Assembly: GCA_963632005.1 (NCBI GenBank)
Contig: CAVGTL010000001.1
Coordinates: 1 to 44,084 of the forward strand
DNA from: Succinivibrio sp.
GTDB taxonomy: Bacteria; Bacillota; Clostridia; Peptostreptococcales; Anaerovoracaceae
Length of the DNA stretch: 44,084 nucleotides
Reading direction: 5' to 3'
The notes below the pieces were generated by a model. That model ran no database searches. It was not told the DNA's origin and saw only the letters and a list, made by a program, of their open reading frames with translations. Shown piece after piece: positions 1-44,084 of the stretch. Each line of letters begins with the position of its first letter. Positions within the stretch are counted from its first letter, which is position 1. The position numbers were made by a program, and so were the translations under genes.

Positions 1-114
1 CATTCTGTGACCGCGGAGCGACCTGCATGCCCGCCCGCCTGTATCGGCGTCCTGTGATTATAAAAAGTATACATTTTGAATACAATATTCATGTTAATGA
101 CAGAATTTTAACGC

Positions 115-143
115 TTGACTTGATATGGGTCAGGTGTTAGCAT
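115..143 (+). promoter_or_regulatory. sigma-70-like promoter for the aminotransferase leader
   Basis: TTGACT at 115-120, a 17-nt spacer, then TAGCAT at 138-143. It sits about 430 nt upstream of the aminotransferase start. Confidence 0.4.
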
Positions 144-149
144 AGTGGC

Positions 150-549
150 AACAACGGAAAACTTGAAGCCATGACGGGAAGGAGTAAGTTGCCTCCCTGC
201 ATCACAGAGAGAAGGCAGCCGCTGAAAAGCCTTCATGCAGCAGTGACCGAAGCAGTCCCCGAGCTCCGACAGCGAAAGTACGATAATGAGAATACGATAA
301 TAAGATCTGATAATAAAATCAGATAACGACCGTACGCCCGGCGCACCCATTAATATCGCATCATTAGCTGAAGGCGTAACGCTCCCACGTTACAGGGACA
401 GCGATTAGAAGATTTGAATTTTTCCTGCTATAGCTTAAAAAATCTATCTTCAGTCGTACAGAGAGCGGGAAGCTTTTCCCGAATTCAGGTGGTAACACGG
501 ATATGGATATTCGCCCTGAGCCTTATATTACAAGGCTCAGGGCTTTTTT
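150..549 (+). promoter_or_regulatory. putative T-box leader RNA with intrinsic terminator
   Basis: AATTCAGGTGGTAACACGG (482-500) resembles the conserved T-box sequence, including UGGU able to pair with a tRNA ACCA end. CAGAGAG elements occur at 205-211 and 459-465. Terminator hairpin GCCCTGAGCCTT / AAGGCTCAGGGC spans 513-543, followed by a T-run at 544-549. TTCAGG in the T-box could alternatively pair with CCTGAG of the terminator 5' arm to form an antiterminator. I could not assign the specifier codon by hand. Confidence 0.45.
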
Positions 550-576
550 ATTAAAATCAGTATGGAGGTTTATGAG

Positions 577-1794
577 ATGAGAAAATTTGAAAAATCAAGC
601 AAGCTGGATAACGTATGCTATGACATAAGAGGTCCTGTTATGGACGAAGCAAACAGAATGATATCAGAAGGCATCGACGTTCTGAAGCTGAACATCGGCA
701 ACCCTGCGCCGTTCGGACTGTACGCGCCTGACGAGATCGTCAAGGACATGATGATGAACCTGCGCGACACTGAGGGCTATTCTGATTCAAAGGGACTTTT
801 CAACGCAAGAAAAGCTATAATGCAGTACTGCCAGCTCAAAAAGATACCTAACGTCGGCATGGATGACATCTACACGGGCAACGGCGTCAGCGAGCTCATA
901 ACCATGTCTATGCAGGGACTTCTTGATTACGGTGACGAAATACTCGTTCCTGCACCTGACTACCCGCTGTGGACTGCTTCCGTAACACTTGCGGGCGGCA
1001 CTGCAGTGCATTACATATGCGATGAGCAGTCTGACTGGATGCCTGATATCGACGATATACGCAAAAAGGTCACTCCTCGCACAAAGGGCATCGTAGTTAT
1101 AAACCCTAACAACCCTACAGGCGCGCTCTACCCTAAGGACGTGCTCGAGCAAATAGTCCAGGTAGCTCGCGAAAACGACCTCATACTTTTCGCTGACGAG
1201 ATATACGACAGACTCGTAATGGACGGAAATGAGCATGTTGCGCTCGCTTCGCTCGCTCCTGACCTCTTCACAGTAAGCTTCAACGGTCTGAGCAAGTCTC
1301 ACAGAGTCGCAGGCTACCGTGTCGGCTGGATGTGCCTCTGCGGCGACAAGTCAAACGTTCAGGGTTATATAGAAGGCCTTAACCTGCTTTCTTCCATGCG
1401 TCTCTGCTCGAACGTTCCTGCTCAGAGCATCATACAGACTGCTCTCGGCGGATACCAGAGCTCAGACGAGCTGCTCGTGCCGGGCGGCCGCATCTACGAG
1501 CAGCGCGAATACATATACAACGCTCTTTGCGACATACCGGGTATCTCTGTAGTAAAGCCTAAAGCTGCGTTCTACATCTTCCCTAAGATGGACGTTAAAA
1601 AGTTCAACATCACGAACGACGAGCAGTTCGCGCTCGATCTTTTAAAAGAAAAGAAGATACTCATAACGTGCGGCACGGGCTTCAACTGGGGCGAGCCGGA
1701 CCATTTCCGCATAGTTTACCTGCCTAATCTCGTACAGCTCGAGGAGGCTATGGGGCGCATGAAGGACTTCTTCAGCTACTATCATCAGAAATAA
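577..1794 (+). CDS. alaA: PLP-dependent alanine/glutamate-pyruvate aminotransferase (AlaA family, class I)
   Basis: Nearly collinear with E. coli AlaA as I recall it: KSSKLDNVCYDIRGP, NIGNPAPFG, NPNNPTGA, the SKSHRVAGYRVGW PLP-lysine motif and PDHFRIV. I moved the start to the ATG at 577 because GGAGG at 565-569 lies 7 nt upstream; the ORF-track ATG at 562 has no RBS. Confidence 0.9.
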   Translation: MRKFEKSSKLDNVCYDIRGPVMDEANRMISEGIDVLKLNIGNPAPFGLYAPDEIVKDMMMNLRDTEGYSDSKGLFNARKAIMQYCQLKKIPNVGMDDIYTGNGVSELITMSMQGLLDYGDEILVPAPDYPLWTASVTLAGGTAVHYICDEQSDWMPDIDDIRKKVTPRTKGIVVINPNNPTGALYPKDVLEQIVQVARENDLILFADEIYDRLVMDGNEHVALASLAPDLFTVSFNGLSKSHRVAGYRVGWMCLCGDKSNVQGYIEGLNLLSSMRLCSNVPAQSIIQTALGGYQSSDELLVPGGRIYEQREYIYNALCDIPGISVVKPKAAFYIFPKMDVKKFNITNDEQFALDLLKEKKILITCGTGFNWGEPDHFRIVYLPNLVQLEEAMGRMKDFFSYYHQK

Positions 1795-1879
1795 ATTCTT
1801 ACATTAATATATGCACGAATGAATACGTACTGATGCCCGGCTGCTCGCGCAGCCCTATAGCGTTCAACTTCATATATGC

Positions 1880-1931
1880 AAAAAACGGCGCATGCTTCAC
1901 TTTTCATGTTGTGGTATGCGCCGCTCTTTTT
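1880..1931. terminator. bidirectional rho-independent terminator between convergent genes
   Basis: Stem CGGCGCAT (1886-1893) pairs with ATGCGCCG (1916-1923). An A-run lies upstream (1880-1885) and a T-run downstream (1926-1931). The loop is long, at 22 nt. Confidence 0.5.
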
Positions 1932-2011
1932 CTGCTCGCGCGGTGACGCGCGCAGATATACTATTGTATTTGTTGATTATCTATTATCTATTGCCGCATT
2001 ACAGAAATTTT

Positions 2012-3541
2012 TTAGAATTTCCTGTCATCGCTGACCCAGTCAGGGAACCAGCGGTAATGCTCCTTTGGATTTGCCTTTTTCAGACCGTCGTAGTTTGCCT
2101 TTGCAAGCTCTATCTCGCCTGTTTTCTTGTTACGGAGAGTCATTATGAGGCCTTCTTTTTCGAGCTCTTCGAGCGGCTTCTGCATGTCAGCGTCGCTGTC
2201 GTCTATGTACCAGCGCAGGTCGTCGATCGTCATGTGGAGGCCAGGATTTGCTCTGTAATCCTCTGCAAGGACCTTCAGGATATTTTCTGCAGTCGGAGCG
2301 AGCTTTTCTGCAACGTCCTCAAATACAGGCACAGGAACGCCTGACTCCTCATCTATGATGCGGCGCTGCATTTCAATATCTTCCTTCATAAGCTTGAGCG
2401 CCGAACGGTACACCGTCATGCGGCACGCTTCTACAGTTCCGCCCGCTACGTGCTCCGTCTTTGCTACTTCGAAAACATTCTGTACCGGATAGAAGCGGTT
2501 CACGCCGTCGCCGCCCATGATCTGAGTCGCCTGCTTTGCTGACTCAAGGCACATTTCAACGCCCATCGCTTTTATCGAGCTGGCTTCTATAGTAATGTCT
2601 TCGCCGCGGTCCCACTGCCATGCAGTGTAGTAAACTGAATTTCTCAGGAAGTTGAGTCGCATTACTATGTCAGCTACCTTGTCCTGATTCTGCGGCATGT
2701 CTGCCGTCTTTTTTCCGAATTGTACGCGGCGCTGTGAATACGGAACGCAGTTGTTGAGCAGGAGGCGCATCCAGCCTACCGTTCCGGCAGCTATGTTTGT
2801 ACGCTCAAAATTCAGGCCTGCCATCATGATCTTCCAGCCTTCGCCTTCTTCTCCTATACGATCCGCCTCAGATACTATTACGTTGTCGAAGTCAAGCGAG
2901 CCGTTCTGTATATTCTGGAAACCGAGTATCTCGTTTATCTTTTCAGTTGAAAATCCCGGAGTGCCGCGCTTTACTATGAACGCCGTTATGTGTCTGCGCT
3001 TTTTTATGTCCGCAGGATCGTCGCTCGTTCTCGCGTATACGAAATAACGCTCGGCAGCGCCCGCGCCTACTATAAAGCGCTTCTTTCCGTTGAGTACATA
3101 ATGATCGCCTTCTCTGCGTGCCGTCACGCTGACTCCTGACGCGTCCGTTCCTGCTGTCATTTCTGTTATGACTACAGCGCCCGTCTCGCCTGATGCGATC
3201 TCCGGCAGGAATCTCTTTTTCTGTTCTTCTGTGCCGTATTCGATTATCTGGCGCAGTCCGCCGTTCATATTTCCCACAACGATCCTGCCTACTCCCGGCA
3301 TGCGCGCGTTGAGCTCATCGGCGAGTATGCACGAGCCTGTCGCTCCGAGGCCGAGTCCGCCGTATTCCTTTGGGATAGCTGCTCCGATATATCCTTTTCT
3401 GCCTATTTCTTCAAAAATATCAGTCGGGAATTCGCGCGTCCAGCGCGTTATTTCATCTCTCGCTGCTATCGTTTTTGCGTACTCGTGTACTTCCTTCTGG
3501 AAGGCTTTTTGTTCTTCTGTCCACCATGGAAATGGTTTCAT
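2012..3541 (-). CDS. acyl-CoA dehydrogenase family protein with a C-terminal extension of about 120 aa
   Basis: ACAD-like motifs are present: ITEMTAGTDASGV, GDHYVLNGKKRFI, FERTNIAAG and IMGGDGV. AAGGAG RBS precedes the ATG at 3541. Confidence 0.8.
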   Translation of the reverse strand: MKPFPWWTEEQKAFQKEVHEYAKTIAARDEITRWTREFPTDIFEEIGRKGYIGAAIPKEYGGLGLGATGSCILADELNARMPGVGRIVVGNMNGGLRQIIEYGTEEQKKRFLPEIASGETGAVVITEMTAGTDASGVSVTARREGDHYVLNGKKRFIVGAGAAERYFVYARTSDDPADIKKRRHITAFIVKRGTPGFSTEKINEILGFQNIQNGSLDFDNVIVSEADRIGEEGEGWKIMMAGLNFERTNIAAGTVGWMRLLLNNCVPYSQRRVQFGKKTADMPQNQDKVADIVMRLNFLRNSVYYTAWQWDRGEDITIEASSIKAMGVEMCLESAKQATQIMGGDGVNRFYPVQNVFEVAKTEHVAGGTVEACRMTVYRSALKLMKEDIEMQRRIIDEESGVPVPVFEDVAEKLAPTAENILKVLAEDYRANPGLHMTIDDLRWYIDDSDADMQKPLEELEKEGLIMTLRNKKTGEIELAKANYDGLKKANPKEHYRWFPDWVSDDRKF

Positions 3542-4007
3542 AACGGATACTCCTTTCGTCTGATGTTTTCTGATCCTGCAATAACCGATCTTCCAATAAA
3601 TTTCATACGATGCCCGAATCCAACATCATGCTGACGTCTCCGTCAGTGTGGATGCGCCGGGCGCATGGATATTTTTTCAGACATCATACGTCATTCATAT
3701 TATAACTTTTTGTATGTGTTACGTCAATTATTGACTTCATTAACTTCTGCTGACTTTTTTAAATCTGCATGTCAGCACATGCGCCCTGCATCCTTATCTG
3801 CTAACTCGTTGCTCGCTTTTTGTCAGCATCTGCTCTCCTTCCTATTCTCTGCTGACTTCTCAACTATATATTGTGTTTTCTGTATACATAAGCTTGTTTT
3901 TTTCTGCTGTAATGTTAAAATCTTTATTGGCGGGTCGGCCGGGTCGACTCACGGTTGGATCATTTATTCAGATATTATTCATTCTAAACTGAAAGGAGAA
4001 ATTTAAA

Positions 4008-4520
4008 ATGTTAAATACAAAAGTAGCAGAACTGCTCAACGATCAGATCAACAAGGAATTTTACTCAGCTTACCTTTATCTTTCATTCTCTAATTACTTT
4101 GCAGAGAATGGTCTTTCAGGCTTTGCGAACTGGTACACTATTCAGGCGCAGGAAGAAAGAGATCACGCAATGCTCTTTATGCAGTACCTTCAGAACAACG
4201 GCAACAAGGTAACTCTCGAAGCTATCGACAAGCCTGACAAGGATCCTCAGTCAAGCATGGACGTTCTCAAGCTCGGCCTGGAGCACGAGGAATACGTTAC
4301 GAGCCTTGTTCACAATTTATACGGCGCTGCTTACGACATCAGAGATTTCAGAACTATGCAGTTCCTTGACTGGTTCGTAAAGGAGCAGGGTGAAGAAGAA
4401 ACAAACGCTCAGGACCTCATCACTAAGATGGAGCTCTACGGAGAAGACCCTCGCAGCCTGTATCTGCTCGATCAGGAAATGGCAGCAAGAGTTTATACTG
4501 CTCCTTCACTCGTTCTGTAG
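4008..4520 (+). CDS. ftnA: non-heme ferritin
   Basis: 170 aa with a ferritin-like four-helix pattern: LNDQINKEFYSAYLYLSFS and QAQEERDHAMLFMQYL, which carry ferroxidase Glu/His residues. AAAGGAGA RBS present. Confidence 0.85.
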   Translation: MLNTKVAELLNDQINKEFYSAYLYLSFSNYFAENGLSGFANWYTIQAQEERDHAMLFMQYLQNNGNKVTLEAIDKPDKDPQSSMDVLKLGLEHEEYVTSLVHNLYGAAYDIRDFRTMQFLDWFVKEQGEEETNAQDLITKMELYGEDPRSLYLLDQEMAARVYTAPSLVL

Positions 4521-4582
4521 GTCAGAAATTTTCTGTGCTATATGTGATGGCCGAAAACAAAATTTTAAAAAAGATATTTTTT

Positions 4583-4610
4583 ATCCGTAACATATGTTAC
4601 GGATTTTTTA
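4583..4610 (+). terminator. rho-independent terminator of the ferritin gene
   Basis: Perfect hairpin ATCCGTAACATATGTTACGGAT followed by a T-run. Confidence 0.8.
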
Positions 4611-4771
4611 TTTAAAATCATATATATTACTCACATAGCACAAATACAGCACAGATTGAATCGGCGCGGTGACGCGCGATGCTGATGCCCGGACATTCAT
4701 TCCGGACATATTTCAGAAAACATTAAATCAAAAAATATTAAATTAAAAAAACATACGGAGGTCAATTAATA

Positions 4772-5581
4772 ATGATCAGAAAAATAGTTCACATCCACGA
4801 AGAAAAATGTAACGGCTGCGGCGCCTGCGCCGATGCGTGCCACGAGGGAGCTATCGCTATGATAGACGGCGTTGCAAGGCTCATAAAGGACGATTACTGC
4901 GACGGTCTCGGTGACTGCCTTCCGGCATGTCCGGCTGACGCTATAGAGATAATAGAACGCGAAGCGGCTGATTACGATGAAGAGGCCGTAGCTGTAAGAA
5001 TGGCTGCTAAAAAGGCTGCTGCAGCAGCTGTAAAGGCGTTCGGCGGCCCTGCGCCTGCTCCGTCATCGTGCGCTGACACAGAAAACGGCAGCGCGGGTGC
5101 TGCGCCTGAAACGCCTCACATGTGTCCGGGCAGCATGTCAAGGATGTTCGACCGCCATGCTGCGACGTCTTCTGAGGCCGCTCCGACTTCAACTGCCACT
5201 GTATCATATGCACCTCAGAGTCAGCTTCAGCAGTGGCCGTGCCAGATACAGCTCGTTCCGATCAAAGCGCCGTATTTCAATAATGCAAAGCTTCTGATCG
5301 CAGCAGACTGCACGGCATTCTCATACGGCAACTTCCACAATGAATTCATGAAGGATCATGTAACGCTCGTAGGATGCCCGAAGCTAGACTTTCTTGACTA
5401 CTCAGAAAAGCTGACTGAGATCATAAAGCAGAACGATATAAAGGAAATAACGCTCGCCCGCATGGAAGTTCCATGCTGCGGCGGTCTGCAGAACGCCCTC
5501 ATCACGGCGCTCAGAAACAGCGGTAAGATGATCCCGTGGCAGGTAAAGATAATTTCATGCGACGGCAGGCTTTTAGACTAA
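4772..5581 (+). CDS. 4Fe-4S dicluster domain protein with an Ala-rich linker and a Cys-containing C-terminal domain
   Basis: CNGCGACADAC and CDGLGDCLPACP are ferredoxin-type Cys clusters. GGAGG RBS present. The C-terminal domain function is unknown to me. Confidence 0.7.
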   Translation: MIRKIVHIHEEKCNGCGACADACHEGAIAMIDGVARLIKDDYCDGLGDCLPACPADAIEIIEREAADYDEEAVAVRMAAKKAAAAAVKAFGGPAPAPSSCADTENGSAGAAPETPHMCPGSMSRMFDRHAATSSEAAPTSTATVSYAPQSQLQQWPCQIQLVPIKAPYFNNAKLLIAADCTAFSYGNFHNEFMKDHVTLVGCPKLDFLDYSEKLTEIIKQNDIKEITLARMEVPCCGGLQNALITALRNSGKMIPWQVKIISCDGRLLD

Positions 5582-5591
5582 ACGACGCCAT

Positions 5592-5635
5592 AAAAAATAC
5601 CCCGAAAGTCCTACAATGCTTTCGGGGTATTTTTA
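5592..5635. terminator. bidirectional terminator (Fe-S gene on plus, jetD on minus)
   Basis: Hairpin ACCCCGAAAG / CTTTCGGGGT spans 5599-5628, flanked by an A-run and a T-run. Confidence 0.8.
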
Positions 5636-5658
5636 TGTATAAACTTTTTAATTAGGCA

Positions 5659-6927
5659 TCATCGATATTCTATCAATTCCTGATATCCGGCTGTCTGATA
5701 TTTCTTTATAAGCTCTGCTGCAGGCTTTAGCCTTTCATCGGTTATCTTTTCAAGTATTTTCAGTCGCTTCTGCGATATTTTCTTACCGGAGCGGCTCTTC
5801 ATAAAATCTTCACTGCTCATATTTCTGAAATTAAATTTTGAACCGTAGAATTGCGCCAGCTTTTGGGCTATGAGCAGCCCTTCAGGATCTAAGTCACCGG
5901 CATAGTAAACTTCTGTATCAGATTTCTTCAGCAGCTCCAGTGCGACCAGGCCGGCCAGACGCGGCTGGCCGTTCATGCACATGTATGCACCTGTCGGTCT
6001 GTCTCTGCACAGCATTGCAAAAACAGACGGATTTTCTACGATAAATATCCTGTTATCAGGACATTCCATTCGTTCCAGCTTTGAAAGCACTGCAAGTGGG
6101 ATCTGTACTATGTCATGTTCGCTGTAAAAGCCTTCAATTCCTGTATGCGGCTCGCCATCCTTCTTGAATCCGCGTACTCCGTACAGCATTGTATAATTGG
6201 AAACATCGTCAAGCATTATTCCTGCTTCCAGATACGAGCGCTGACGTTTATACTGCTGAAATATTTCGGAACTCATTATCTCTATTCCGCGCAGCTCCAT
6301 GTCGTCAGTTACCATCTGATAAAGTAAATTTCCCTCATAGCTTCCCTTATCAAATGCATGTGGGTCGCCTGTCATCTGTGCTGCAAATACTGACAGATAC
6401 TGTAATTCTCCGTTTCTGTACGGCAGAGCGTTTATTATATCTGCACAAAGATAAAGATATTTCTCCCATCGTTCTTTATCCGTCTCTAACGGTCTGAGCA
6501 GCTCTGTTATCTTATCTTCAGCCGCTTCAGCCGGAGTTCCGCGGTAAGTATCTTTCCATTTTTTAACGATCAGTTCTTTTACGCGTTCTGCTTCTTCCTG
6601 TTCTGCCTTTTTTCCAACTATTTTTTCATTAAAATACATTTCAAGCAGACGTTCAGGCGTTACACTTGCAAACCTTCCTGATCCCAGAGCTTTTCGAAAC
6701 TTCTCTGCAGAAACAGATATACTTTCCTGTCCGTGAAAGTTTTTTGCGAAAAAACCTTCAAGTGCCTCTATCTCATCGCTCGAAATATTCTTTAATTTTA
6801 CTGTTCCCGTAAAACAGCCGTATGAGCGGTACTTTTCTTTAAACCCGCTTAACACTTTTTTCCATACGATCGAGCTTTTAAAATATTGAAGACATCTTTT
6901 TTCAATATCATTATCCAAGCTCCGCAC
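5659..6927 (-). CDS. jetD: Wadjet JetD-like Toprim nuclease subunit (DUF2399/TIGR02679-like)
   Basis: Last gene of the four-gene operon, 422 aa. Toprim-like acidic motifs IVENPSV and YAGDLDPEG lie in the C-terminal half. The start is GTG at 6927 or TTG at 6918 (GAGGTG upstream), overlapping the jetC stop at 6911-6913. Confidence 0.8.
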   Translation of the reverse strand: MRSLDNDIEKRCLQYFKSSIVWKKVLSGFKEKYRSYGCFTGTVKLKNISSDEIEALEGFFAKNFHGQESISVSAEKFRKALGSGRFASVTPERLLEMYFNEKIVGKKAEQEEAERVKELIVKKWKDTYRGTPAEAAEDKITELLRPLETDKERWEKYLYLCADIINALPYRNGELQYLSVFAAQMTGDPHAFDKGSYEGNLLYQMVTDDMELRGIEIMSSEIFQQYKRQRSYLEAGIMLDDVSNYTMLYGVRGFKKDGEPHTGIEGFYSEHDIVQIPLAVLSKLERMECPDNRIFIVENPSVFAMLCRDRPTGAYMCMNGQPRLAGLVALELLKKSDTEVYYAGDLDPEGLLIAQKLAQFYGSKFNFRNMSSEDFMKSRSGKKISQKRLKILEKITDERLKPAAELIKKYQTAGYQELIEYR

Positions 6928-9900
6928 CTCTCATTTCAACGTCGGTCTCATTGTCCATCAGCTCCCTGCTGTGACCGTTCCATACGTAAGGCATAACAGT
7001 GACAAACTTAGCGTTCTCAGGACGCACCAGCTGGTATATGGCAAGCGCGTCAAGCGTATCGCAGTCGCCCCACAGTACCTGCGAGTTTATGATAAAGTCG
7101 AACTCAAACTCCGACATAAGCCTGAACATATCACGAATATTCCTGTTGTCAACACCGGCAAATGCCTCATCGAGAGATATGAGCCTCGGCGCGTCACCGC
7201 GCCCGCCCTGATACTTTGCAACGACAGCCGAAAACAGCGGAACATACATAGCCATAGCCTTTTCGCCGCCGCTGAACGTGCCAAACACGCTGTTTGTAAG
7301 TTCCTTCTGTTTTTCGCCGTTTTTCTGAGAGAACAGCTGGAATTCGAACCATTTTCTGTAATCAAGAGTTTCCTTCATTATCTGATAAAATGAGACCATT
7401 CCTGAATCGTCTGACGCGCGCCTGCGCGCCTCTTCTATCTTTGACCTGAAATGCAGCGAAAGCCGTTCACTTTCATTTTCACTCATTATATTGTAATCTT
7501 TCTTCAACAGCTCGACCAGCTCCCTCGTATCAAGCTGATCTTCATGCTCTGCAGTCCTGCTCCTCCATCTGAGACTGAGTCTCAGACCGCTTGACGTATT
7601 CATCGCACCCATCAGATCATTCATCTTTTTTACCCATGCCGTAGATGAATTTATTTTGCCTCTTATTTTCCTGCTTACATTATTTGCAAGTATTTCTTCA
7701 AACAGATTACGGTCATTCTTCTTTATGAGGCTCTTGATGTTTTCTATTTCCTCTTCAAGATGCGTCATCAGGTTTTTAAATGATATTTTAACGCCATCGT
7801 ATCTTCCTGAAAGATCAAATCTTTTTGGCGAATGCATCGGATCGTCATTTTCATCATCCAGATCGGAGAACAGCTCGCCCTGCGTAAGGCTGTATTCACT
7901 CATGTCAGCCTTATTTTCAAAATATGCATTGTTAAGTTCCTGCAGAACATCATTTTTCTTCAGCGACTTAACATCATTTGCCAGATAATTTCTGATTTTT
8001 GACGCTTCTCCGTTCAGTTCCTCAGGTACTTCACAATATCCAAGCTCAAGCTCCTTCACATAGAATTTTTCCAGCTTCTCTGAGTTTGCTTTACACGAAT
8101 CGACTTTATCTGAATATTCTTTTATACTTTCTTTAAGTCGTTCTGCCTTGCCTTCTTCTTCAGTCAGCTGCCCTACACATTTTCCATGCAATTCATTGTA
8201 TCCCTTAAGCCACGCTGAACATTCATCAAGACGGTCTTTTATTTCTTTATAATCTGTCATTTCAAGCTGCTTAAGTACAGATTCGTATTCTGCCTTATTA
8301 CGCTGAAGATCTCGCTGAGCTGAGCTGTATTCGTCTCTTATAGTATCAATGTCGCTCTGTATATCGTTTAATCTTGACTTCGATACCCGTATATTGCTCA
8401 CACTGCTGATATAGACCTCATGCTTTGCCTTCAGCTGAGACAGATCATGCGTATAATCCGTTGCAGCCTCTGATGCTTCAGTAAAAGCATCCAGACTGCA
8501 CTGTATGCCAAGTTTTTCAGATGCTTCCACTGCATTCTTTTTTACAGCCTTCAGTTGAGTTGTCATCTTGCTCAGTTCATCTTCCAGACTCTGCCTGAGC
8601 GCCTCCTGCGCTGCACATTCATTTTTTGCATCGCGCAGCATTACTGCACTCGCTTTCATATCAGCATCATTCGGTAAGCTTTCATACTCTGAAAGCAGAA
8701 TTTCTTTACGCTTTTCCAGCTCGGCGTTCTTTTTCTCGAACTCTGCTATCTCCGCTGACAGTTCTTCCAGTCTTTTCCTGCACTCTTCTATCATAGCCTG
8801 ACGCTTTTTTTCACGAGCCTTAGTACCGAGGAAGCCTGCATCATGCTCGCCCGTTACCGTTCCGGTAATGACACCCATACCGAATGAGCCATCAGCAGAA
8901 ACAGACAGTACACCTGACCCGGCGTCACCGCCGCCATCAGCATTATATGATATGCTCCTGAGTATTCCTGTAAGTCTCTGATTTGAAAACAGATCGTTGA
9001 CTTCATCGTTAAGCTCAAGAACATCGAGCAGACTTTTTCCTTCGCACGGCTCACCGGCAAAAAGGTAATTATCCGCGCATCCCGGCGCAGCAGCAAGCGC
9101 TTTTTCTCTGTACTGTTCTTCTATAACTACAGCATCAAGGATACCCATACGCATCAGCGTTTCTTCTATTTTTCCGCACTCGCTTTCATCAAGCGTTTTG
9201 CCGAATTCTATTACTTTATAGAATTCCTGATAAGGTATGCCCAGTTCTGTAAGTCTTTTCCTGTTATTCAGCACAGCTTCACTTCGAGGCGGTTCAGGAT
9301 CCTTCATATCCTGCCATTCAGACAGCTCCTTTTCGACTGAAAGCTTTTCCTCAGTAAGCTTTTCCATTTCTGAACGATTTTTACCTATACTGTTCAACAA
9401 TGCCGATTTTTTCACCTGACGTACATCTGCTGCCCTGTCGCGTACAGTATTAAAATCGGATGACAGGTCATAGTTATCAGCAAATGAAAGCATTTCTCTG
9501 ATATCAGGTCCTTCCATTACAAGTTCTTTATTTGCTGAGTTCCATTTTATGAGCGCTTCCTTCCATTCGTTCTCTGATGCTGTCATCATCAACTCTATAT
9601 CATTTAATTTTTTCTGTCGGGCGTTAAGCTCCCTTATACATTCATCTCTTTTTTGTATCTGCTTGTCTTTAAGCCTTTCAAGGCTCTCTAATTCATCAAG
9701 TATCTTTTTTCCTTTTTCTATTTCTCCTTTTAATTTATTCAACAGCTCCTCATGCTTATCATATTTGTAAGTTTTTTCAAGCTCTGCCATAAGCTCTTTG
9801 CAGAAAAATTCATGTTCGACAAATGACATAATATCCGCATCCAGGTTCATGTTATCAATTATTTTTGTTATTTCATTTTTCTTTTCATACTGCTTATCTT

Positions 9901-11026
9901 CTTCTGCCTTGAGGTTTTCTTTTTCTTCAAGAAGCCTGTTCTGCTTGGATGCCAGATCAGCTTCCTTTTTCTTTTCTTTTTCAACAAGCGAATCTATTCC
10001 CGCCTTAAGCTTCATTTCCTTATTTTTAAGCTCAACAGCATCACTTTTTCGCAGAGAAGCCATTTCACTCTGCATGACATCATTCTTCGCCTCTATTTCT
10101 ATCTGCTCACGTTCAAGCTTACTGATTTTCTCCCTGCATTTACTAAGCTCTGTTTCACGATCACCTTTACTTTTGACCGCTTCCTTAAGCTTAATTTTTT
10201 CCCGTTCATGATCATTAGCCTTTTCATACAGAACAAGCTTATTATATTTTGAAAATACTTCATCTATATTAAGCGCCGCCCGGTATGCTTTTTCAGTGCT
10301 CTTGAGATTCATGCTGAGCTGGTCCATACTTTCTATGGCCTCAGACATCGGTCTGAGGTCATCGTCGGAAAGCGGCTGAAGAGAATCGCTGAGTATGTCG
10401 TTTATGACAGAAGGCTTGAAATCCTTCGAAAGCTTAGGCGTTCTGAGCTGTATCAGAAGGTCTATCATTTCCTTGTATTCATCAACAGTTCCAAATCCAA
10501 ATATATTGCGGTTCACATATTCCATGTATTCTGACTGCTTGCTGAACACTCTTCCGCCGTCACCGATGCGGTTTTCCAGCTCCTTCTTTGACAGCGGGAC
10601 CTTTTCACCGATATCTTTATACAGATAAAAGTCCTTTCCTATCCTGCGCCCGTCGCTCAGGCCAAAGTACCACTTATCGAGCTGCTTTCTTTTTTTAGCT
10701 TTTATCCCCATTCCTATAGTAAAATAAGTATCGCTGTCGCGGCGCTTAAATTCCAGATAAAGGTATCCTGTGCGTTCCTCGCGTTCATCATCCTCTTCAA
10801 GCAGATAGCTGCTCATCTTACGGTCGCGCGAACCGAACGGGTCAAGCCTCTCCGGACTCATATTTCCGTCAAGCAGCAGCGGCACTACGCTCTGCATCGT
10901 TACTGATTTTCCCGAACCGTTTGAGCCGCGGAGCAGCATCCTCCCGTTTACGAACGGAAACTCCTGCTCGTCATAATACCAGAAATTTATCAGTCCTGTT
11001 TTATTCGCCTGCCATCTGCTGTTCAT
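6911..11026 (-). CDS. jetC: Wadjet JetC-like SMC-family ATPase (TIGR02680-like)
   Basis: 1371 aa. Walker A GSNGSGKS is near the N-terminus. The FSGGEKA signature and LISLDEAFAGVD Walker B are near the C-terminus. They are separated by a very long K/E/L-rich coiled-coil region. GGAGG RBS precedes the ATG at 11026. Confidence 0.9.
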   Translation of the reverse strand: MNSRWQANKTGLINFWYYDEQEFPFVNGRMLLRGSNGSGKSVTMQSVVPLLLDGNMSPERLDPFGSRDRKMSSYLLEEDDEREERTGYLYLEFKRRDSDTYFTIGMGIKAKKRKQLDKWYFGLSDGRRIGKDFYLYKDIGEKVPLSKKELENRIGDGGRVFSKQSEYMEYVNRNIFGFGTVDEYKEMIDLLIQLRTPKLSKDFKPSVINDILSDSLQPLSDDDLRPMSEAIESMDQLSMNLKSTEKAYRAALNIDEVFSKYNKLVLYEKANDHEREKIKLKEAVKSKGDRETELSKCREKISKLEREQIEIEAKNDVMQSEMASLRKSDAVELKNKEMKLKAGIDSLVEKEKKKEADLASKQNRLLEEKENLKAEEDKQYEKKNEITKIIDNMNLDADIMSFVEHEFFCKELMAELEKTYKYDKHEELLNKLKGEIEKGKKILDELESLERLKDKQIQKRDECIRELNARQKKLNDIELMMTASENEWKEALIKWNSANKELVMEGPDIREMLSFADNYDLSSDFNTVRDRAADVRQVKKSALLNSIGKNRSEMEKLTEEKLSVEKELSEWQDMKDPEPPRSEAVLNNRKRLTELGIPYQEFYKVIEFGKTLDESECGKIEETLMRMGILDAVVIEEQYREKALAAAPGCADNYLFAGEPCEGKSLLDVLELNDEVNDLFSNQRLTGILRSISYNADGGGDAGSGVLSVSADGSFGMGVITGTVTGEHDAGFLGTKAREKKRQAMIEECRKRLEELSAEIAEFEKKNAELEKRKEILLSEYESLPNDADMKASAVMLRDAKNECAAQEALRQSLEDELSKMTTQLKAVKKNAVEASEKLGIQCSLDAFTEASEAATDYTHDLSQLKAKHEVYISSVSNIRVSKSRLNDIQSDIDTIRDEYSSAQRDLQRNKAEYESVLKQLEMTDYKEIKDRLDECSAWLKGYNELHGKCVGQLTEEEGKAERLKESIKEYSDKVDSCKANSEKLEKFYVKELELGYCEVPEELNGEASKIRNYLANDVKSLKKNDVLQELNNAYFENKADMSEYSLTQGELFSDLDDENDDPMHSPKRFDLSGRYDGVKISFKNLMTHLEEEIENIKSLIKKNDRNLFEEILANNVSRKIRGKINSSTAWVKKMNDLMGAMNTSSGLRLSLRWRSRTAEHEDQLDTRELVELLKKDYNIMSENESERLSLHFRSKIEEARRRASDDSGMVSFYQIMKETLDYRKWFEFQLFSQKNGEKQKELTNSVFGTFSGGEKAMAMYVPLFSAVVAKYQGGRGDAPRLISLDEAFAGVDNRNIRDMFRLMSEFEFDFIINSQVLWGDCDTLDALAIYQLVRPENAKFVTVMPYVWNGHSRELMDNETDVEMRGAELG

Positions 11027-12188
11027 CTGTTTCCTCCCCCGTTATGTCTCTATCCTCTGATGCGCTGTAATCCTCAGGGTAGCTGCCCTCTATCTTGCCT
11101 GCTGCCGGATATATCATCACCTGATGAGTCTTTCCATTTGTTCTTATAAACATCCAGCGTTCAAGTTCCTCTTTTACATCATTTACAAATTCACCATCGG
11201 GCAGTTCTCTGTAATTTTTTGTAAATCCCGAGCTGTATTTTTCCCTGATCTCTCTTATCATGTTGTCAAATTCAATAACATCAACACTGCATGTATCGTC
11301 AGCTGCAGTCTTCCAGACGCCGCTTTCCATACGCTGCCTTATTTCAGCGCAGCACATAAGTAATATGTCAGAAATAACATTATTTCCCGGGAATACCTCT
11401 CCCATATGGCATCCGTCACCGGATATAAGAAAGGCGCTTCCCCTGTGTATATTGACCCTGCAGTCAAACATGCGCTCCAGATTTTCCCTGAGATTATTTC
11501 CCTGATTCTTCAGATACTCAAAATCTTCGGGTGAACCGTCTGCGCGGTACATCCCCGGTGCAAACAGCAGCCTTTTATAAACACGCTGCCTGCGCGCTAT
11601 ACCTCTGTCCTCATCTATTTCGAACCATTCGCTCCTGCTGAAATCCTCAGGACGCGAAAATGACATAATATCATTTGAAAAATTACGCATAAAATACCTT
11701 GAGACACCTGTATTTTCATAAAGCACCTCACCTGTGAGATCATCTATAAAATCATCATCACGTCCGTCCGTCACTGCGATGATACCCTGCTTTACTGCAT
11801 AGCGCAGTACCTTTATAAGATAACGCCTGTTTTTGTAAAATGTCCAGTCGACCGGTTCCGACGGCATATTAGATGCTATATATTCTGTGAGCTGTGAAAG
11901 TATAAACTGCTCCTGAGCATCCTTGTCCTCAAGAAACATCAGCAGCACGCACAGATAAGCATATTCCTGATTCGTTGTAAAATCCCTTATTCCCATAAAG
12001 CTCTCAGGAATAGCAGGTATCTTTTCCATTTTTACGAGCATTGGATTTTCCATAATATAACATCCAAGCTTTTCAGATGAAAATTTTTTTATTTCGCCGA
12101 GCGCATCCCTTACTCGATAATACAGCTCCTTATCAGTCGACTTCAGTATCCATCGCCTGTTCAGGAGCAGTTCAAGTTCTTTTATCAT
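11001..12188 (-). CDS. jetB: Wadjet JetB-like subunit (DUF2398/TIGR02678-like)
   Basis: 395 aa, second gene of the operon. Its ATG overlaps the jetA TGA (ATGA at 12185-12188) and its 3' end overlaps jetC by 26 nt. The assignment rests on position, size and operon context, not on motifs. Confidence 0.7.
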   Translation of the reverse strand: MIKELELLLNRRWILKSTDKELYYRVRDALGEIKKFSSEKLGCYIMENPMLVKMEKIPAIPESFMGIRDFTTNQEYAYLCVLLMFLEDKDAQEQFILSQLTEYIASNMPSEPVDWTFYKNRRYLIKVLRYAVKQGIIAVTDGRDDDFIDDLTGEVLYENTGVSRYFMRNFSNDIMSFSRPEDFSRSEWFEIDEDRGIARRQRVYKRLLFAPGMYRADGSPEDFEYLKNQGNNLRENLERMFDCRVNIHRGSAFLISGDGCHMGEVFPGNNVISDILLMCCAEIRQRMESGVWKTAADDTCSVDVIEFDNMIREIREKYSSGFTKNYRELPDGEFVNDVKEELERWMFIRTNGKTHQVMIYPAAGKIEGSYPEDYSASEDRDITGEETDEQQMAGE

Positions 12189-13726
12189 ATTCCTTTATTT
12201 TCCTCCTGAAAAACTATTTCAAATTCAGGCATGGTAAAATTACCGTCTGTGCAGTGGACTACACATTTTTTATTCCTGTCCTCGCAAATGAGCTTATACG
12301 GTCTTCCGTTTTCCGTTTTGGCTGCCAGGTCAGCCGTCTCGAGTGCATCTGAAAGCCATTTCAGCAGTATTTCTCTTATATCCGGCTCTATTACAGGAAG
12401 CTTTGAAAATTCTATACGTCCGTCCTTTTCAAGTGCCGAGACCTTATCCATATCTTTTTTCTGCTTTTCAAGCATCCTGCGTCTGACTTCACGCTTCTTT
12501 TCGGTAGATGCAGTTATAGCGCTCCGCTTTGCTTTTTCTTTGTATGTTCGCACTCGCGGCTTGATAACGAGAGACATCGGCTTTTCATCATATACACTGC
12601 AGTTCATGCTGTCCGTTTCTCTTTCAGGGTCGCCTTCCAGATGATACGGCCTCTCTATGCCAAATACCATGGCTGACATTCTATGCGCTTCATTTATATC
12701 GCTGCATCTGAGAAATATTTCCGCAACTTTTCTGTATTCTTCGCGTCTGTTCGCTCCGAGAGCATTCTTTTCGCTCAGCTGAACGGCATAACGTGTTATT
12801 TTCCTTATTATGTCATTTGTAGCATCAAACAGTCTGGCTGCTTCATTCTCGCGTCCGTCCTGTGCTACGAACCATTCGTATATACTCATGTAACGCCCGC
12901 GCACTCTGTTCTCTATGAGCTCACGTGATATTGCGGCATCCATCCTCGGTATCTGAAGCTCGTGCTCCGTAATTTTTTCTATAATACGCTCGCGCATATC
13001 AGCATCTATGCGTTTAAGCTCTTCTTCTATAACTCCTACATTACGCTGCAGGCTCTTTATGAAATTACGCAGATAATCTGTCAGATGATCCTTGAATACC
13101 ATAAACGCCTTCGTACGCATCATCTCTTCAGCCTTTACGCTGTTAAGGTCGCGCATATAGTCCTGGTAATTCTGGTTCAAGCTCATAAAATCTTTATTAA
13201 GATCATTCCACAGAGAGTATGCCTCATCATCATTCATACCATCGATCTCAGCCAGCTTGCCTGCATTCAGACGTATACGTTCAAGCAGAGTCGGTTCAAG
13301 CGACGCACCTTCTATGAAAAGGTTTTCCAGCCTGAGTACAAGACGCTCTATCTCTACACTGTACTCCGACATCTGATATCTGAATTTCTTATTCTTAAAT
13401 TCTTCTATCGACGATACCCTTCTCGTATCCTGCATTGCATCCAGATTTTTCCATTCAGTCAGCATTGCAAGATCCTGCTGACACTGCTCCGGCCTGTAAT
13501 CCTTAAAATACGGATCCTTTATCATCTCATCGTAAACTTCTTCCTGATACATCCAGTAGTGAAGTCTCTCGTAATTTTCAAAAAATATCCGCATTATACA
13601 GCGATACCTGTCAGCATTTTCTGCATTCAGGTATTTAGCTTCCGTCAGTGGCTTTAAAAGCTTTTCTGTTACTCTCAAATACCCTTTCCCCCATAATTTA
13701 GAATTTTTAGATTTCTTAAATCTCAC
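12185..13726 (-). CDS. jetA: Wadjet JetA-like subunit (DUF2397/TIGR02677-like)
   Basis: 513-aa ORF, first gene of the operon. The true start may be the TTG at 13678, preceded by GGGGGAAAGGG, because the putative -10 element lies only about 13 nt upstream of the 13726 ATG. The assignment rests on position, size and context. Confidence 0.7.
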   Translation of the reverse strand: MRFKKSKNSKLWGKGYLRVTEKLLKPLTEAKYLNAENADRYRCIMRIFFENYERLHYWMYQEEVYDEMIKDPYFKDYRPEQCQQDLAMLTEWKNLDAMQDTRRVSSIEEFKNKKFRYQMSEYSVEIERLVLRLENLFIEGASLEPTLLERIRLNAGKLAEIDGMNDDEAYSLWNDLNKDFMSLNQNYQDYMRDLNSVKAEEMMRTKAFMVFKDHLTDYLRNFIKSLQRNVGVIEEELKRIDADMRERIIEKITEHELQIPRMDAAISRELIENRVRGRYMSIYEWFVAQDGRENEAARLFDATNDIIRKITRYAVQLSEKNALGANRREEYRKVAEIFLRCSDINEAHRMSAMVFGIERPYHLEGDPERETDSMNCSVYDEKPMSLVIKPRVRTYKEKAKRSAITASTEKKREVRRRMLEKQKKDMDKVSALEKDGRIEFSKLPVIEPDIREILLKWLSDALETADLAAKTENGRPYKLICEDRNKKCVVHCTDGNFTMPEFEIVFQEENKGI

Positions 13727-13738
13727 ATATATATCAAT

Positions 13739-13767
13739 ATTTTACCTTTTAAATACAATATTGGCAA
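13739..13767 (-). promoter_or_regulatory. candidate promoter of the jet operon
   Basis: Read on the minus strand: TTGCCA, a 17-nt spacer, then TAAAAT. The surrounding sequence is AT-rich, so hits like this are not very specific. Confidence 0.3.
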
Positions 13768-13840
13768 CATTCCGCCTTCAAAATCGTAATTTTTTTCATT
13801 TTCTGAAAGTGTATTATACTATATAAAATAACCTGACATT

Positions 13841-13874
13841 AAAATCGGACCTGCTTGCACGCGCTGCAGGTCCG
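13841..13874 (-). terminator. terminator downstream of the Crp/Fnr gene
   Basis: Hairpin CGGACCTGC / GCAGGTCCG spans 13846-13874, with a short T-run on the minus strand. Confidence 0.5.
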
Positions 13875-13914
13875 GTTTCATATTTTCAAACACAATATTA
13901 TTATTTATTTTTTC

Positions 13915-14679
13915 TTACAGATACATTTCCAGACCATCCTGATCAGTAACGACTATGCGTCTGCCATCCAATCGTATCAGACCCTCTGCCTGCATCTTTC
14001 CAAGCTCGCGTGAGAGTGACGGGCGCGTCACGCCCATGTAGTCCGCCATGGCCTCGCGGCTCATTTCAGCGCCCACGCTGCCGTCGGCGAGCTCTCTTTC
14101 AAGTATAAAGCGCGCAGCTTTTTCTCTGATGCTCGGACTCGCAAGCACCTGTATCCTGCTACTCAGCATATATGCCTTTTGCGACAGGAGCGCCAGCATA
14201 TTTCTTACCATTATATAGTCAGCTGCGCCGGTGCTCCCGTTCTGTAAGCCTGAACCGCATGCTCCGTCATCAGGCGCAACATCGGACACGGAAAATTGCG
14301 AAAACATGTCACCTGACATAACGATGACCTGCGAATTCTCGACCGCTCTTGTACAGATTTTGTACGGCATACCAAGAAACAGATACACCTCACCGAAAAT
14401 ATCACCGTACTCCTCTATTTCTTCAACAAGTATGCTCCGCCCTGACAGCGTCACGCGCGATATCCCGATGCTCCCGCTCACAAGTATATACATCGCCTGC
14501 GGCGATGCTCCCTCATGAAATATATATTCGCCCTTATTAATGCTCCTGAGCCGCAGCGTCCCCGCTGCCATTGCTCCCGTACAGAAAGCGCGTATCTCTT
14601 CATCGCTCATTCCACGGCAGAGCACGCAATTTTCCAGTGCTTTTATTATTTTTTCTGTAATATTTTCCATTTTATCCAT
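13915..14679 (-). CDS. Crp/Fnr family transcriptional regulator
   Basis: An N-terminal cNMP-binding-like region (GEYIFHEGASPQAMYILVSG, FGE) and a C-terminal HTH (REAMADYMGVTRPSLSRELGKMQAEGLI). Confidence 0.8.
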   Translation of the reverse strand: MDKMENITEKIIKALENCVLCRGMSDEEIRAFCTGAMAAGTLRLRSINKGEYIFHEGASPQAMYILVSGSIGISRVTLSGRSILVEEIEEYGDIFGEVYLFLGMPYKICTRAVENSQVIVMSGDMFSQFSVSDVAPDDGACGSGLQNGSTGAADYIMVRNMLALLSQKAYMLSSRIQVLASPSIREKAARFILERELADGSVGAEMSREAMADYMGVTRPSLSRELGKMQAEGLIRLDGRRIVVTDQDGLEMYL

Positions 14680-14767
14680 TTTCGTCTTTGCAGCCGCCGG
14701 GCAACTCCGCGTGCTTTAAGGTATTACATTCGTTATTTTAAAGCTATTTTACCATGTTTTCCGGGAA

Positions 14768-15820
14768 TTACGCCATCTGCATGATATTAAGAAGTATCAG
14801 CCAGGACAGACCGTAATACGCCATGACTGCGACGAGGTCATTTACAGTCGTGATAAGAGGACCTGAAGCTACTGCCGGGTCTATACCGACCTTCTTAAAG
14901 AATACAGGGATGACCGTGCCTGATAAAGACGATGCCGCCATCGCAAGCACCATGGCTGTTCCGAGGCAGCCCGATACCGCAAAAGAAAATACAGCAGAGT
15001 TTCCCTTCACGCACAGGTATCCGCCTATCGCTATGAAAGACAGTATTCCAAGTATCACGCCGTTCAGCATGCCTACGCGTATTTCCTTCCATATGAGCGC
15101 CAGCTTCTGCCTGTGGCCTACGCTGCTGTCCATCAGAACGCGGATAGCCACCGCAAGCGACTGAGTTCCAACGTTTCCTGCCATATCGAGCACGAGCGAC
15201 TGAAAACACATTATTACAGGCAGCTGCGCGACAACTGATTCAAAAAGTCCGACTGTCGCCGAAACTCCCAGACCGAGCACTAAAAGCACAAACAGCCACG
15301 GTATCCTCTTTTTTACACTTCTGGAAACCGGTTCAGCAAGGTCCTCCTCTGAGGAAAGACCACCCAGCTTTGCGTAGTCATCGCTTAATTCGTCATCAAG
15401 TATTTCTATAAAATCATTCGCTGTAACAACGCCGACAAGCCTGTTGTCACTATTCAGAACAGGTACAGATTCTTCGGAATATTCTCTGAGAAGCGGGATG
15501 CATTCCTCGATATCCGCATTTGCATATAAATAAGGGTACGATGATACGATTATTCCTGAAAGCGGCTCGCCGTCTCTTGCAATGATAAGGTCCTTCAGAT
15601 CTATCGCTCCGCAAAATCTGTCCTCATTATCCGTAACATAAATTACAGAAATATTGTCATTTTCCGCAGCCTGGCTGACGAGCGCAGACATCGCTTCTTT
15701 TATAGATGCATTCTCCGAAACAGAAATAAAATTAGCAGACATCCTGCTGCCTATCTCAGAAAAAGCATAGTTCACTTCATTAGCTAATGCATTGATATTG
15801 ATATTCTTGTTGTTCTTCAT
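14768..15820 (-). CDS. mgtE: magnesium transporter MgtE (short form, little or no MgtE_N domain)
   Basis: A CBS-pair-like region is followed by a TM domain with MgtE-typical DMAGNVGTQS and DPAVASGPLITTVNDL. I moved the start to the ATG at 15820 because AAGGAGG lies 7-8 nt upstream. Confidence 0.85.
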   Translation of the reverse strand: MKNNKNININALANEVNYAFSEIGSRMSANFISVSENASIKEAMSALVSQAAENDNISVIYVTDNEDRFCGAIDLKDLIIARDGEPLSGIIVSSYPYLYANADIEECIPLLREYSEESVPVLNSDNRLVGVVTANDFIEILDDELSDDYAKLGGLSSEEDLAEPVSRSVKKRIPWLFVLLVLGLGVSATVGLFESVVAQLPVIMCFQSLVLDMAGNVGTQSLAVAIRVLMDSSVGHRQKLALIWKEIRVGMLNGVILGILSFIAIGGYLCVKGNSAVFSFAVSGCLGTAMVLAMAASSLSGTVIPVFFKKVGIDPAVASGPLITTVNDLVAVMAYYGLSWLILLNIMQMA

Positions 15821-15930
15821 TGTTTTTGCCTCCTTTACAAAATATGTAAGAGCAGGCGTGCAGAAAAAGCCGACTATCAACGGCGCTTAAAAATCACACT
15901 GCTACTAAAGCCACATAACAGTGCTTCAAC

Positions 15931-16235
15931 TGAAAAATTGCATTGCGGCTAAAGCCGCGCAATTTCTGTATGAGACCTGCGTGCCGTATCAGAGATACGG
16001 GCAGGGCTTCAAAAGGCATAAAAATACCATTGTCAGTCGCGGCTAAACATCTGCACAGCCCGTACAGTGTCCTGCCGAAGCAAACTAAACAATGGCACTC
16101 GAATATTTACAGAAAGCTCTCGCGAGCCGCGAGCCGAGATACAGACAGCACACAGGCACACGCATTCTGTCCATACAGGAATGCCATGATATTCTGTTTG
16201 CAACTGCAACAACTACCGTCCATATTCTCACCTCA
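15931..16235 (-). promoter_or_regulatory. candidate M-box (ykoK-type Mg2+) riboswitch leader of mgtE
   Basis: Minus-strand CCTGTATGGACAGAATGCGTGTGCC (16179-16155) closely resembles CCUGUAUGGAGAUACGCUGCUGCC of the B. subtilis mgtE M-box as I recall it. A long-range partner GGTCTCATACAG (15977-15966) can close the helix. Immediately 3' lies the terminator hairpin TTGCGCGGC/GCCGCAA plus a U-run (15931-15962). Confidence 0.45.
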
Positions 16236-16236
16236 C

Positions 16237-16266
16237 ATTTTAATTTACATTTAATAGATCTAACAA
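16237..16266 (-). promoter_or_regulatory. candidate promoter for the mgtE leader
   Basis: Read on the minus strand: TTGTTA, an 18-nt spacer, then TAAAAT, just upstream of the leader. Confidence 0.3.
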
Positions 16267-16492
16267 ATAATCGATCTGCCGTATCGTTACTATTTCCTGA
16301 CCGACCACGACCGACCGTTCAACAAAAGACATTCCGCGACAAGACCTCGGCTATTTTACTACTTAAAAAATTTTATTGCAACCCGAATGTTTAAGATTTC
16401 ACAAAGAATTTACATTTTCCTCACATAAATACCCTGTAAATATATTTTTCATATTAATATCGCCTATCCTCTCGCGCGCCCGGCGCGCACAC

Positions 16493-16594
16493 TCAAACAT
16501 GCGTATTATTGGAATTTATTCACTATTCAAACCTGCGTATTGTCGGAATTTATCGCATTTTCAAACTTGCGTATTATCATTTTCTGATATAATA
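16493..16594 (+). repeat. three tandem 34-bp direct repeats upstream of the AAA ATPase gene
   Basis: Copies start at 16493, 16527 and 16561. The core is TCAAAC-N-TGCGTATT. Copies 1 and 2 also share GGAATTTAT. The third copy runs into GATATAAT and the RBS. Confidence 0.8.
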
Positions 16595-16616
16595 TTACCT
16601 TAAGGAGGCAACTGCA

Positions 16617-17975
16617 ATGCTGTTTAAACGAAAAATATACGATAAATTCCTCGCATGGAAAAACAACGCCAACGGCAAAAAAGCCCTGCTCGTAGAGGGT
16701 GCGCGCCGCATCGGAAAATCTACAATAGTGGAAAATTTCGCCCAAAATGAATACAAAAGCTATATACTCATAGACTTTGCAATAGCGTCAGAAAATATAA
16801 AACAATATTTCAATCTGTATCTCAACGATCTCGATACATTCTTTATGCTGCTTTCAATACAATACGGAGTTCAACTGTACCCACGCGAAAGCGTTATCAT
16901 TTTTGACGAGGTCCAGCTGTTTCCAAAGGCACGCGAAGCAATCAAATATCTCGTTGCAGACGGCAGATATGACTTTATTGAGACAGGCTCTCTCATATCC
17001 ATAAAAGAAAACGTACAGAATATAGTTATCCCTTCCGAAGAACGACAGATAAAAATGTACCCTATGGATTTTGAGGAATTCTGCTGGGCGCTCAACGAAG
17101 CTCCCCTCATCGCATATATCCGCGATTGCTTTGATAAAAAAATACCGTTGGAGCGCGGCATCCACGAAAAAGCCATGCTCCTTTTCAAACAGTATATTTT
17201 AATCGGCGGCATGCCTATGAGTACTGCCGCGTTTTTGGAAAATCACAGGGATTTTGGCAGAGCCGATCTGGAAAAACGGGATATCCTCTCACTCTACAGA
17301 AATGACATCATGAAGATAAATGCACAGTATCGTTCAAAAGTCATGACGATATTCGACCAGATCCCCGGTCTGCTGTCGCGCCATGAAAAAAGAGTCGTCT
17401 TCAACCGCATAGACAAGGGCTCTTCAGCCGAACAATATGAAGAAACATTTTTCTGGCTCTCAAACTCAATGATAACAAACGAGTGCAGACGCGCAAATGA
17501 CCCAAACGTCGGACTTTCGCTGAACGAATCTGACACGTATATAAAATGCTATATGGGTGACACCGGCCTGCTCGTCAGCCATGCCTTTGATGAAAACGAG
17601 CTGCTTGAGGACGAAGTCTACAAACAGATAATCAACGGCAAGCTAGGCCTTAATGAAGGAATGCTCTACGAAAACGCAATAGCGCAGATGCTGACCGCCA
17701 ACGGCCACCGCCTTTTCTTCTACACACACTACAACGCAGAAAAAAAACGCAATGACATAGAGATAGACTTCATAATATCAAACAACAGCAAACTCCAATA
17801 CAAAATATACCCTATAGAGGTAAAATCAGGCATAAAATACTCAACAACATCGCTCCTGCGCTTCAAAGAAAAATACAACGACCGCATCGGCTGCTGCTAC
17901 ATCATCCATCCTAAGAACCTGTCAATAAAAGACGACATCATCTGCATCCCGCCGTATATGACTATATGCCTTTAG
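16617..17975 (+). CDS. AAA-family ATPase of the COG1373 type (AAA_14 + DUF4143-like)
   Basis: Walker A GARRIGKST and Walker B IIFDEVQ. The size and C-terminal pattern are typical of DUF4143 proteins as I recall them. AAGGAGG RBS present. Confidence 0.75.
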   Translation: MLFKRKIYDKFLAWKNNANGKKALLVEGARRIGKSTIVENFAQNEYKSYILIDFAIASENIKQYFNLYLNDLDTFFMLLSIQYGVQLYPRESVIIFDEVQLFPKAREAIKYLVADGRYDFIETGSLISIKENVQNIVIPSEERQIKMYPMDFEEFCWALNEAPLIAYIRDCFDKKIPLERGIHEKAMLLFKQYILIGGMPMSTAAFLENHRDFGRADLEKRDILSLYRNDIMKINAQYRSKVMTIFDQIPGLLSRHEKRVVFNRIDKGSSAEQYEETFFWLSNSMITNECRRANDPNVGLSLNESDTYIKCYMGDTGLLVSHAFDENELLEDEVYKQIINGKLGLNEGMLYENAIAQMLTANGHRLFFYTHYNAEKKRNDIEIDFIISNNSKLQYKIYPIEVKSGIKYSTTSLLRFKEKYNDRIGCCYIIHPKNLSIKDDIICIPPYMTICL

Positions 17976-17990
17976 GTGCAGAATATAAAA

Positions 17991-18030
17991 CTTCCCGGAC
18001 AGCCATCATGCCATCCGGGAAGTTTATTTT
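17991..18030. terminator. bidirectional terminator (left copy of the island-flanking repeat)
   Basis: Hairpin CTTCCCGGA / TCCGGGAAG followed by TTTATTTT, with an A-run upstream. Confidence 0.75.
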
Positions 18031-18046
18031 ATCTATTGATATTCAT

Positions 18047-18490
18047 CTAATCCAACAAATACCCTGCCTCATAAGAGCACTCAAGATAACTTGGATTTTC
18101 ACAGTACAGCCCTGTTCTGAAATCTGATATCTCATCGCTTATAAACGAATTGAACAACTTTAAAGCCTCGTTTACCTCATCCCCTGCTACTGCACAGTCG
18201 ATTATCATATCACAATACAACTTGCCTATCGCCGTATATGACGGGATCCTTTCACGGCAGCCCGTTATCGTATCAAAATCACCGTCATTTATACCGTACT
18301 CTTCTATAACTTCATCAGATACCTGCTCAAATGAAAGGCAATGATTAACTGCAGCATCCTGAAGCTGATCCTCTATCCCCCGCGCGCCCAGCGCGCCCAC
18401 GACCGCTCCGCGTCTGTTCTTCGTAACACGTCCTATATACTCGATAAGCGAGCACACATAAAACAGATCATTCCTTCTTTCCGCTGTCAT
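18047..18490 (-). CDS. DUF3791-like protein
   Basis: 147 aa. The N-terminal LFYVCSLIEYIGRVTKNRR pattern matches my recollection of DUF3791. GAGGTG RBS lies inside the upstream gene, with a 23-nt overlap. Confidence 0.6.
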   Translation of the reverse strand: MTAERRNDLFYVCSLIEYIGRVTKNRRGAVVGALGARGIEDQLQDAAVNHCLSFEQVSDEVIEEYGINDGDFDTITGCRERIPSYTAIGKLYCDMIIDCAVAGDEVNEALKLFNSFISDEISDFRTGLYCENPSYLECSYEAGYLLD

Positions 18491-18923
18491 AATATACCAC
18501 CTCGCTCTTTATGAATTTCAGACATTTTAAAGCTGCCAGCGTGTGAAAACTTATCTGATGTGTTGGATATTTAAACCTTGCTAATGCCCAAAATTGTTCC
18601 TTGCTGAGATCAAAATTCCACACGGTATCATCCGCCATAGGTCCTTCAACAATATCATACTTATGCAGATCACCTCTGCGGCATTTAGCTATAAAATCAA
18701 GCCACTCATCAGTCATCTCATCAAACTTCAGCATAGCTAATTTTTCATCCGGTGTATATTCATAATAATTTATTATCGGCGTTCCTTTTCCTCTGTTTGC
18801 CCAACGCACCGCCTGTTGGAAATTCAACGTACAATAAAACCCCCACGAAAAATCCTTCGTATATTTAGCCATCCTTATCTCAGGATACTCAACGATTTCT
18901 TTACTTGCATGATATAAGATCAA
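18468..18923 (-). CDS. DUF3990-like protein
   Basis: 151 aa. MILYHAS ... GFYCT ... VEGPMADD matches the DUF3990 N-terminal pattern as I recall it. TTG start at 18923 with AGGAG 10 nt upstream. Confidence 0.6.
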   Translation of the reverse strand: MILYHASKEIVEYPEIRMAKYTKDFSWGFYCTLNFQQAVRWANRGKGTPIINYYEYTPDEKLAMLKFDEMTDEWLDFIAKCRRGDLHKYDIVEGPMADDTVWNFDLSKEQFWALARFKYPTHQISFHTLAALKCLKFIKSEVVYYDSGKKE

Positions 18924-19030
18924 TAGTTATATACTCCTGTCATATTTAAACTTTACGATAGCCTGCACATATATGATTTAATTATACCCTTATTTATGAA
19001 TCTGAAAAAGATATTTTAATATTACCAAAT

Positions 19031-19067
19031 ATAATCAAAACAGCCCGGGCATTCTAATGTCCGGGCT
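19031..19067 (-). terminator. terminator of the SPFH operon
   Basis: Hairpin AGCCCGG / CCGGGCT spans 19042-19067, followed on the minus strand by GTTTTGATT. Confidence 0.6.
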
Positions 19068-19149
19068 ATCTACCTCACAGAACGCACATACTCCCATTAT
19101 GAGAGTATAGAAATGCACCCTTTGTTCCAAAAGGATTTAGTGCCTAACA

Positions 19150-19476
19150 TTACCTCCAACCAAGCCGATCAAGTAATTGGTTTAGTTCTTTGATATACCT
19201 TTTGGCCGTGATATGATCCAAATTTGGATTTGGCACATATTTTTCAATATCAGACGTACGATATTCGTATTCCGGGTGCCAAAAAGCTTCACAAATCTTC
19301 CAGATTCGATTTTCATCCTCGTTACAAGTTTTCGTACATATTAAACGGTACTTTTCATTGTTCTCTGGAGAGTATATGCGTTTTAATATACTGCGAAACT
19401 CGTTTGTTGTATTCCAGTCCATATCTGCAAACCCATCTTTAGCGCTCTTTTGTAAGTTCCTCATCAATTTCCGCAA
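19150..19476 (-). CDS. small hypothetical protein, fourth gene of the SPFH operon
   Basis: 108-aa ORF between the zinc-ribbon gene and the operon terminator. Position 19476 is a TTG, and alternative ATG starts lie at 19464 and 19422. I recognise no family motif. Confidence 0.5.
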   Translation of the reverse strand: MRKLMRNLQKSAKDGFADMDWNTTNEFRSILKRIYSPENNEKYRLICTKTCNEDENRIWKICEAFWHPEYEYRTSDIEKYVPNPNLDHITAKRYIKELNQLLDRLGWR

Positions 19477-20536
19477 TTCTCACATTAGCAGCATCAATCT
19501 GTACCTGAATAGGCGAAACAACATCTTCTCTACTTGCTTTTGCTTTCTCTAAATCGTCAGATGCAAGCTTATCGATTCGCTCTTGAAGTGCCTTCTTTTC
19601 CTTTCCCTTGAAAAGACCCAACGCAGATTTTTCTTGCTGTAACGCTTGAATCTTCGCTTCAATTTGTTCTTCTGCTTTTACCTCAGGCAAAGATGAAATC
19701 TCGGCGTTCAAGTTTTCAACTTTTGCTGATAAAGCTTCCCGCTCTTGGTCAAGGGCTGCTTTTTCCTCAGTATGCTCAGACCAATAAGCAGAAATTGCTT
19801 TAGCTTTTAATGCTTCAAGCTCTCTTTTTTCTTCGTCAATCCACCCTTGCAAAAAGTCCTTTTTCCAGTAATCGGTCGCCATGGCTACTGTATAAAATGC
19901 AATCGCGGCCGCATGTAAATACGGCTGGTCATCAATCTTCTGGATATTGTCCATTGTTTCTTTGAACGCATCCAAAAGACCAGAAAACATCTGTATTGTT
20001 TCGCCTTTGTTGGTTCGCGTGACCACTCCATAGCCGTTTTTCCATTCAGTAAAAACAAAATTGCTACACACCATTTTTCCGAGATCAATTCCCATCGAAA
20101 TGATAGCCTGCTTATTCTCTTCTCTGCGTTCAGGTTTGTAGTGATCATCAACAACAGAAATACAATTCTTTAGGACTTTGAAAGTCGCAGCTCTCTTGTA
20201 AACATCACCATCTGTCAAAGAAGCCTTTGCTTTTCCATAGGAGCTGTAAAAGATAGCTTCAATATTATCGGGGTCATTTTGCTCGACCATATTGTAGTAT
20301 TTTTCAGTTTCCTCCCAGTCTTCCTTTTCTTTTGCACGTCGAGCATTGGCAAGATACTTTTCGACAAAAGCGCTGTTATCCACTTTAACAGTACCCTGAA
20401 CATCAACAGTACCTTCAATCATCATTTTCTTAGCCTCTTCTATGGAATACTTACATCCACAACTTTGGCATACAAACACACCACCATCTTTAATTAGATC
20501 CGTGCTACCACACATTTCACAAGTTAACTGTTTCAT
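19439..20536 (-). CDS. zinc-ribbon protein with TPR-like helical region and C-terminal coiled coil
   Basis: N-terminal CEMCGSTDLIKDGGVFVCQSCGCKY is a CxxC...CxxC ribbon. It is followed by an EKYLANARRAKEKEDWEETEKYYNMVEQNDPDNIEA TPR-like repeat. The last roughly 120 aa are heptad-rich (EALKAKA..., LQQEKSAL...). AGGAGG RBS present. Confidence 0.75.
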   Translation of the reverse strand: MKQLTCEMCGSTDLIKDGGVFVCQSCGCKYSIEEAKKMMIEGTVDVQGTVKVDNSAFVEKYLANARRAKEKEDWEETEKYYNMVEQNDPDNIEAIFYSSYGKAKASLTDGDVYKRAATFKVLKNCISVVDDHYKPERREENKQAIISMGIDLGKMVCSNFVFTEWKNGYGVVTRTNKGETIQMFSGLLDAFKETMDNIQKIDDQPYLHAAAIAFYTVAMATDYWKKDFLQGWIDEEKRELEALKAKAISAYWSEHTEEKAALDQEREALSAKVENLNAEISSLPEVKAEEQIEAKIQALQQEKSALGLFKGKEKKALQERIDKLASDDLEKAKASREDVVSPIQVQIDAANVRIAEIDEELTKER

Positions 20537-20552
20537 TTTTCATTCCTCCTAC

Positions 20553-21221
20553 TTACTTCAGAATTTTAATTTTTCTGTTACGCTCATCCAAAAGCAAACT
20601 GATTTCATTAATAATCTTCATCATACTAATGCCTTTTTTCAATTCAGCAGCTTTCTCTATAATCTGTTTTTCCAAATCTGTCAGTCGCTCATCACTTACA
20701 GGATCAGAAAAGCGTACCTTTTCTGCAAGCTGCATTAGTGCCGATTTTATTACTATATCAGTCTCAGAGTTGGCCAATACTTCGATTTCAACTTGCAACT
20801 GTTTAACAAAAAAGACTTTTCCTTGAACCTTTGCAGATACCCTTTCAATTTCATTACGTCCTACACTTGAACAAATCATACAAAACGCAGATACACCTGC
20901 AACCGCTGCACAGATAATAACTGCAGCCCAAACAGGAAGTGTTTGAAAAGATTGAAATATTATAAGTAAAATGATTTGAATTACGAGATATATAATACCA
21001 ATATTAACGATTGGGAATCCCATGAATTTACTTTTCAATGCTTCATCGCTCCTAAAAGCTACTTTCCAAATGATTATCTGAGCAGCAAATGCAATTACTG
21101 TAAATGCATAAGAAACCCAAAAGGCTGCGTTTTTTACCGACGGAACAGCAATAGAAATTATAGTTATTAACACAAACATAATGCCAAGAATAACATAGCC
21201 TTTTGTTCGATTATTTTTCAT
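20553..21221 (-). CDS. integral membrane protein (about 4 TM helices) with a cytoplasmic helical C-terminal domain
   Basis: Four hydrophobic segments are followed by an amphipathic helical tail (ALMQLAEKVRFSDPVSDERLTDLEKQI). I moved the start to the ATG at 21221 because GGGAGG lies 7 nt upstream, 2 nt after the SPFH stop. Confidence 0.7.
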   Translation of the reverse strand: MKNNRTKGYVILGIMFVLITIISIAVPSVKNAAFWVSYAFTVIAFAAQIIIWKVAFRSDEALKSKFMGFPIVNIGIIYLVIQIILLIIFQSFQTLPVWAAVIICAAVAGVSAFCMICSSVGRNEIERVSAKVQGKVFFVKQLQVEIEVLANSETDIVIKSALMQLAEKVRFSDPVSDERLTDLEKQIIEKAAELKKGISMMKIINEISLLLDERNRKIKILK

Positions 21222-21223
21222 TA

Positions 21224-22396
21224 CTAATCCTCCCGCCTTGTCCCACATTTAGGACAAAACTTACCAGGTTTGATAAATTTGAACCCACATCTAATACAAA
21301 TGTCATGAGTTGCCTGCGATGCGCCGCATTCATCACAGAATAACGCTCCTGGTGTCAGTTCAGCTCCACATTGGTCGCAAAAACGGTTCACCGTTGCCTG
21401 CGGCTGAGTAGTTATTCCTGTAAATGCATCAGATACAGCACCTCCAACCATTCCACCGACTGTTCCACCTATACCAGTCATCATTCCCAGTCCAATACCC
21501 ATACTTGAAAACTGTCCGCTTCCCTCATTTTTCGCTACATCCTGCGCTACATCGAATCCACGCTCCTGTTGATATGTATAACCTTCCTGTATTCGCTTAG
21601 TTGCCTGAGCCTGAGAATCAATTATAACTTTCTGTGCCTCAGTCTGTGCATTGATCACATCAGTCTGCTGTTTCAGCTTTGCCTCTGCAATATCAGCATA
21701 CTGGCGAAAATGCAGTTCCTTAAACTTTTCATACTGCGAGTCGCCATCTGGTTTGACCACAGTAGTTACATAAAAACGCTTCAGCTGTATACCATAATCA
21801 AGAAAATCCGGAATTAACCTCCGCTTGATACCTTCCGAAAAGATTTCAAGACTTTCATCAATTTCAAATATATTGATTGCATTGGCTCGCATTGTCTGAG
21901 CAATATATGTTTTTACCTTCGACATCAGAATGCTACGAAAATATGTCACCAACTGCTGTCGATTTAAAATATGCTCTGTTCCGACCAATTTGACTAATAC
22001 TTTACGGGAATCATCCACGCAAAGTGACATCTCACCACTTGCACCAATGGAAATAGGAAATTTATATGTAGGCTCTACATACTGCACCTTACTATCTGTT
22101 CCCCAACGAATTGCCATTTGTTCAGTCTTATTTATGAAATATATTTCGCAATGAAATGCACTAACGCCTCCCGTCGGTATATTAATCAGATGACGTAGAA
22201 TTGGTATATTCTCCGTTTCCAATGTATGCCGTCCCGGGCCAAACAAATCAAGTGCCTGCCCATTTAAAAAGAGAATTGCTTCCTGTGATTCGTGGACGAT
22301 CAACTGAGATGATGTATTAAAATCCTCACAGGGGTGCTTCCATATGAAGGTACTATTATCACCTTCATATTTGATAACGGAAGCAATTGATGCCAT
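21224..22396 (-). CDS. SPFH/band-7 family protein with C-terminal double zinc ribbon (COG4260 / YdjI-like)
   Basis: The N-terminal pattern VIKYEGDNSTFIWKHP...LIVHESQEAILFLNGQALDLFGPGRHTL is typical of the COG4260 SPFH group. There is a Q/A/K-rich coiled coil, a Gly/Met-rich segment (GIGLGMMTGIGGTVGGMVGG), then CDQCG...CDECG and CIRCG...CPKCG. AAGGAGGG RBS present. Confidence 0.8.
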   Translation of the reverse strand: MASIASVIKYEGDNSTFIWKHPCEDFNTSSQLIVHESQEAILFLNGQALDLFGPGRHTLETENIPILRHLINIPTGGVSAFHCEIYFINKTEQMAIRWGTDSKVQYVEPTYKFPISIGASGEMSLCVDDSRKVLVKLVGTEHILNRQQLVTYFRSILMSKVKTYIAQTMRANAINIFEIDESLEIFSEGIKRRLIPDFLDYGIQLKRFYVTTVVKPDGDSQYEKFKELHFRQYADIAEAKLKQQTDVINAQTEAQKVIIDSQAQATKRIQEGYTYQQERGFDVAQDVAKNEGSGQFSSMGIGLGMMTGIGGTVGGMVGGAVSDAFTGITTQPQATVNRFCDQCGAELTPGALFCDECGASQATHDICIRCGFKFIKPGKFCPKCGTRRED

Positions 22397-22411
22397 AGCT
22401 TAGCCCTCCTT

Positions 22412-22439
22412 CGTTTTTAATAGTGTACTTTTCCAAAAC
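22412..22439. promoter_or_regulatory. candidate serine-recombinase crossover site L (hix-like, core GT)
   Basis: Sequence CGTTTTTAATAGT GT ACTTTTCCAAAAC. Each 13-bp half-site matches site R at 10/13 positions by hand alignment. It lies directly upstream of the SPFH gene RBS. Confidence 0.5.
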
Positions 22440-22546
22440 CATATTTTATAATATGCAGAGCATAATAATTTTTCTAAAATCCATAAAATGATTGAAAATT
22501 ACTACTATAGCATATATACTTTAATTAGATTTATTATCACTGCATT

Positions 22547-22574
22547 AGTTTGTAAAAGTACACTTTTACAAACT
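22547..22574. promoter_or_regulatory. candidate serine-recombinase crossover site R (hix-like, core AC)
   Basis: Sequence AGTTTGTAAAAGT AC ACTTTTACAAACT. The 13-bp arms are perfect inverted repeats around a 2-bp core. It starts 3 nt past the recombinase stop codon. On the minus strand no U-run follows, so it is not a canonical terminator. Confidence 0.55.
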
Positions 22575-22577
22575 ATT

Positions 22578-23276
<699 letters not shown>

Positions 23277-23468
23277 TTATCGCCTTTAGCACGCCGGGTA
23301 CGCATTTTTCGCTGTCTGTTGCACCCTTGTTTCAAATATATTTTCAAGGTATTATTTTATTTTTATTCCATTATATGGTTGACATGATTATTTTCAAATG
23401 TTATTCTTAATTGTAATTTTATTACATATCACAAAAGAGGTACAGTATTTCACAGAAAGGATTAGACT

Positions 23469-24380
23469 ATGACTGAAAAAAACATTTTCTCAGAAGCATA
23501 TACCAACGATATATGCAAGGTATTCGATGATAACATTCATTACAATGCACAGCTGTCCACAAGTACTGACAACGGCGGATTCAAGCGCCTCAGAGATGCA
23601 AACCTGTCGGACAACTTCATGTTCGCCAAGGTAATGAGCGATCCGACTGTCTTAAAAGAATTTCTCCAAATCGTCCTCGGTATCAAGATCCGCCGCATCG
23701 TAATGACGCAGTATGAAAAAACTATATTTCCTGACCCGGCAGCAAAAAGTATTCGTTTGGACGTTTATGCTGATGACAGCCAAAACCGCAAATACAGCGT
23801 TGAAATGCAGGGGTATGTTGAATATAATATAGGCAGGAGGAGCCGTTACTATCAGAGCGTTATCGACATCGATTCACTCTCACGCGGTCAGGGCTACGAA
23901 AAGCTCAGTGATGCATTCGTCATATTTGTATGCACTTACGATCCGTTTGGTGCCGGTATGCAGAAATATGTATTTCAAAAGCGCTGCATCAACGCAGGCA
24001 GTGACATCATGCTTAATGACGGTGTATCTACTGTCATACTGACAGACAACAGCGGCGATTCTGTCATAAACGAGTTTTTCAAGTATCTGAAAAACTCCAC
24101 ATATGAAGAAGCTGAACGCAGCGAAAGTAGGCTCATCAAGCTTATCAATCAAAAGGTAGAAAAAGTACGCTTCGATCCTGCGCTGGAGGTAGAGTATATG
24201 AGATTTCAGGAATTACAACGTGAACAGTTCAATAAAGGTCGCGAACAGGGCATTGCTGAAAAACAGTTAGCTATCATAAAAAACATGTTAAATATGGATA
24301 TGAACGATGATACGATACAGACTGTAACCGGCTGCACCGTAGAATACCTTGCAGCTGTTAAACAAAGTATGGTTAATTAA
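23469..24380 (+). CDS. Rpn family recombination-promoting nuclease / putative PD-(D/E)XK transposase
   Basis: The N-terminal SDNFMFAKVMSDPTVLKEFLQ and RLDVYADD...YSVEMQ nuclease-core pattern is typical of the Rpn/YhgA-like family. Confidence 0.75.
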   Translation: MTEKNIFSEAYTNDICKVFDDNIHYNAQLSTSTDNGGFKRLRDANLSDNFMFAKVMSDPTVLKEFLQIVLGIKIRRIVMTQYEKTIFPDPAAKSIRLDVYADDSQNRKYSVEMQGYVEYNIGRRSRYYQSVIDIDSLSRGQGYEKLSDAFVIFVCTYDPFGAGMQKYVFQKRCINAGSDIMLNDGVSTVILTDNSGDSVINEFFKYLKNSTYEEAERSESRLIKLINQKVEKVRFDPALEVEYMRFQELQREQFNKGREQGIAEKQLAIIKNMLNMDMNDDTIQTVTGCTVEYLAAVKQSMVN

Positions 24381-24410
24381 AAAATACTGATCAGAGAAAT
24401 AAAATAATAA

Positions 24411-24452
24411 AATTCCCGGACAACTGTCATGCCGTCCGGGAATTTTATTTTT
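24411..24452. terminator. bidirectional terminator (right copy of the island-flanking repeat)
   Basis: Hairpin AATTCCCGGAC / GTCCGGGAATT followed by a T-run, with an A-rich stretch upstream. Confidence 0.75.
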
Positions 24453-24487
24453 GCTGTGATATCATTTATCAAAATATATATCACATA

Positions 24488-27400
24488 TTAATTTTTTCTG
24501 TTTTTCCTTACACGGAAATAGCCGCCCATGATTATCACAATCATGACAACTGCAAGTGTCAACGCCGCAGCGACCGGATTTTCAGCTATAGTTTTCTGAA
24601 CGAGCTCATACACCTTATCCGGCGAACCTTCTGAAGGAAGCTGTTCCTCGCCATGCTGCTCTTCTCCTGCATTGCTCTGCGAGCTTACCTCTATATCAGA
24701 ACCTGTCTGACCTGCTTCCGCGTCAGCGCCGCCTTCTGCAGACGGTGCAAGTGACACGCCACCGTCAGCAGATCCTGTAGCGTAGCCTGTACCCGATGTT
24801 GAGATAAAGTAATCCTTCTGACCGTCAAGTCCATGTCCGAAGAACTGTCCTATAGACACGCCTCTGTTCAGAAGCTCCTGAAGTATAGGGTAATAGTGCC
24901 TGTCAAAGTTAGCATCGACATACAGGTGATATGTACTGAGTATATTACCTGTGAAATGTATTACCGTATCGTTGCCAAATGCATTTTTGTCGAGCGTAGT
25001 AAGCGTCTCAGGCAGATAAACCTCAGATAAAGCTGTATTTGCGAAAGCATTTTTAGCTATCTGTTTCACGCCTTCTTTAAACAGCACATAACTCATGGAG
25101 CTTGCCCCGTTAAATGCGTTCTCGTATATCCTTTCAAGCGAAGTCTGAGAAAGATCTGCAAACAGCAATGACGTACAGCCCTGAAATGCCCCCGGCATTA
25201 TTATCCTGAGCTTTTTATTGAAATTTACGACTCTCAGCGATGTGCAGCCCTTAAACGCATTCTCATAAATGCCATCAAGTTCTGAAGGTAATTTAACGCT
25301 TACGAGACTCGTATTATCTGCGAACGCATTTTTTTCTATGCTCACTACAGGATATCCTGCCACCTCATCCGGTATCACAAGGTCTGCTGCGGCATTGCTG
25401 TTTGCTGTCAGACACTTAACTCCGGCTTTTGTGCTGAACTCTCCGTTGGTTTCTGAAAAAGACAGCTTATAGTCAAGTCCGCCGTATGAGGCATATACGC
25501 TGCCATTATATGCTCCGTATATGTCCTGACGCGTATTTTCTGTATAGAACTTCATTCCCGCAGGTACCGGATATTTATCTGAAGCTATATATAAACAGTA
25601 CTTTGTATACTTTTCTGCATAAGAGCCTGACGGGCATACAAAGCGCAGAACCCCCATATTGCTGCAGAAAAACGCTCCGTTATCTATGTGCTGTACGCTC
25701 GCCGGGAGTGTGACAGTCTTCAGCGACTCGCATCCGGCAAACGCATTGGCATCTATGGTCTTTATGCCCTCTTTAAAATTAACATCCGTAAGTCCTGTAC
25801 ATCCTGAGAATGCAGCTTTCCCTACAGCTGTTACAGTAGAAGGGATATCGACCGTCTTAAGGCCTGTACAGTTCATAAACGCTCTCACGCCTATCTGAGT
25901 TACGCCCTCCGGTATCGTTATCTTTTCAAGACCGCTGTTTGAAAACGCATCATCACCTATAGTTCTGATGTTTGACGGAACTGTATATTCCTTTATCGCC
26001 TTATTTCCTGTAAACAAACCTTCCGGTATTGATGTCCATGAAGCCGGCATATTTATCGTCTCAAGGCTCGAATTTCCATAAAGTGCCTTTTCTTCCAGCT
26101 TAGTCTCTTTAAGACCTTCAGGCAGCTTCAAAGATATCAGTCCGGCTTCCGAAAGCGATTCTTTTCCTAAAGATGTAATATTATCTGAAAGCGTTAAATT
26201 CAACTTTCCATTGCATCCGGCAAGGAAATAATCAGGTATGCCTGTCCAGTTTTTCGGGATATTTATCTCTTTCAATGAACTGCAATTCACAAAAGTACTC
26301 TTGTTATATACTATTCTCTTAGTATTCTGATTCTTTACATATCCTTCTCTGTCCTTCGATTCTCTTGAAAGCCAGAAGCTGTCAGAGCTGAGTCCTTCCG
26401 CAAGCGTTACATTTTCAAGTCCGCTGCCGTCAAATACGTACGCCTGTATCTGCTGCAGTGATGCAGGAAGCGTCACAGACCTGAGCGACGTACATTTGCT
26501 GAATGCATCTGAGCACAGTACTTCAAGCTTTTCCGGCAGCTTTACATCACTGAGACTGCTGCACCCGCTGAATGCGAAACTGTGTATCACCTTAACACTG
26601 TCAGGTATCGATGCCTTTTTTACAGAAGTACAGCCGGAGAAGATTCCTTCCGGTATCTCTGTTATTCCATTTGCAAATGAAACATCAACAAGTGATGAGC
26701 AGCCTGCAAACATGTCTGTACCTGCTTCTTCAAGAGCCGATACTTTTACAGATGTCAGCGATGTACAGTCCTCAAATGCACTGCTGCCTATCTTCGTCAC
26801 ACCGCTCGGTACCGAAATATCTTTCAGAGCAGCACAGCCCTTAAACGCAGCCTCGCCTATCGATGTAAGACCGTTTCCGAACGTTACTTTTTCAAGCTTT
26901 TTGCAGTTGTAAAATGCACGCGCTTCTATCGTCTTAACAGAACCCGGGATCACGACTTCTTTTATCGCTGTTTCCGAGAAAGCTCCTGTACCTATAGTCT
27001 CAAGCCCGTACGGAAGCGTTACCGACCTTATAGCGCTGTTTCCGCCAAAGCCGCTCACATAAGAAAGATCCTTACTGTTCTGTAATGATATCTCCTTAAG
27101 CGCAGCGCATCCCTTGAATGCTCCGCTTCCAATGTATTCCAAACTCTTTGGGAGCACGAGCTCATCGACTGAGGAGCATCCTTCAAATGCATTAGCTTCT
27201 ATGCGCTTAACTCCCTCCGGTATTACGATCTTTTCCAGAGTAGTTATTTCACTGAATGCTCCCTGCGGTATACGATCCATACCTGACGAGAGTCTGAGCT
27301 CAGTTACAGGACAGCCTTTGAACGCATTTTTTCCGACTTCTGTCACATTTTCGGGAAGTGTCAGTGTTCCGCTCAACGGACAGTTTGCAAATGCTTCTGC

Positions 27401-28651
27401 GCCTATCTTTGTAAGGCTCGCCGGAAGCTTCATATTATTCGGCAGCGGGCATTCGATGAATGCCTGCTTGCCTATCTCTGTAACACTGTTAGGTAAGACC
27501 ACATCTGACAGCGAATTACAATAGCCGAATGCTCTTTCGGGTATTACCTTAAGATTTTTTGATATACGCACATGCTTAAGCTGCTTGCATGAAAGAAACG
27601 ACATCGTGCCGATTTCAGTGACCGAATCCGGCATATCGACAGCCGTGACTGCCGTGCCGTAAAACGCGCTGTCTCCTATGTATGTCAGTCCGTCAGCCAT
27701 ATTCGACGCAGTAAGCAGCTTGCATCCGTAAAATGCCTTACTCCCTATCCGCGACACTGCCGGTAATGAATCGAGCTCAAGCGCGCTGCATCCCTCAAAC
27801 ATGCTTGCCGGTATTGCCTTGCAGCTCTTCGGCAGCGTTGCTTTTTTCAAAGCTGTACAGCCCTTGAACAGTCCTTCCGCCATGCTGAAGTCAACAGAAT
27901 CGGAAATACTTACAGAATTAAGCGCCTTACAGCCTTCAAAAGCCTCTGCACCTATAGTTTTCAGACCATCAGGCAATACGATACCGGACAGAGCCGTGCA
28001 TGACTGAAACGCCGCCTTACCTATCGAAGTAATGCCTGAAGCCAGCTTTACATTCTTAAGAGCCGTGCATTCGCTGAACGCTGATTCTCCTATCGAGCCG
28101 GCTGAAATGTCAGCGCTTGTCAGTCTGCTGCATTTTCTGAACGCAGCGTCGCCTATTTTTGAAGCATTTACTTTTATCTCAGTCAGGCTGCTGCAGTTAA
28201 AAAATGCTCTTCTGCCGACTGAAACTCCGTTGTTTCTGATCGTAATATTCTTTAATCCTGTACAGCACGAAAAAGCATTAGCACCTATGCTTTCCACGCT
28301 TTCAGAAAGCGTGACTGATGTAATGCCCGCACAATATAAAAAGGCATGATCATTTACAGCCTTGACCGGCATCCCCTTTATGCTTGCAGGAATGCTCATT
28401 GCGCCCTTTGCTGCTTCGCTGCAGCTCATGATAGTCACTGCACCGTTATTTATGTTGTACGTCAGCAGACCGTATTCATCCTGATACATCCCTGCCTTTT
28501 TATTTTCCAGCTTCAGCTCACTGTCGATATCATAATAATATTCTTCTGCGGTAGAAAGTATCGGTATCAATATCAGCAATAAAGCTATCGCTGCGGCAGG
28601 CAATATCGTCAGTAATATAAAACGTATATCTCTTTTTTTACTGTCCTTCAT
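24488..28651 (-). CDS. giant BspA-type leucine-rich-repeat surface protein, N-terminal signal/anchor and C-terminal TM anchor
   Basis: 1387 aa. There are dozens of repeats of about 23-25 aa of the form xAFxxCxxLxxVxLPxxVxxIGxxAF. An N-terminal hydrophobic segment is present. The C-terminus has an acidic/Gly-rich spacer, a TM helix and an RKNRKN tail. AAGGAGGGGG RBS present. Confidence 0.85.
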   Translation of the reverse strand: MKDSKKRDIRFILLTILPAAAIALLLILIPILSTAEEYYYDIDSELKLENKKAGMYQDEYGLLTYNINNGAVTIMSCSEAAKGAMSIPASIKGMPVKAVNDHAFLYCAGITSVTLSESVESIGANAFSCCTGLKNITIRNNGVSVGRRAFFNCSSLTEIKVNASKIGDAAFRKCSRLTSADISAGSIGESAFSECTALKNVKLASGITSIGKAAFQSCTALSGIVLPDGLKTIGAEAFEGCKALNSVSISDSVDFSMAEGLFKGCTALKKATLPKSCKAIPASMFEGCSALELDSLPAVSRIGSKAFYGCKLLTASNMADGLTYIGDSAFYGTAVTAVDMPDSVTEIGTMSFLSCKQLKHVRISKNLKVIPERAFGYCNSLSDVVLPNSVTEIGKQAFIECPLPNNMKLPASLTKIGAEAFANCPLSGTLTLPENVTEVGKNAFKGCPVTELRLSSGMDRIPQGAFSEITTLEKIVIPEGVKRIEANAFEGCSSVDELVLPKSLEYIGSGAFKGCAALKEISLQNSKDLSYVSGFGGNSAIRSVTLPYGLETIGTGAFSETAIKEVVIPGSVKTIEARAFYNCKKLEKVTFGNGLTSIGEAAFKGCAALKDISVPSGVTKIGSSAFEDCTSLTSVKVSALEEAGTDMFAGCSSLVDVSFANGITEIPEGIFSGCTSVKKASIPDSVKVIHSFAFSGCSSLSDVKLPEKLEVLCSDAFSKCTSLRSVTLPASLQQIQAYVFDGSGLENVTLAEGLSSDSFWLSRESKDREGYVKNQNTKRIVYNKSTFVNCSSLKEINIPKNWTGIPDYFLAGCNGKLNLTLSDNITSLGKESLSEAGLISLKLPEGLKETKLEEKALYGNSSLETINMPASWTSIPEGLFTGNKAIKEYTVPSNIRTIGDDAFSNSGLEKITIPEGVTQIGVRAFMNCTGLKTVDIPSTVTAVGKAAFSGCTGLTDVNFKEGIKTIDANAFAGCESLKTVTLPASVQHIDNGAFFCSNMGVLRFVCPSGSYAEKYTKYCLYIASDKYPVPAGMKFYTENTRQDIYGAYNGSVYASYGGLDYKLSFSETNGEFSTKAGVKCLTANSNAAADLVIPDEVAGYPVVSIEKNAFADNTSLVSVKLPSELDGIYENAFKGCTSLRVVNFNKKLRIIMPGAFQGCTSLLFADLSQTSLERIYENAFNGASSMSYVLFKEGVKQIAKNAFANTALSEVYLPETLTTLDKNAFGNDTVIHFTGNILSTYHLYVDANFDRHYYPILQELLNRGVSIGQFFGHGLDGQKDYFISTSGTGYATGSADGGVSLAPSAEGGADAEAGQTGSDIEVSSQSNAGEEQHGEEQLPSEGSPDKVYELVQKTIAENPVAAALTLAVVMIVIIMGGYFRVRKNRKN

Positions 28652-28673
28652 GCCCCCTCCTTTTCCGGAGACT

Positions 28674-31600
28674 TTAACGTTTACTCTTGCGATAACGATG
28701 GTACCCGCCTGTTATTACGAGGATCAGCAGGATGATCAGTACAAAAGCTCTGACAAAAGGATTTTCCATGACACTTTCATGTATCACTTCAAATACAGTA
28801 TCATTTTTCTGTTCCTCTTCATCTTCTTTTTCCTGTTCTTCCTCTTCAATATCACCGCTGCTCTCTGGTGCGCTTTCAGCCTCCATCTGTTCTGGAGTCT
28901 GATCCTCTACATCTGTTTCCTTCTGTATCTCTTCAGTCTCCGGAACAGTTATTACAATAGTATCTGCATCAGTCGGATGATCTGAAACTGTCGGTATATT
29001 ATCATCAGTTGACGGTATCGTATCTGTATCGTTATTTTTGCCGCCATTACTTATGTCAGTACCGTTGGCGTCAGGATCTGTGCCCTGGCCACCGTTGCCG
29101 TTTTCATTGCCGTCACCCTTATCGCCATCACCGCTGCCTGAATCTGAGCCGCTGTCACTTGAATCATCTTTTGGCTTTTCTTCTTCTTCTTCGACAAACT
29201 TATAAGTCAGTAATGAATCTATATTTTCATTAAATATGATGTTACCTTCGCTTACTACCTTGTCATTAAGCTTAAGAGAGTCCAGAGTTGACTTTTCGCC
29301 GGCAGTGGCTGTTACAGACACTGTATCACCATAAGGTACATACAGTGTTTCATTCTCGCCCGAAATGCTCCTGTCTCTGAAGCTTACAGTTACCTTGCCG
29401 CCCTTTGAATCTGCATCTGCCTTTACTCTTAAAAGGTAATATGAAGGACTTCCTAATGCCGGATATCCTGCCGACTCATCCTGAGTCCATACATTTCTGT
29501 GAGTAGCTGTACCGCCGTCGAGCCTGTAAGCGATCTCACCGCTTGTAAATGCGCTGCCTGCAGCCCAGCCTGAAGGTATCTGAGAATCGTCTGTGAATGA
29601 ATCCTTATTCCAGCCTGCAGCTCCGTAATAGCAGTTTTCCATACTGCCTGAAGCGCCTGATGCTGCAACTGCCTTAAGCTCATGCAGTTTGTCGCTGTAT
29701 GTCTTTGAGTAGAAATATGAATTTGTAATGCTGCCGCTGTTGCTTCCTGCAATGGCACCAACATTTACGTTTTTACCTTCATTTGAAAGGCCTCCGACAG
29801 CCAGGCTGTCTGTAACTGTACCCGTATTATATCCTACGAGTCCGCCTACATTATTAACAGTCGTATCCGGCTCTTCAGATAGCTTTATCATTATTGCATC
29901 GCCGTCAACTCTGCTTTCGCATTTTTCTATCTTACCGCCCTTATTGTAGCCAACAAGTGCGCCTACGCCGTTTTCTGACTTATAGAACTCTGTGACTTCG
30001 ATCTTTCCTGAGTTTTTGCTTCCTTCTATAACGCCGTTTTCAGAAGCTATCTTTCCTGCAAGTCCGCCTACCGTACCGGCCTTAAAGAGTCCGTTTTCTT
30101 CAGGCGCTATGTTGCCTGAGTTGTTGCAGTTTTTCATTTCTCCGTATAATACGGATGCTATGCCTCCGGCTGTTACACCGTAAGTGAGTGAATTGTCGGA
30201 AGTGTCAACAGCTATATTTCCGGTATTGCTGCAGCCCTCGATATTGAGTGCCTGACCTGCTATACCGCCGACACGCTTTGCTGTGCCTGTCACCTTTATA
30301 TCGCCGGAATTGCTGCTTTCTGTTATCTTGCTGTCAGATGCAGCAAAGCTTGAAATGTAGCCTGCTATACCGCCTGCATATGAGTAATTTGCGGATGTAG
30401 TTGATTCTACTTCAACAGTTCCTGTATTTTCTGCATTTTCTATTATAATAGTCCTGCCGTTGAGCGCATATCCCAGGATACCGCCGATATTGGCGTATAC
30501 TTTCTTTTCGCTCTTTGAAGTATTTTCAGGAACAGATATATTACCTGAATTCTTTGCGCCGGATATAGATATCTGACCTGAGCCATATGATGTATTTCCT
30601 ATAATACCGCCTGTATGACCTGCGCCGAGAGAGCCCTCAGACGCTGCAAGTGTGATATTACCGGTATTTTCGCAGTTCAGTATTTTAAGATCTGTCTCTG
30701 TATTCTGCTGTACATTTGCCACTATACCGCCTGCCTGATATGCAGCAGTAATATTTCCATTATTTATACAGTTTTCTATTATATTTACAGACGGTCCTGT
30801 TACAGTTGCAGCTATACCTCCTGCTATGCTGACTGCGCCTGATCCGCTGCCTACTATATTAATATTGTTTGTACAATCAGCTATCGTTCCGCCTTTTGCC
30901 TCATATACGATACCGCCTATGCGTCCGACAAAATATCCGTCTACCGGATGTATATCGCCTGATGTATTACAGTTTGATATATTTCCTTCATTAGAGTATG
31001 CTATACCGCCTATGCATGTCAGATATTTTCCGCTTTCGCCGGCAGTGTTAAGCTCTACCGTACAATCCTTTATAGTTGCACCTTCATGGTTTGCATAAAC
31101 AAGTCCGCCTGAATATGCAAACTTATCAACTGCATCGATATCGTTTGAGCAGTTTGAGATCAGGCCATAGTTGTCTGCTGCCAGTCCTGCCCAGTGTGCA
31201 GTAGTACCGTCTACATCCGTATCAAGATCAGCTGCCGAAAGCTTCAGATTCTCGACAGTTCCGTCTTTACCGATCGTTCCAAACAGGAGATCAGTGTCAG
31301 CTGATGGATTTTTCATTAATGTTATAGTGTGACCGTCGCCGTCAAAATTACCATTAAATTCCTTTATATAGAATTTACCTGCATTGCTGCCGGAAAGATC
31401 AAGGTCTGTGCTGAGTTTAAAGCTGCGTCCGTCAAATGTCTCACCGCTCTGTGATAATGCTGCTATCTTCTGCAGTGTCTGAATATCATTTATTTCATAC
31501 GGTATAGCGTCATCGCTGTTATCGAGAAGAGTTTCCTTTATATCCCACTGTGCGTAAAGGTTCAGGATACCGTTTTCATAATCGGCTGTAGTGAGCGTCT

Positions 31601-34600
31601 TTGTGAAATCCCATAAAGCTCCGCCTGAAGGCTCTGTAGACCAGCCCTTCAGCGTGTATACGCGATATACAGCGTCACTGCCTGAAATCTTCACATTATA
31701 AACGAGCTTTCCGTCTGAAACATACTCTGACCAGCCTGTCTGTGTAAGAGTGATCGGATCCGGTACTGCTCTGTTTTCGCCGACACGCTGCTGTACAGGC
31801 ACTGATAATCCGCTGAGCTCCTTCTCTGTATCGTTGAGCGAGAATATTACATCTACGCCAAGTCCGAGCCATGAAGCAGTTATCGTCATATCTTCTGTTA
31901 CAACGGTCTTTGTATCAAACGCTTTGCCATCGCAGAGCCAGCCGTTAAATTTAAACTGGTCGCTTTCAGGTTTGAGCTGATCTGCATATTTCTTGAAATC
32001 AGCTGTTGCTTCGAGGCTGCTGTCGCCTGCTACGCTTACAGTTACAGTAGAAGCGCCGTTTTCAAAGCTTCCGCCGTTTGCATCTAAAGTTACCTTATGA
32101 GCATCCGAAGATGATGCCGCGAAGTCAGCGCTTACAACAACATCGACAGCAGGCATTGAGAATGTAACATCATCACTTCCGCTGCCGCTCGCATATGAAT
32201 TTCCTGATGCGTCCTTTACAGTCATAAGCTTTAATACATATCCGCTGTCAGCCGTTGCCTTCAGGGTAACTGAGCTTCCTTCAGGTGCATATACATATGC
32301 GCTGTCATCTTTATTGTCAAGTGAAGCTTTTCCTGCAACCTCTGCAGAGAGCTTTCCGTTAGCTGTTCCCATTGTCAGCTTTACAGCATATACAGGCTTG
32401 AGTGAGTTGTCAAAGTTTATAAGTTCTGGGCATTCCTTACTCTGACCCCATATACCTGCTCTTTCGCCTGCACCTCCGTCAAGAAGGTAAGCGATCTCTC
32501 CGCCTGAGAGCTGGTCGGTGCTTACTGCCGTAAGTACATCCTTATCTGTAAATGCCTTTGAGCCGATGATGCCTGAAAGTGCATAGCACTTATCTGTTAC
32601 CGTGCCCTTAGGTACAGTCAGTATTCCGCCGACAGCAGTATAGTTCGTTCCCGCTGTTATCGAGCCGCAGCTGAAGCAGTTCTTTACAGTGAGCTTTGAT
32701 GCAGTACCTGCATTTGTAAGGATGCCGCCTGCCTGTGATGCGCTTGTCGTACCGGTCGCCTTCAGCGTTCCTGCACTATAGCAATTCGTTACAGTAACTG
32801 CTTTTGAAGAAGACGGCTGTACACGACCCAGCAGAGCTCCGACATACTTGTTCTGACTTGTGATATTTCCTGTATTGTAGCACCTGTCTACGATTATATT
32901 AGATGTAAGAGGGCCTGTCAGTCCACCTGTAGTGTGGCTTGTGCCCTTGCCTGTCGTGATATCTCCGCTGTTGTAGCTTCTATATATATTGATATCTGTA
33001 GTTCCGTATCCTATAAGGCCGCCTGCATTACCGAGAGCCTTTATCTCGCCTGTATTATTACTGTCTGATATCGTAACGTATGATTTAGCATATCCGATCA
33101 GACCTGATACGTACTGTTGTGAAGACGAATCGATAACAGCTGTATTACTACAGCCTTCAACAGATATCGCCATACTTTCTGCTGATGCGTATGTATAGCC
33201 TGTCATGCCTCCGACATATTGCTTAGTCGCCTTTATGTCTCCATTATTTATACAGTTGACAAAGTCTGCTGCAGCAGCATTCTTAGATACTACGCCTACC
33301 GCAGCGGTCATACCTCCTGTATAATCGACGCCTGTTAACTTTCCGTTGTTAATGCAGCCGTCAAAGAGATAACGTACGATACTGTCTGTCGCTGTATCCG
33401 CTACAGAATGGCCTGCGATACCGCCTGTATAGCTTGAAGTACCCTTTATCTCGCCGCTGTTTTCACAATCCTTAAATATTACCTTCATTGCGGCTGATGC
33501 GCTTATGTGACCGACTATACCGCCTGTTTCTTTTCCGTTTCCGGTAATTTTTCCTTTATTAATTACATTCCGGAATGCAGCTTCATTTTCAGGAAGCTCA
33601 GACTTCATTACTATACTGCCGATGACGCCTCCTGTATTTCCTGTACCTGTTACAGTACCTTCGTTTACGCAATTCTTAATGCGTACATTGCTGTCGGCCT
33701 GGCCGACGATACCGCCTGTATTATTCGTTCCTGTTACATTCATTTTTGAAGTAACATCTGAAATTTCAACGACTTCATCACCTGATGCAATGTGACCGAC
33801 TATACCTCCCGTTGCAGATGAGCCTGTTATATTGCCTTCTACTGTAAGGTTTCGGATGCTGCCGCCTGTTACGTAGCCAAAGAAGCCCTGGTCAACAGCT
33901 GCGGCATCGTTTATCTCAACACCTGATACAGTATGACCGTTACCGTCAAAGTTGCCCTTAAACGGCGCTGATGCCGAGCCTATCTGCGGCCACATATAGT
34001 TTTCAGGCAATGTGATGTTTTCCGTCAGCTTTATAGTACAGTTTTCAAATGAAACAGGCTTGCCGTTATTCAGCTGACCTGACGTTATACGAGCAAGCGC
34101 TATAAGCTGTTCGGCTGTAGATATCTCATACTCTGTCTGACCTGCGCTGTACCAGCTGCTGTCTGAAGTTTCTGCCTGCCATTTAGCGCGCAGGTATAAT
34201 GGCTTAAATATACGTGTATTTGCAAAGTCAAATTTATCTGACGCTACAGATTCACTTTCCTTGCCCGGATCTGTTACGAGATACCATCCGTTAAGGCTGT
34301 AATCATCACGTACAGGCATATATGCCTCTGCATATTCGCCCAGGCCTACAGGAACTGTTACATTTTCAACAGGCTGCCCGTCTGCCTCGTAGTTCAGATC
34401 ATATGTTATCTCGATAGGTACGAGCTTCCATTCAGCATGTATCTCGGTGCCTGATTCAAATACATCATCAGCGAAGTTTACTTTTCTGCCGTCTGCATAA
34501 TACCAGCCGTCAAAAGAAAAGCTCTCTTTGTTGCTCGTTACTGAAGGCTCTGATGTGATCTTACCTTCTTCGCTTAACACTGCTCTGACCCTTGTATCTG

Positions 34601-37600
34601 CCTCCTGATAAGATACCAGACCGCTCTCGCCGCCAAGCTCGTAGAACCGGCTTTCGTTGTAATTTAATATAATGTAGCCATTTTCAGATGCATCAGTGCT
34701 CTCCCATTTCAGGACAGGATAAGCTCCGTTTCTGTAAGAATACGCATAACCAAGGAGTTCGGCAAATGCTTCAGTTTTCATGTATTTTTCTGTAGTTTCG
34801 CCTGCCTTAAGGTCATCTTTTTCTGAAAGTGAATAACAATTATTTACATAAAGATTTACATCTGATGAATATCCCGGACATATGTTGATGTTCTTTCCGT
34901 TTGCTATGCCTGCGTTATAGCAGTTTGTAACGTATACAGACGGTTTGCCTGATGCACTGTACATAGGACGTTCCATCGAACCCAGTATACCGCCTGCATA
35001 ATATGAATTGCCCGGCTGGTCTGTAGACGTAGTTATATTTCCTGTATTATAGCAGTCTACGATATTTGATACCACACTTGCTGTAGCTGCATTAGTTACA
35101 CCGGCGATACCGCCCGCTTTTCCCAGCTTGCTCGTTGAAACAGTGCTGCTTCTGACCTCTGCATTCACAGAGCCTGTATTATAGGAATGAGATATGCTGT
35201 TTGCACTGCCTGCTATGCCTCCGATCGATATCGTATCAGATACAGAAGCAACATAAGCATGACCTTCGATGCTTCCTGCATTATAGCAGTAGCTTACTTT
35301 TACATTGCTGCTCTCCGGAGAAGCATAGCCTATCACACCTCCGACCATAGCTCCTGTAGCCGTTGATGCTTTGCGCGTATCAGAATATACCTCTATGTGA
35401 CCTCTGTTTCCACAATAAGTTATATCGCCGTTTGCGCTCATATAAGATGAAACGATACCGGCTGCATATTTGCTTCCGCTTATCTCACCTTCATTGAAGC
35501 ATTCATTGAAGCTGTACTCGTTGTTATCGCCCTTAGGTACTGTTCCGCAAATACCTGCTGCGTTCGATGTCAGATTATGATCAACAGTAACATCTGCTCT
35601 GTTTACACAGTTCGAAAAGCTTCCCTTGCCTGTTGCAGAAGCTGCAATTCCGGCGCCGCAGTTGCCTTTTGCCGAAACCTTACCCTCTACTGTTATATTT
35701 TCAAATACAGTTGAATCAGCGTTTGCCGCAACAGCTGCTGTATTGTCTCCGCCTTTTACATCAGCATATACAGTAAGGTCTTTTACAGTCGCATTTTTCA
35801 GGTATCCGAAAAGCGCCTGATCTGCATCGGCTGATTTAATATAAAGGCCTGTTATAGCAAATCCTGCTCCGTCAAATGTTCCTGAAAACGGCTTGTCTGC
35901 GCTTTCACCGATCACTGATGACCAGTTGTAAGTACCGCTGCCGTCAGAAAGAGGCATCAGCTCATCATAAGTGCCGTCCTCAGAGTTTGCGAGCATCGAT
36001 AAATTTATATCATTATCGAGTATCAGTGTCTTGCCCTCAAAGCTTACAGGCTCTGTAACGCCTGTAGCCTCATCGCCTCTGACAAGCTTGGCTAAAGCCA
36101 GAAGCTGTGCAGGATCTGTTATATGGTATTCCTTAGCTTCAAAATCATCGAAATACCATGCATAGTCAGTATTCCTTTCCTTCTGCCATACTGCGCGCAG
36201 ATACAGGTCGGCCTTTACAGATGAGCTGAAATCATACATTGATTCAGCCTGATATTCATTATCTGTGCCGGCTCCTGTTATTTCATACCATCCTAGGAAT
36301 GTATATCCATCACGTACATGTGCTTCAGGTGCATTGACCGCTTCGCCGTACTTTACGATGGAATTCACAATAGTATTTTCATTTGAATCAGACTCATCCT
36401 CAGATTCCATATGATAACCGTAATCAAATGTGACCTTCAGATCCTCGTATACAGGTGCAGTCGTCTTCCATGATGCGAAGAGCTCATCACCTGACTTAAG
36501 CTCGCTTTCCTGATCCCACTTCTCAGTAAGCTTGCTGTCTGTATACCATCCCTCAAATGTAACGCCTTCTCTGTCTGTCGATAAAGAAGTCAGCGATTCC
36601 TTAAACTTTGATATCGATACATTTCTTGTCGTATCTGTAAGGTTAGCATCAAATGATGATTCGCTGTAATGTAATGTTACATGATCTGAAGAAGCTTCAT
36701 GCTGCCAGTAAAGCTCAGGGTAAGATTCATCTGTTTTTACAAATGCAAAGCCCAGTCCGTTTACGACTGTATCGCCCTTCATTTCTTCTTCGCTGTATCC
36801 GCCTTCACTTCCCGTGCCTGCCAGATAATAGCAGTGATCGGCATCGCCGTACATAGTATATGAGAGCGAGCCTTTGTTTGAGCCTTCAGCAGAAACGTTT
36901 CCTGTATTGTAGCACTGTATGAATCTCGAGCTTCCGTTTGAAGCTGAGAACATGTTTGCAAGGCCGCTGGCATTTTCGATGCCCGCTACATCGCCCTGGT
37001 TGTACGAATTTATAATGATAACGCCCTTAGCGCATGCTACCAGCCCGGCAGCCAGGCTGCCGCTGTCTCCGCTGCCTGTTACAGAAATATTTCCTGTATT
37101 GTAGCATTCTGAGACCTTAAGTCCTTTTGAGCTTTTAATATCTGCAACGAGACCTGCAGCATATACAGCAGCTGACTGTCCTGTACCGTCAGCAATTACA
37201 GCGCCTGTATTGAATGAGCGGCTTACTTCTGTTGCGCCGCTGCCTGCCAGACCTGCAACGCTGCCTCGTCCTGATATCTTTCCTGTATTAGAGCAATCTG
37301 TTATAGAGCATACAGCTGCACTTGCCTCGTACTTTGCGATTATACCGGCTGCATTTCCCACATTTGAAGTTACAGTTCCATTATTTATACAATTTTCAAA
37401 TGTAACAGGATCAGAGCCTGATACGTAGGCTAAAATACCTGCTGCAGCGCTCATGCTGGCTGCTTCTGATATTACATCTCCGTTATTTCTACAATCAGAT
37501 ATAGTTGTTTTTACAGCTGTATATCCAAGTATACCGCCCGGATATGACATTTTCTGGTCTACAGTTATATTTCCATTATTGACACAGCCTTTCAGTACAG

Positions 37601-38699
37601 GTGTACCTTTAGCGATATCTCCGACGATTCCGCCCACGTATGATCTTTCTACTGTAGAAGTAATATCGGCATTGTTTACACAGTTTTCTATATTTACAGC
37701 ACCCTCTGTATAAGCTGCTATACCGCCTGCATGCAGACCGGCTGTAATAGAACCTGATACAGTAAGATCCTTTATTTCTGCGCCGTTTATACATCCGAAC
37801 AGACCCTGGTATGAATCTGTCGTATTGATGTAGATCTTTACTGTATTTCCGGCACCGTCAAAATGTCCCTTGAACGGAGTCTTTGTAGCAGTTCCTACGG
37901 GTGTCCATTTTTCAGGTGTGTCCGATGTTTCTGCATCCTCTGCAAGTGAGCTTGCGTCATCACCTTCAGCGTCCTGTACGTTTACCGCATCAGCTGCTGC
38001 AGGTATCACAGTCGTATCTATGTCATTTGTAAGAACGAAATACTTGTCTGCATAGCCTTCTCCGCCGTTTACCTTTTCAGCAAGCAGCATCAGATCGGCA
38101 CGCGTCGATATTTTATAAGGATCGCTCTCGCTTCCGCTTCCATCCCATTCGACACCGTCAAGTCCCAGCATGGAAGCTACTTTATCTATCAAACGGTCGA
38201 TAAAGCCTTCCTCATCCTGCTCCTGATCTTCATCGGTATCGATATTTTTGGATGGATCGTCGTATGTCTGATCATCCTTATTATCTTTTACCTGATCTTC
38301 TGATCTGTCGGGGATGCTGCTTCCATTTTCAACGCTCTCATCGGCATCCTTGCCGCCTGATACGCTGTTGTTGGCGTTATCAGCATCTCCTGACTGTATA
38401 ATATCATCAGTCTGATCATTTATACTGTCGTTTTTGTCTTCAGCGACATTCTCATCAGAGCCGACAGCTTCATTTTGAGTCCCATTTTGAATTTCATCGG
38501 AACTCTCATTATTTACTGCAGTCTCTGCTGCCGGAACATCCTTACCATCGGACACTGCTTCCGATGATATGTCATTACCGTCAGATATGCTGACAACCTC
38601 TGCAAATGAAAAAGGTATTACAGACGTGAGTATCATTATACTCGTCAGTAATACACTTACTGCAGACCGGACCTTCGTCCGTAAACTCTGTTTTTTCAA
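28674..38699 (-). CDS. giant modular surface protein (GLUG-type beta-helix repeats plus Listeria-Bacteroides/Flg_new repeats), tail-anchored
   Basis: Four modules each contain PF(K/S)G.FDG.G-type motifs (PFKGHFDGAGNTV, PFSGTFDGAGFAI, PFKGNFDGNGHTV, FNGNFDGDGHTI). Each is followed by many GGI(A/V)G...N.G.I repeats. Interspersed are F.GWY repeats (TFEGWYTD, YTFLGWYE, SFDGWYYA, SLNGWYLV). The C-terminus has an acidic tract, a TM helix and an RYRKSKR tail. I place the start at the TTG at 38699 (AGGAGG 8 nt upstream, giving KKQSLRTKV plus a signal-like helix). The ORF-track ATG at 38804 has no RBS. Confidence 0.85.
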   Translation of the reverse strand: MKKQSLRTKVRSAVSVLLTSIMILTSVIPFSFAEVVSISDGNDISSEAVSDGKDVPAAETAVNNESSDEIQNGTQNEAVGSDENVAEDKNDSINDQTDDIIQSGDADNANNSVSGGKDADESVENGSSIPDRSEDQVKDNKDDQTYDDPSKNIDTDEDQEQDEEGFIDRLIDKVASMLGLDGVEWDGSGSESDPYKISTRADLMLLAEKVNGGEGYADKYFVLTNDIDTTVIPAAADAVNVQDAEGDDASSLAEDAETSDTPEKWTPVGTATKTPFKGHFDGAGNTVKIYINTTDSYQGLFGCINGAEIKDLTVSGSITAGLHAGGIAAYTEGAVNIENCVNNADITSTVERSYVGGIVGDIAKGTPVLKGCVNNGNITVDQKMSYPGGILGYTAVKTTISDCRNNGDVISEAASMSAAAGILAYVSGSDPVTFENCINNGTVTSNVGNAAGIIAKYEASAAVCSITDCSNTGKISGRGSVAGLAGSGATEVSRSFNTGAVIADGTGQSAAVYAAGLVADIKSSKGLKVSECYNTGNISVTGSGDSGSLAAGLVACAKGVIIINSYNQGDVAGIENASGLANMFSASNGSSRFIQCYNTGNVSAEGSNKGSLSYTMYGDADHCYYLAGTGSEGGYSEEEMKGDTVVNGLGFAFVKTDESYPELYWQHEASSDHVTLHYSESSFDANLTDTTRNVSISKFKESLTSLSTDREGVTFEGWYTDSKLTEKWDQESELKSGDELFASWKTTAPVYEDLKVTFDYGYHMESEDESDSNENTIVNSIVKYGEAVNAPEAHVRDGYTFLGWYEITGAGTDNEYQAESMYDFSSSVKADLYLRAVWQKERNTDYAWYFDDFEAKEYHITDPAQLLALAKLVRGDEATGVTEPVSFEGKTLILDNDINLSMLANSEDGTYDELMPLSDGSGTYNWSSVIGESADKPFSGTFDGAGFAITGLYIKSADADQALFGYLKNATVKDLTVYADVKGGDNTAAVAANADSTVFENITVEGKVSAKGNCGAGIAASATGKGSFSNCVNRADVTVDHNLTSNAAGICGTVPKGDNNEYSFNECFNEGEISGSKYAAGIVSSYMSANGDITYCGNRGHIEVYSDTRKASTATGAMVGGVIGYASPESSNVKVSYCYNAGSIEGHAYVASVSDTISIGGIAGSANSISHSYNTGSVNAEVRSSTVSTSKLGKAGGIAGVTNAATASVVSNIVDCYNTGNITTSTDQPGNSYYAGGILGSMERPMYSASGKPSVYVTNCYNAGIANGKNINICPGYSSDVNLYVNNCYSLSEKDDLKAGETTEKYMKTEAFAELLGYAYSYRNGAYPVLKWESTDASENGYIILNYNESRFYELGGESGLVSYQEADTRVRAVLSEEGKITSEPSVTSNKESFSFDGWYYADGRKVNFADDVFESGTEIHAEWKLVPIEITYDLNYEADGQPVENVTVPVGLGEYAEAYMPVRDDYSLNGWYLVTDPGKESESVASDKFDFANTRIFKPLYLRAKWQAETSDSSWYSAGQTEYEISTAEQLIALARITSGQLNNGKPVSFENCTIKLTENITLPENYMWPQIGSASAPFKGNFDGNGHTVSGVEINDAAAVDQGFFGYVTGGSIRNLTVEGNITGSSATGGIVGHIASGDEVVEISDVTSKMNVTGTNNTGGIVGQADSNVRIKNCVNEGTVTGTGNTGGVIGSIVMKSELPENEAAFRNVINKGKITGNGKETGGIVGHISASAAMKVIFKDCENSGEIKGTSSYTGGIAGHSVADTATDSIVRYLFDGCINNGKLTGVDYTGGMTAAVGVVSKNAAAADFVNCINNGDIKATKQYVGGMTGYTYASAESMAISVEGCSNTAVIDSSSQQYVSGLIGYAKSYVTISDSNNTGEIKALGNAGGLIGYGTTDINIYRSYNSGDITTGKGTSHTTGGLTGPLTSNIIVDRCYNTGNITSQNKYVGALLGRVQPSSSKAVTVTNCYSAGTLKATGTTSASQAGGILTNAGTASKLTVKNCFSCGSITAGTNYTAVGGILTVPKGTVTDKCYALSGIIGSKAFTDKDVLTAVSTDQLSGGEIAYLLDGGAGERAGIWGQSKECPELINFDNSLKPVYAVKLTMGTANGKLSAEVAGKASLDNKDDSAYVYAPEGSSVTLKATADSGYVLKLMTVKDASGNSYASGSGSDDVTFSMPAVDVVVSADFAASSSDAHKVTLDANGGSFENGASTVTVSVAGDSSLEATADFKKYADQLKPESDQFKFNGWLCDGKAFDTKTVVTEDMTITASWLGLGVDVIFSLNDTEKELSGLSVPVQQRVGENRAVPDPITLTQTGWSEYVSDGKLVYNVKISGSDAVYRVYTLKGWSTEPSGGALWDFTKTLTTADYENGILNLYAQWDIKETLLDNSDDAIPYEINDIQTLQKIAALSQSGETFDGRSFKLSTDLDLSGSNAGKFYIKEFNGNFDGDGHTITLMKNPSADTDLLFGTIGKDGTVENLKLSAADLDTDVDGTTAHWAGLAADNYGLISNCSNDIDAVDKFAYSGGLVYANHEGATIKDCTVELNTAGESGKYLTCIGGIAYSNEGNISNCNTSGDIHPVDGYFVGRIGGIVYEAKGGTIADCTNNINIVGSGSGAVSIAGGIAATVTGPSVNIIENCINNGNITAAYQAGGIVANVQQNTETDLKILNCENTGNITLAASEGSLGAGHTGGIIGNTSYGSGQISISGAKNSGNISVPENTSKSEKKVYANIGGILGYALNGRTIIIENAENTGTVEVESTTSANYSYAGGIAGYISSFAASDSKITESSNSGDIKVTGTAKRVGGIAGQALNIEGCSNTGNIAVDTSDNSLTYGVTAGGIASVLYGEMKNCNNSGNIAPEENGLFKAGTVGGLAGKIASENGVIEGSKNSGKIEVTEFYKSENGVGALVGYNKGGKIEKCESRVDGDAIMIKLSEEPDTTVNNVGGLVGYNTGTVTDSLAVGGLSNEGKNVNVGAIAGSNSGSITNSYFYSKTYSDKLHELKAVAASGASGSMENCYYGAAGWNKDSFTDDSQIPSGWAAGSAFTSGEIAYRLDGGTATHRNVWTQDESAGYPALGSPSYYLLRVKADADSKGGKVTVSFRDRSISGENETLYVPYGDTVSVTATAGEKSTLDSLKLNDKVVSEGNIIFNENIDSLLTYKFVEEEEEKPKDDSSDSGSDSGSGDGDKGDGNENGNGGQGTDPDANGTDISNGGKNNDTDTIPSTDDNIPTVSDHPTDADTIVITVPETEEIQKETDVEDQTPEQMEAESAPESSGDIEEEEQEKEDEEEQKNDTVFEVIHESVMENPFVRAFVLIILLILVITGGYHRYRKSKR

Positions 38700-38910
38700 T
38701 ATCTTAACCTCCTTTAACGTAACACTACGTAATGTACCATGATATGTCAGTTGCGGCATGAACATGATCTTTAACGTATTGATATGCATTATATTCGGTT
38801 TCAATATTTTTGTAAGTTATATTAATAACACAAATAATCAATATTTTCTTATATTGTTCATTTTATTTGTTTTTAATTTGATCAATACTTGTATATTAAG
38901 TTATTTTACG

Positions 38911-38940
38911 AAAAACGCACCGCTGGCATGTTATCGGTGC
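38911..38940 (-). terminator. terminator-like hairpin in the upstream region of the giant-protein operon
   Basis: Stem GCACCG / CGGTGC spans 38917-38940, followed by GTTTTTCG on the minus strand. It could be a second insulator terminator or a leader attenuator. Confidence 0.3.
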
Positions 38941-39011
38941 ATTTTCTGCAACAGTTGATAACTTTTATACAACAATATACTGTCTATGCCGGATGAATGA
39001 ATAAGCGAACG

Positions 39012-39050
39012 AAAAAAACAGCAGGACCTGACATCTCTCCGGTCCTGCTG
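39012..39050 (-). terminator. rho-independent terminator of the oxidoreductase operon
   Basis: 10-bp stem CAGCAGGACC / GGTCCTGCTG followed by a T7 run on the minus strand. Confidence 0.85.
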
Positions 39051-39096
39051 CTTTATCACAATTATTTATTTATTTTCCGGCACAAGAGCCAAACAA

Positions 39097-41091
39097 TTAA
39101 AGTTTTCTTACTATCTCGTAAGCTCTGCTTACCTGAGTCATTACGCTTCCGATTCCGTTGCCTGCTGTAACTTCATATATTTCCTTACCGCAGCCGAGGA
39201 GTTCTTCTCTCATAGATTCGCGTTTTCTGAAGCCTATGGCGATTATAACGTCGTCTGCTTCTATCTCCTGAGCATTGCCGTCCTTATCGAGCACTACTGC
39301 GCCCTTTTCGTTTACGCAGTCAAGTCTTGTACTTGTAAGGATGTTACAGTGCTTTCTGTTTAACAGCTCTACAAGCATGTCATGTACCCAGTAAGGCACG
39401 CCTACAGGGTCGTTAGCCATAAGGTCATCGAGAGCCTCTACGAGTGTGACCTTTTTACCCTCAAGACAGTAATCGTATGCCATCTCAGCGCCTACCAAGC
39501 CGCCGCCTACGATAACAACGCTTTCGCCCGGCGTATGCTTTCCTGTAAGCACGTCTACACATGATACAGCCTTCGGAGAATCTATACCCTTTATGCTCTT
39601 TGGCATCAGCGGCTCAGAGCCTACACTGAGTATAACGACTGAAGCATCGAGCTTCTTTATATCTTCTGCTGACATTTCTGTATTTAAATGTAAAGTAATG
39701 TTCGGTTCCTGCTCCATCTGAAGCTTGTACCACGCGTTCAGCTCACGGATGCTTTCCTTAAATGAATGCTCGCCTGCATCGAAAAGGCGTCCGCCGAGAA
39801 CGCTGTCGCGTTCATACAGATCTACTTTATGACCGCGCATAGCTGCAACGCGCGCAGCCTCCATGCCTCCGACTCCGCCGCCTATTACTGCGACCTTCTT
39901 TTCTACTACAGCTCTCGTTATCGGATATACGCCTTCCTTCATTGCCAGAGGATTTACAGCGCACGTAGGAGAACCGTTGTTAAATGTAGTATTCATGCAG
40001 TTGCCGCATGCGATGCACGGATGTATCTGCTCAGGGAGGCCCATCTCGACCTTTCTTGCAAACCACGGGTCTGCGAGAGACGCTCTTCCGAGAGAAATAC
40101 CGTCGCACTTTCCTTCGGCTATCGCCTCGTCAGCTAAGTAAGGATCGTCGTTCCTGCCTGCACAGAGTACAGGGATATTGACTGCCTGCTTAAGCTGCTT
40201 TGAGAGCTCCAGATTCATGCCCTTTGGGAAATATGCAGGAGCTACGCAGTAATAATATGCGTCGTATACGCCTACATTACAGTTGAGCATGTCGTATCCG
40301 AACTTTTCGAGCAGCTTGCCTGCTTCACATGTTTCTTCGATAGTTCTTCCGACCTCTTCAGTTCCATCGAGAGACGGCTGATTGAAGCCCTTCATGTAAG
40401 ACTTCATACCGAGTCTCATTGAAACAGGGAAATCCTTACCACAGACTTCCTTTATGCCTTCTACGATCTTTCTTGCAGCAGTGAGCCTTTCTTCGAGCGT
40501 TTCACCGCCGTATTCGTCAGTTCTCTTATTAGTTATCGCCATAGCGAACTGGTCGAGCAGGTAGCCCCAGTGCATAGCGTGTATCTCAACACCGTCAAAG
40601 CCGCCTTCCTTCGCAAGCTTTGCAGTTTTTATTATCCAGTTTATCTTAGCTTCTATCTCTTCCTTCGTAAGTACTTCTGTAAGCACTGAAGGGTCGTGAT
40701 ATTTCGGCAGGGCCGAAGGAGCCTTTTCAGTTCCTCTCATTCTTCCTCTGCCCATTCCGATCTGCATGAATATCTTACAGTCGAAATCATGAACTCTTTC
40801 AGTCAGACGTCTTGCTGACTCCTTCCATGTCTTAGGGGCATAATACGGAGGTATCTGGCCATCGACTACATTTGGCTTGTCCACTTCCATATCAGCTACT
40901 ACGTTTCCGAGAACGATAAGTCCGAAACCGCCTCTTGCTCTTTCAAGAAGGTATTCTATCGCATGGTCGTTATATTCGCCCTTCGGTCCCTGCATCAGAT
41001 AAAAAGAGCCGAGCGGCGCTACTGCCATTCTGTTTTTTATAGTAACATTACCGATCTTAAACGGTTTTAATAAATTTTCAAATTTTTTCAT
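39097..41091 (-). CDS. OYE-family NADH:flavin oxidoreductase fused to an FAD/NAD(P) domain (2-enoate reductase / 2,4-dienoyl-CoA reductase family)
   Basis: An N-terminal old-yellow-enzyme-like barrel (FKIGNVTIKNRMAVAPL, GFDGVEIHAMHWGYLLDQF), a Cys cluster CIACGNCMN...C, and two Rossmann motifs VIGGGVGGMEAA and VIVGGGLVGAEMA. I moved the start to the ATG at 41091 (GGAG upstream). Confidence 0.85.
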   Translation of the reverse strand: MKKFENLLKPFKIGNVTIKNRMAVAPLGSFYLMQGPKGEYNDHAIEYLLERARGGFGLIVLGNVVADMEVDKPNVVDGQIPPYYAPKTWKESARRLTERVHDFDCKIFMQIGMGRGRMRGTEKAPSALPKYHDPSVLTEVLTKEEIEAKINWIIKTAKLAKEGGFDGVEIHAMHWGYLLDQFAMAITNKRTDEYGGETLEERLTAARKIVEGIKEVCGKDFPVSMRLGMKSYMKGFNQPSLDGTEEVGRTIEETCEAGKLLEKFGYDMLNCNVGVYDAYYYCVAPAYFPKGMNLELSKQLKQAVNIPVLCAGRNDDPYLADEAIAEGKCDGISLGRASLADPWFARKVEMGLPEQIHPCIACGNCMNTTFNNGSPTCAVNPLAMKEGVYPITRAVVEKKVAVIGGGVGGMEAARVAAMRGHKVDLYERDSVLGGRLFDAGEHSFKESIRELNAWYKLQMEQEPNITLHLNTEMSAEDIKKLDASVVILSVGSEPLMPKSIKGIDSPKAVSCVDVLTGKHTPGESVVIVGGGLVGAEMAYDYCLEGKKVTLVEALDDLMANDPVGVPYWVHDMLVELLNRKHCNILTSTRLDCVNEKGAVVLDKDGNAQEIEADDVIIAIGFRKRESMREELLGCGKEIYEVTAGNGIGSVMTQVSRAYEIVRKL

Positions 41092-41131
41092 TGTAAAGTG
41101 CTCCACATTCAAATTCTGATAAATATATCGC

Positions 41132-41183
41132 AAAGCGAGCGTCTCGGCCGGACGAGCCGACCGGGGGGCTCTGCTCCGCTTTT
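41132..41183 (-). other. GC-rich compound hairpin in the permease-oxidoreductase spacer
   Basis: Outer stem AAAGCGAGC / GCTCCGCTTT with one bulge encloses a G/C-rich interior. On the minus strand it is followed by TTTGCGATATATTT. It may be a partial terminator or an RNA processing/stability element. Confidence 0.3.
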
Positions 41184-41205
41184 AAAACATTCTAAAATTC
41201 ACTTA

Positions 41206-42480
41206 TTAATAATAAACTACTGCTATGAGTGCGCATGTAACTATCATGCATATGATATTTACAAGTCCGCCCATTCTGAGGTAGTCCTTGAATCTGTATC
41301 CTGCAACGCCTATCTGAGTCATTGGAGATACGCAGATAGGAGTTGTAAGAGCTACCTTCGTTCCTGAGCATGCTGCGATGAATAACGGTGTAGGGTCGAT
41401 ATTCATAGTCTGTGCTATAGCCATTGCTATCGGAAGTACTATAGCAACTGTAGCGTTGTCGCTCATTACTGCTGATATTATAGAAGCAATGAAGAACAGA
41501 ACTATGCATAATCCGAGACCGCTCTGACCGAGAGGACCTGAGATATTTATGAAGAAGTTAGCAATAACTTCGCCTGCGCCGCTTGCCTGGATACCGCTTG
41601 AGAAGCCCATAGAGCCTGCAACGATGACTACAGTTCCCCAGCTTACGCTCTTGAAGGCCTCGCCTTCCTTTATGCAGCCTGTGAGTATCAGCACAGCTGC
41701 GCCGAGAAGTGCAGCAAGTCCGTAATTCACGCCTAATACAAGTGCAACTATTACTGCCAGCAGTACGCCTGCTGTAAGTACCTGCTTCCATACAGGAGCT
41801 TCTGCAGCAGTTGAACTCTTATCCTCTGAGCTTTCTACAGGAATGTCAGGGAAGTCGAACCACTTGTCCTGAAGCTTTTTGCCGAATAAAGCAAATACTA
41901 TGATAACTACGATAACTGCAGGAAGGTTTACTAAAGTAGGTGCAAATATGCTCATAGTACCGTATCCTGATGATTCAAGGATACTTACTGCTGTAAGCAT
42001 AGATGTAGCACTTATTGTTAATACATTATTTCCCAGTACTGCCGATATACCGAGAGCCATATACGTGCCCTTGCGTGTGATCTTACCCTTTGATTTAAGT
42101 ACCACCGCATCTATTACAGGCATGAGTATGGCTACTGTAAGTGCTCCGTTAAGGAATACTGATATAGCGCATGATAATATGAACATTACTACTACGAAAA
42201 GGCCTTCGTTCTCGCCGAGCTTGCCTCTGCCCAGCAGGTTTCCTACTTTAGGCGCGAGGCCGGTCGTAACGGTCGCCTTTCCTATGATCATAAGACCGGC
42301 TATGAGGAATATTACGCTGTTTGAAAATCCCGCAAACGCTGTAGGATAGTCGATTATCCCGAATACAGCCATTGCAAGCATTGCCAGGATAGTCGTTACA
42401 GAAAGCGGCATCTTTGGTACCGCATATAATATCAGTGCCGCAATAAGTATTATTATCGCGATAGTGCTCTGTGCTATCAT
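41206..42480 (-). CDS. polytopic anion/carboxylate permease (ArsB/NhaD/CitMHS-SLC13 superfamily-like)
   Basis: 424 aa, hydrophobic almost throughout, with a short central hydrophilic loop. AAGGAG RBS present. The family assignment is by general appearance only. Confidence 0.6.
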   Translation of the reverse strand: MIAQSTIAIIILIAALILYAVPKMPLSVTTILAMLAMAVFGIIDYPTAFAGFSNSVIFLIAGLMIIGKATVTTGLAPKVGNLLGRGKLGENEGLFVVVMFILSCAISVFLNGALTVAILMPVIDAVVLKSKGKITRKGTYMALGISAVLGNNVLTISATSMLTAVSILESSGYGTMSIFAPTLVNLPAVIVVIIVFALFGKKLQDKWFDFPDIPVESSEDKSSTAAEAPVWKQVLTAGVLLAVIVALVLGVNYGLAALLGAAVLILTGCIKEGEAFKSVSWGTVVIVAGSMGFSSGIQASGAGEVIANFFINISGPLGQSGLGLCIVLFFIASIISAVMSDNATVAIVLPIAMAIAQTMNIDPTPLFIAACSGTKVALTTPICVSPMTQIGVAGYRFKDYLRMGGLVNIICMIVTCALIAVVYY

Positions 42481-42520
42481 TTTTCTCTCCTTTTATATGA
42501 TACTGAAAAACAGCTCATGA

Positions 42521-43666
42521 TTACTTTACTATGTAATTTTTAAGTGATCTCATAAAGATGTCTGTGACCTCCTCAAGACCTATCGGCTCAGGATGTCTCT
42601 TTAATCTGTGAGCCTCCTGCTCGCAGAATAATTCAGCATATCTCTTTACTTCCTCTTCAGTTATTTCAAAATGAACGTCCATGCTCATAAATTTCTGTAT
42701 GTAATCGGCAAATTCGTCGATATCTTTAAATCCACAGAGCTCTACGACCTTGTTTACATAAGTCTTGTCCTTGAAAGCTCTTAAATACTCCGCCTGGAAT
42801 ATTCCGCACGCAAGACCGTGGTGAACGCCCTTATGATGTGACAGCGGATAACCCATTCCGTGAGGGAGAGCAGTTCCGCACTGGAATGCTATGCCGTCAA
42901 AATATGAAGCGATGAGCATGTTAAGATAATCCTCTTCAGTAAGGTCGCCGCTCAGGACGTTGTCCTTGAACTTTGCAAACATCTTCATGCCTATTTCGCC
43001 GACAGCTCTCGTCATGTCGTTACTCTTAACATTCAGATAGCTTTCTACTGCGTGACAAAGCGCATCCATAAGTCCCGTATGAAGGAGCTCCGCAGGAGAA
43101 TCCTGTATGTATCTCGGATCAAAGAATGCCACCTCGCAGAAAACATTCTGGAATATAGTCTGCTTCGTATCCTTATCTGCGCGCGTCAGCACAGCGTGAC
43201 CTGTTACCTCTGAGCCTGTTCCTGCTGTTGTAGGAGCCATTATTATAGGAAGCACTGTTTCATTATATAATGTAGTGTGACATGCAGGATCCTTCCAGAA
43301 TACTCCGTATGGGTCAGTATCTTCATCGTAAGGATATAAAACGCTTACAGCCTTTGCTGCATCCAGTGACGAACCGCCGCCTACAGCCATTATGAAATCA
43401 GGCTTGAATGCTCTGCATTCGTCAGCTATAACTTTTATATTTTCAACAGGAGGATTTTCAATAACAGAATCATTTATCATGTATTCTATTCCCTGCTGCT
43501 TAAAGCATTTCTCAGCATCAACGAGCGCGTGATTCGTGCTGTCTCCGAAATCACTTGTTATTATGTAAGCTCTTTTTCCATATCTGTTAAATATTGCTGC
43601 ATTTTCTTCCATGCAGTTCGCACCTGCGTATACAGGTGTGTGAACCATAAAACTGTAGCTGCTCAT
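42521..43666 (-). CDS. iron-containing (group III) alcohol dehydrogenase
   Basis: GGGSSLDAAKA NAD-binding motif and His-rich metal-site motifs (CHAVESY, LPHGMGYPLSHH). AAGGAG RBS present. Confidence 0.85.
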   Translation of the reverse strand: MSSYSFMVHTPVYAGANCMEENAAIFNRYGKRAYIITSDFGDSTNHALVDAEKCFKQQGIEYMINDSVIENPPVENIKVIADECRAFKPDFIMAVGGGSSLDAAKAVSVLYPYDEDTDPYGVFWKDPACHTTLYNETVLPIIMAPTTAGTGSEVTGHAVLTRADKDTKQTIFQNVFCEVAFFDPRYIQDSPAELLHTGLMDALCHAVESYLNVKSNDMTRAVGEIGMKMFAKFKDNVLSGDLTEEDYLNMLIASYFDGIAFQCGTALPHGMGYPLSHHKGVHHGLACGIFQAEYLRAFKDKTYVNKVVELCGFKDIDEFADYIQKFMSMDVHFEITEEEVKRYAELFCEQEAHRLKRHPEPIGLEEVTDIFMRSLKNYIVK

Positions 43667-43968
43667 TTTGTAACACTCCTTGTTTCATCTTTTTTCATCT
43701 TTTCATTTTTGGTGATATCTGCTTTCACCTCTGACTCTTTCGGTATATGCTTTATCATACCGCTCCATAAATACGCGTTTTTATGTTAGCTGAATTATAG
43801 CATGATGATATTTGCAAAGAGAAATATACGATTTTCATTTATAAAATCAAAAAATCAGATAATTGCATAAAAAAAGCCTTCAGGCATTGATAATTAACGT
43901 TTATCGTTTTTTTGTATTTTTATTATGTTTTTTTTGAATAGCTTGACTTAAAAATGTCTGATATAGTT

Positions 43969-44011
43969 GTTAAATAAATAACATGTATGTCGTTAAATAA
44001 ACAACATATTT
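43969..44011 (+). repeat. tandem direct repeat of about 20 bp at the right edge
   Basis: GTTAAATAAATAACATGTAT (43969-43988) and GTTAAATAAACAACATATTT (43992-44011), with a 23-bp period. Confidence 0.6.
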
Positions 44012-44084
44012 CATGTATTTTTAACTTCTTTTCAGAAGCCGGCCGAAAATGTAGAATGTAAAAATGTAAGAGCGTATGTATGAA

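Follow-up and report, generated by a model that had tools for sequence, protein, structure and literature searches.

A mobile YdjI-type SPFH operon behind a candidate promoter inverton in Succinivibrio sp.

The stretch of Succinivibrio sp. DNA analysed here, referred to as the window (GCA_963632005.1 CAVGTL010000001.1:1-44084; 44,084 nt), carries four ORFs that we confirmed on its minus strand: g1 (21224..22396), g2 (20553..21221), g3 (19439..20536), and g4 (19150..19422). Homolog alignments place the start of g2 at 21221 rather than 21248 and that of g4 at 19422, giving products of 222 and 90 aa (an earlier note on this DNA had assigned 108 aa to g4); the corrected g1-g2, g2-g3, and g3-g4 gaps are 2, 16, and 16 nt. 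That note's overlap between g3 and g4 is an artefact, which arose because the longest ORF had been taken for g4. Its description of four tightly packed minus-strand genes stands as far as the ORFs and their packing are concerned, but the conserved unit comprises three genes, not four. A hairpin 3′ of g4 (minus strand, 19030..19071; −23 kcal/mol, z = −3.1 by RNA folding), followed by a U-run, resembles an intrinsic terminator and closes the operon.

The 390-aa product of g1 is a soluble SPFH protein of the YdjI type. It matches the Pfam models Band_7_1 (8.5e-34) and DZR (5.7e-9), its match to the classical Band_7 model (PF01145) being weak and under the cut-off (E = 5e-4); it shares 25% identity with Bacillus subtilis YdjI (BLASTP, E = 3e-15), and a hydropathy scan found no transmembrane (TM) segment. 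A helical stretch at residues ~217-290, a coiled coil as judged by eye only, is followed by a Gly/Met-rich patch (~293-335) and by a double zinc ribbon whose eight cysteines (340/343/354/357 and 367/370/381/384) show at least 96% conservation across 25 species. The domain reading made at the outset (SPFH, coiled coil, Gly/Met patch, two ribbons) thus holds, and we predict that g1 assembles into an oligomeric scaffold. The neighboring g2 encodes an integral membrane protein, the predicted membrane anchor, in which four TM segments detected by a hydropathy scan are joined to a cytoplasmic helical bundle with a conserved R-x-S-D-P-x-S motif; an AF2 model (pLDDT 65 overall, ~83 in the tail) likewise confirms the helical tail that the earlier note had described. 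None of its 930 homologs is annotated.

The third gene product (365 aa) begins with a C4 zinc ribbon formed by C6/C9/C23/C26, invariant in alignments, and continues through a flexible linker into a TPR-like helical domain with a small β hairpin and then into long helices that form a C-terminal coiled coil, an architecture correctly anticipated from sequence and borne out by an AF2 model (pLDDT 89.9). Foldseek searches of the PDB returned generic TPR matches alone (E ≥ 8e-3, TM ≤ 0.3), and g3 has no TM segment of its own; we predict that it acts as an adaptor or sensor. Its N-terminal domain heads a large unannotated family (3531 representatives, without a Pfam family) with many different C-termini, among them TM anchors, ankyrin repeats, and a Cys-rich domain shared with neighboring TIR proteins. 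Members carry their own C-terminal TM anchor at 14 of 40 loci that lack g1 and g2, as against 3 of 30 loci that have them (Fisher p = 0.023).

Genes g1, g2, and g3 follow one another in the same order, with tiny gaps, at 33 of 79 independent GTDB species-level loci from several phyla, and in 20 of the 32 loci with both g1 and g3, 684-720 nt separate the end of g1 from the start of g3. Identities range from 36 to 88% for g1, from 26 to 63% for g2, and, across all 79 loci, from 46 to 71% for the g3 N-terminus. This arrangement is far beyond chance: the trio is a conserved, tightly packed unit, and the fortuitous co-occurrence that the earlier note had allowed for is not supported. Nor does any known system claim the cluster (PADLOC, NCBIfam, and PHROG models), in line with its original description as uncharacterised. 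In PADLOC-DB v2.0 (2023 models) no system model matches g1-g4; g1, g2, and g4 lack any match, and the best match of g3, LmuB (E = 0.087), is at the coiled-coil level only. The NCBIfam and PHROG models fit none of g2, g3, and g4, and these three also lack any Pfam match above threshold. The last gene, g4, encodes a soluble accessory protein of a small family (16 homolog clusters) that is real but rare. The earlier note had counted it as part of the module; it is missing from all 79 surveyed species-level loci and occurs only behind some g3-like variants (at L091/L092 and L095; the variant at L093 has no g4 behind it), and it may be an optional add-on traveling with some g3 variants.

The region directly upstream of g1 has the layout of a promoter switch. 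Two 25-nt inverted-repeat arms (88% complementary), the proximal one (22413..22437) a candidate crossover site and the distal one (22549..22573) a near-perfect palindrome with AC at its center in place of the GT of the proximal site, bracket a candidate invertible segment of 111 nt (22438..22548). A gap of 16 nt separates the proximal arm from the g1 start codon; the g1 RBS, GAAGGAGG, falls in this gap and is not part of the invertible DNA. A consensus scan of the segment found promoter-like hexamers on both strands, TTGAAA-17-TATACT (plus strand, 22492-22520; 10/12) directed away from g1 and TAGAAA-17-TATTAT (minus strand, 22476-22448; 9/12) directed toward it; in such AT-rich DNA the number of promoter-like sites is not above that in a shuffled control. 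Directly upstream of the switch, a minus-strand gene (22578..23246) encodes a small serine recombinase of 222 aa, a candidate invertase with an N-terminal Resolvase domain (Pfam, 2.5e-30) and a weak, sub-threshold HTH match at its C-terminus.

This layout recurs with two recombinase families. Homologs of the serine recombinase (52-74% identity) stand directly upstream of g1 at L012, L014, L083, and L091 and upstream of a solo g3 at L053. The core of the window repeats, AAAGGTGTAC / GTACACCTTT, is also present at L012, L083, and L053, where it brackets 65-127 nt; at L083 both sites are identical palindromes apart from a central GT or AC, as expected for serine-recombinase crossover sites. The serine recombinase at L014 is present, and no inverted repeat was found there. 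At five other loci (L020, L029, L059, L065, and L071) tyrosine recombinases of ~280 aa, unrelated to the serine type, lie upstream of g1, and 20-27-nt inverted repeats, perfect at four loci and 93% complementary at the fifth, surround 198-241 nt in the same position as in the window (the proximal arm is ~22 nt from the g1 start at L029). Within each recombinase type the repeat core is common, to four serine-type and to five tyrosine-type loci. Inside the segments, most of the strongest promoter-like sites are directed away from g1; the consensus scan scored the one at L029 as a perfect 12/12 and those at L059 and L071 as 10/12 with a TG extension. A recombinase adjoins the trio at only 8 of the 22 trio loci with enough upstream sequence, L014 with its lack of a repeat being one of the eight, and at four other trio loci a divergent XRE regulator takes its place.

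Invertible-promoter switches include Hin/hix in Salmonella and the RecV-controlled cwpV switch of Clostridioides difficile. As in these invertons, a small serine invertase or a ~280-aa tyrosine recombinase adjoins short inverted repeats, and the repeats bracket 65-241 nt directly upstream of a gene, with promoter-like sites within. Two differences stand out. First, both orientations have not been observed here: the opposite one was not seen in comparisons of the window with L097, of L012 with L100/L101, or among related loci, assemblies representing the majority state only. Second, the regulated product is not a surface structure: the product here is an SPFH scaffold operon acting at the cytoplasmic face; literature searches returned no report of an SPFH operon under inverton control. 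DNA inversion probably turns the operon on and off, and the window probably captures the OFF orientation.

The surroundings of the operon are those of a mobile, accessory region with defence genes, as the earlier note had proposed. Close to the operon, the window contains a Type II Wadjet system (JetABCD, 5659-13726), an AAA_14/DUF4143 protein that matches PDC-S01, and a PDDEXK_2 (Rpn-like) gene in addition to the serine recombinase. A supposed DUF3990/DUF3791 pair is half right: the DUF3990 protein matches PDC-M10A, and its partner matches PDC-M10B and has no Pfam DUF3791 match. Likewise, the AT-rich island is only mildly so (GC 0.37-0.41 versus ~0.44 for the window). Elsewhere, the trio resides on the Butyrivibrio plasmid pNP21 and, at L091, on an element that also encodes a MobA relaxase and a large serine recombinase. 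Shedu, TIR, AbiL, AriA-like, KAP NTPase, PDC-S01, PDC-S02, TnpV, and integrase genes occur in the flanks of related loci (noted as occurrences only); some trio loci adjoin housekeeping genes, e.g., those for RNA polymerase and EF-Tu. The module is almost absent from phage collections.

The earlier note had likened the locus to the pspA-ydjGHI operon of B. subtilis, and for g1 the likeness is real: YdjI, too, has a Band_7_1 domain, a low-complexity tail rich in Gly/Met, and a zinc ribbon at its C-terminus, with no TM segment, and each operon further encodes a membrane protein, multi-pass or anchored, together with a protein that has a zinc ribbon at its start. It does not extend to the partners, which are analogues, not homologues. 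YdjH is a TPM-domain protein (TPM_phosphatase, 3.1e-23) and g2 is not; homology between the two was rejected (hhalign probability 0.3%). YdjG consists of two ribbons, an NTF2-like domain, and a TM segment (PMC11237479), in contrast to the one ribbon, TPR-like domain, and coiled coil of g3, and only the 31-residue zinc ribbon (g3 residues 3-33) aligns with it (hhalign probability 42%), so that this homology was rejected as well. The gene order differs, as had been observed, but describing it as reversed carries little weight because g2 and g3 are not homologous to YdjH and YdjG. The two operons also differ in setting, pspA-ydjGHI being a chromosomal operon of the sigma-W stress regulon and the module here being mobile and placed behind a candidate inverton.

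Other SPFH systems share the general plan of an SPFH scaffold with a dedicated small membrane partner. Flotillin/YqiK proteins with NfeD/YqiJ/YuaF, and HflK/C with FtsH, would be expected, as here, to organise or cage membrane clients in a general way. Their SPFH proteins are membrane-anchored and of the Band_7 type, however, unlike g1 with its Band_7_1 domain, sub-threshold Band_7 match, and lack of an anchor, and Pfam searches of g2 and g3 revealed neither an NfeD nor a protease partner. A closer parallel is an operon of Bacteroides finegoldii (NZ_OY725907.1) that encodes, in the same order, an SPFH protein (Band_7_1-like, 32% identical to g1), a multi-TM protein with a helical tail (251 aa), and a protein with an N-terminal zinc ribbon (192 aa). 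Its partners are not homologous to g2 and g3 (hhalign probability 0.35% and 4.6%), and it sits in a group of housekeeping genes (obgE, adk, hpt), with an HTH regulator and YidD, and no recombinase, in front of it.

We put at slightly better than even (about 0.55) the probability that the locus is a mobile, phase-variable operon for a YdjI-type membrane scaffold, its three proteins forming a complex on the inner membrane face and its expression probably being switched by inversion. A Hin-like invertase would flip the 111-nt segment, turning the stronger promoter toward g1 (ON) or away from it (OFF). Once made, the oligomeric g1 scaffold would be anchored by g2, a step proposed by analogy because B. 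subtilis YdjI, itself soluble, needs the membrane proteins YdjG and YdjH for its membrane localisation (PMC8581546), and g3 would dock on the scaffold as an adaptor or sensor. The contrast in TM anchors between g3-family proteins with and without g1/g2, the YdjI homology, and the Bacteroides trio suggest this scaffold-anchor logic. The operon contains no enzymatic effector, so any output would have to arise from membrane organisation or permeability or from recruited partners encoded elsewhere.

What such a scaffold does is probably to protect: the operon reads as a conflict or envelope-protection module that would guard the cell envelope conditionally, in settings of conflict. Defence against, or exclusion of, phages and other mobile elements at the membrane is the role that we favour, tentatively and at well under even odds; phase-variable tolerance to membrane-damaging agents may be the function instead and comes a close second. 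Phage SPP1 induces pspA-ydjGHI, and YdjI co-purifies with a CBASS cyclase-PspA conjugate (PMC11153139).

The housekeeping neighbors of some trio loci and the Bacteroides analogue, with its housekeeping neighborhood, fit a general envelope role, and the analogue also favors the strongest rival: the trio would be a Clostridial YdjGHI equivalent for PspA-type envelope-stress maintenance, with PspA/IM30 encoded elsewhere or dispensable and with no specific link to phages or mobile elements. The membership of g1 in the YdjI family and its similar tail architecture fit this idea, as do the findings that PspA foci require YdjGHI, which affects membrane fluidity (PMC8581546), and that Band-7 proteins associated with PspA are interpreted as chaperone-like assembly factors (PMC11237479). 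We nevertheless consider it doubtful. The earlier note had remarked on the missing PspA/IM30 gene, and tblastn with B. subtilis PspA (E ≤ 0.01) found none in the window or in ~95 related loci, no PspA Pfam match occurs among nine scanned proteins (16617-24380) or the top flank families, and tblastn found no TPM protein in the window or any related locus. Add to this that the partners are not homologous to YdjH and YdjG, that candidate invertons are unusual in front of core stress machinery, and that the module has a patchy distribution, occurs on a plasmid, and has passed between phyla (g1 is 75-77% identical in Flexilinea and Gastranaerophilaceae bins).

Nor do we think it probable that the operon is cargo serving its element, through entry exclusion, plasmid/ICE maintenance, or modulation of conjugation, with the recombinases acting as resolvases or integrases rather than invertases. 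On pNP21 the trio does lie near ParA, a relaxase, a coupling protein, and a YoeB/RelB pair, at L091 it adjoins the relaxase and large serine recombinase, and TnpV and integrase genes recur in the flanks; yet the repeats are inverted rather than direct, they span just 65-241 nt close upstream of g1, a promoter-switch rather than a res/att layout, and, within a distance of three genes, many trio loci lack any recognisable element gene. Least probable of all is a signaling device in which g3 is mainly a regulator (nucleic-acid-binding or anti-sigma-like), held at the membrane by g1/g2 and released on a signal: solo g3-like genes often accompany a divergent XRE-type HTH gene (the nearest upstream gene at 15 such loci; these HTH clusters occur at 25 loci overall), the g3 ribbon weakly matches TFIIB and Rrn7-type models, and the TPR-like domain suits partner binding, but g3 has no DNA-binding domain apart from the ribbon, and the C-termini of its family (TM, ankyrin, TIR-associated Cys-rich) resemble outputs or anchors, not regulators.

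The phase-variable scaffold operon that we prefer over these alternatives belongs to a trio that occurs in many gut and rumen bacteria, and the breadth of the g3 family and the recurrence of the upstream switch are points that the earlier note had not seen. They invite a bolder, and in our estimate unlikely, proposal: the trio may be a new phase-variable membrane immune or exclusion system, in which a g1 cage built on g2 is controlled by g3. If this were true, two unrelated recombinase families would have been independently recruited to hold it, as a costly system, in the OFF state in most cells, and the g3 head, with its zinc ribbon and TPR-like domain, would serve as a sensor or adaptor module of wide distribution.

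The module at positions 19150-22396 consists of four minus-strand ORFs, confirming, with small corrections, the cluster described in the earlier note. The first, g1 (21224-22396, minus strand, 390 aa), matches Pfam Band_7_1 (8.5e-34) and DZR, a double zinc ribbon (5.7e-9). A hydrophobic TM segment was looked for in g1 and none was found; residues ~217-290 are helical and, as judged by eye, coiled-coil-like, a Gly/Met-rich patch follows, and each of the eight ribbon cysteines is at least 96% conserved among 25 species-level homologs. A PDB sequence search with g1 gave no useful match. The g2 gene, whose most likely start at 21221 (minus strand) is supported by homolog alignment, encodes 222 aa with four TM segments and a helical cytoplasmic tail; Foldseek with its low-confidence model returned no match (E ≥1.3). 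The g3 gene (19439-20536, minus strand, 365 aa) encodes a C4 ribbon with invariant C6, C9, C23, and C26 and a strongly conserved stretch, NARRAKEKEDWEETEKYYNMVEQNDPDNIEAIFYS. Its AlphaFold model is confident (pLDDT 89.9): a disordered linker joins the ribbon to a TPR-like helical domain, which contains a small hairpin and is followed by long helices. Foldseek with this model found only generic TPR matches (E ≥8e-3) and no specific structural relative. The Pfam, TM, and AlphaFold results agree with the architectures first read from the sequence: SPFH plus double ribbon, about four TM helices plus tail, and ribbon plus TPR-like repeat. The last gene, g4 (minus strand), had been taken as 108 aa long and overlapping its neighbor; it is real and belongs to a genuine small family, but its homologs begin at the methionine at 19422, which gives a 90-aa product and gaps of 2, 16, and 16 nt, so that the overlap disappears. 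A hairpin with a U-run (-23 kcal/mol, z = -3.1) lies 3' of g4 on the same strand. PADLOC, NCBIfam, and PHROG scans of g1-g4 identified no system or family besides SPFH and zinc ribbons; g1 is a known component, and its two partner families are unannotated.

Scanning the g3 alignment against one genome per GTDB species recovered 79 loci, mostly from gut and rumen Clostridia but also from Olsenella, a Coriobacteriaceae bin, Flexilinea, Gastranaerophilaceae, and Bacilli bins. By tblastn, g1, g2, and g3 occur in identical order in 33 of the 79, and in 20 of the 32 loci having both g1 and g3 the distance from the end of g1 to the start of g3 is 684-720 nt, which corresponds to one ~222-aa multi-TM ORF with minimal gaps. 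Some loci have a shorter g2 (141-158 aa), and others an additional DUF1413 gene between g2 and g3. Not one of the 79 loci contains g4; the few homologs of g4 are encoded after g3-like variants (L091/L092 and L095) or after an unrelated protein (L093). We therefore reject g4 as a core member and regard the core as three genes, with g4 as an occasional accessory; of the four-gene module proposed earlier, the g1-g2-g3 order stands and the fourth gene does not.

Other small genes accompany g3. Directly upstream of it, some loci (L011, L017, L063, L073, and L091) encode a DUF1413 protein (73-89 aa), an assignment that comes from Pfam for L091 (6e-17) and L011 (3e-13), from clustering for L017 and L063, and from position and size only for L073. 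Directly downstream of g3 in seven loci (L022, L029, L031, L034, L051, L080, and L083), with or without g1 and g2, is a gene for a multi-TM protein of ~200 aa (e.g., L034 11057-11650) with a C-terminal SHOCT match (E = 3.9e-5) that is under the Pfam cut-off. A different protein of ~198 aa, without a Pfam match, is encoded directly downstream of g3-family genes in L017 (11115-11687), L019 (3014-3610), and L032 (1302-1913); its R-N-x-F-A-H motif is HEPN-like (Rx4H) by eye only.

The first ~200 residues of g3 define a large family that has no Pfam model, with 3531 representatives at E ≤1e-3 and 2028 at E ≤1e-10 among 1.84 billion 50%-identity clusters. What follows this region differs between members: coiled coils, ankyrin repeats, a TM helix or two, and a Cys-rich domain (GCYVATAVYGSYDCP...) are among the C-termini. 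A TM anchor of their own is present in g3-family proteins from 14 of 40 loci without g1/g2 vs 3 of 30 with them (p = 0.023), a contrast that fits g1/g2 supplying membrane attachment for g3. The Cys-rich C-terminal domain is common to g3-family members and to TIR proteins adjoining the trio in L056 and L059; family members of ~305 aa carry this last domain of the TIR proteins with an hhalign probability of 99.95%. The TIR proteins, encoded directly downstream of g3 in L056 (9015-12325) and L059 (5700-7370) and found also in L095 (706-2844), consist of a zinc ribbon, TPR, TIR_2, EF-Tu domain 2, a ribosomal L7/L12 C-terminal domain, and the Cys-rich domain, a combination that puts translation-factor-like domains into a TIR protein.

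SPFH (band-7) proteins occur in every domain of life, and what they do in bacteria is poorly defined; to our knowledge, the only YdjI-type protein studied is the one serving PspA membrane repair. By analogy with YdjGHI, the operon could act in general envelope maintenance, and this is the main rival to the conflict-related role that we favor. The B. subtilis pspA-ydjGHI sequence used for comparison was taken from a metagenome contig, located by published primer sequences; viral contigs scanned for the same primer gave no match. The g1 protein is a homolog of YdjI (25% BLASTP identity over the SPFH domain, E = 3e-15) and shares its tail and ribbon architecture. In contrast, YdjH is a TPM-domain protein to which g2 is unrelated, and the alignment of g3 with YdjG, which comprises two ribbons, an NTF2-like domain, and a TM segment (PMC11237479), is confined to a 31-residue ribbon; g2 and g3 as homologs of YdjH and YdjG are thus rejected. 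Neither PspA nor YdjH nor a full-length YdjG homolog was found in the window or any related locus, the sole match being to YdjG residues 2-86, by an ORF with two ribbons that lies upstream of g1 in L016. The earlier note, which had compared the module with pspA-ydjGHI, was right about the likeness of g1 to YdjI and the lack of PspA, but its YdjH and YdjG counterparts are not homologous. The operon has one component in common with the YdjGHI system and also its general design, in which membrane partners and a zinc-ribbon protein accompany a soluble SPFH protein, but it is not a member of that system. Phage SPP1 induces the B. subtilis operon, and YdjI was found to co-purify with a conjugate of PspA and a CBASS cyclase (PMC11153139), which offers a precedent, by analogy, for a phage link.

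A similar arrangement is found in Bacteroides finegoldii (NZ_OY725907.1, 59805-63994), where genes for an HTH regulator, a hypothetical protein, and YidD are followed by three in the same order as the trio: an SPFH gene whose product is 32% identical to g1, one for a multi-TM protein (251 aa) that has a helical tail, and one for a zinc-ribbon protein of 192 aa; the two partner proteins have no detectable homology to g2 and g3, and the setting, beside obgE, adk, and hpt, is housekeeping. The record is labelled a plasmid, yet core genes are present. The scaffold/membrane/ribbon design seems old, with partners that evolve fast.

Inversion switches usually control traits with strong costs and benefits; surface structures, restriction systems, and phage-resistance factors are examples. 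Upstream of g1 in the window, an inverted repeat with 25-nt arms around 111 nt (22413-22573) is followed by a small serine recombinase gene. Serine recombinase genes also lie directly upstream of g1 in L012, L014, L083, and L091 and upstream of a g3-family gene that lacks g1 and g2 in L053, and in the window, L012, L083, and L053 the inverted repeats have a common core, AAAGGTGTAC / GTACACCTTT, around 65-127 nt. Both L083 sites are perfect palindromes that differ solely in the central dinucleotide, GT vs AC, the pattern expected of candidate serine-recombinase crossover sites in inverted orientation. Five other trio loci (L020, L029, L059, L065, and L071) have instead a tyrosine recombinase (~280 aa) and, at the same position, 20-27-nt inverted repeats (ACATAAT-N5-ATTATGT) around 198-241 nt; the arms are fully complementary except in L071 (93%). 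DNA-inversion switches in front of the operon appear, from their sequences, to have evolved at least twice. The window has 16 nt between the proximal arm and the g1 start codon, with the RBS outside the segment, and L029 has ~22 nt between the arm and the inferred start.

The best promoter-like hexamers within the segments point away from g1 in L029 (12/12, perfect, with a TG extension), L059 (10/12 with TG), L020 (10/12), L071 (10/12 with TG, alongside an 11/12 site toward g1), and the window (10/12 vs 9/12 toward g1), which suggests that the reference assemblies mostly capture the OFF state. The opposite orientation was not found: independent contigs covering a given locus and homologous segments between species are all oriented alike, and we infer inversion from the anatomy and its recurrence with two unrelated recombinase families. 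A divergent XRE-type regulator is the nearest upstream gene in 4 trio loci and in 15 with g3 but not g1/g2. Literature searches on SPFH proteins and invertible promoters, on Band_7_1/COG4260/PF13421, and on SPFH and anti-phage functions retrieved no description of this operon, and an inversion-type regulatory arrangement is undescribed for SPFH operons in the searchable literature. The minus strand of the window also has a strong promoter-like site, TTGAAA-16-TATAAT (11/12), at 23370-23397, upstream of the serine recombinase gene, and a perfect 11-nt inverted repeat (23231-23241 / 23370-23380) brackets the start region of that gene.

Three genes on each side were counted at 28 trio loci; among them are 6 tyrosine recombinases, 5 TnpV, 5 XRE regulators, 2 resolvases, 3 TIR, 2 Shedu, 2 AbiL, 3 AriA-like ATPases, and representatives of PDC-S01 and PDC-S02, with housekeeping genes likewise present. 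In L012/L100, a Shedu gene comes immediately after g3. In L004, the trio is flanked by a KAP NTPase and a prophage tail region; elsewhere, its host element also encodes a MobA relaxase and a large serine recombinase. Plasmid pNP21 of Butyrivibrio fibrisolvens D1 (L098) carries the trio too, and genes for a serine recombinase, a restriction S subunit, and a YoeB/RelB pair lie nearby. The g2 homolog on pNP21 (7883-8646) matches in two tblastn pieces, only the second half being annotated (145 aa), and a frameshift, pseudogenization, or an error in sequencing may explain the split. Identities of 75-77% between g1 proteins from bins of different phyla point to horizontal transfer; the module spreads across phyla of gut and rumen bacteria via plasmids and mobile islands. 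We reject a prophage-borne module, since the trio is nearly absent from phage collections, with no match to g3, one weak match to g1, and a g3-like gene without g1/g2 on just 3 of 2.9 million IMG/VR contigs.

In the window, the recombinase, Rpn nuclease, and Wadjet operon noted earlier correspond to the serine recombinase, a PDDEXK_2 (Rpn-like) gene identified by Pfam, and a complete type II Wadjet operon at 5659-13726 (minus strand; JetD2, JetC2, JetB2, and JetA2 vs PADLOC, E 7e-122 to 0). Directly beside the module, at 16617-18923, are three PADLOC candidate defense genes encoding an AAA_14/DUF4143 ATPase (PDC-S01, 1.5e-101), a DUF3990 protein (PDC-M10A, 2e-79), and its 147-aa partner encoded by an overlapping gene (PDC-M10B, 5e-55), which has no Pfam match and is not confirmed as the DUF3791 protein first proposed. 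The AAA_14/DUF4143 family recurs near g3-family genes in four more loci, with the trio in L018 and L060 and without g1/g2 in L017 and L085. The island, described as AT-rich, does have a lower GC content, but only slightly under the window average. Two very large minus-strand ORFs at 24488-38804, of 1387 and 3376 aa, probably encode cell-surface proteins; judged from the translation only, the former contains numerous leucine-rich-type repeats and, at its C-terminus, a TM anchor. The link of the trio to defense neighbors is one of guilt by association.

The best-supported reading is that the operon encodes a mobile, probably phase-variable, YdjI-type membrane scaffold. We posit that g2 would anchor the assembly at the membrane, g1 would oligomerize as the scaffold, and g3 could adapt or sense. 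There is no enzyme among the operon genes, so the output would come via membrane organization or permeability or via partners encoded elsewhere. Given the accessory distribution, the switches, and the neighbors, a conflict-related role is most likely, be it defense against or exclusion of phages and mobile elements or tolerance to membrane attack. The mobile envelope-stress or abortive-infection-type module suggested at the outset retains its accessory, mobile, defense-adjacent setting and loses its kinship to YdjG and YdjH and its four-gene unit. In this operon, a YdjI-type scaffold occurs apart from PspA, its partners coming from two protein families that have no annotation. If the switch and a phenotype are confirmed, this would be the first phase-variable SPFH module, a tractable handle on the role of YdjI-type scaffolds, and possibly an added membrane-based defense or tolerance system in gut Firmicutes, and its presence on pNP21 of the cultured B. 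fibrisolvens D1 makes the question testable.

What the first reader, a model, noticed from the sequence alone, without database searches (positions are those of the whole stretch)
22397..22577. Candidate invertible promoter: two hix-like 28-bp sites with reverse-complementary cores between a serine recombinase and the SPFH operon
The 181-bp spacer between the recombinase stop (22578) and the SPFH gene start (22396) contains two sites. Both have the architecture of serine-invertase crossover sites: 13-bp inverted half-sites around a 2-bp core.
- Site R (22547-22574) is AGTTTGTAAAAGT-AC-ACTTTTACAAACT, with perfectly palindromic arms.
- Site L (22412-22439) is CGTTTTTAATAGT-GT-ACTTTTCCAAAAC. It matches R at 10/13 and 10/13 half-site positions by my hand alignment.

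The cores are AC and GT, which are reverse complements. The sites are therefore in inverted orientation, as for hixL/hixR in the Hin system (12 + 2 + 12 bp). Recombination would invert, not delete, the 135 bp between the cores.

That segment is AT-rich and has promoter-like hexamers on both strands:
- TTGAAA (22492-22497), 17 nt, TATACT (22515-22520) points away from the operon in this assembly.
- A weaker TAGAAA (22476-22471), 17 nt, TATTAT (22453-22448) points into it.

Site L abuts the operon RBS. Flipping would therefore swap which promoter feeds the four-gene SPFH operon. This would make an uncharacterised membrane module phase-variable.
Basis: partly seen in the sequence, partly recalled or inferred. 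Interest (0 to 1): 0.75.

Follow-up and report, generated by a model that had tools for sequence, protein, structure and literature searches.

The report
Invertible promoter switch for SPFH operon
A 135-bp piece of DNA carrying a strong promoter, bracketed by two recombinase sites next to a serine recombinase gene, belongs to a family of flip-flop switches that public assemblies of related gut Clostridia show in both orientations; here it sits in the OFF position upstream of an uncharacterised membrane-protein operon.

Summary
Sites L (22412-22439) and R (22547-22574) form a 25-nt, 88% inverted repeat. Nothing else in the 44-kb window matches them.

Related loci settle the question. Recombinase homologues of 63-92% identity always end 5-35 bp before an R site. 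About 111 bp follow, holding one near-consensus sigma-70 promoter, then an L site and the RBS of a variable cargo. I found 27 such loci in species-representative genomes (all with a class-level label are Clostridia) and 36 in metagenomes.

- Six of 15 locus groups defined by identical flanks contain both orientations. In four of them the inner segment is 99-100% identical after reverse complementation.
- Five contigs end exactly at the inner edge of the repeat.
- The core hexamer is identical in both sites in 59 of 61 loci, including three concerted variants.

The window copy is OFF: its TTGAAA-17-TATACT promoter points away from the operon. In OFF copies site R forms a strong hairpin that is lost in ON copies, which suggests a state-dependent terminator.

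This is a new, apparently undescribed member family of a well-known kind. Inversion of this exact copy has not been observed (two assemblies, both OFF).

The parts
22578..23246 (-). Small serine recombinase (222 aa), the presumed invertase, encoded in cis immediately upstream of the switch and co-directional with the cargo
   Evidence: Pfam Resolvase PF00239, E 2.5e-30. The catalytic motif YVRVSS (Ser10) and SIDRLGRN align with Sin. The Gin alignment spans residues 3-191, so it covers the C-terminal DNA-binding domain. Homologues of 63-92% identity occupy the same position in nearly all related loci.
23370..23397 (-). Candidate promoter of the recombinase gene (TTGAAA-16-TATAAT)
   Evidence: Consensus scan, 11/12. 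A pattern match only.
22547..22574 (.). Site R: recombinase-proximal crossover site, 13+2+13, perfectly palindromic arms, core AC on the + strand (22560-22561)
   Evidence: (I3). Conserved directly after the recombinase stop codon in the related loci, which were retrieved with a pattern that includes site R.
22546..22585 (+). State-dependent terminator-like hairpin: a 13-bp stem made by site R plus the tail TTTTATATTT. It faces the outward-pointing promoter in the OFF state.
   Evidence: Terminator scan. RNA fold -13.8 kcal/mol in OFF; in the modelled ON state the hairpin is not formed in the 5'UTR. Family-wide, the site-R region averages -19.2 (OFF, n=34) against -7.8 kcal/mol (ON, n=15). Termination itself is inferred.
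22425..22561 (.). Invertible segment, core to core (135-bp spacing). Strand exchange can be placed only within the 11-nt identical stretch AGTGTACTTTT (22422-22432 and 22554-22564).
   Evidence: Homologous segments are found in both orientations between identical flanks. Contigs break at the inner repeat boundary.
22492..22520 (+). The switch promoter TTGAAA-17-TATACT. In this assembly it points away from the operon (OFF).
   Evidence: 10/12. A promoter scoring 10-12/12 lies at the equivalent position in most related invertons, facing either way; a few divergent loci score 9-9.5.
22412..22439 (.). Site L: cargo-proximal crossover site, core GT (22425-22426), with a conserved inner half-site and a degenerate outer half-site
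   Evidence: The outer half-site was not part of the search pattern, yet it keeps TTT..A..GT across 61 loci. Homology with relatives that carry other cargo ends at 22414-22419, the outer edge of L.
22404..22409 (-). Ribosome-binding site GGAGGG of the SPFH gene, 2 nt beyond site L
   Evidence: Read from the sequence.
19150..22396 (-). Cargo operon: SPFH/Band_7_1 protein with C-terminal double zinc ribbon (21224-22396), polytopic membrane protein (20553-21221/21248), N-terminal zinc-ribbon protein (19439-20536) and a small ORF (19150-19476)
   Evidence: Pfam. The first three genes recur as one cargo module behind the same kind of switch in at least 6 species representatives and in the P0031 and P0134 loci. 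No PADLOC, NCBIfam or PDB relatives.

Best explanation
The spacer is a site-specific invertible promoter (inverton). The cis-encoded small serine recombinase binds as dimers to site R and site L. It synapses them, cuts at the central GT/AC dinucleotide and rotates, which inverts the 135-bp segment.

The segment carries one strong sigma-70-type promoter. In the orientation assembled here the promoter faces the 3' end of the recombinase gene. Its transcripts would run into the hairpin formed by the perfectly palindromic site R plus a T-tract. The same hairpin also lies between the recombinase gene and the cargo. This is the OFF state.

After inversion the promoter faces the SPFH operon, with a 5'UTR of roughly 60-70 nt through a hybrid R/L site that no longer folds into the hairpin. 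This is the ON state. The result would be stochastic, heritable ON/OFF expression of a three- or four-gene membrane module.

Shown here: the sites, an intact recombinase, natural inversion in homologous loci, the conserved promoter position, and the state-dependent hairpin (computed).

Inferred: that this recombinase catalyses the inversion, that the promoter drives the operon, that the hairpin terminates transcription, and that this particular copy still switches.
For: 1. Sites as described and far beyond chance.

2. The recombinase is intact with its catalytic residues.

3. The locus of the 92%-identical recombinase P0002 has identical flanks in all assemblies. The inner segment has the window's orientation in L002/4/6/9/11 and the reverse complement (100% identity) in L003/5/7.

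4. A pattern scan found 27 loci in species-representative genomes (Oscillospiraceae, Lachnospiraceae, Acutalibacteraceae, Acetatifactor and others) and 36 in metagenomes. Nearly all have a homologous recombinase ending 5-35 bp before site R on the cargo strand.

5. Six of 15 flank-defined locus groups hold both orientations. These include the 12-member SPFH-cargo group. In four groups the segments are 99-100% identical after reverse complementation.

6. Contigs L010, L015, L082, L084 and L085 all end exactly at ...ACTTTTACAAA, the last base common to both orientations. L008 ends at the inner edge of the distal repeat. This is the signature of mixed orientations within a sample.

7. The core hexamers of the two sites are identical in 59 of 61 distinct loci. 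Three loci carry concerted variants (GTATAC twice, GTATGC once), although the search pattern allowed 16 combinations.

8. Most related inner segments carry a promoter scoring 10-12/12 at a fixed offset, facing the cargo or away from it.

9. Natural 'controls' fit the model. The P0134 allele has a 1-nt insertion beside the R core and is ON in 7 of 7 contigs. L021 has mismatched cores and a truncated recombinase.

10. The hairpin at R averages -19.2 kcal/mol in OFF loci and -7.8 in ON loci.
Against: - This exact locus was seen in only two assemblies (the window and L001), and both are OFF. Switching of this copy is therefore extrapolated from relatives.
- Site L differs from R at 6 of 28 positions and its outer half-site is degenerate. 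Loci with the same TTTGGAAAAGT variant are nevertheless seen flipped (L025 against L079).
- No read-level, transcript or biochemical data are available.
- A 135-bp loop is tight for a serine-recombinase synapse. Any accessory factor, such as an HU-like protein, is unknown.
- The ON and OFF loci compared are not phylogenetically independent.
- The central dinucleotide is AT (symmetric) in three loci, so the exact cleavage position is assumed from architecture, not shown.
Confidence: 0.85

Rival explanations
1. The switch architecture is real, but this particular copy is fixed OFF. It would no longer be flipped at an appreciable rate, for example because site L has drifted or the recombinase is poorly expressed.
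For: Only the OFF orientation was found for this exact allele (window and L001). Site L has 6 mismatches to R. Decayed or locked copies do exist in the family: the P0134 allele is ON in 7 of 7 contigs with a mutated R site, and several loci have truncated recombinases.
Against: The recombinase ORF is full length with its catalytic motifs. Both cores are intact and identical (GTGTAC). The window's half-site variants also occur in loci seen in both orientations (L025/L079). OFF is the majority state even for loci shown to switch. Two assemblies are far too few to judge.
Confidence: 0.12
2. One reading: inversion exchanges a strong outward promoter for a weaker inward one, so the operon toggles between two expression levels from two promoters inside the segment.
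For: TAGAAA-17-TATTAT (22476-22448, - strand) scores 9/12 and points into the operon in the present orientation.
Against: Matches of 9/12 are expected by chance in this AT-rich region: 5 were found against 4.7 expected. The -10 TATTAT is not conserved in the closest relatives, which read CTTGTTGGG, CTGTTAAGA and CTTGTTTAA at that place. Across the family only one promoter position is conserved.
Confidence: 0.08
3. The sites are not an inversion switch. On this view site R is merely the terminator or operator of the recombinase gene, site L is a chance resemblance, and the recombinase is a resolvase of a mobile element.
For: R is a perfect palindrome directly after the stop codon and scores as a terminator on the + strand. 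The best structural relatives are resolvases (Sin, gamma-delta).
Against: Site L is conserved next to the cargo RBS in all 60-odd related loci. Inner segments are found inverted between identical flanks. The cores co-vary. No transposase or plasmid backbone accompanies the module, and it has no close match in the plasmid or phage collections. The sites are in inverted orientation, which gives inversion rather than resolution.
Confidence: 0.03

Closest known systems
Hin/hix (Salmonella fljBA H segment) and the Gin/Cin/Pin DNA invertases
   Same: A small serine recombinase acts on two crossover sites in inverted orientation. Each site is made of two roughly 12-13-bp half-sites around a 2-bp core. 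In Hin the inverted segment carries a promoter that turns downstream genes on or off. As with Gin, Cin and Pin, the recombinase gene lies beside the segment.
   Different: Those segments are 1-4 kb and depend on a Fis-bound enhancer inside or near the recombinase gene (established knowledge, not tested here). This segment is 135 bp, the host is a Clostridium-class bacterium, and the protein scores better against Sin (7.9e-31) than against Gin (7.5e-16). The recombinase gene's 3' end, not its 5' end, abuts the site.
Mpi (master DNA invertase) and the capsular-polysaccharide promoter invertons of Bacteroides fragilis
   Same: A serine-type invertase flips short (about 170-230 bp, from my own knowledge) promoter-bearing segments to give ON/OFF phase variation of surface structures in a gut anaerobe.
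   Different: Mpi acts in trans on many dispersed promoters (my own knowledge). Here each inverton normally has its own recombinase gene directly upstream. The NCBIfam Mpi model scores 49 bits against a cut-off of 272, so this protein is not a member. The repeat sequences and the phylum are different.
Sin / Bin3 / beta-recombinase group of Gram-positive serine recombinases
   Same: These are the closest solved relatives by sequence (2r0q, 110 bits, residues 3-163). They come from Firmicutes. By established knowledge they use a host HU-like protein rather than Fis, and beta recombinase can invert as well as resolve.
   Different: Those enzymes resolve plasmid or transposon dimers at res sites that include an accessory site II. 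No accessory site or mobile-element context is evident here, and the product observed in nature is inversion.
Clostridioides difficile RecV switches (cwpV, flgB) and E. coli fimS
   Same: Short invertible elements of 150-314 bp give ON/OFF phase variation of envelope proteins. The cwpV switch works through a terminator that forms in only one orientation (my own knowledge), which parallels the state-dependent hairpin at site R.
   Different: Those switches use tyrosine recombinases. Notably, the closest SPFH homologue (89% identity, L095) is preceded by a tyrosine recombinase and a perfect 22-bp inverted-repeat pair. The same cargo therefore appears to be under both kinds of switch.
Bacillus subtilis YdjG/YdjH/YdjI (SamGHI), as an analogue for the cargo only
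   Same: [quoted passage not shown] It is recruited by two membrane proteins encoded next to it (PMC8581546). The window cargo has the same three ingredients.
   Different: No pspA gene is present, the gene order differs, and homology to YdjGHI was not tested. The resemblance is one of architecture only.

Membership tests
Invertible promoter (inverton) driven by a site-specific recombinase | Two inverted repeats flanking a short segment | tested here: met
   A 25-nt inverted repeat, 88% complementary, with arms 111 nt apart. It is beyond chance.
Invertible promoter (inverton) driven by a site-specific recombinase | A cognate recombinase gene nearby | tested here: met
   A Resolvase-domain protein ends 3 nt before site R. 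The linkage is conserved in nearly all related loci.
Invertible promoter (inverton) driven by a site-specific recombinase | A promoter inside the segment whose orientation decides expression of the adjacent gene | tested here: inconclusive
   A consensus promoter of 10/12 here, and 10-12/12 at the same offset in most relatives, facing either way. No transcript data.
Invertible promoter (inverton) driven by a site-specific recombinase | Both orientations observed in natural populations | tested here: inconclusive
   Met for homologous loci: 6 of 15 flank-defined groups, 99-100% identity after reverse complementation in four, and contig breaks at the repeat. Not observed for this exact locus, where both assemblies are OFF.
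Hin/Gin/Cin/Pin Fis-dependent DNA invertases | Crossover sites of two imperfect inverted half-sites around a 2-bp core, in inverted orientation | tested here: met
   A 13+2+13 architecture with cores GT and AC.
Hin/Gin/Cin/Pin Fis-dependent DNA invertases | Closest sequence relatives are Hin/Gin-type invertases | tested here: not met
   Sin/Bin3 7.9e-31, gamma-delta 1.3e-18, Gin 7.5e-16.
Hin/Gin/Cin/Pin Fis-dependent DNA invertases | A Fis-bound recombinational enhancer in cis | not testable with these tools
   There is no way to detect an enhancer here. Fis is not expected in Clostridia (my own knowledge).
Mpi family master invertase | Scores above the NCBIfam NF009949 cut-off | tested here: not met
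   49.1 bits against a cut-off of 272.
Sin / beta-type resolvases | A res site with a crossover site plus an accessory site, in direct repeat on a replicon or transposon | tested here: not met
   The sites are inverted, the context is chromosomal, there are no close matches in the plasmid or phage collections, and the natural product is inversion. Accessory sites were not specifically searched for.
Known anti-phage defence systems (for the cargo) | Cargo proteins match a PADLOC model | tested here: not met
   No PADLOC hit for the four cargo proteins or the recombinase. The neighbouring genes do hit PDC-M10A/B and PDC-S01.

The most novel reading that the evidence does not exclude
The recombinase, site R, promoter and site L together form a self-contained, portable phase-variation cassette. 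It is widespread in gut Clostridia and has repeatedly been coupled to different envelope gene sets. Its commonest cargo, the SPFH/zinc-ribbon three-gene module, would be a costly phage-defence or envelope-remodelling system.

Support for this reading is indirect.
- The module has apparently been placed under ON/OFF control by at least two unrelated recombinase classes: serine here, and tyrosine in L095.
- In this window it lies among defence-associated genes: Wadjet at 5659-13726, and PDC-S01 and PDC-M10.
- A 2026 paper reports a statistical link between small serine recombinases and defence genes in Bacillota (PMC13552941). For this clade, cis-acting promoter inversion would give that link a mechanism.
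Probability: 0.25. Interest if true: 0.8.

Novelty: new member of a known kind. Interest (0 to 1): 0.6.

Why it matters
Promoter invertons are a textbook mechanism, but nearly all mechanistic knowledge comes from Proteobacteria and Bacteroides. Here the sequence alone gives a compact, fully specified switch for Clostridia, which are hard to manipulate genetically. It consists of a roughly 0.7-kb gene and a 163-bp site-promoter-site unit. Natural ON, OFF and locked variants are already on record.

It also marks an uncharacterised but very common gut-bacterial membrane module as something bacteria choose to express only in a subpopulation. That module (SPFH protein, membrane protein and zinc-ribbon protein) has thousands of homologues at 81-89% identity. 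Subpopulation expression is a strong hint of a costly function exposed to phage or to the host.

The cassette could also serve as a ready-made genetic toggle for engineering Firmicutes.

Tried and rejected
1. Finding the window's own allele in the flipped state. Exact-protein look-ups of the recombinase, the SPFH protein, the membrane protein and the zinc-ribbon protein gave only one other contig, L001, which is identical and OFF. No conclusion about this copy was possible.

2. Literature search for the repeat sequence and for 'SPFH + phase-variable + inversion'. It returned no relevant paper. The held supplements of the hCom2 inverton catalogue contain no matching sequences. The 2019 PhaseFinder paper (Jiang et al.) could not be opened. 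The family may therefore sit unnamed in existing inverton catalogues.

3. A link to the E. faecalis recombinase EF_B0058, which was used as defence bait (PMC13552941). On pTEF2 the recombinase is only 54 bp from the next gene, with no room for an inverton. The link was rejected as a direct parallel.

4. Plasmid or phage origin of the module. There are no close matches.

5. Cargo exchange by recombination at the core of site L. Homology with relatives that carry other cargo ends at the outer edge of site L (22414-22419), not at the core, so this idea gets no support.

6. Cargo annotation. PADLOC, NCBIfam and PDB searches gave no hits for the cargo.

Full report
**1. The observation**

- The serine recombinase ORF (22578-23246, - strand) and the SPFH ORF (21224-22396, - strand) are separated by 181 bp.
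- Site L (22412-22439) reads CGTTTTTAATAGT-GT-ACTTTTCCAAAAC.
- Site R (22547-22574) reads AGTTTGTAAAAGT-AC-ACTTTTACAAACT.

The repeat finder reports a 25-nt inverted repeat, 88% complementary, with 111 nt between the arms. It reports site R as a perfect 14+2+14 palindrome.

The repeat is not a by-product of AT-richness.
- The shared 11-mer AGTGTACTTTT is found exactly only at these two places in the window.
- A 24-nt site pattern with up to 3 mismatches hits only these two sites, against 0.00 expected.
- No spacer shuffle out of 300 exceeded 19/25, against 22/25 observed.

The promoter TTGAAA-17-TATACT (22492-22520, + strand, 10/12) and the weak TAGAAA-17-TATTAT (9/12) are both reproduced by the scan tool.

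**2. The proteins**

The recombinase has a Resolvase catalytic domain (E 2.5e-30). The nucleophile serine motif (YVRVSS) and the SIDRLGRN motif align with Sin.

Its best solved relatives are:
- Sin/Bin3, 7.9e-31
- gamma-delta resolvase, 1.3e-18
- Gin, 7.5e-16 (this alignment runs to residue 191, so a homologous C-terminal DNA-binding domain is present)

It is far below the NCBIfam cut-off for the Mpi family: 49 bits against 272.

The cargo has four parts:
- an SPFH/Band_7_1 protein with a glycine-rich linker and a double zinc ribbon;
- a polytopic membrane protein;
- a protein with an N-terminal zinc ribbon;
- a small ORF.

None of them matches PADLOC, NCBIfam or PDB entries.

**3. Direct evidence of inversion in relatives**

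The recombinase has thousands of close homologues in gut metagenomes. The 92%-identical protein P0002 lies in a locus with the same layout.
- In assemblies L002, L004, L006, L009 and L011 the segment between the sites has the window's orientation.
- In L003, L005 and L007 it is the exact reverse complement, with identical flanks on both sides.

The junctions are those expected for exchange within the shared core region. The outer half-sites stay in place and the inner half-sites swap.

Five other contigs (L010, L015, L082, L084, L085) stop exactly at ...ACTTTTACAAA, the last base common to both orientations. L008 stops at the inner edge of the distal repeat. An assembly graph does this when both orientations coexist in one sample.

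**4. The family**

I scanned with the pattern TTTGYAAARGTRTRCTTTTNCAAA-N95-125-TTTGNAAAAGYAYAC. It found 27 loci among species-representative genomes. Every one with a class-level label is from Clostridia: Oscillospiraceae, Lachnospiraceae, Acutalibacteraceae, Acetatifactor, Lachnoclostridium and others. It found 36 loci in metagenomes, many of them from human gut.

Most inner segments contain one promoter scoring 10-12/12 (TTGAAA or TTGACA, 17 nt, TATAAT) at a fixed offset. It points either towards the cargo or away from it. A few divergent loci score only 9-9.5.

I grouped loci by at least 90% identical flanks. Six of the 15 groups with two or more members contain both orientations. In four of them the segments are 99-100% identical after reverse complementation. 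The 12-member group with the SPFH cargo is one of the mixed groups.

**5. Site logic**

The core hexamers of the two sites are identical in 59 of 61 distinct loci. Three loci carry a concerted variant (GTATAC twice, GTATGC once), although the pattern allowed 16 combinations. This fits the serine-recombinase requirement that the two overlap sequences match.

Of the two discordant loci, L021 also has a truncated recombinase and sits ON.

The P0134 SPFH allele has a 1-nt insertion beside the R core, and all seven contigs are ON.

The outer half of site L was not part of the search pattern, yet it retains TTT..A..GT. L is therefore a full site with one weak half.

**6. A second layer: a state-dependent hairpin**

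In the window (OFF), the outward promoter's transcript meets the 13-bp hairpin of site R followed by TTTTATATTT. This fold is -13.8 kcal/mol and the scan tool calls it terminator-like. In the modelled ON state the hybrid site in the 5'UTR does not fold into this hairpin.

Across the family, the site-R region folds at -19.2 kcal/mol on average in OFF loci (n=34) and -7.8 in ON loci (n=15). Mann-Whitney gives p = 6e-6, but the loci are not phylogenetically independent. In many OFF loci the palindrome extends beyond the recombinase site (atgccctaaa...tttagggcat).

I infer that in OFF the hairpin does two things. It stops antisense transcription into the recombinase gene, and it stops read-through from the recombinase gene into the cargo. 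This has not been tested.

**7. What the switch controls**

The cargo behind these switches is diverse. It is dominated by envelope and surface proteins:
- the SPFH module (the commonest);
- zinc-ribbon membrane proteins;
- VWA proteins;
- Big_2/beta-helix proteins;
- a pilin-like N_methyl protein;
- Cu_amine_oxidN1/Big_2 proteins;
- SHOCT and LOR proteins.

Homology between the window and its two closest relatives with other cargo ends at 22414-22419, the outer edge of site L. It resumes only at the DUF3990 or AAA_14 genes. The switch is therefore the conserved unit and the cargo is what gets exchanged.

[quoted passage not shown] I could not test homology.

**8. Unexpected support for phase variation of this cargo**

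The closest SPFH homologue (89% identity, L095) is preceded by a tyrosine recombinase, not a serine one. A perfect 22-bp inverted-repeat pair flanks about 236 bp directly upstream of its RBS.

An 87% homologue (L096/L097) has a divergent serine recombinase with related sites. Its internal TTGACT-18-TATAAT promoter (11/12) points away from the cargo.

The same module therefore appears to have been put under inversion control more than once. Inversion was not shown for either of these two loci.

**9. Comparison with known systems**

Functionally this is a promoter inverton of the Hin/fljBA and Mpi/capsule kind, driven by a small serine recombinase.

It is not a member of the Hin/Gin group: Sin is the closer relative, the segment is only 135 bp, and no Fis is expected in the host. 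It is not a member of the Mpi family, since it falls below that model's cut-off.

I found no paper containing the repeat sequence, and none linking SPFH modules to inversion. Large inverton catalogues exist (PMC11892184, PMC11602134) and may list such loci without describing them. I could not open the 2019 PhaseFinder paper.

A 2026 paper reports that small serine recombinases co-occur with defence genes in Bacillota and only speculates about inversion (PMC13552941). Its bait locus on pTEF2 has no room for an inverton.

**10. Verdict**

- the switch is ON/OFF, not a swap between two promoters;
- the recombinase is Sin-like, not Hin-like;
- site R doubles as a state-dependent hairpin.

The window copy is OFF and looks intact, but its own inversion has not been observed. 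I rate it a new, apparently undescribed member family of a well-known kind, with interest 0.6.

Noticed in passing
window 5659-13726 (- strand): A complete Wadjet-like (JetABCD) plasmid-defence operon: DUF2397 (12185-13726), DUF2398 (11001-12188), an SbcC/SMC-like 1371-aa protein (6911-11026), and DUF3323/DUF2399/JetD_C (5659-6927).
   Followed up: partly
window 16617-18923: Candidate defence genes lie just downstream of the cargo. DUF3990 (18468-18923) and its 147-aa partner (18047-18490) match PADLOC PDC-M10A/B. The AAA_14/DUF4143 ATPase (16617-17975) matches PDC-S01. The switch therefore sits in a defence-island-like stretch.
   Followed up: partly
window 23469-24380 (+ strand): A full-length PDDEXK_2 (Rpn-like) transposase-family gene lies upstream of the recombinase. 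In the P0002 and P0004 relatives only its 3' 230 bp remain, as an 80-83-aa ORF. The P0008 loci keep a 307-aa copy.
   Followed up: partly
window 24488-28651 and 28674-38804 (- strand): Two giant ORFs of 1387 and 3376 aa. The first is a BspA-type leucine-rich-repeat protein (LRR_5, E 3.7e-262) and ends in a hydrophobic stretch that looks like a membrane anchor (read from the translation, not analysed). The second was not examined.
   Followed up: partly
L021, L022, L032, L045, L056, L066, L076 (ON) versus L040 (OFF): Truncated or frame-shifted recombinase ORFs are concentrated in loci whose promoter faces the cargo: 7 ON against 1 OFF. This suggests repeated 'locking ON' through loss of the invertase. 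The loci are not independent, and MAG sequencing errors were not excluded.
   Followed up: partly
L088-L094 (P0134 SPFH allele): Site R carries a 1-nt insertion next to the core (GTGTAACTTTT), and all seven contigs from different samples are ON. This looks like a natural locked-ON variant.
   Followed up: partly
L095:889-1168: The closest SPFH homologue (89% identity) is preceded by a tyrosine recombinase (Phage_integrase). A perfect 22-bp inverted-repeat pair (ACATAATCGGTATTATGTTGTA) flanks about 236 bp directly upstream of its RBS. This is a second, unrelated candidate inverton on the same cargo.
   Followed up: partly
L086:3027-3148 (E. faecalis plasmid pGTC3, NZ_KY303941.1): A distantly related small serine recombinase is followed by a more compact look-alike. 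The sites are GTAAAAAAAGGT-AG-ACATTTATTTCC and the palindromic ACTGGAAATAAAAGT-CT-ACTTTCTTTTCCAGT, with about 95 bp core to core. An internal TGTATAAT points at an Rrf2 regulator and an LRR protein. The near-core motif AAAAGT-NN-ACTTT is shared with the window sites.
   Followed up: partly
L034 and L035 (uncultured Clostridiales bacterium UMGS882): One genome carries two invertons of this family. For L034 no recombinase homologue was found anywhere in the 8-kb locus held. This hints that the invertase can also act in trans.
   Followed up: no
L012-L014 and L072: In these loci the central dinucleotide of both sites is AT, which is self-complementary, instead of GT. A symmetric overlap would remove the polarity that normally enforces inversion over deletion. 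How orientation is read in these copies is unexplained.
   Followed up: no
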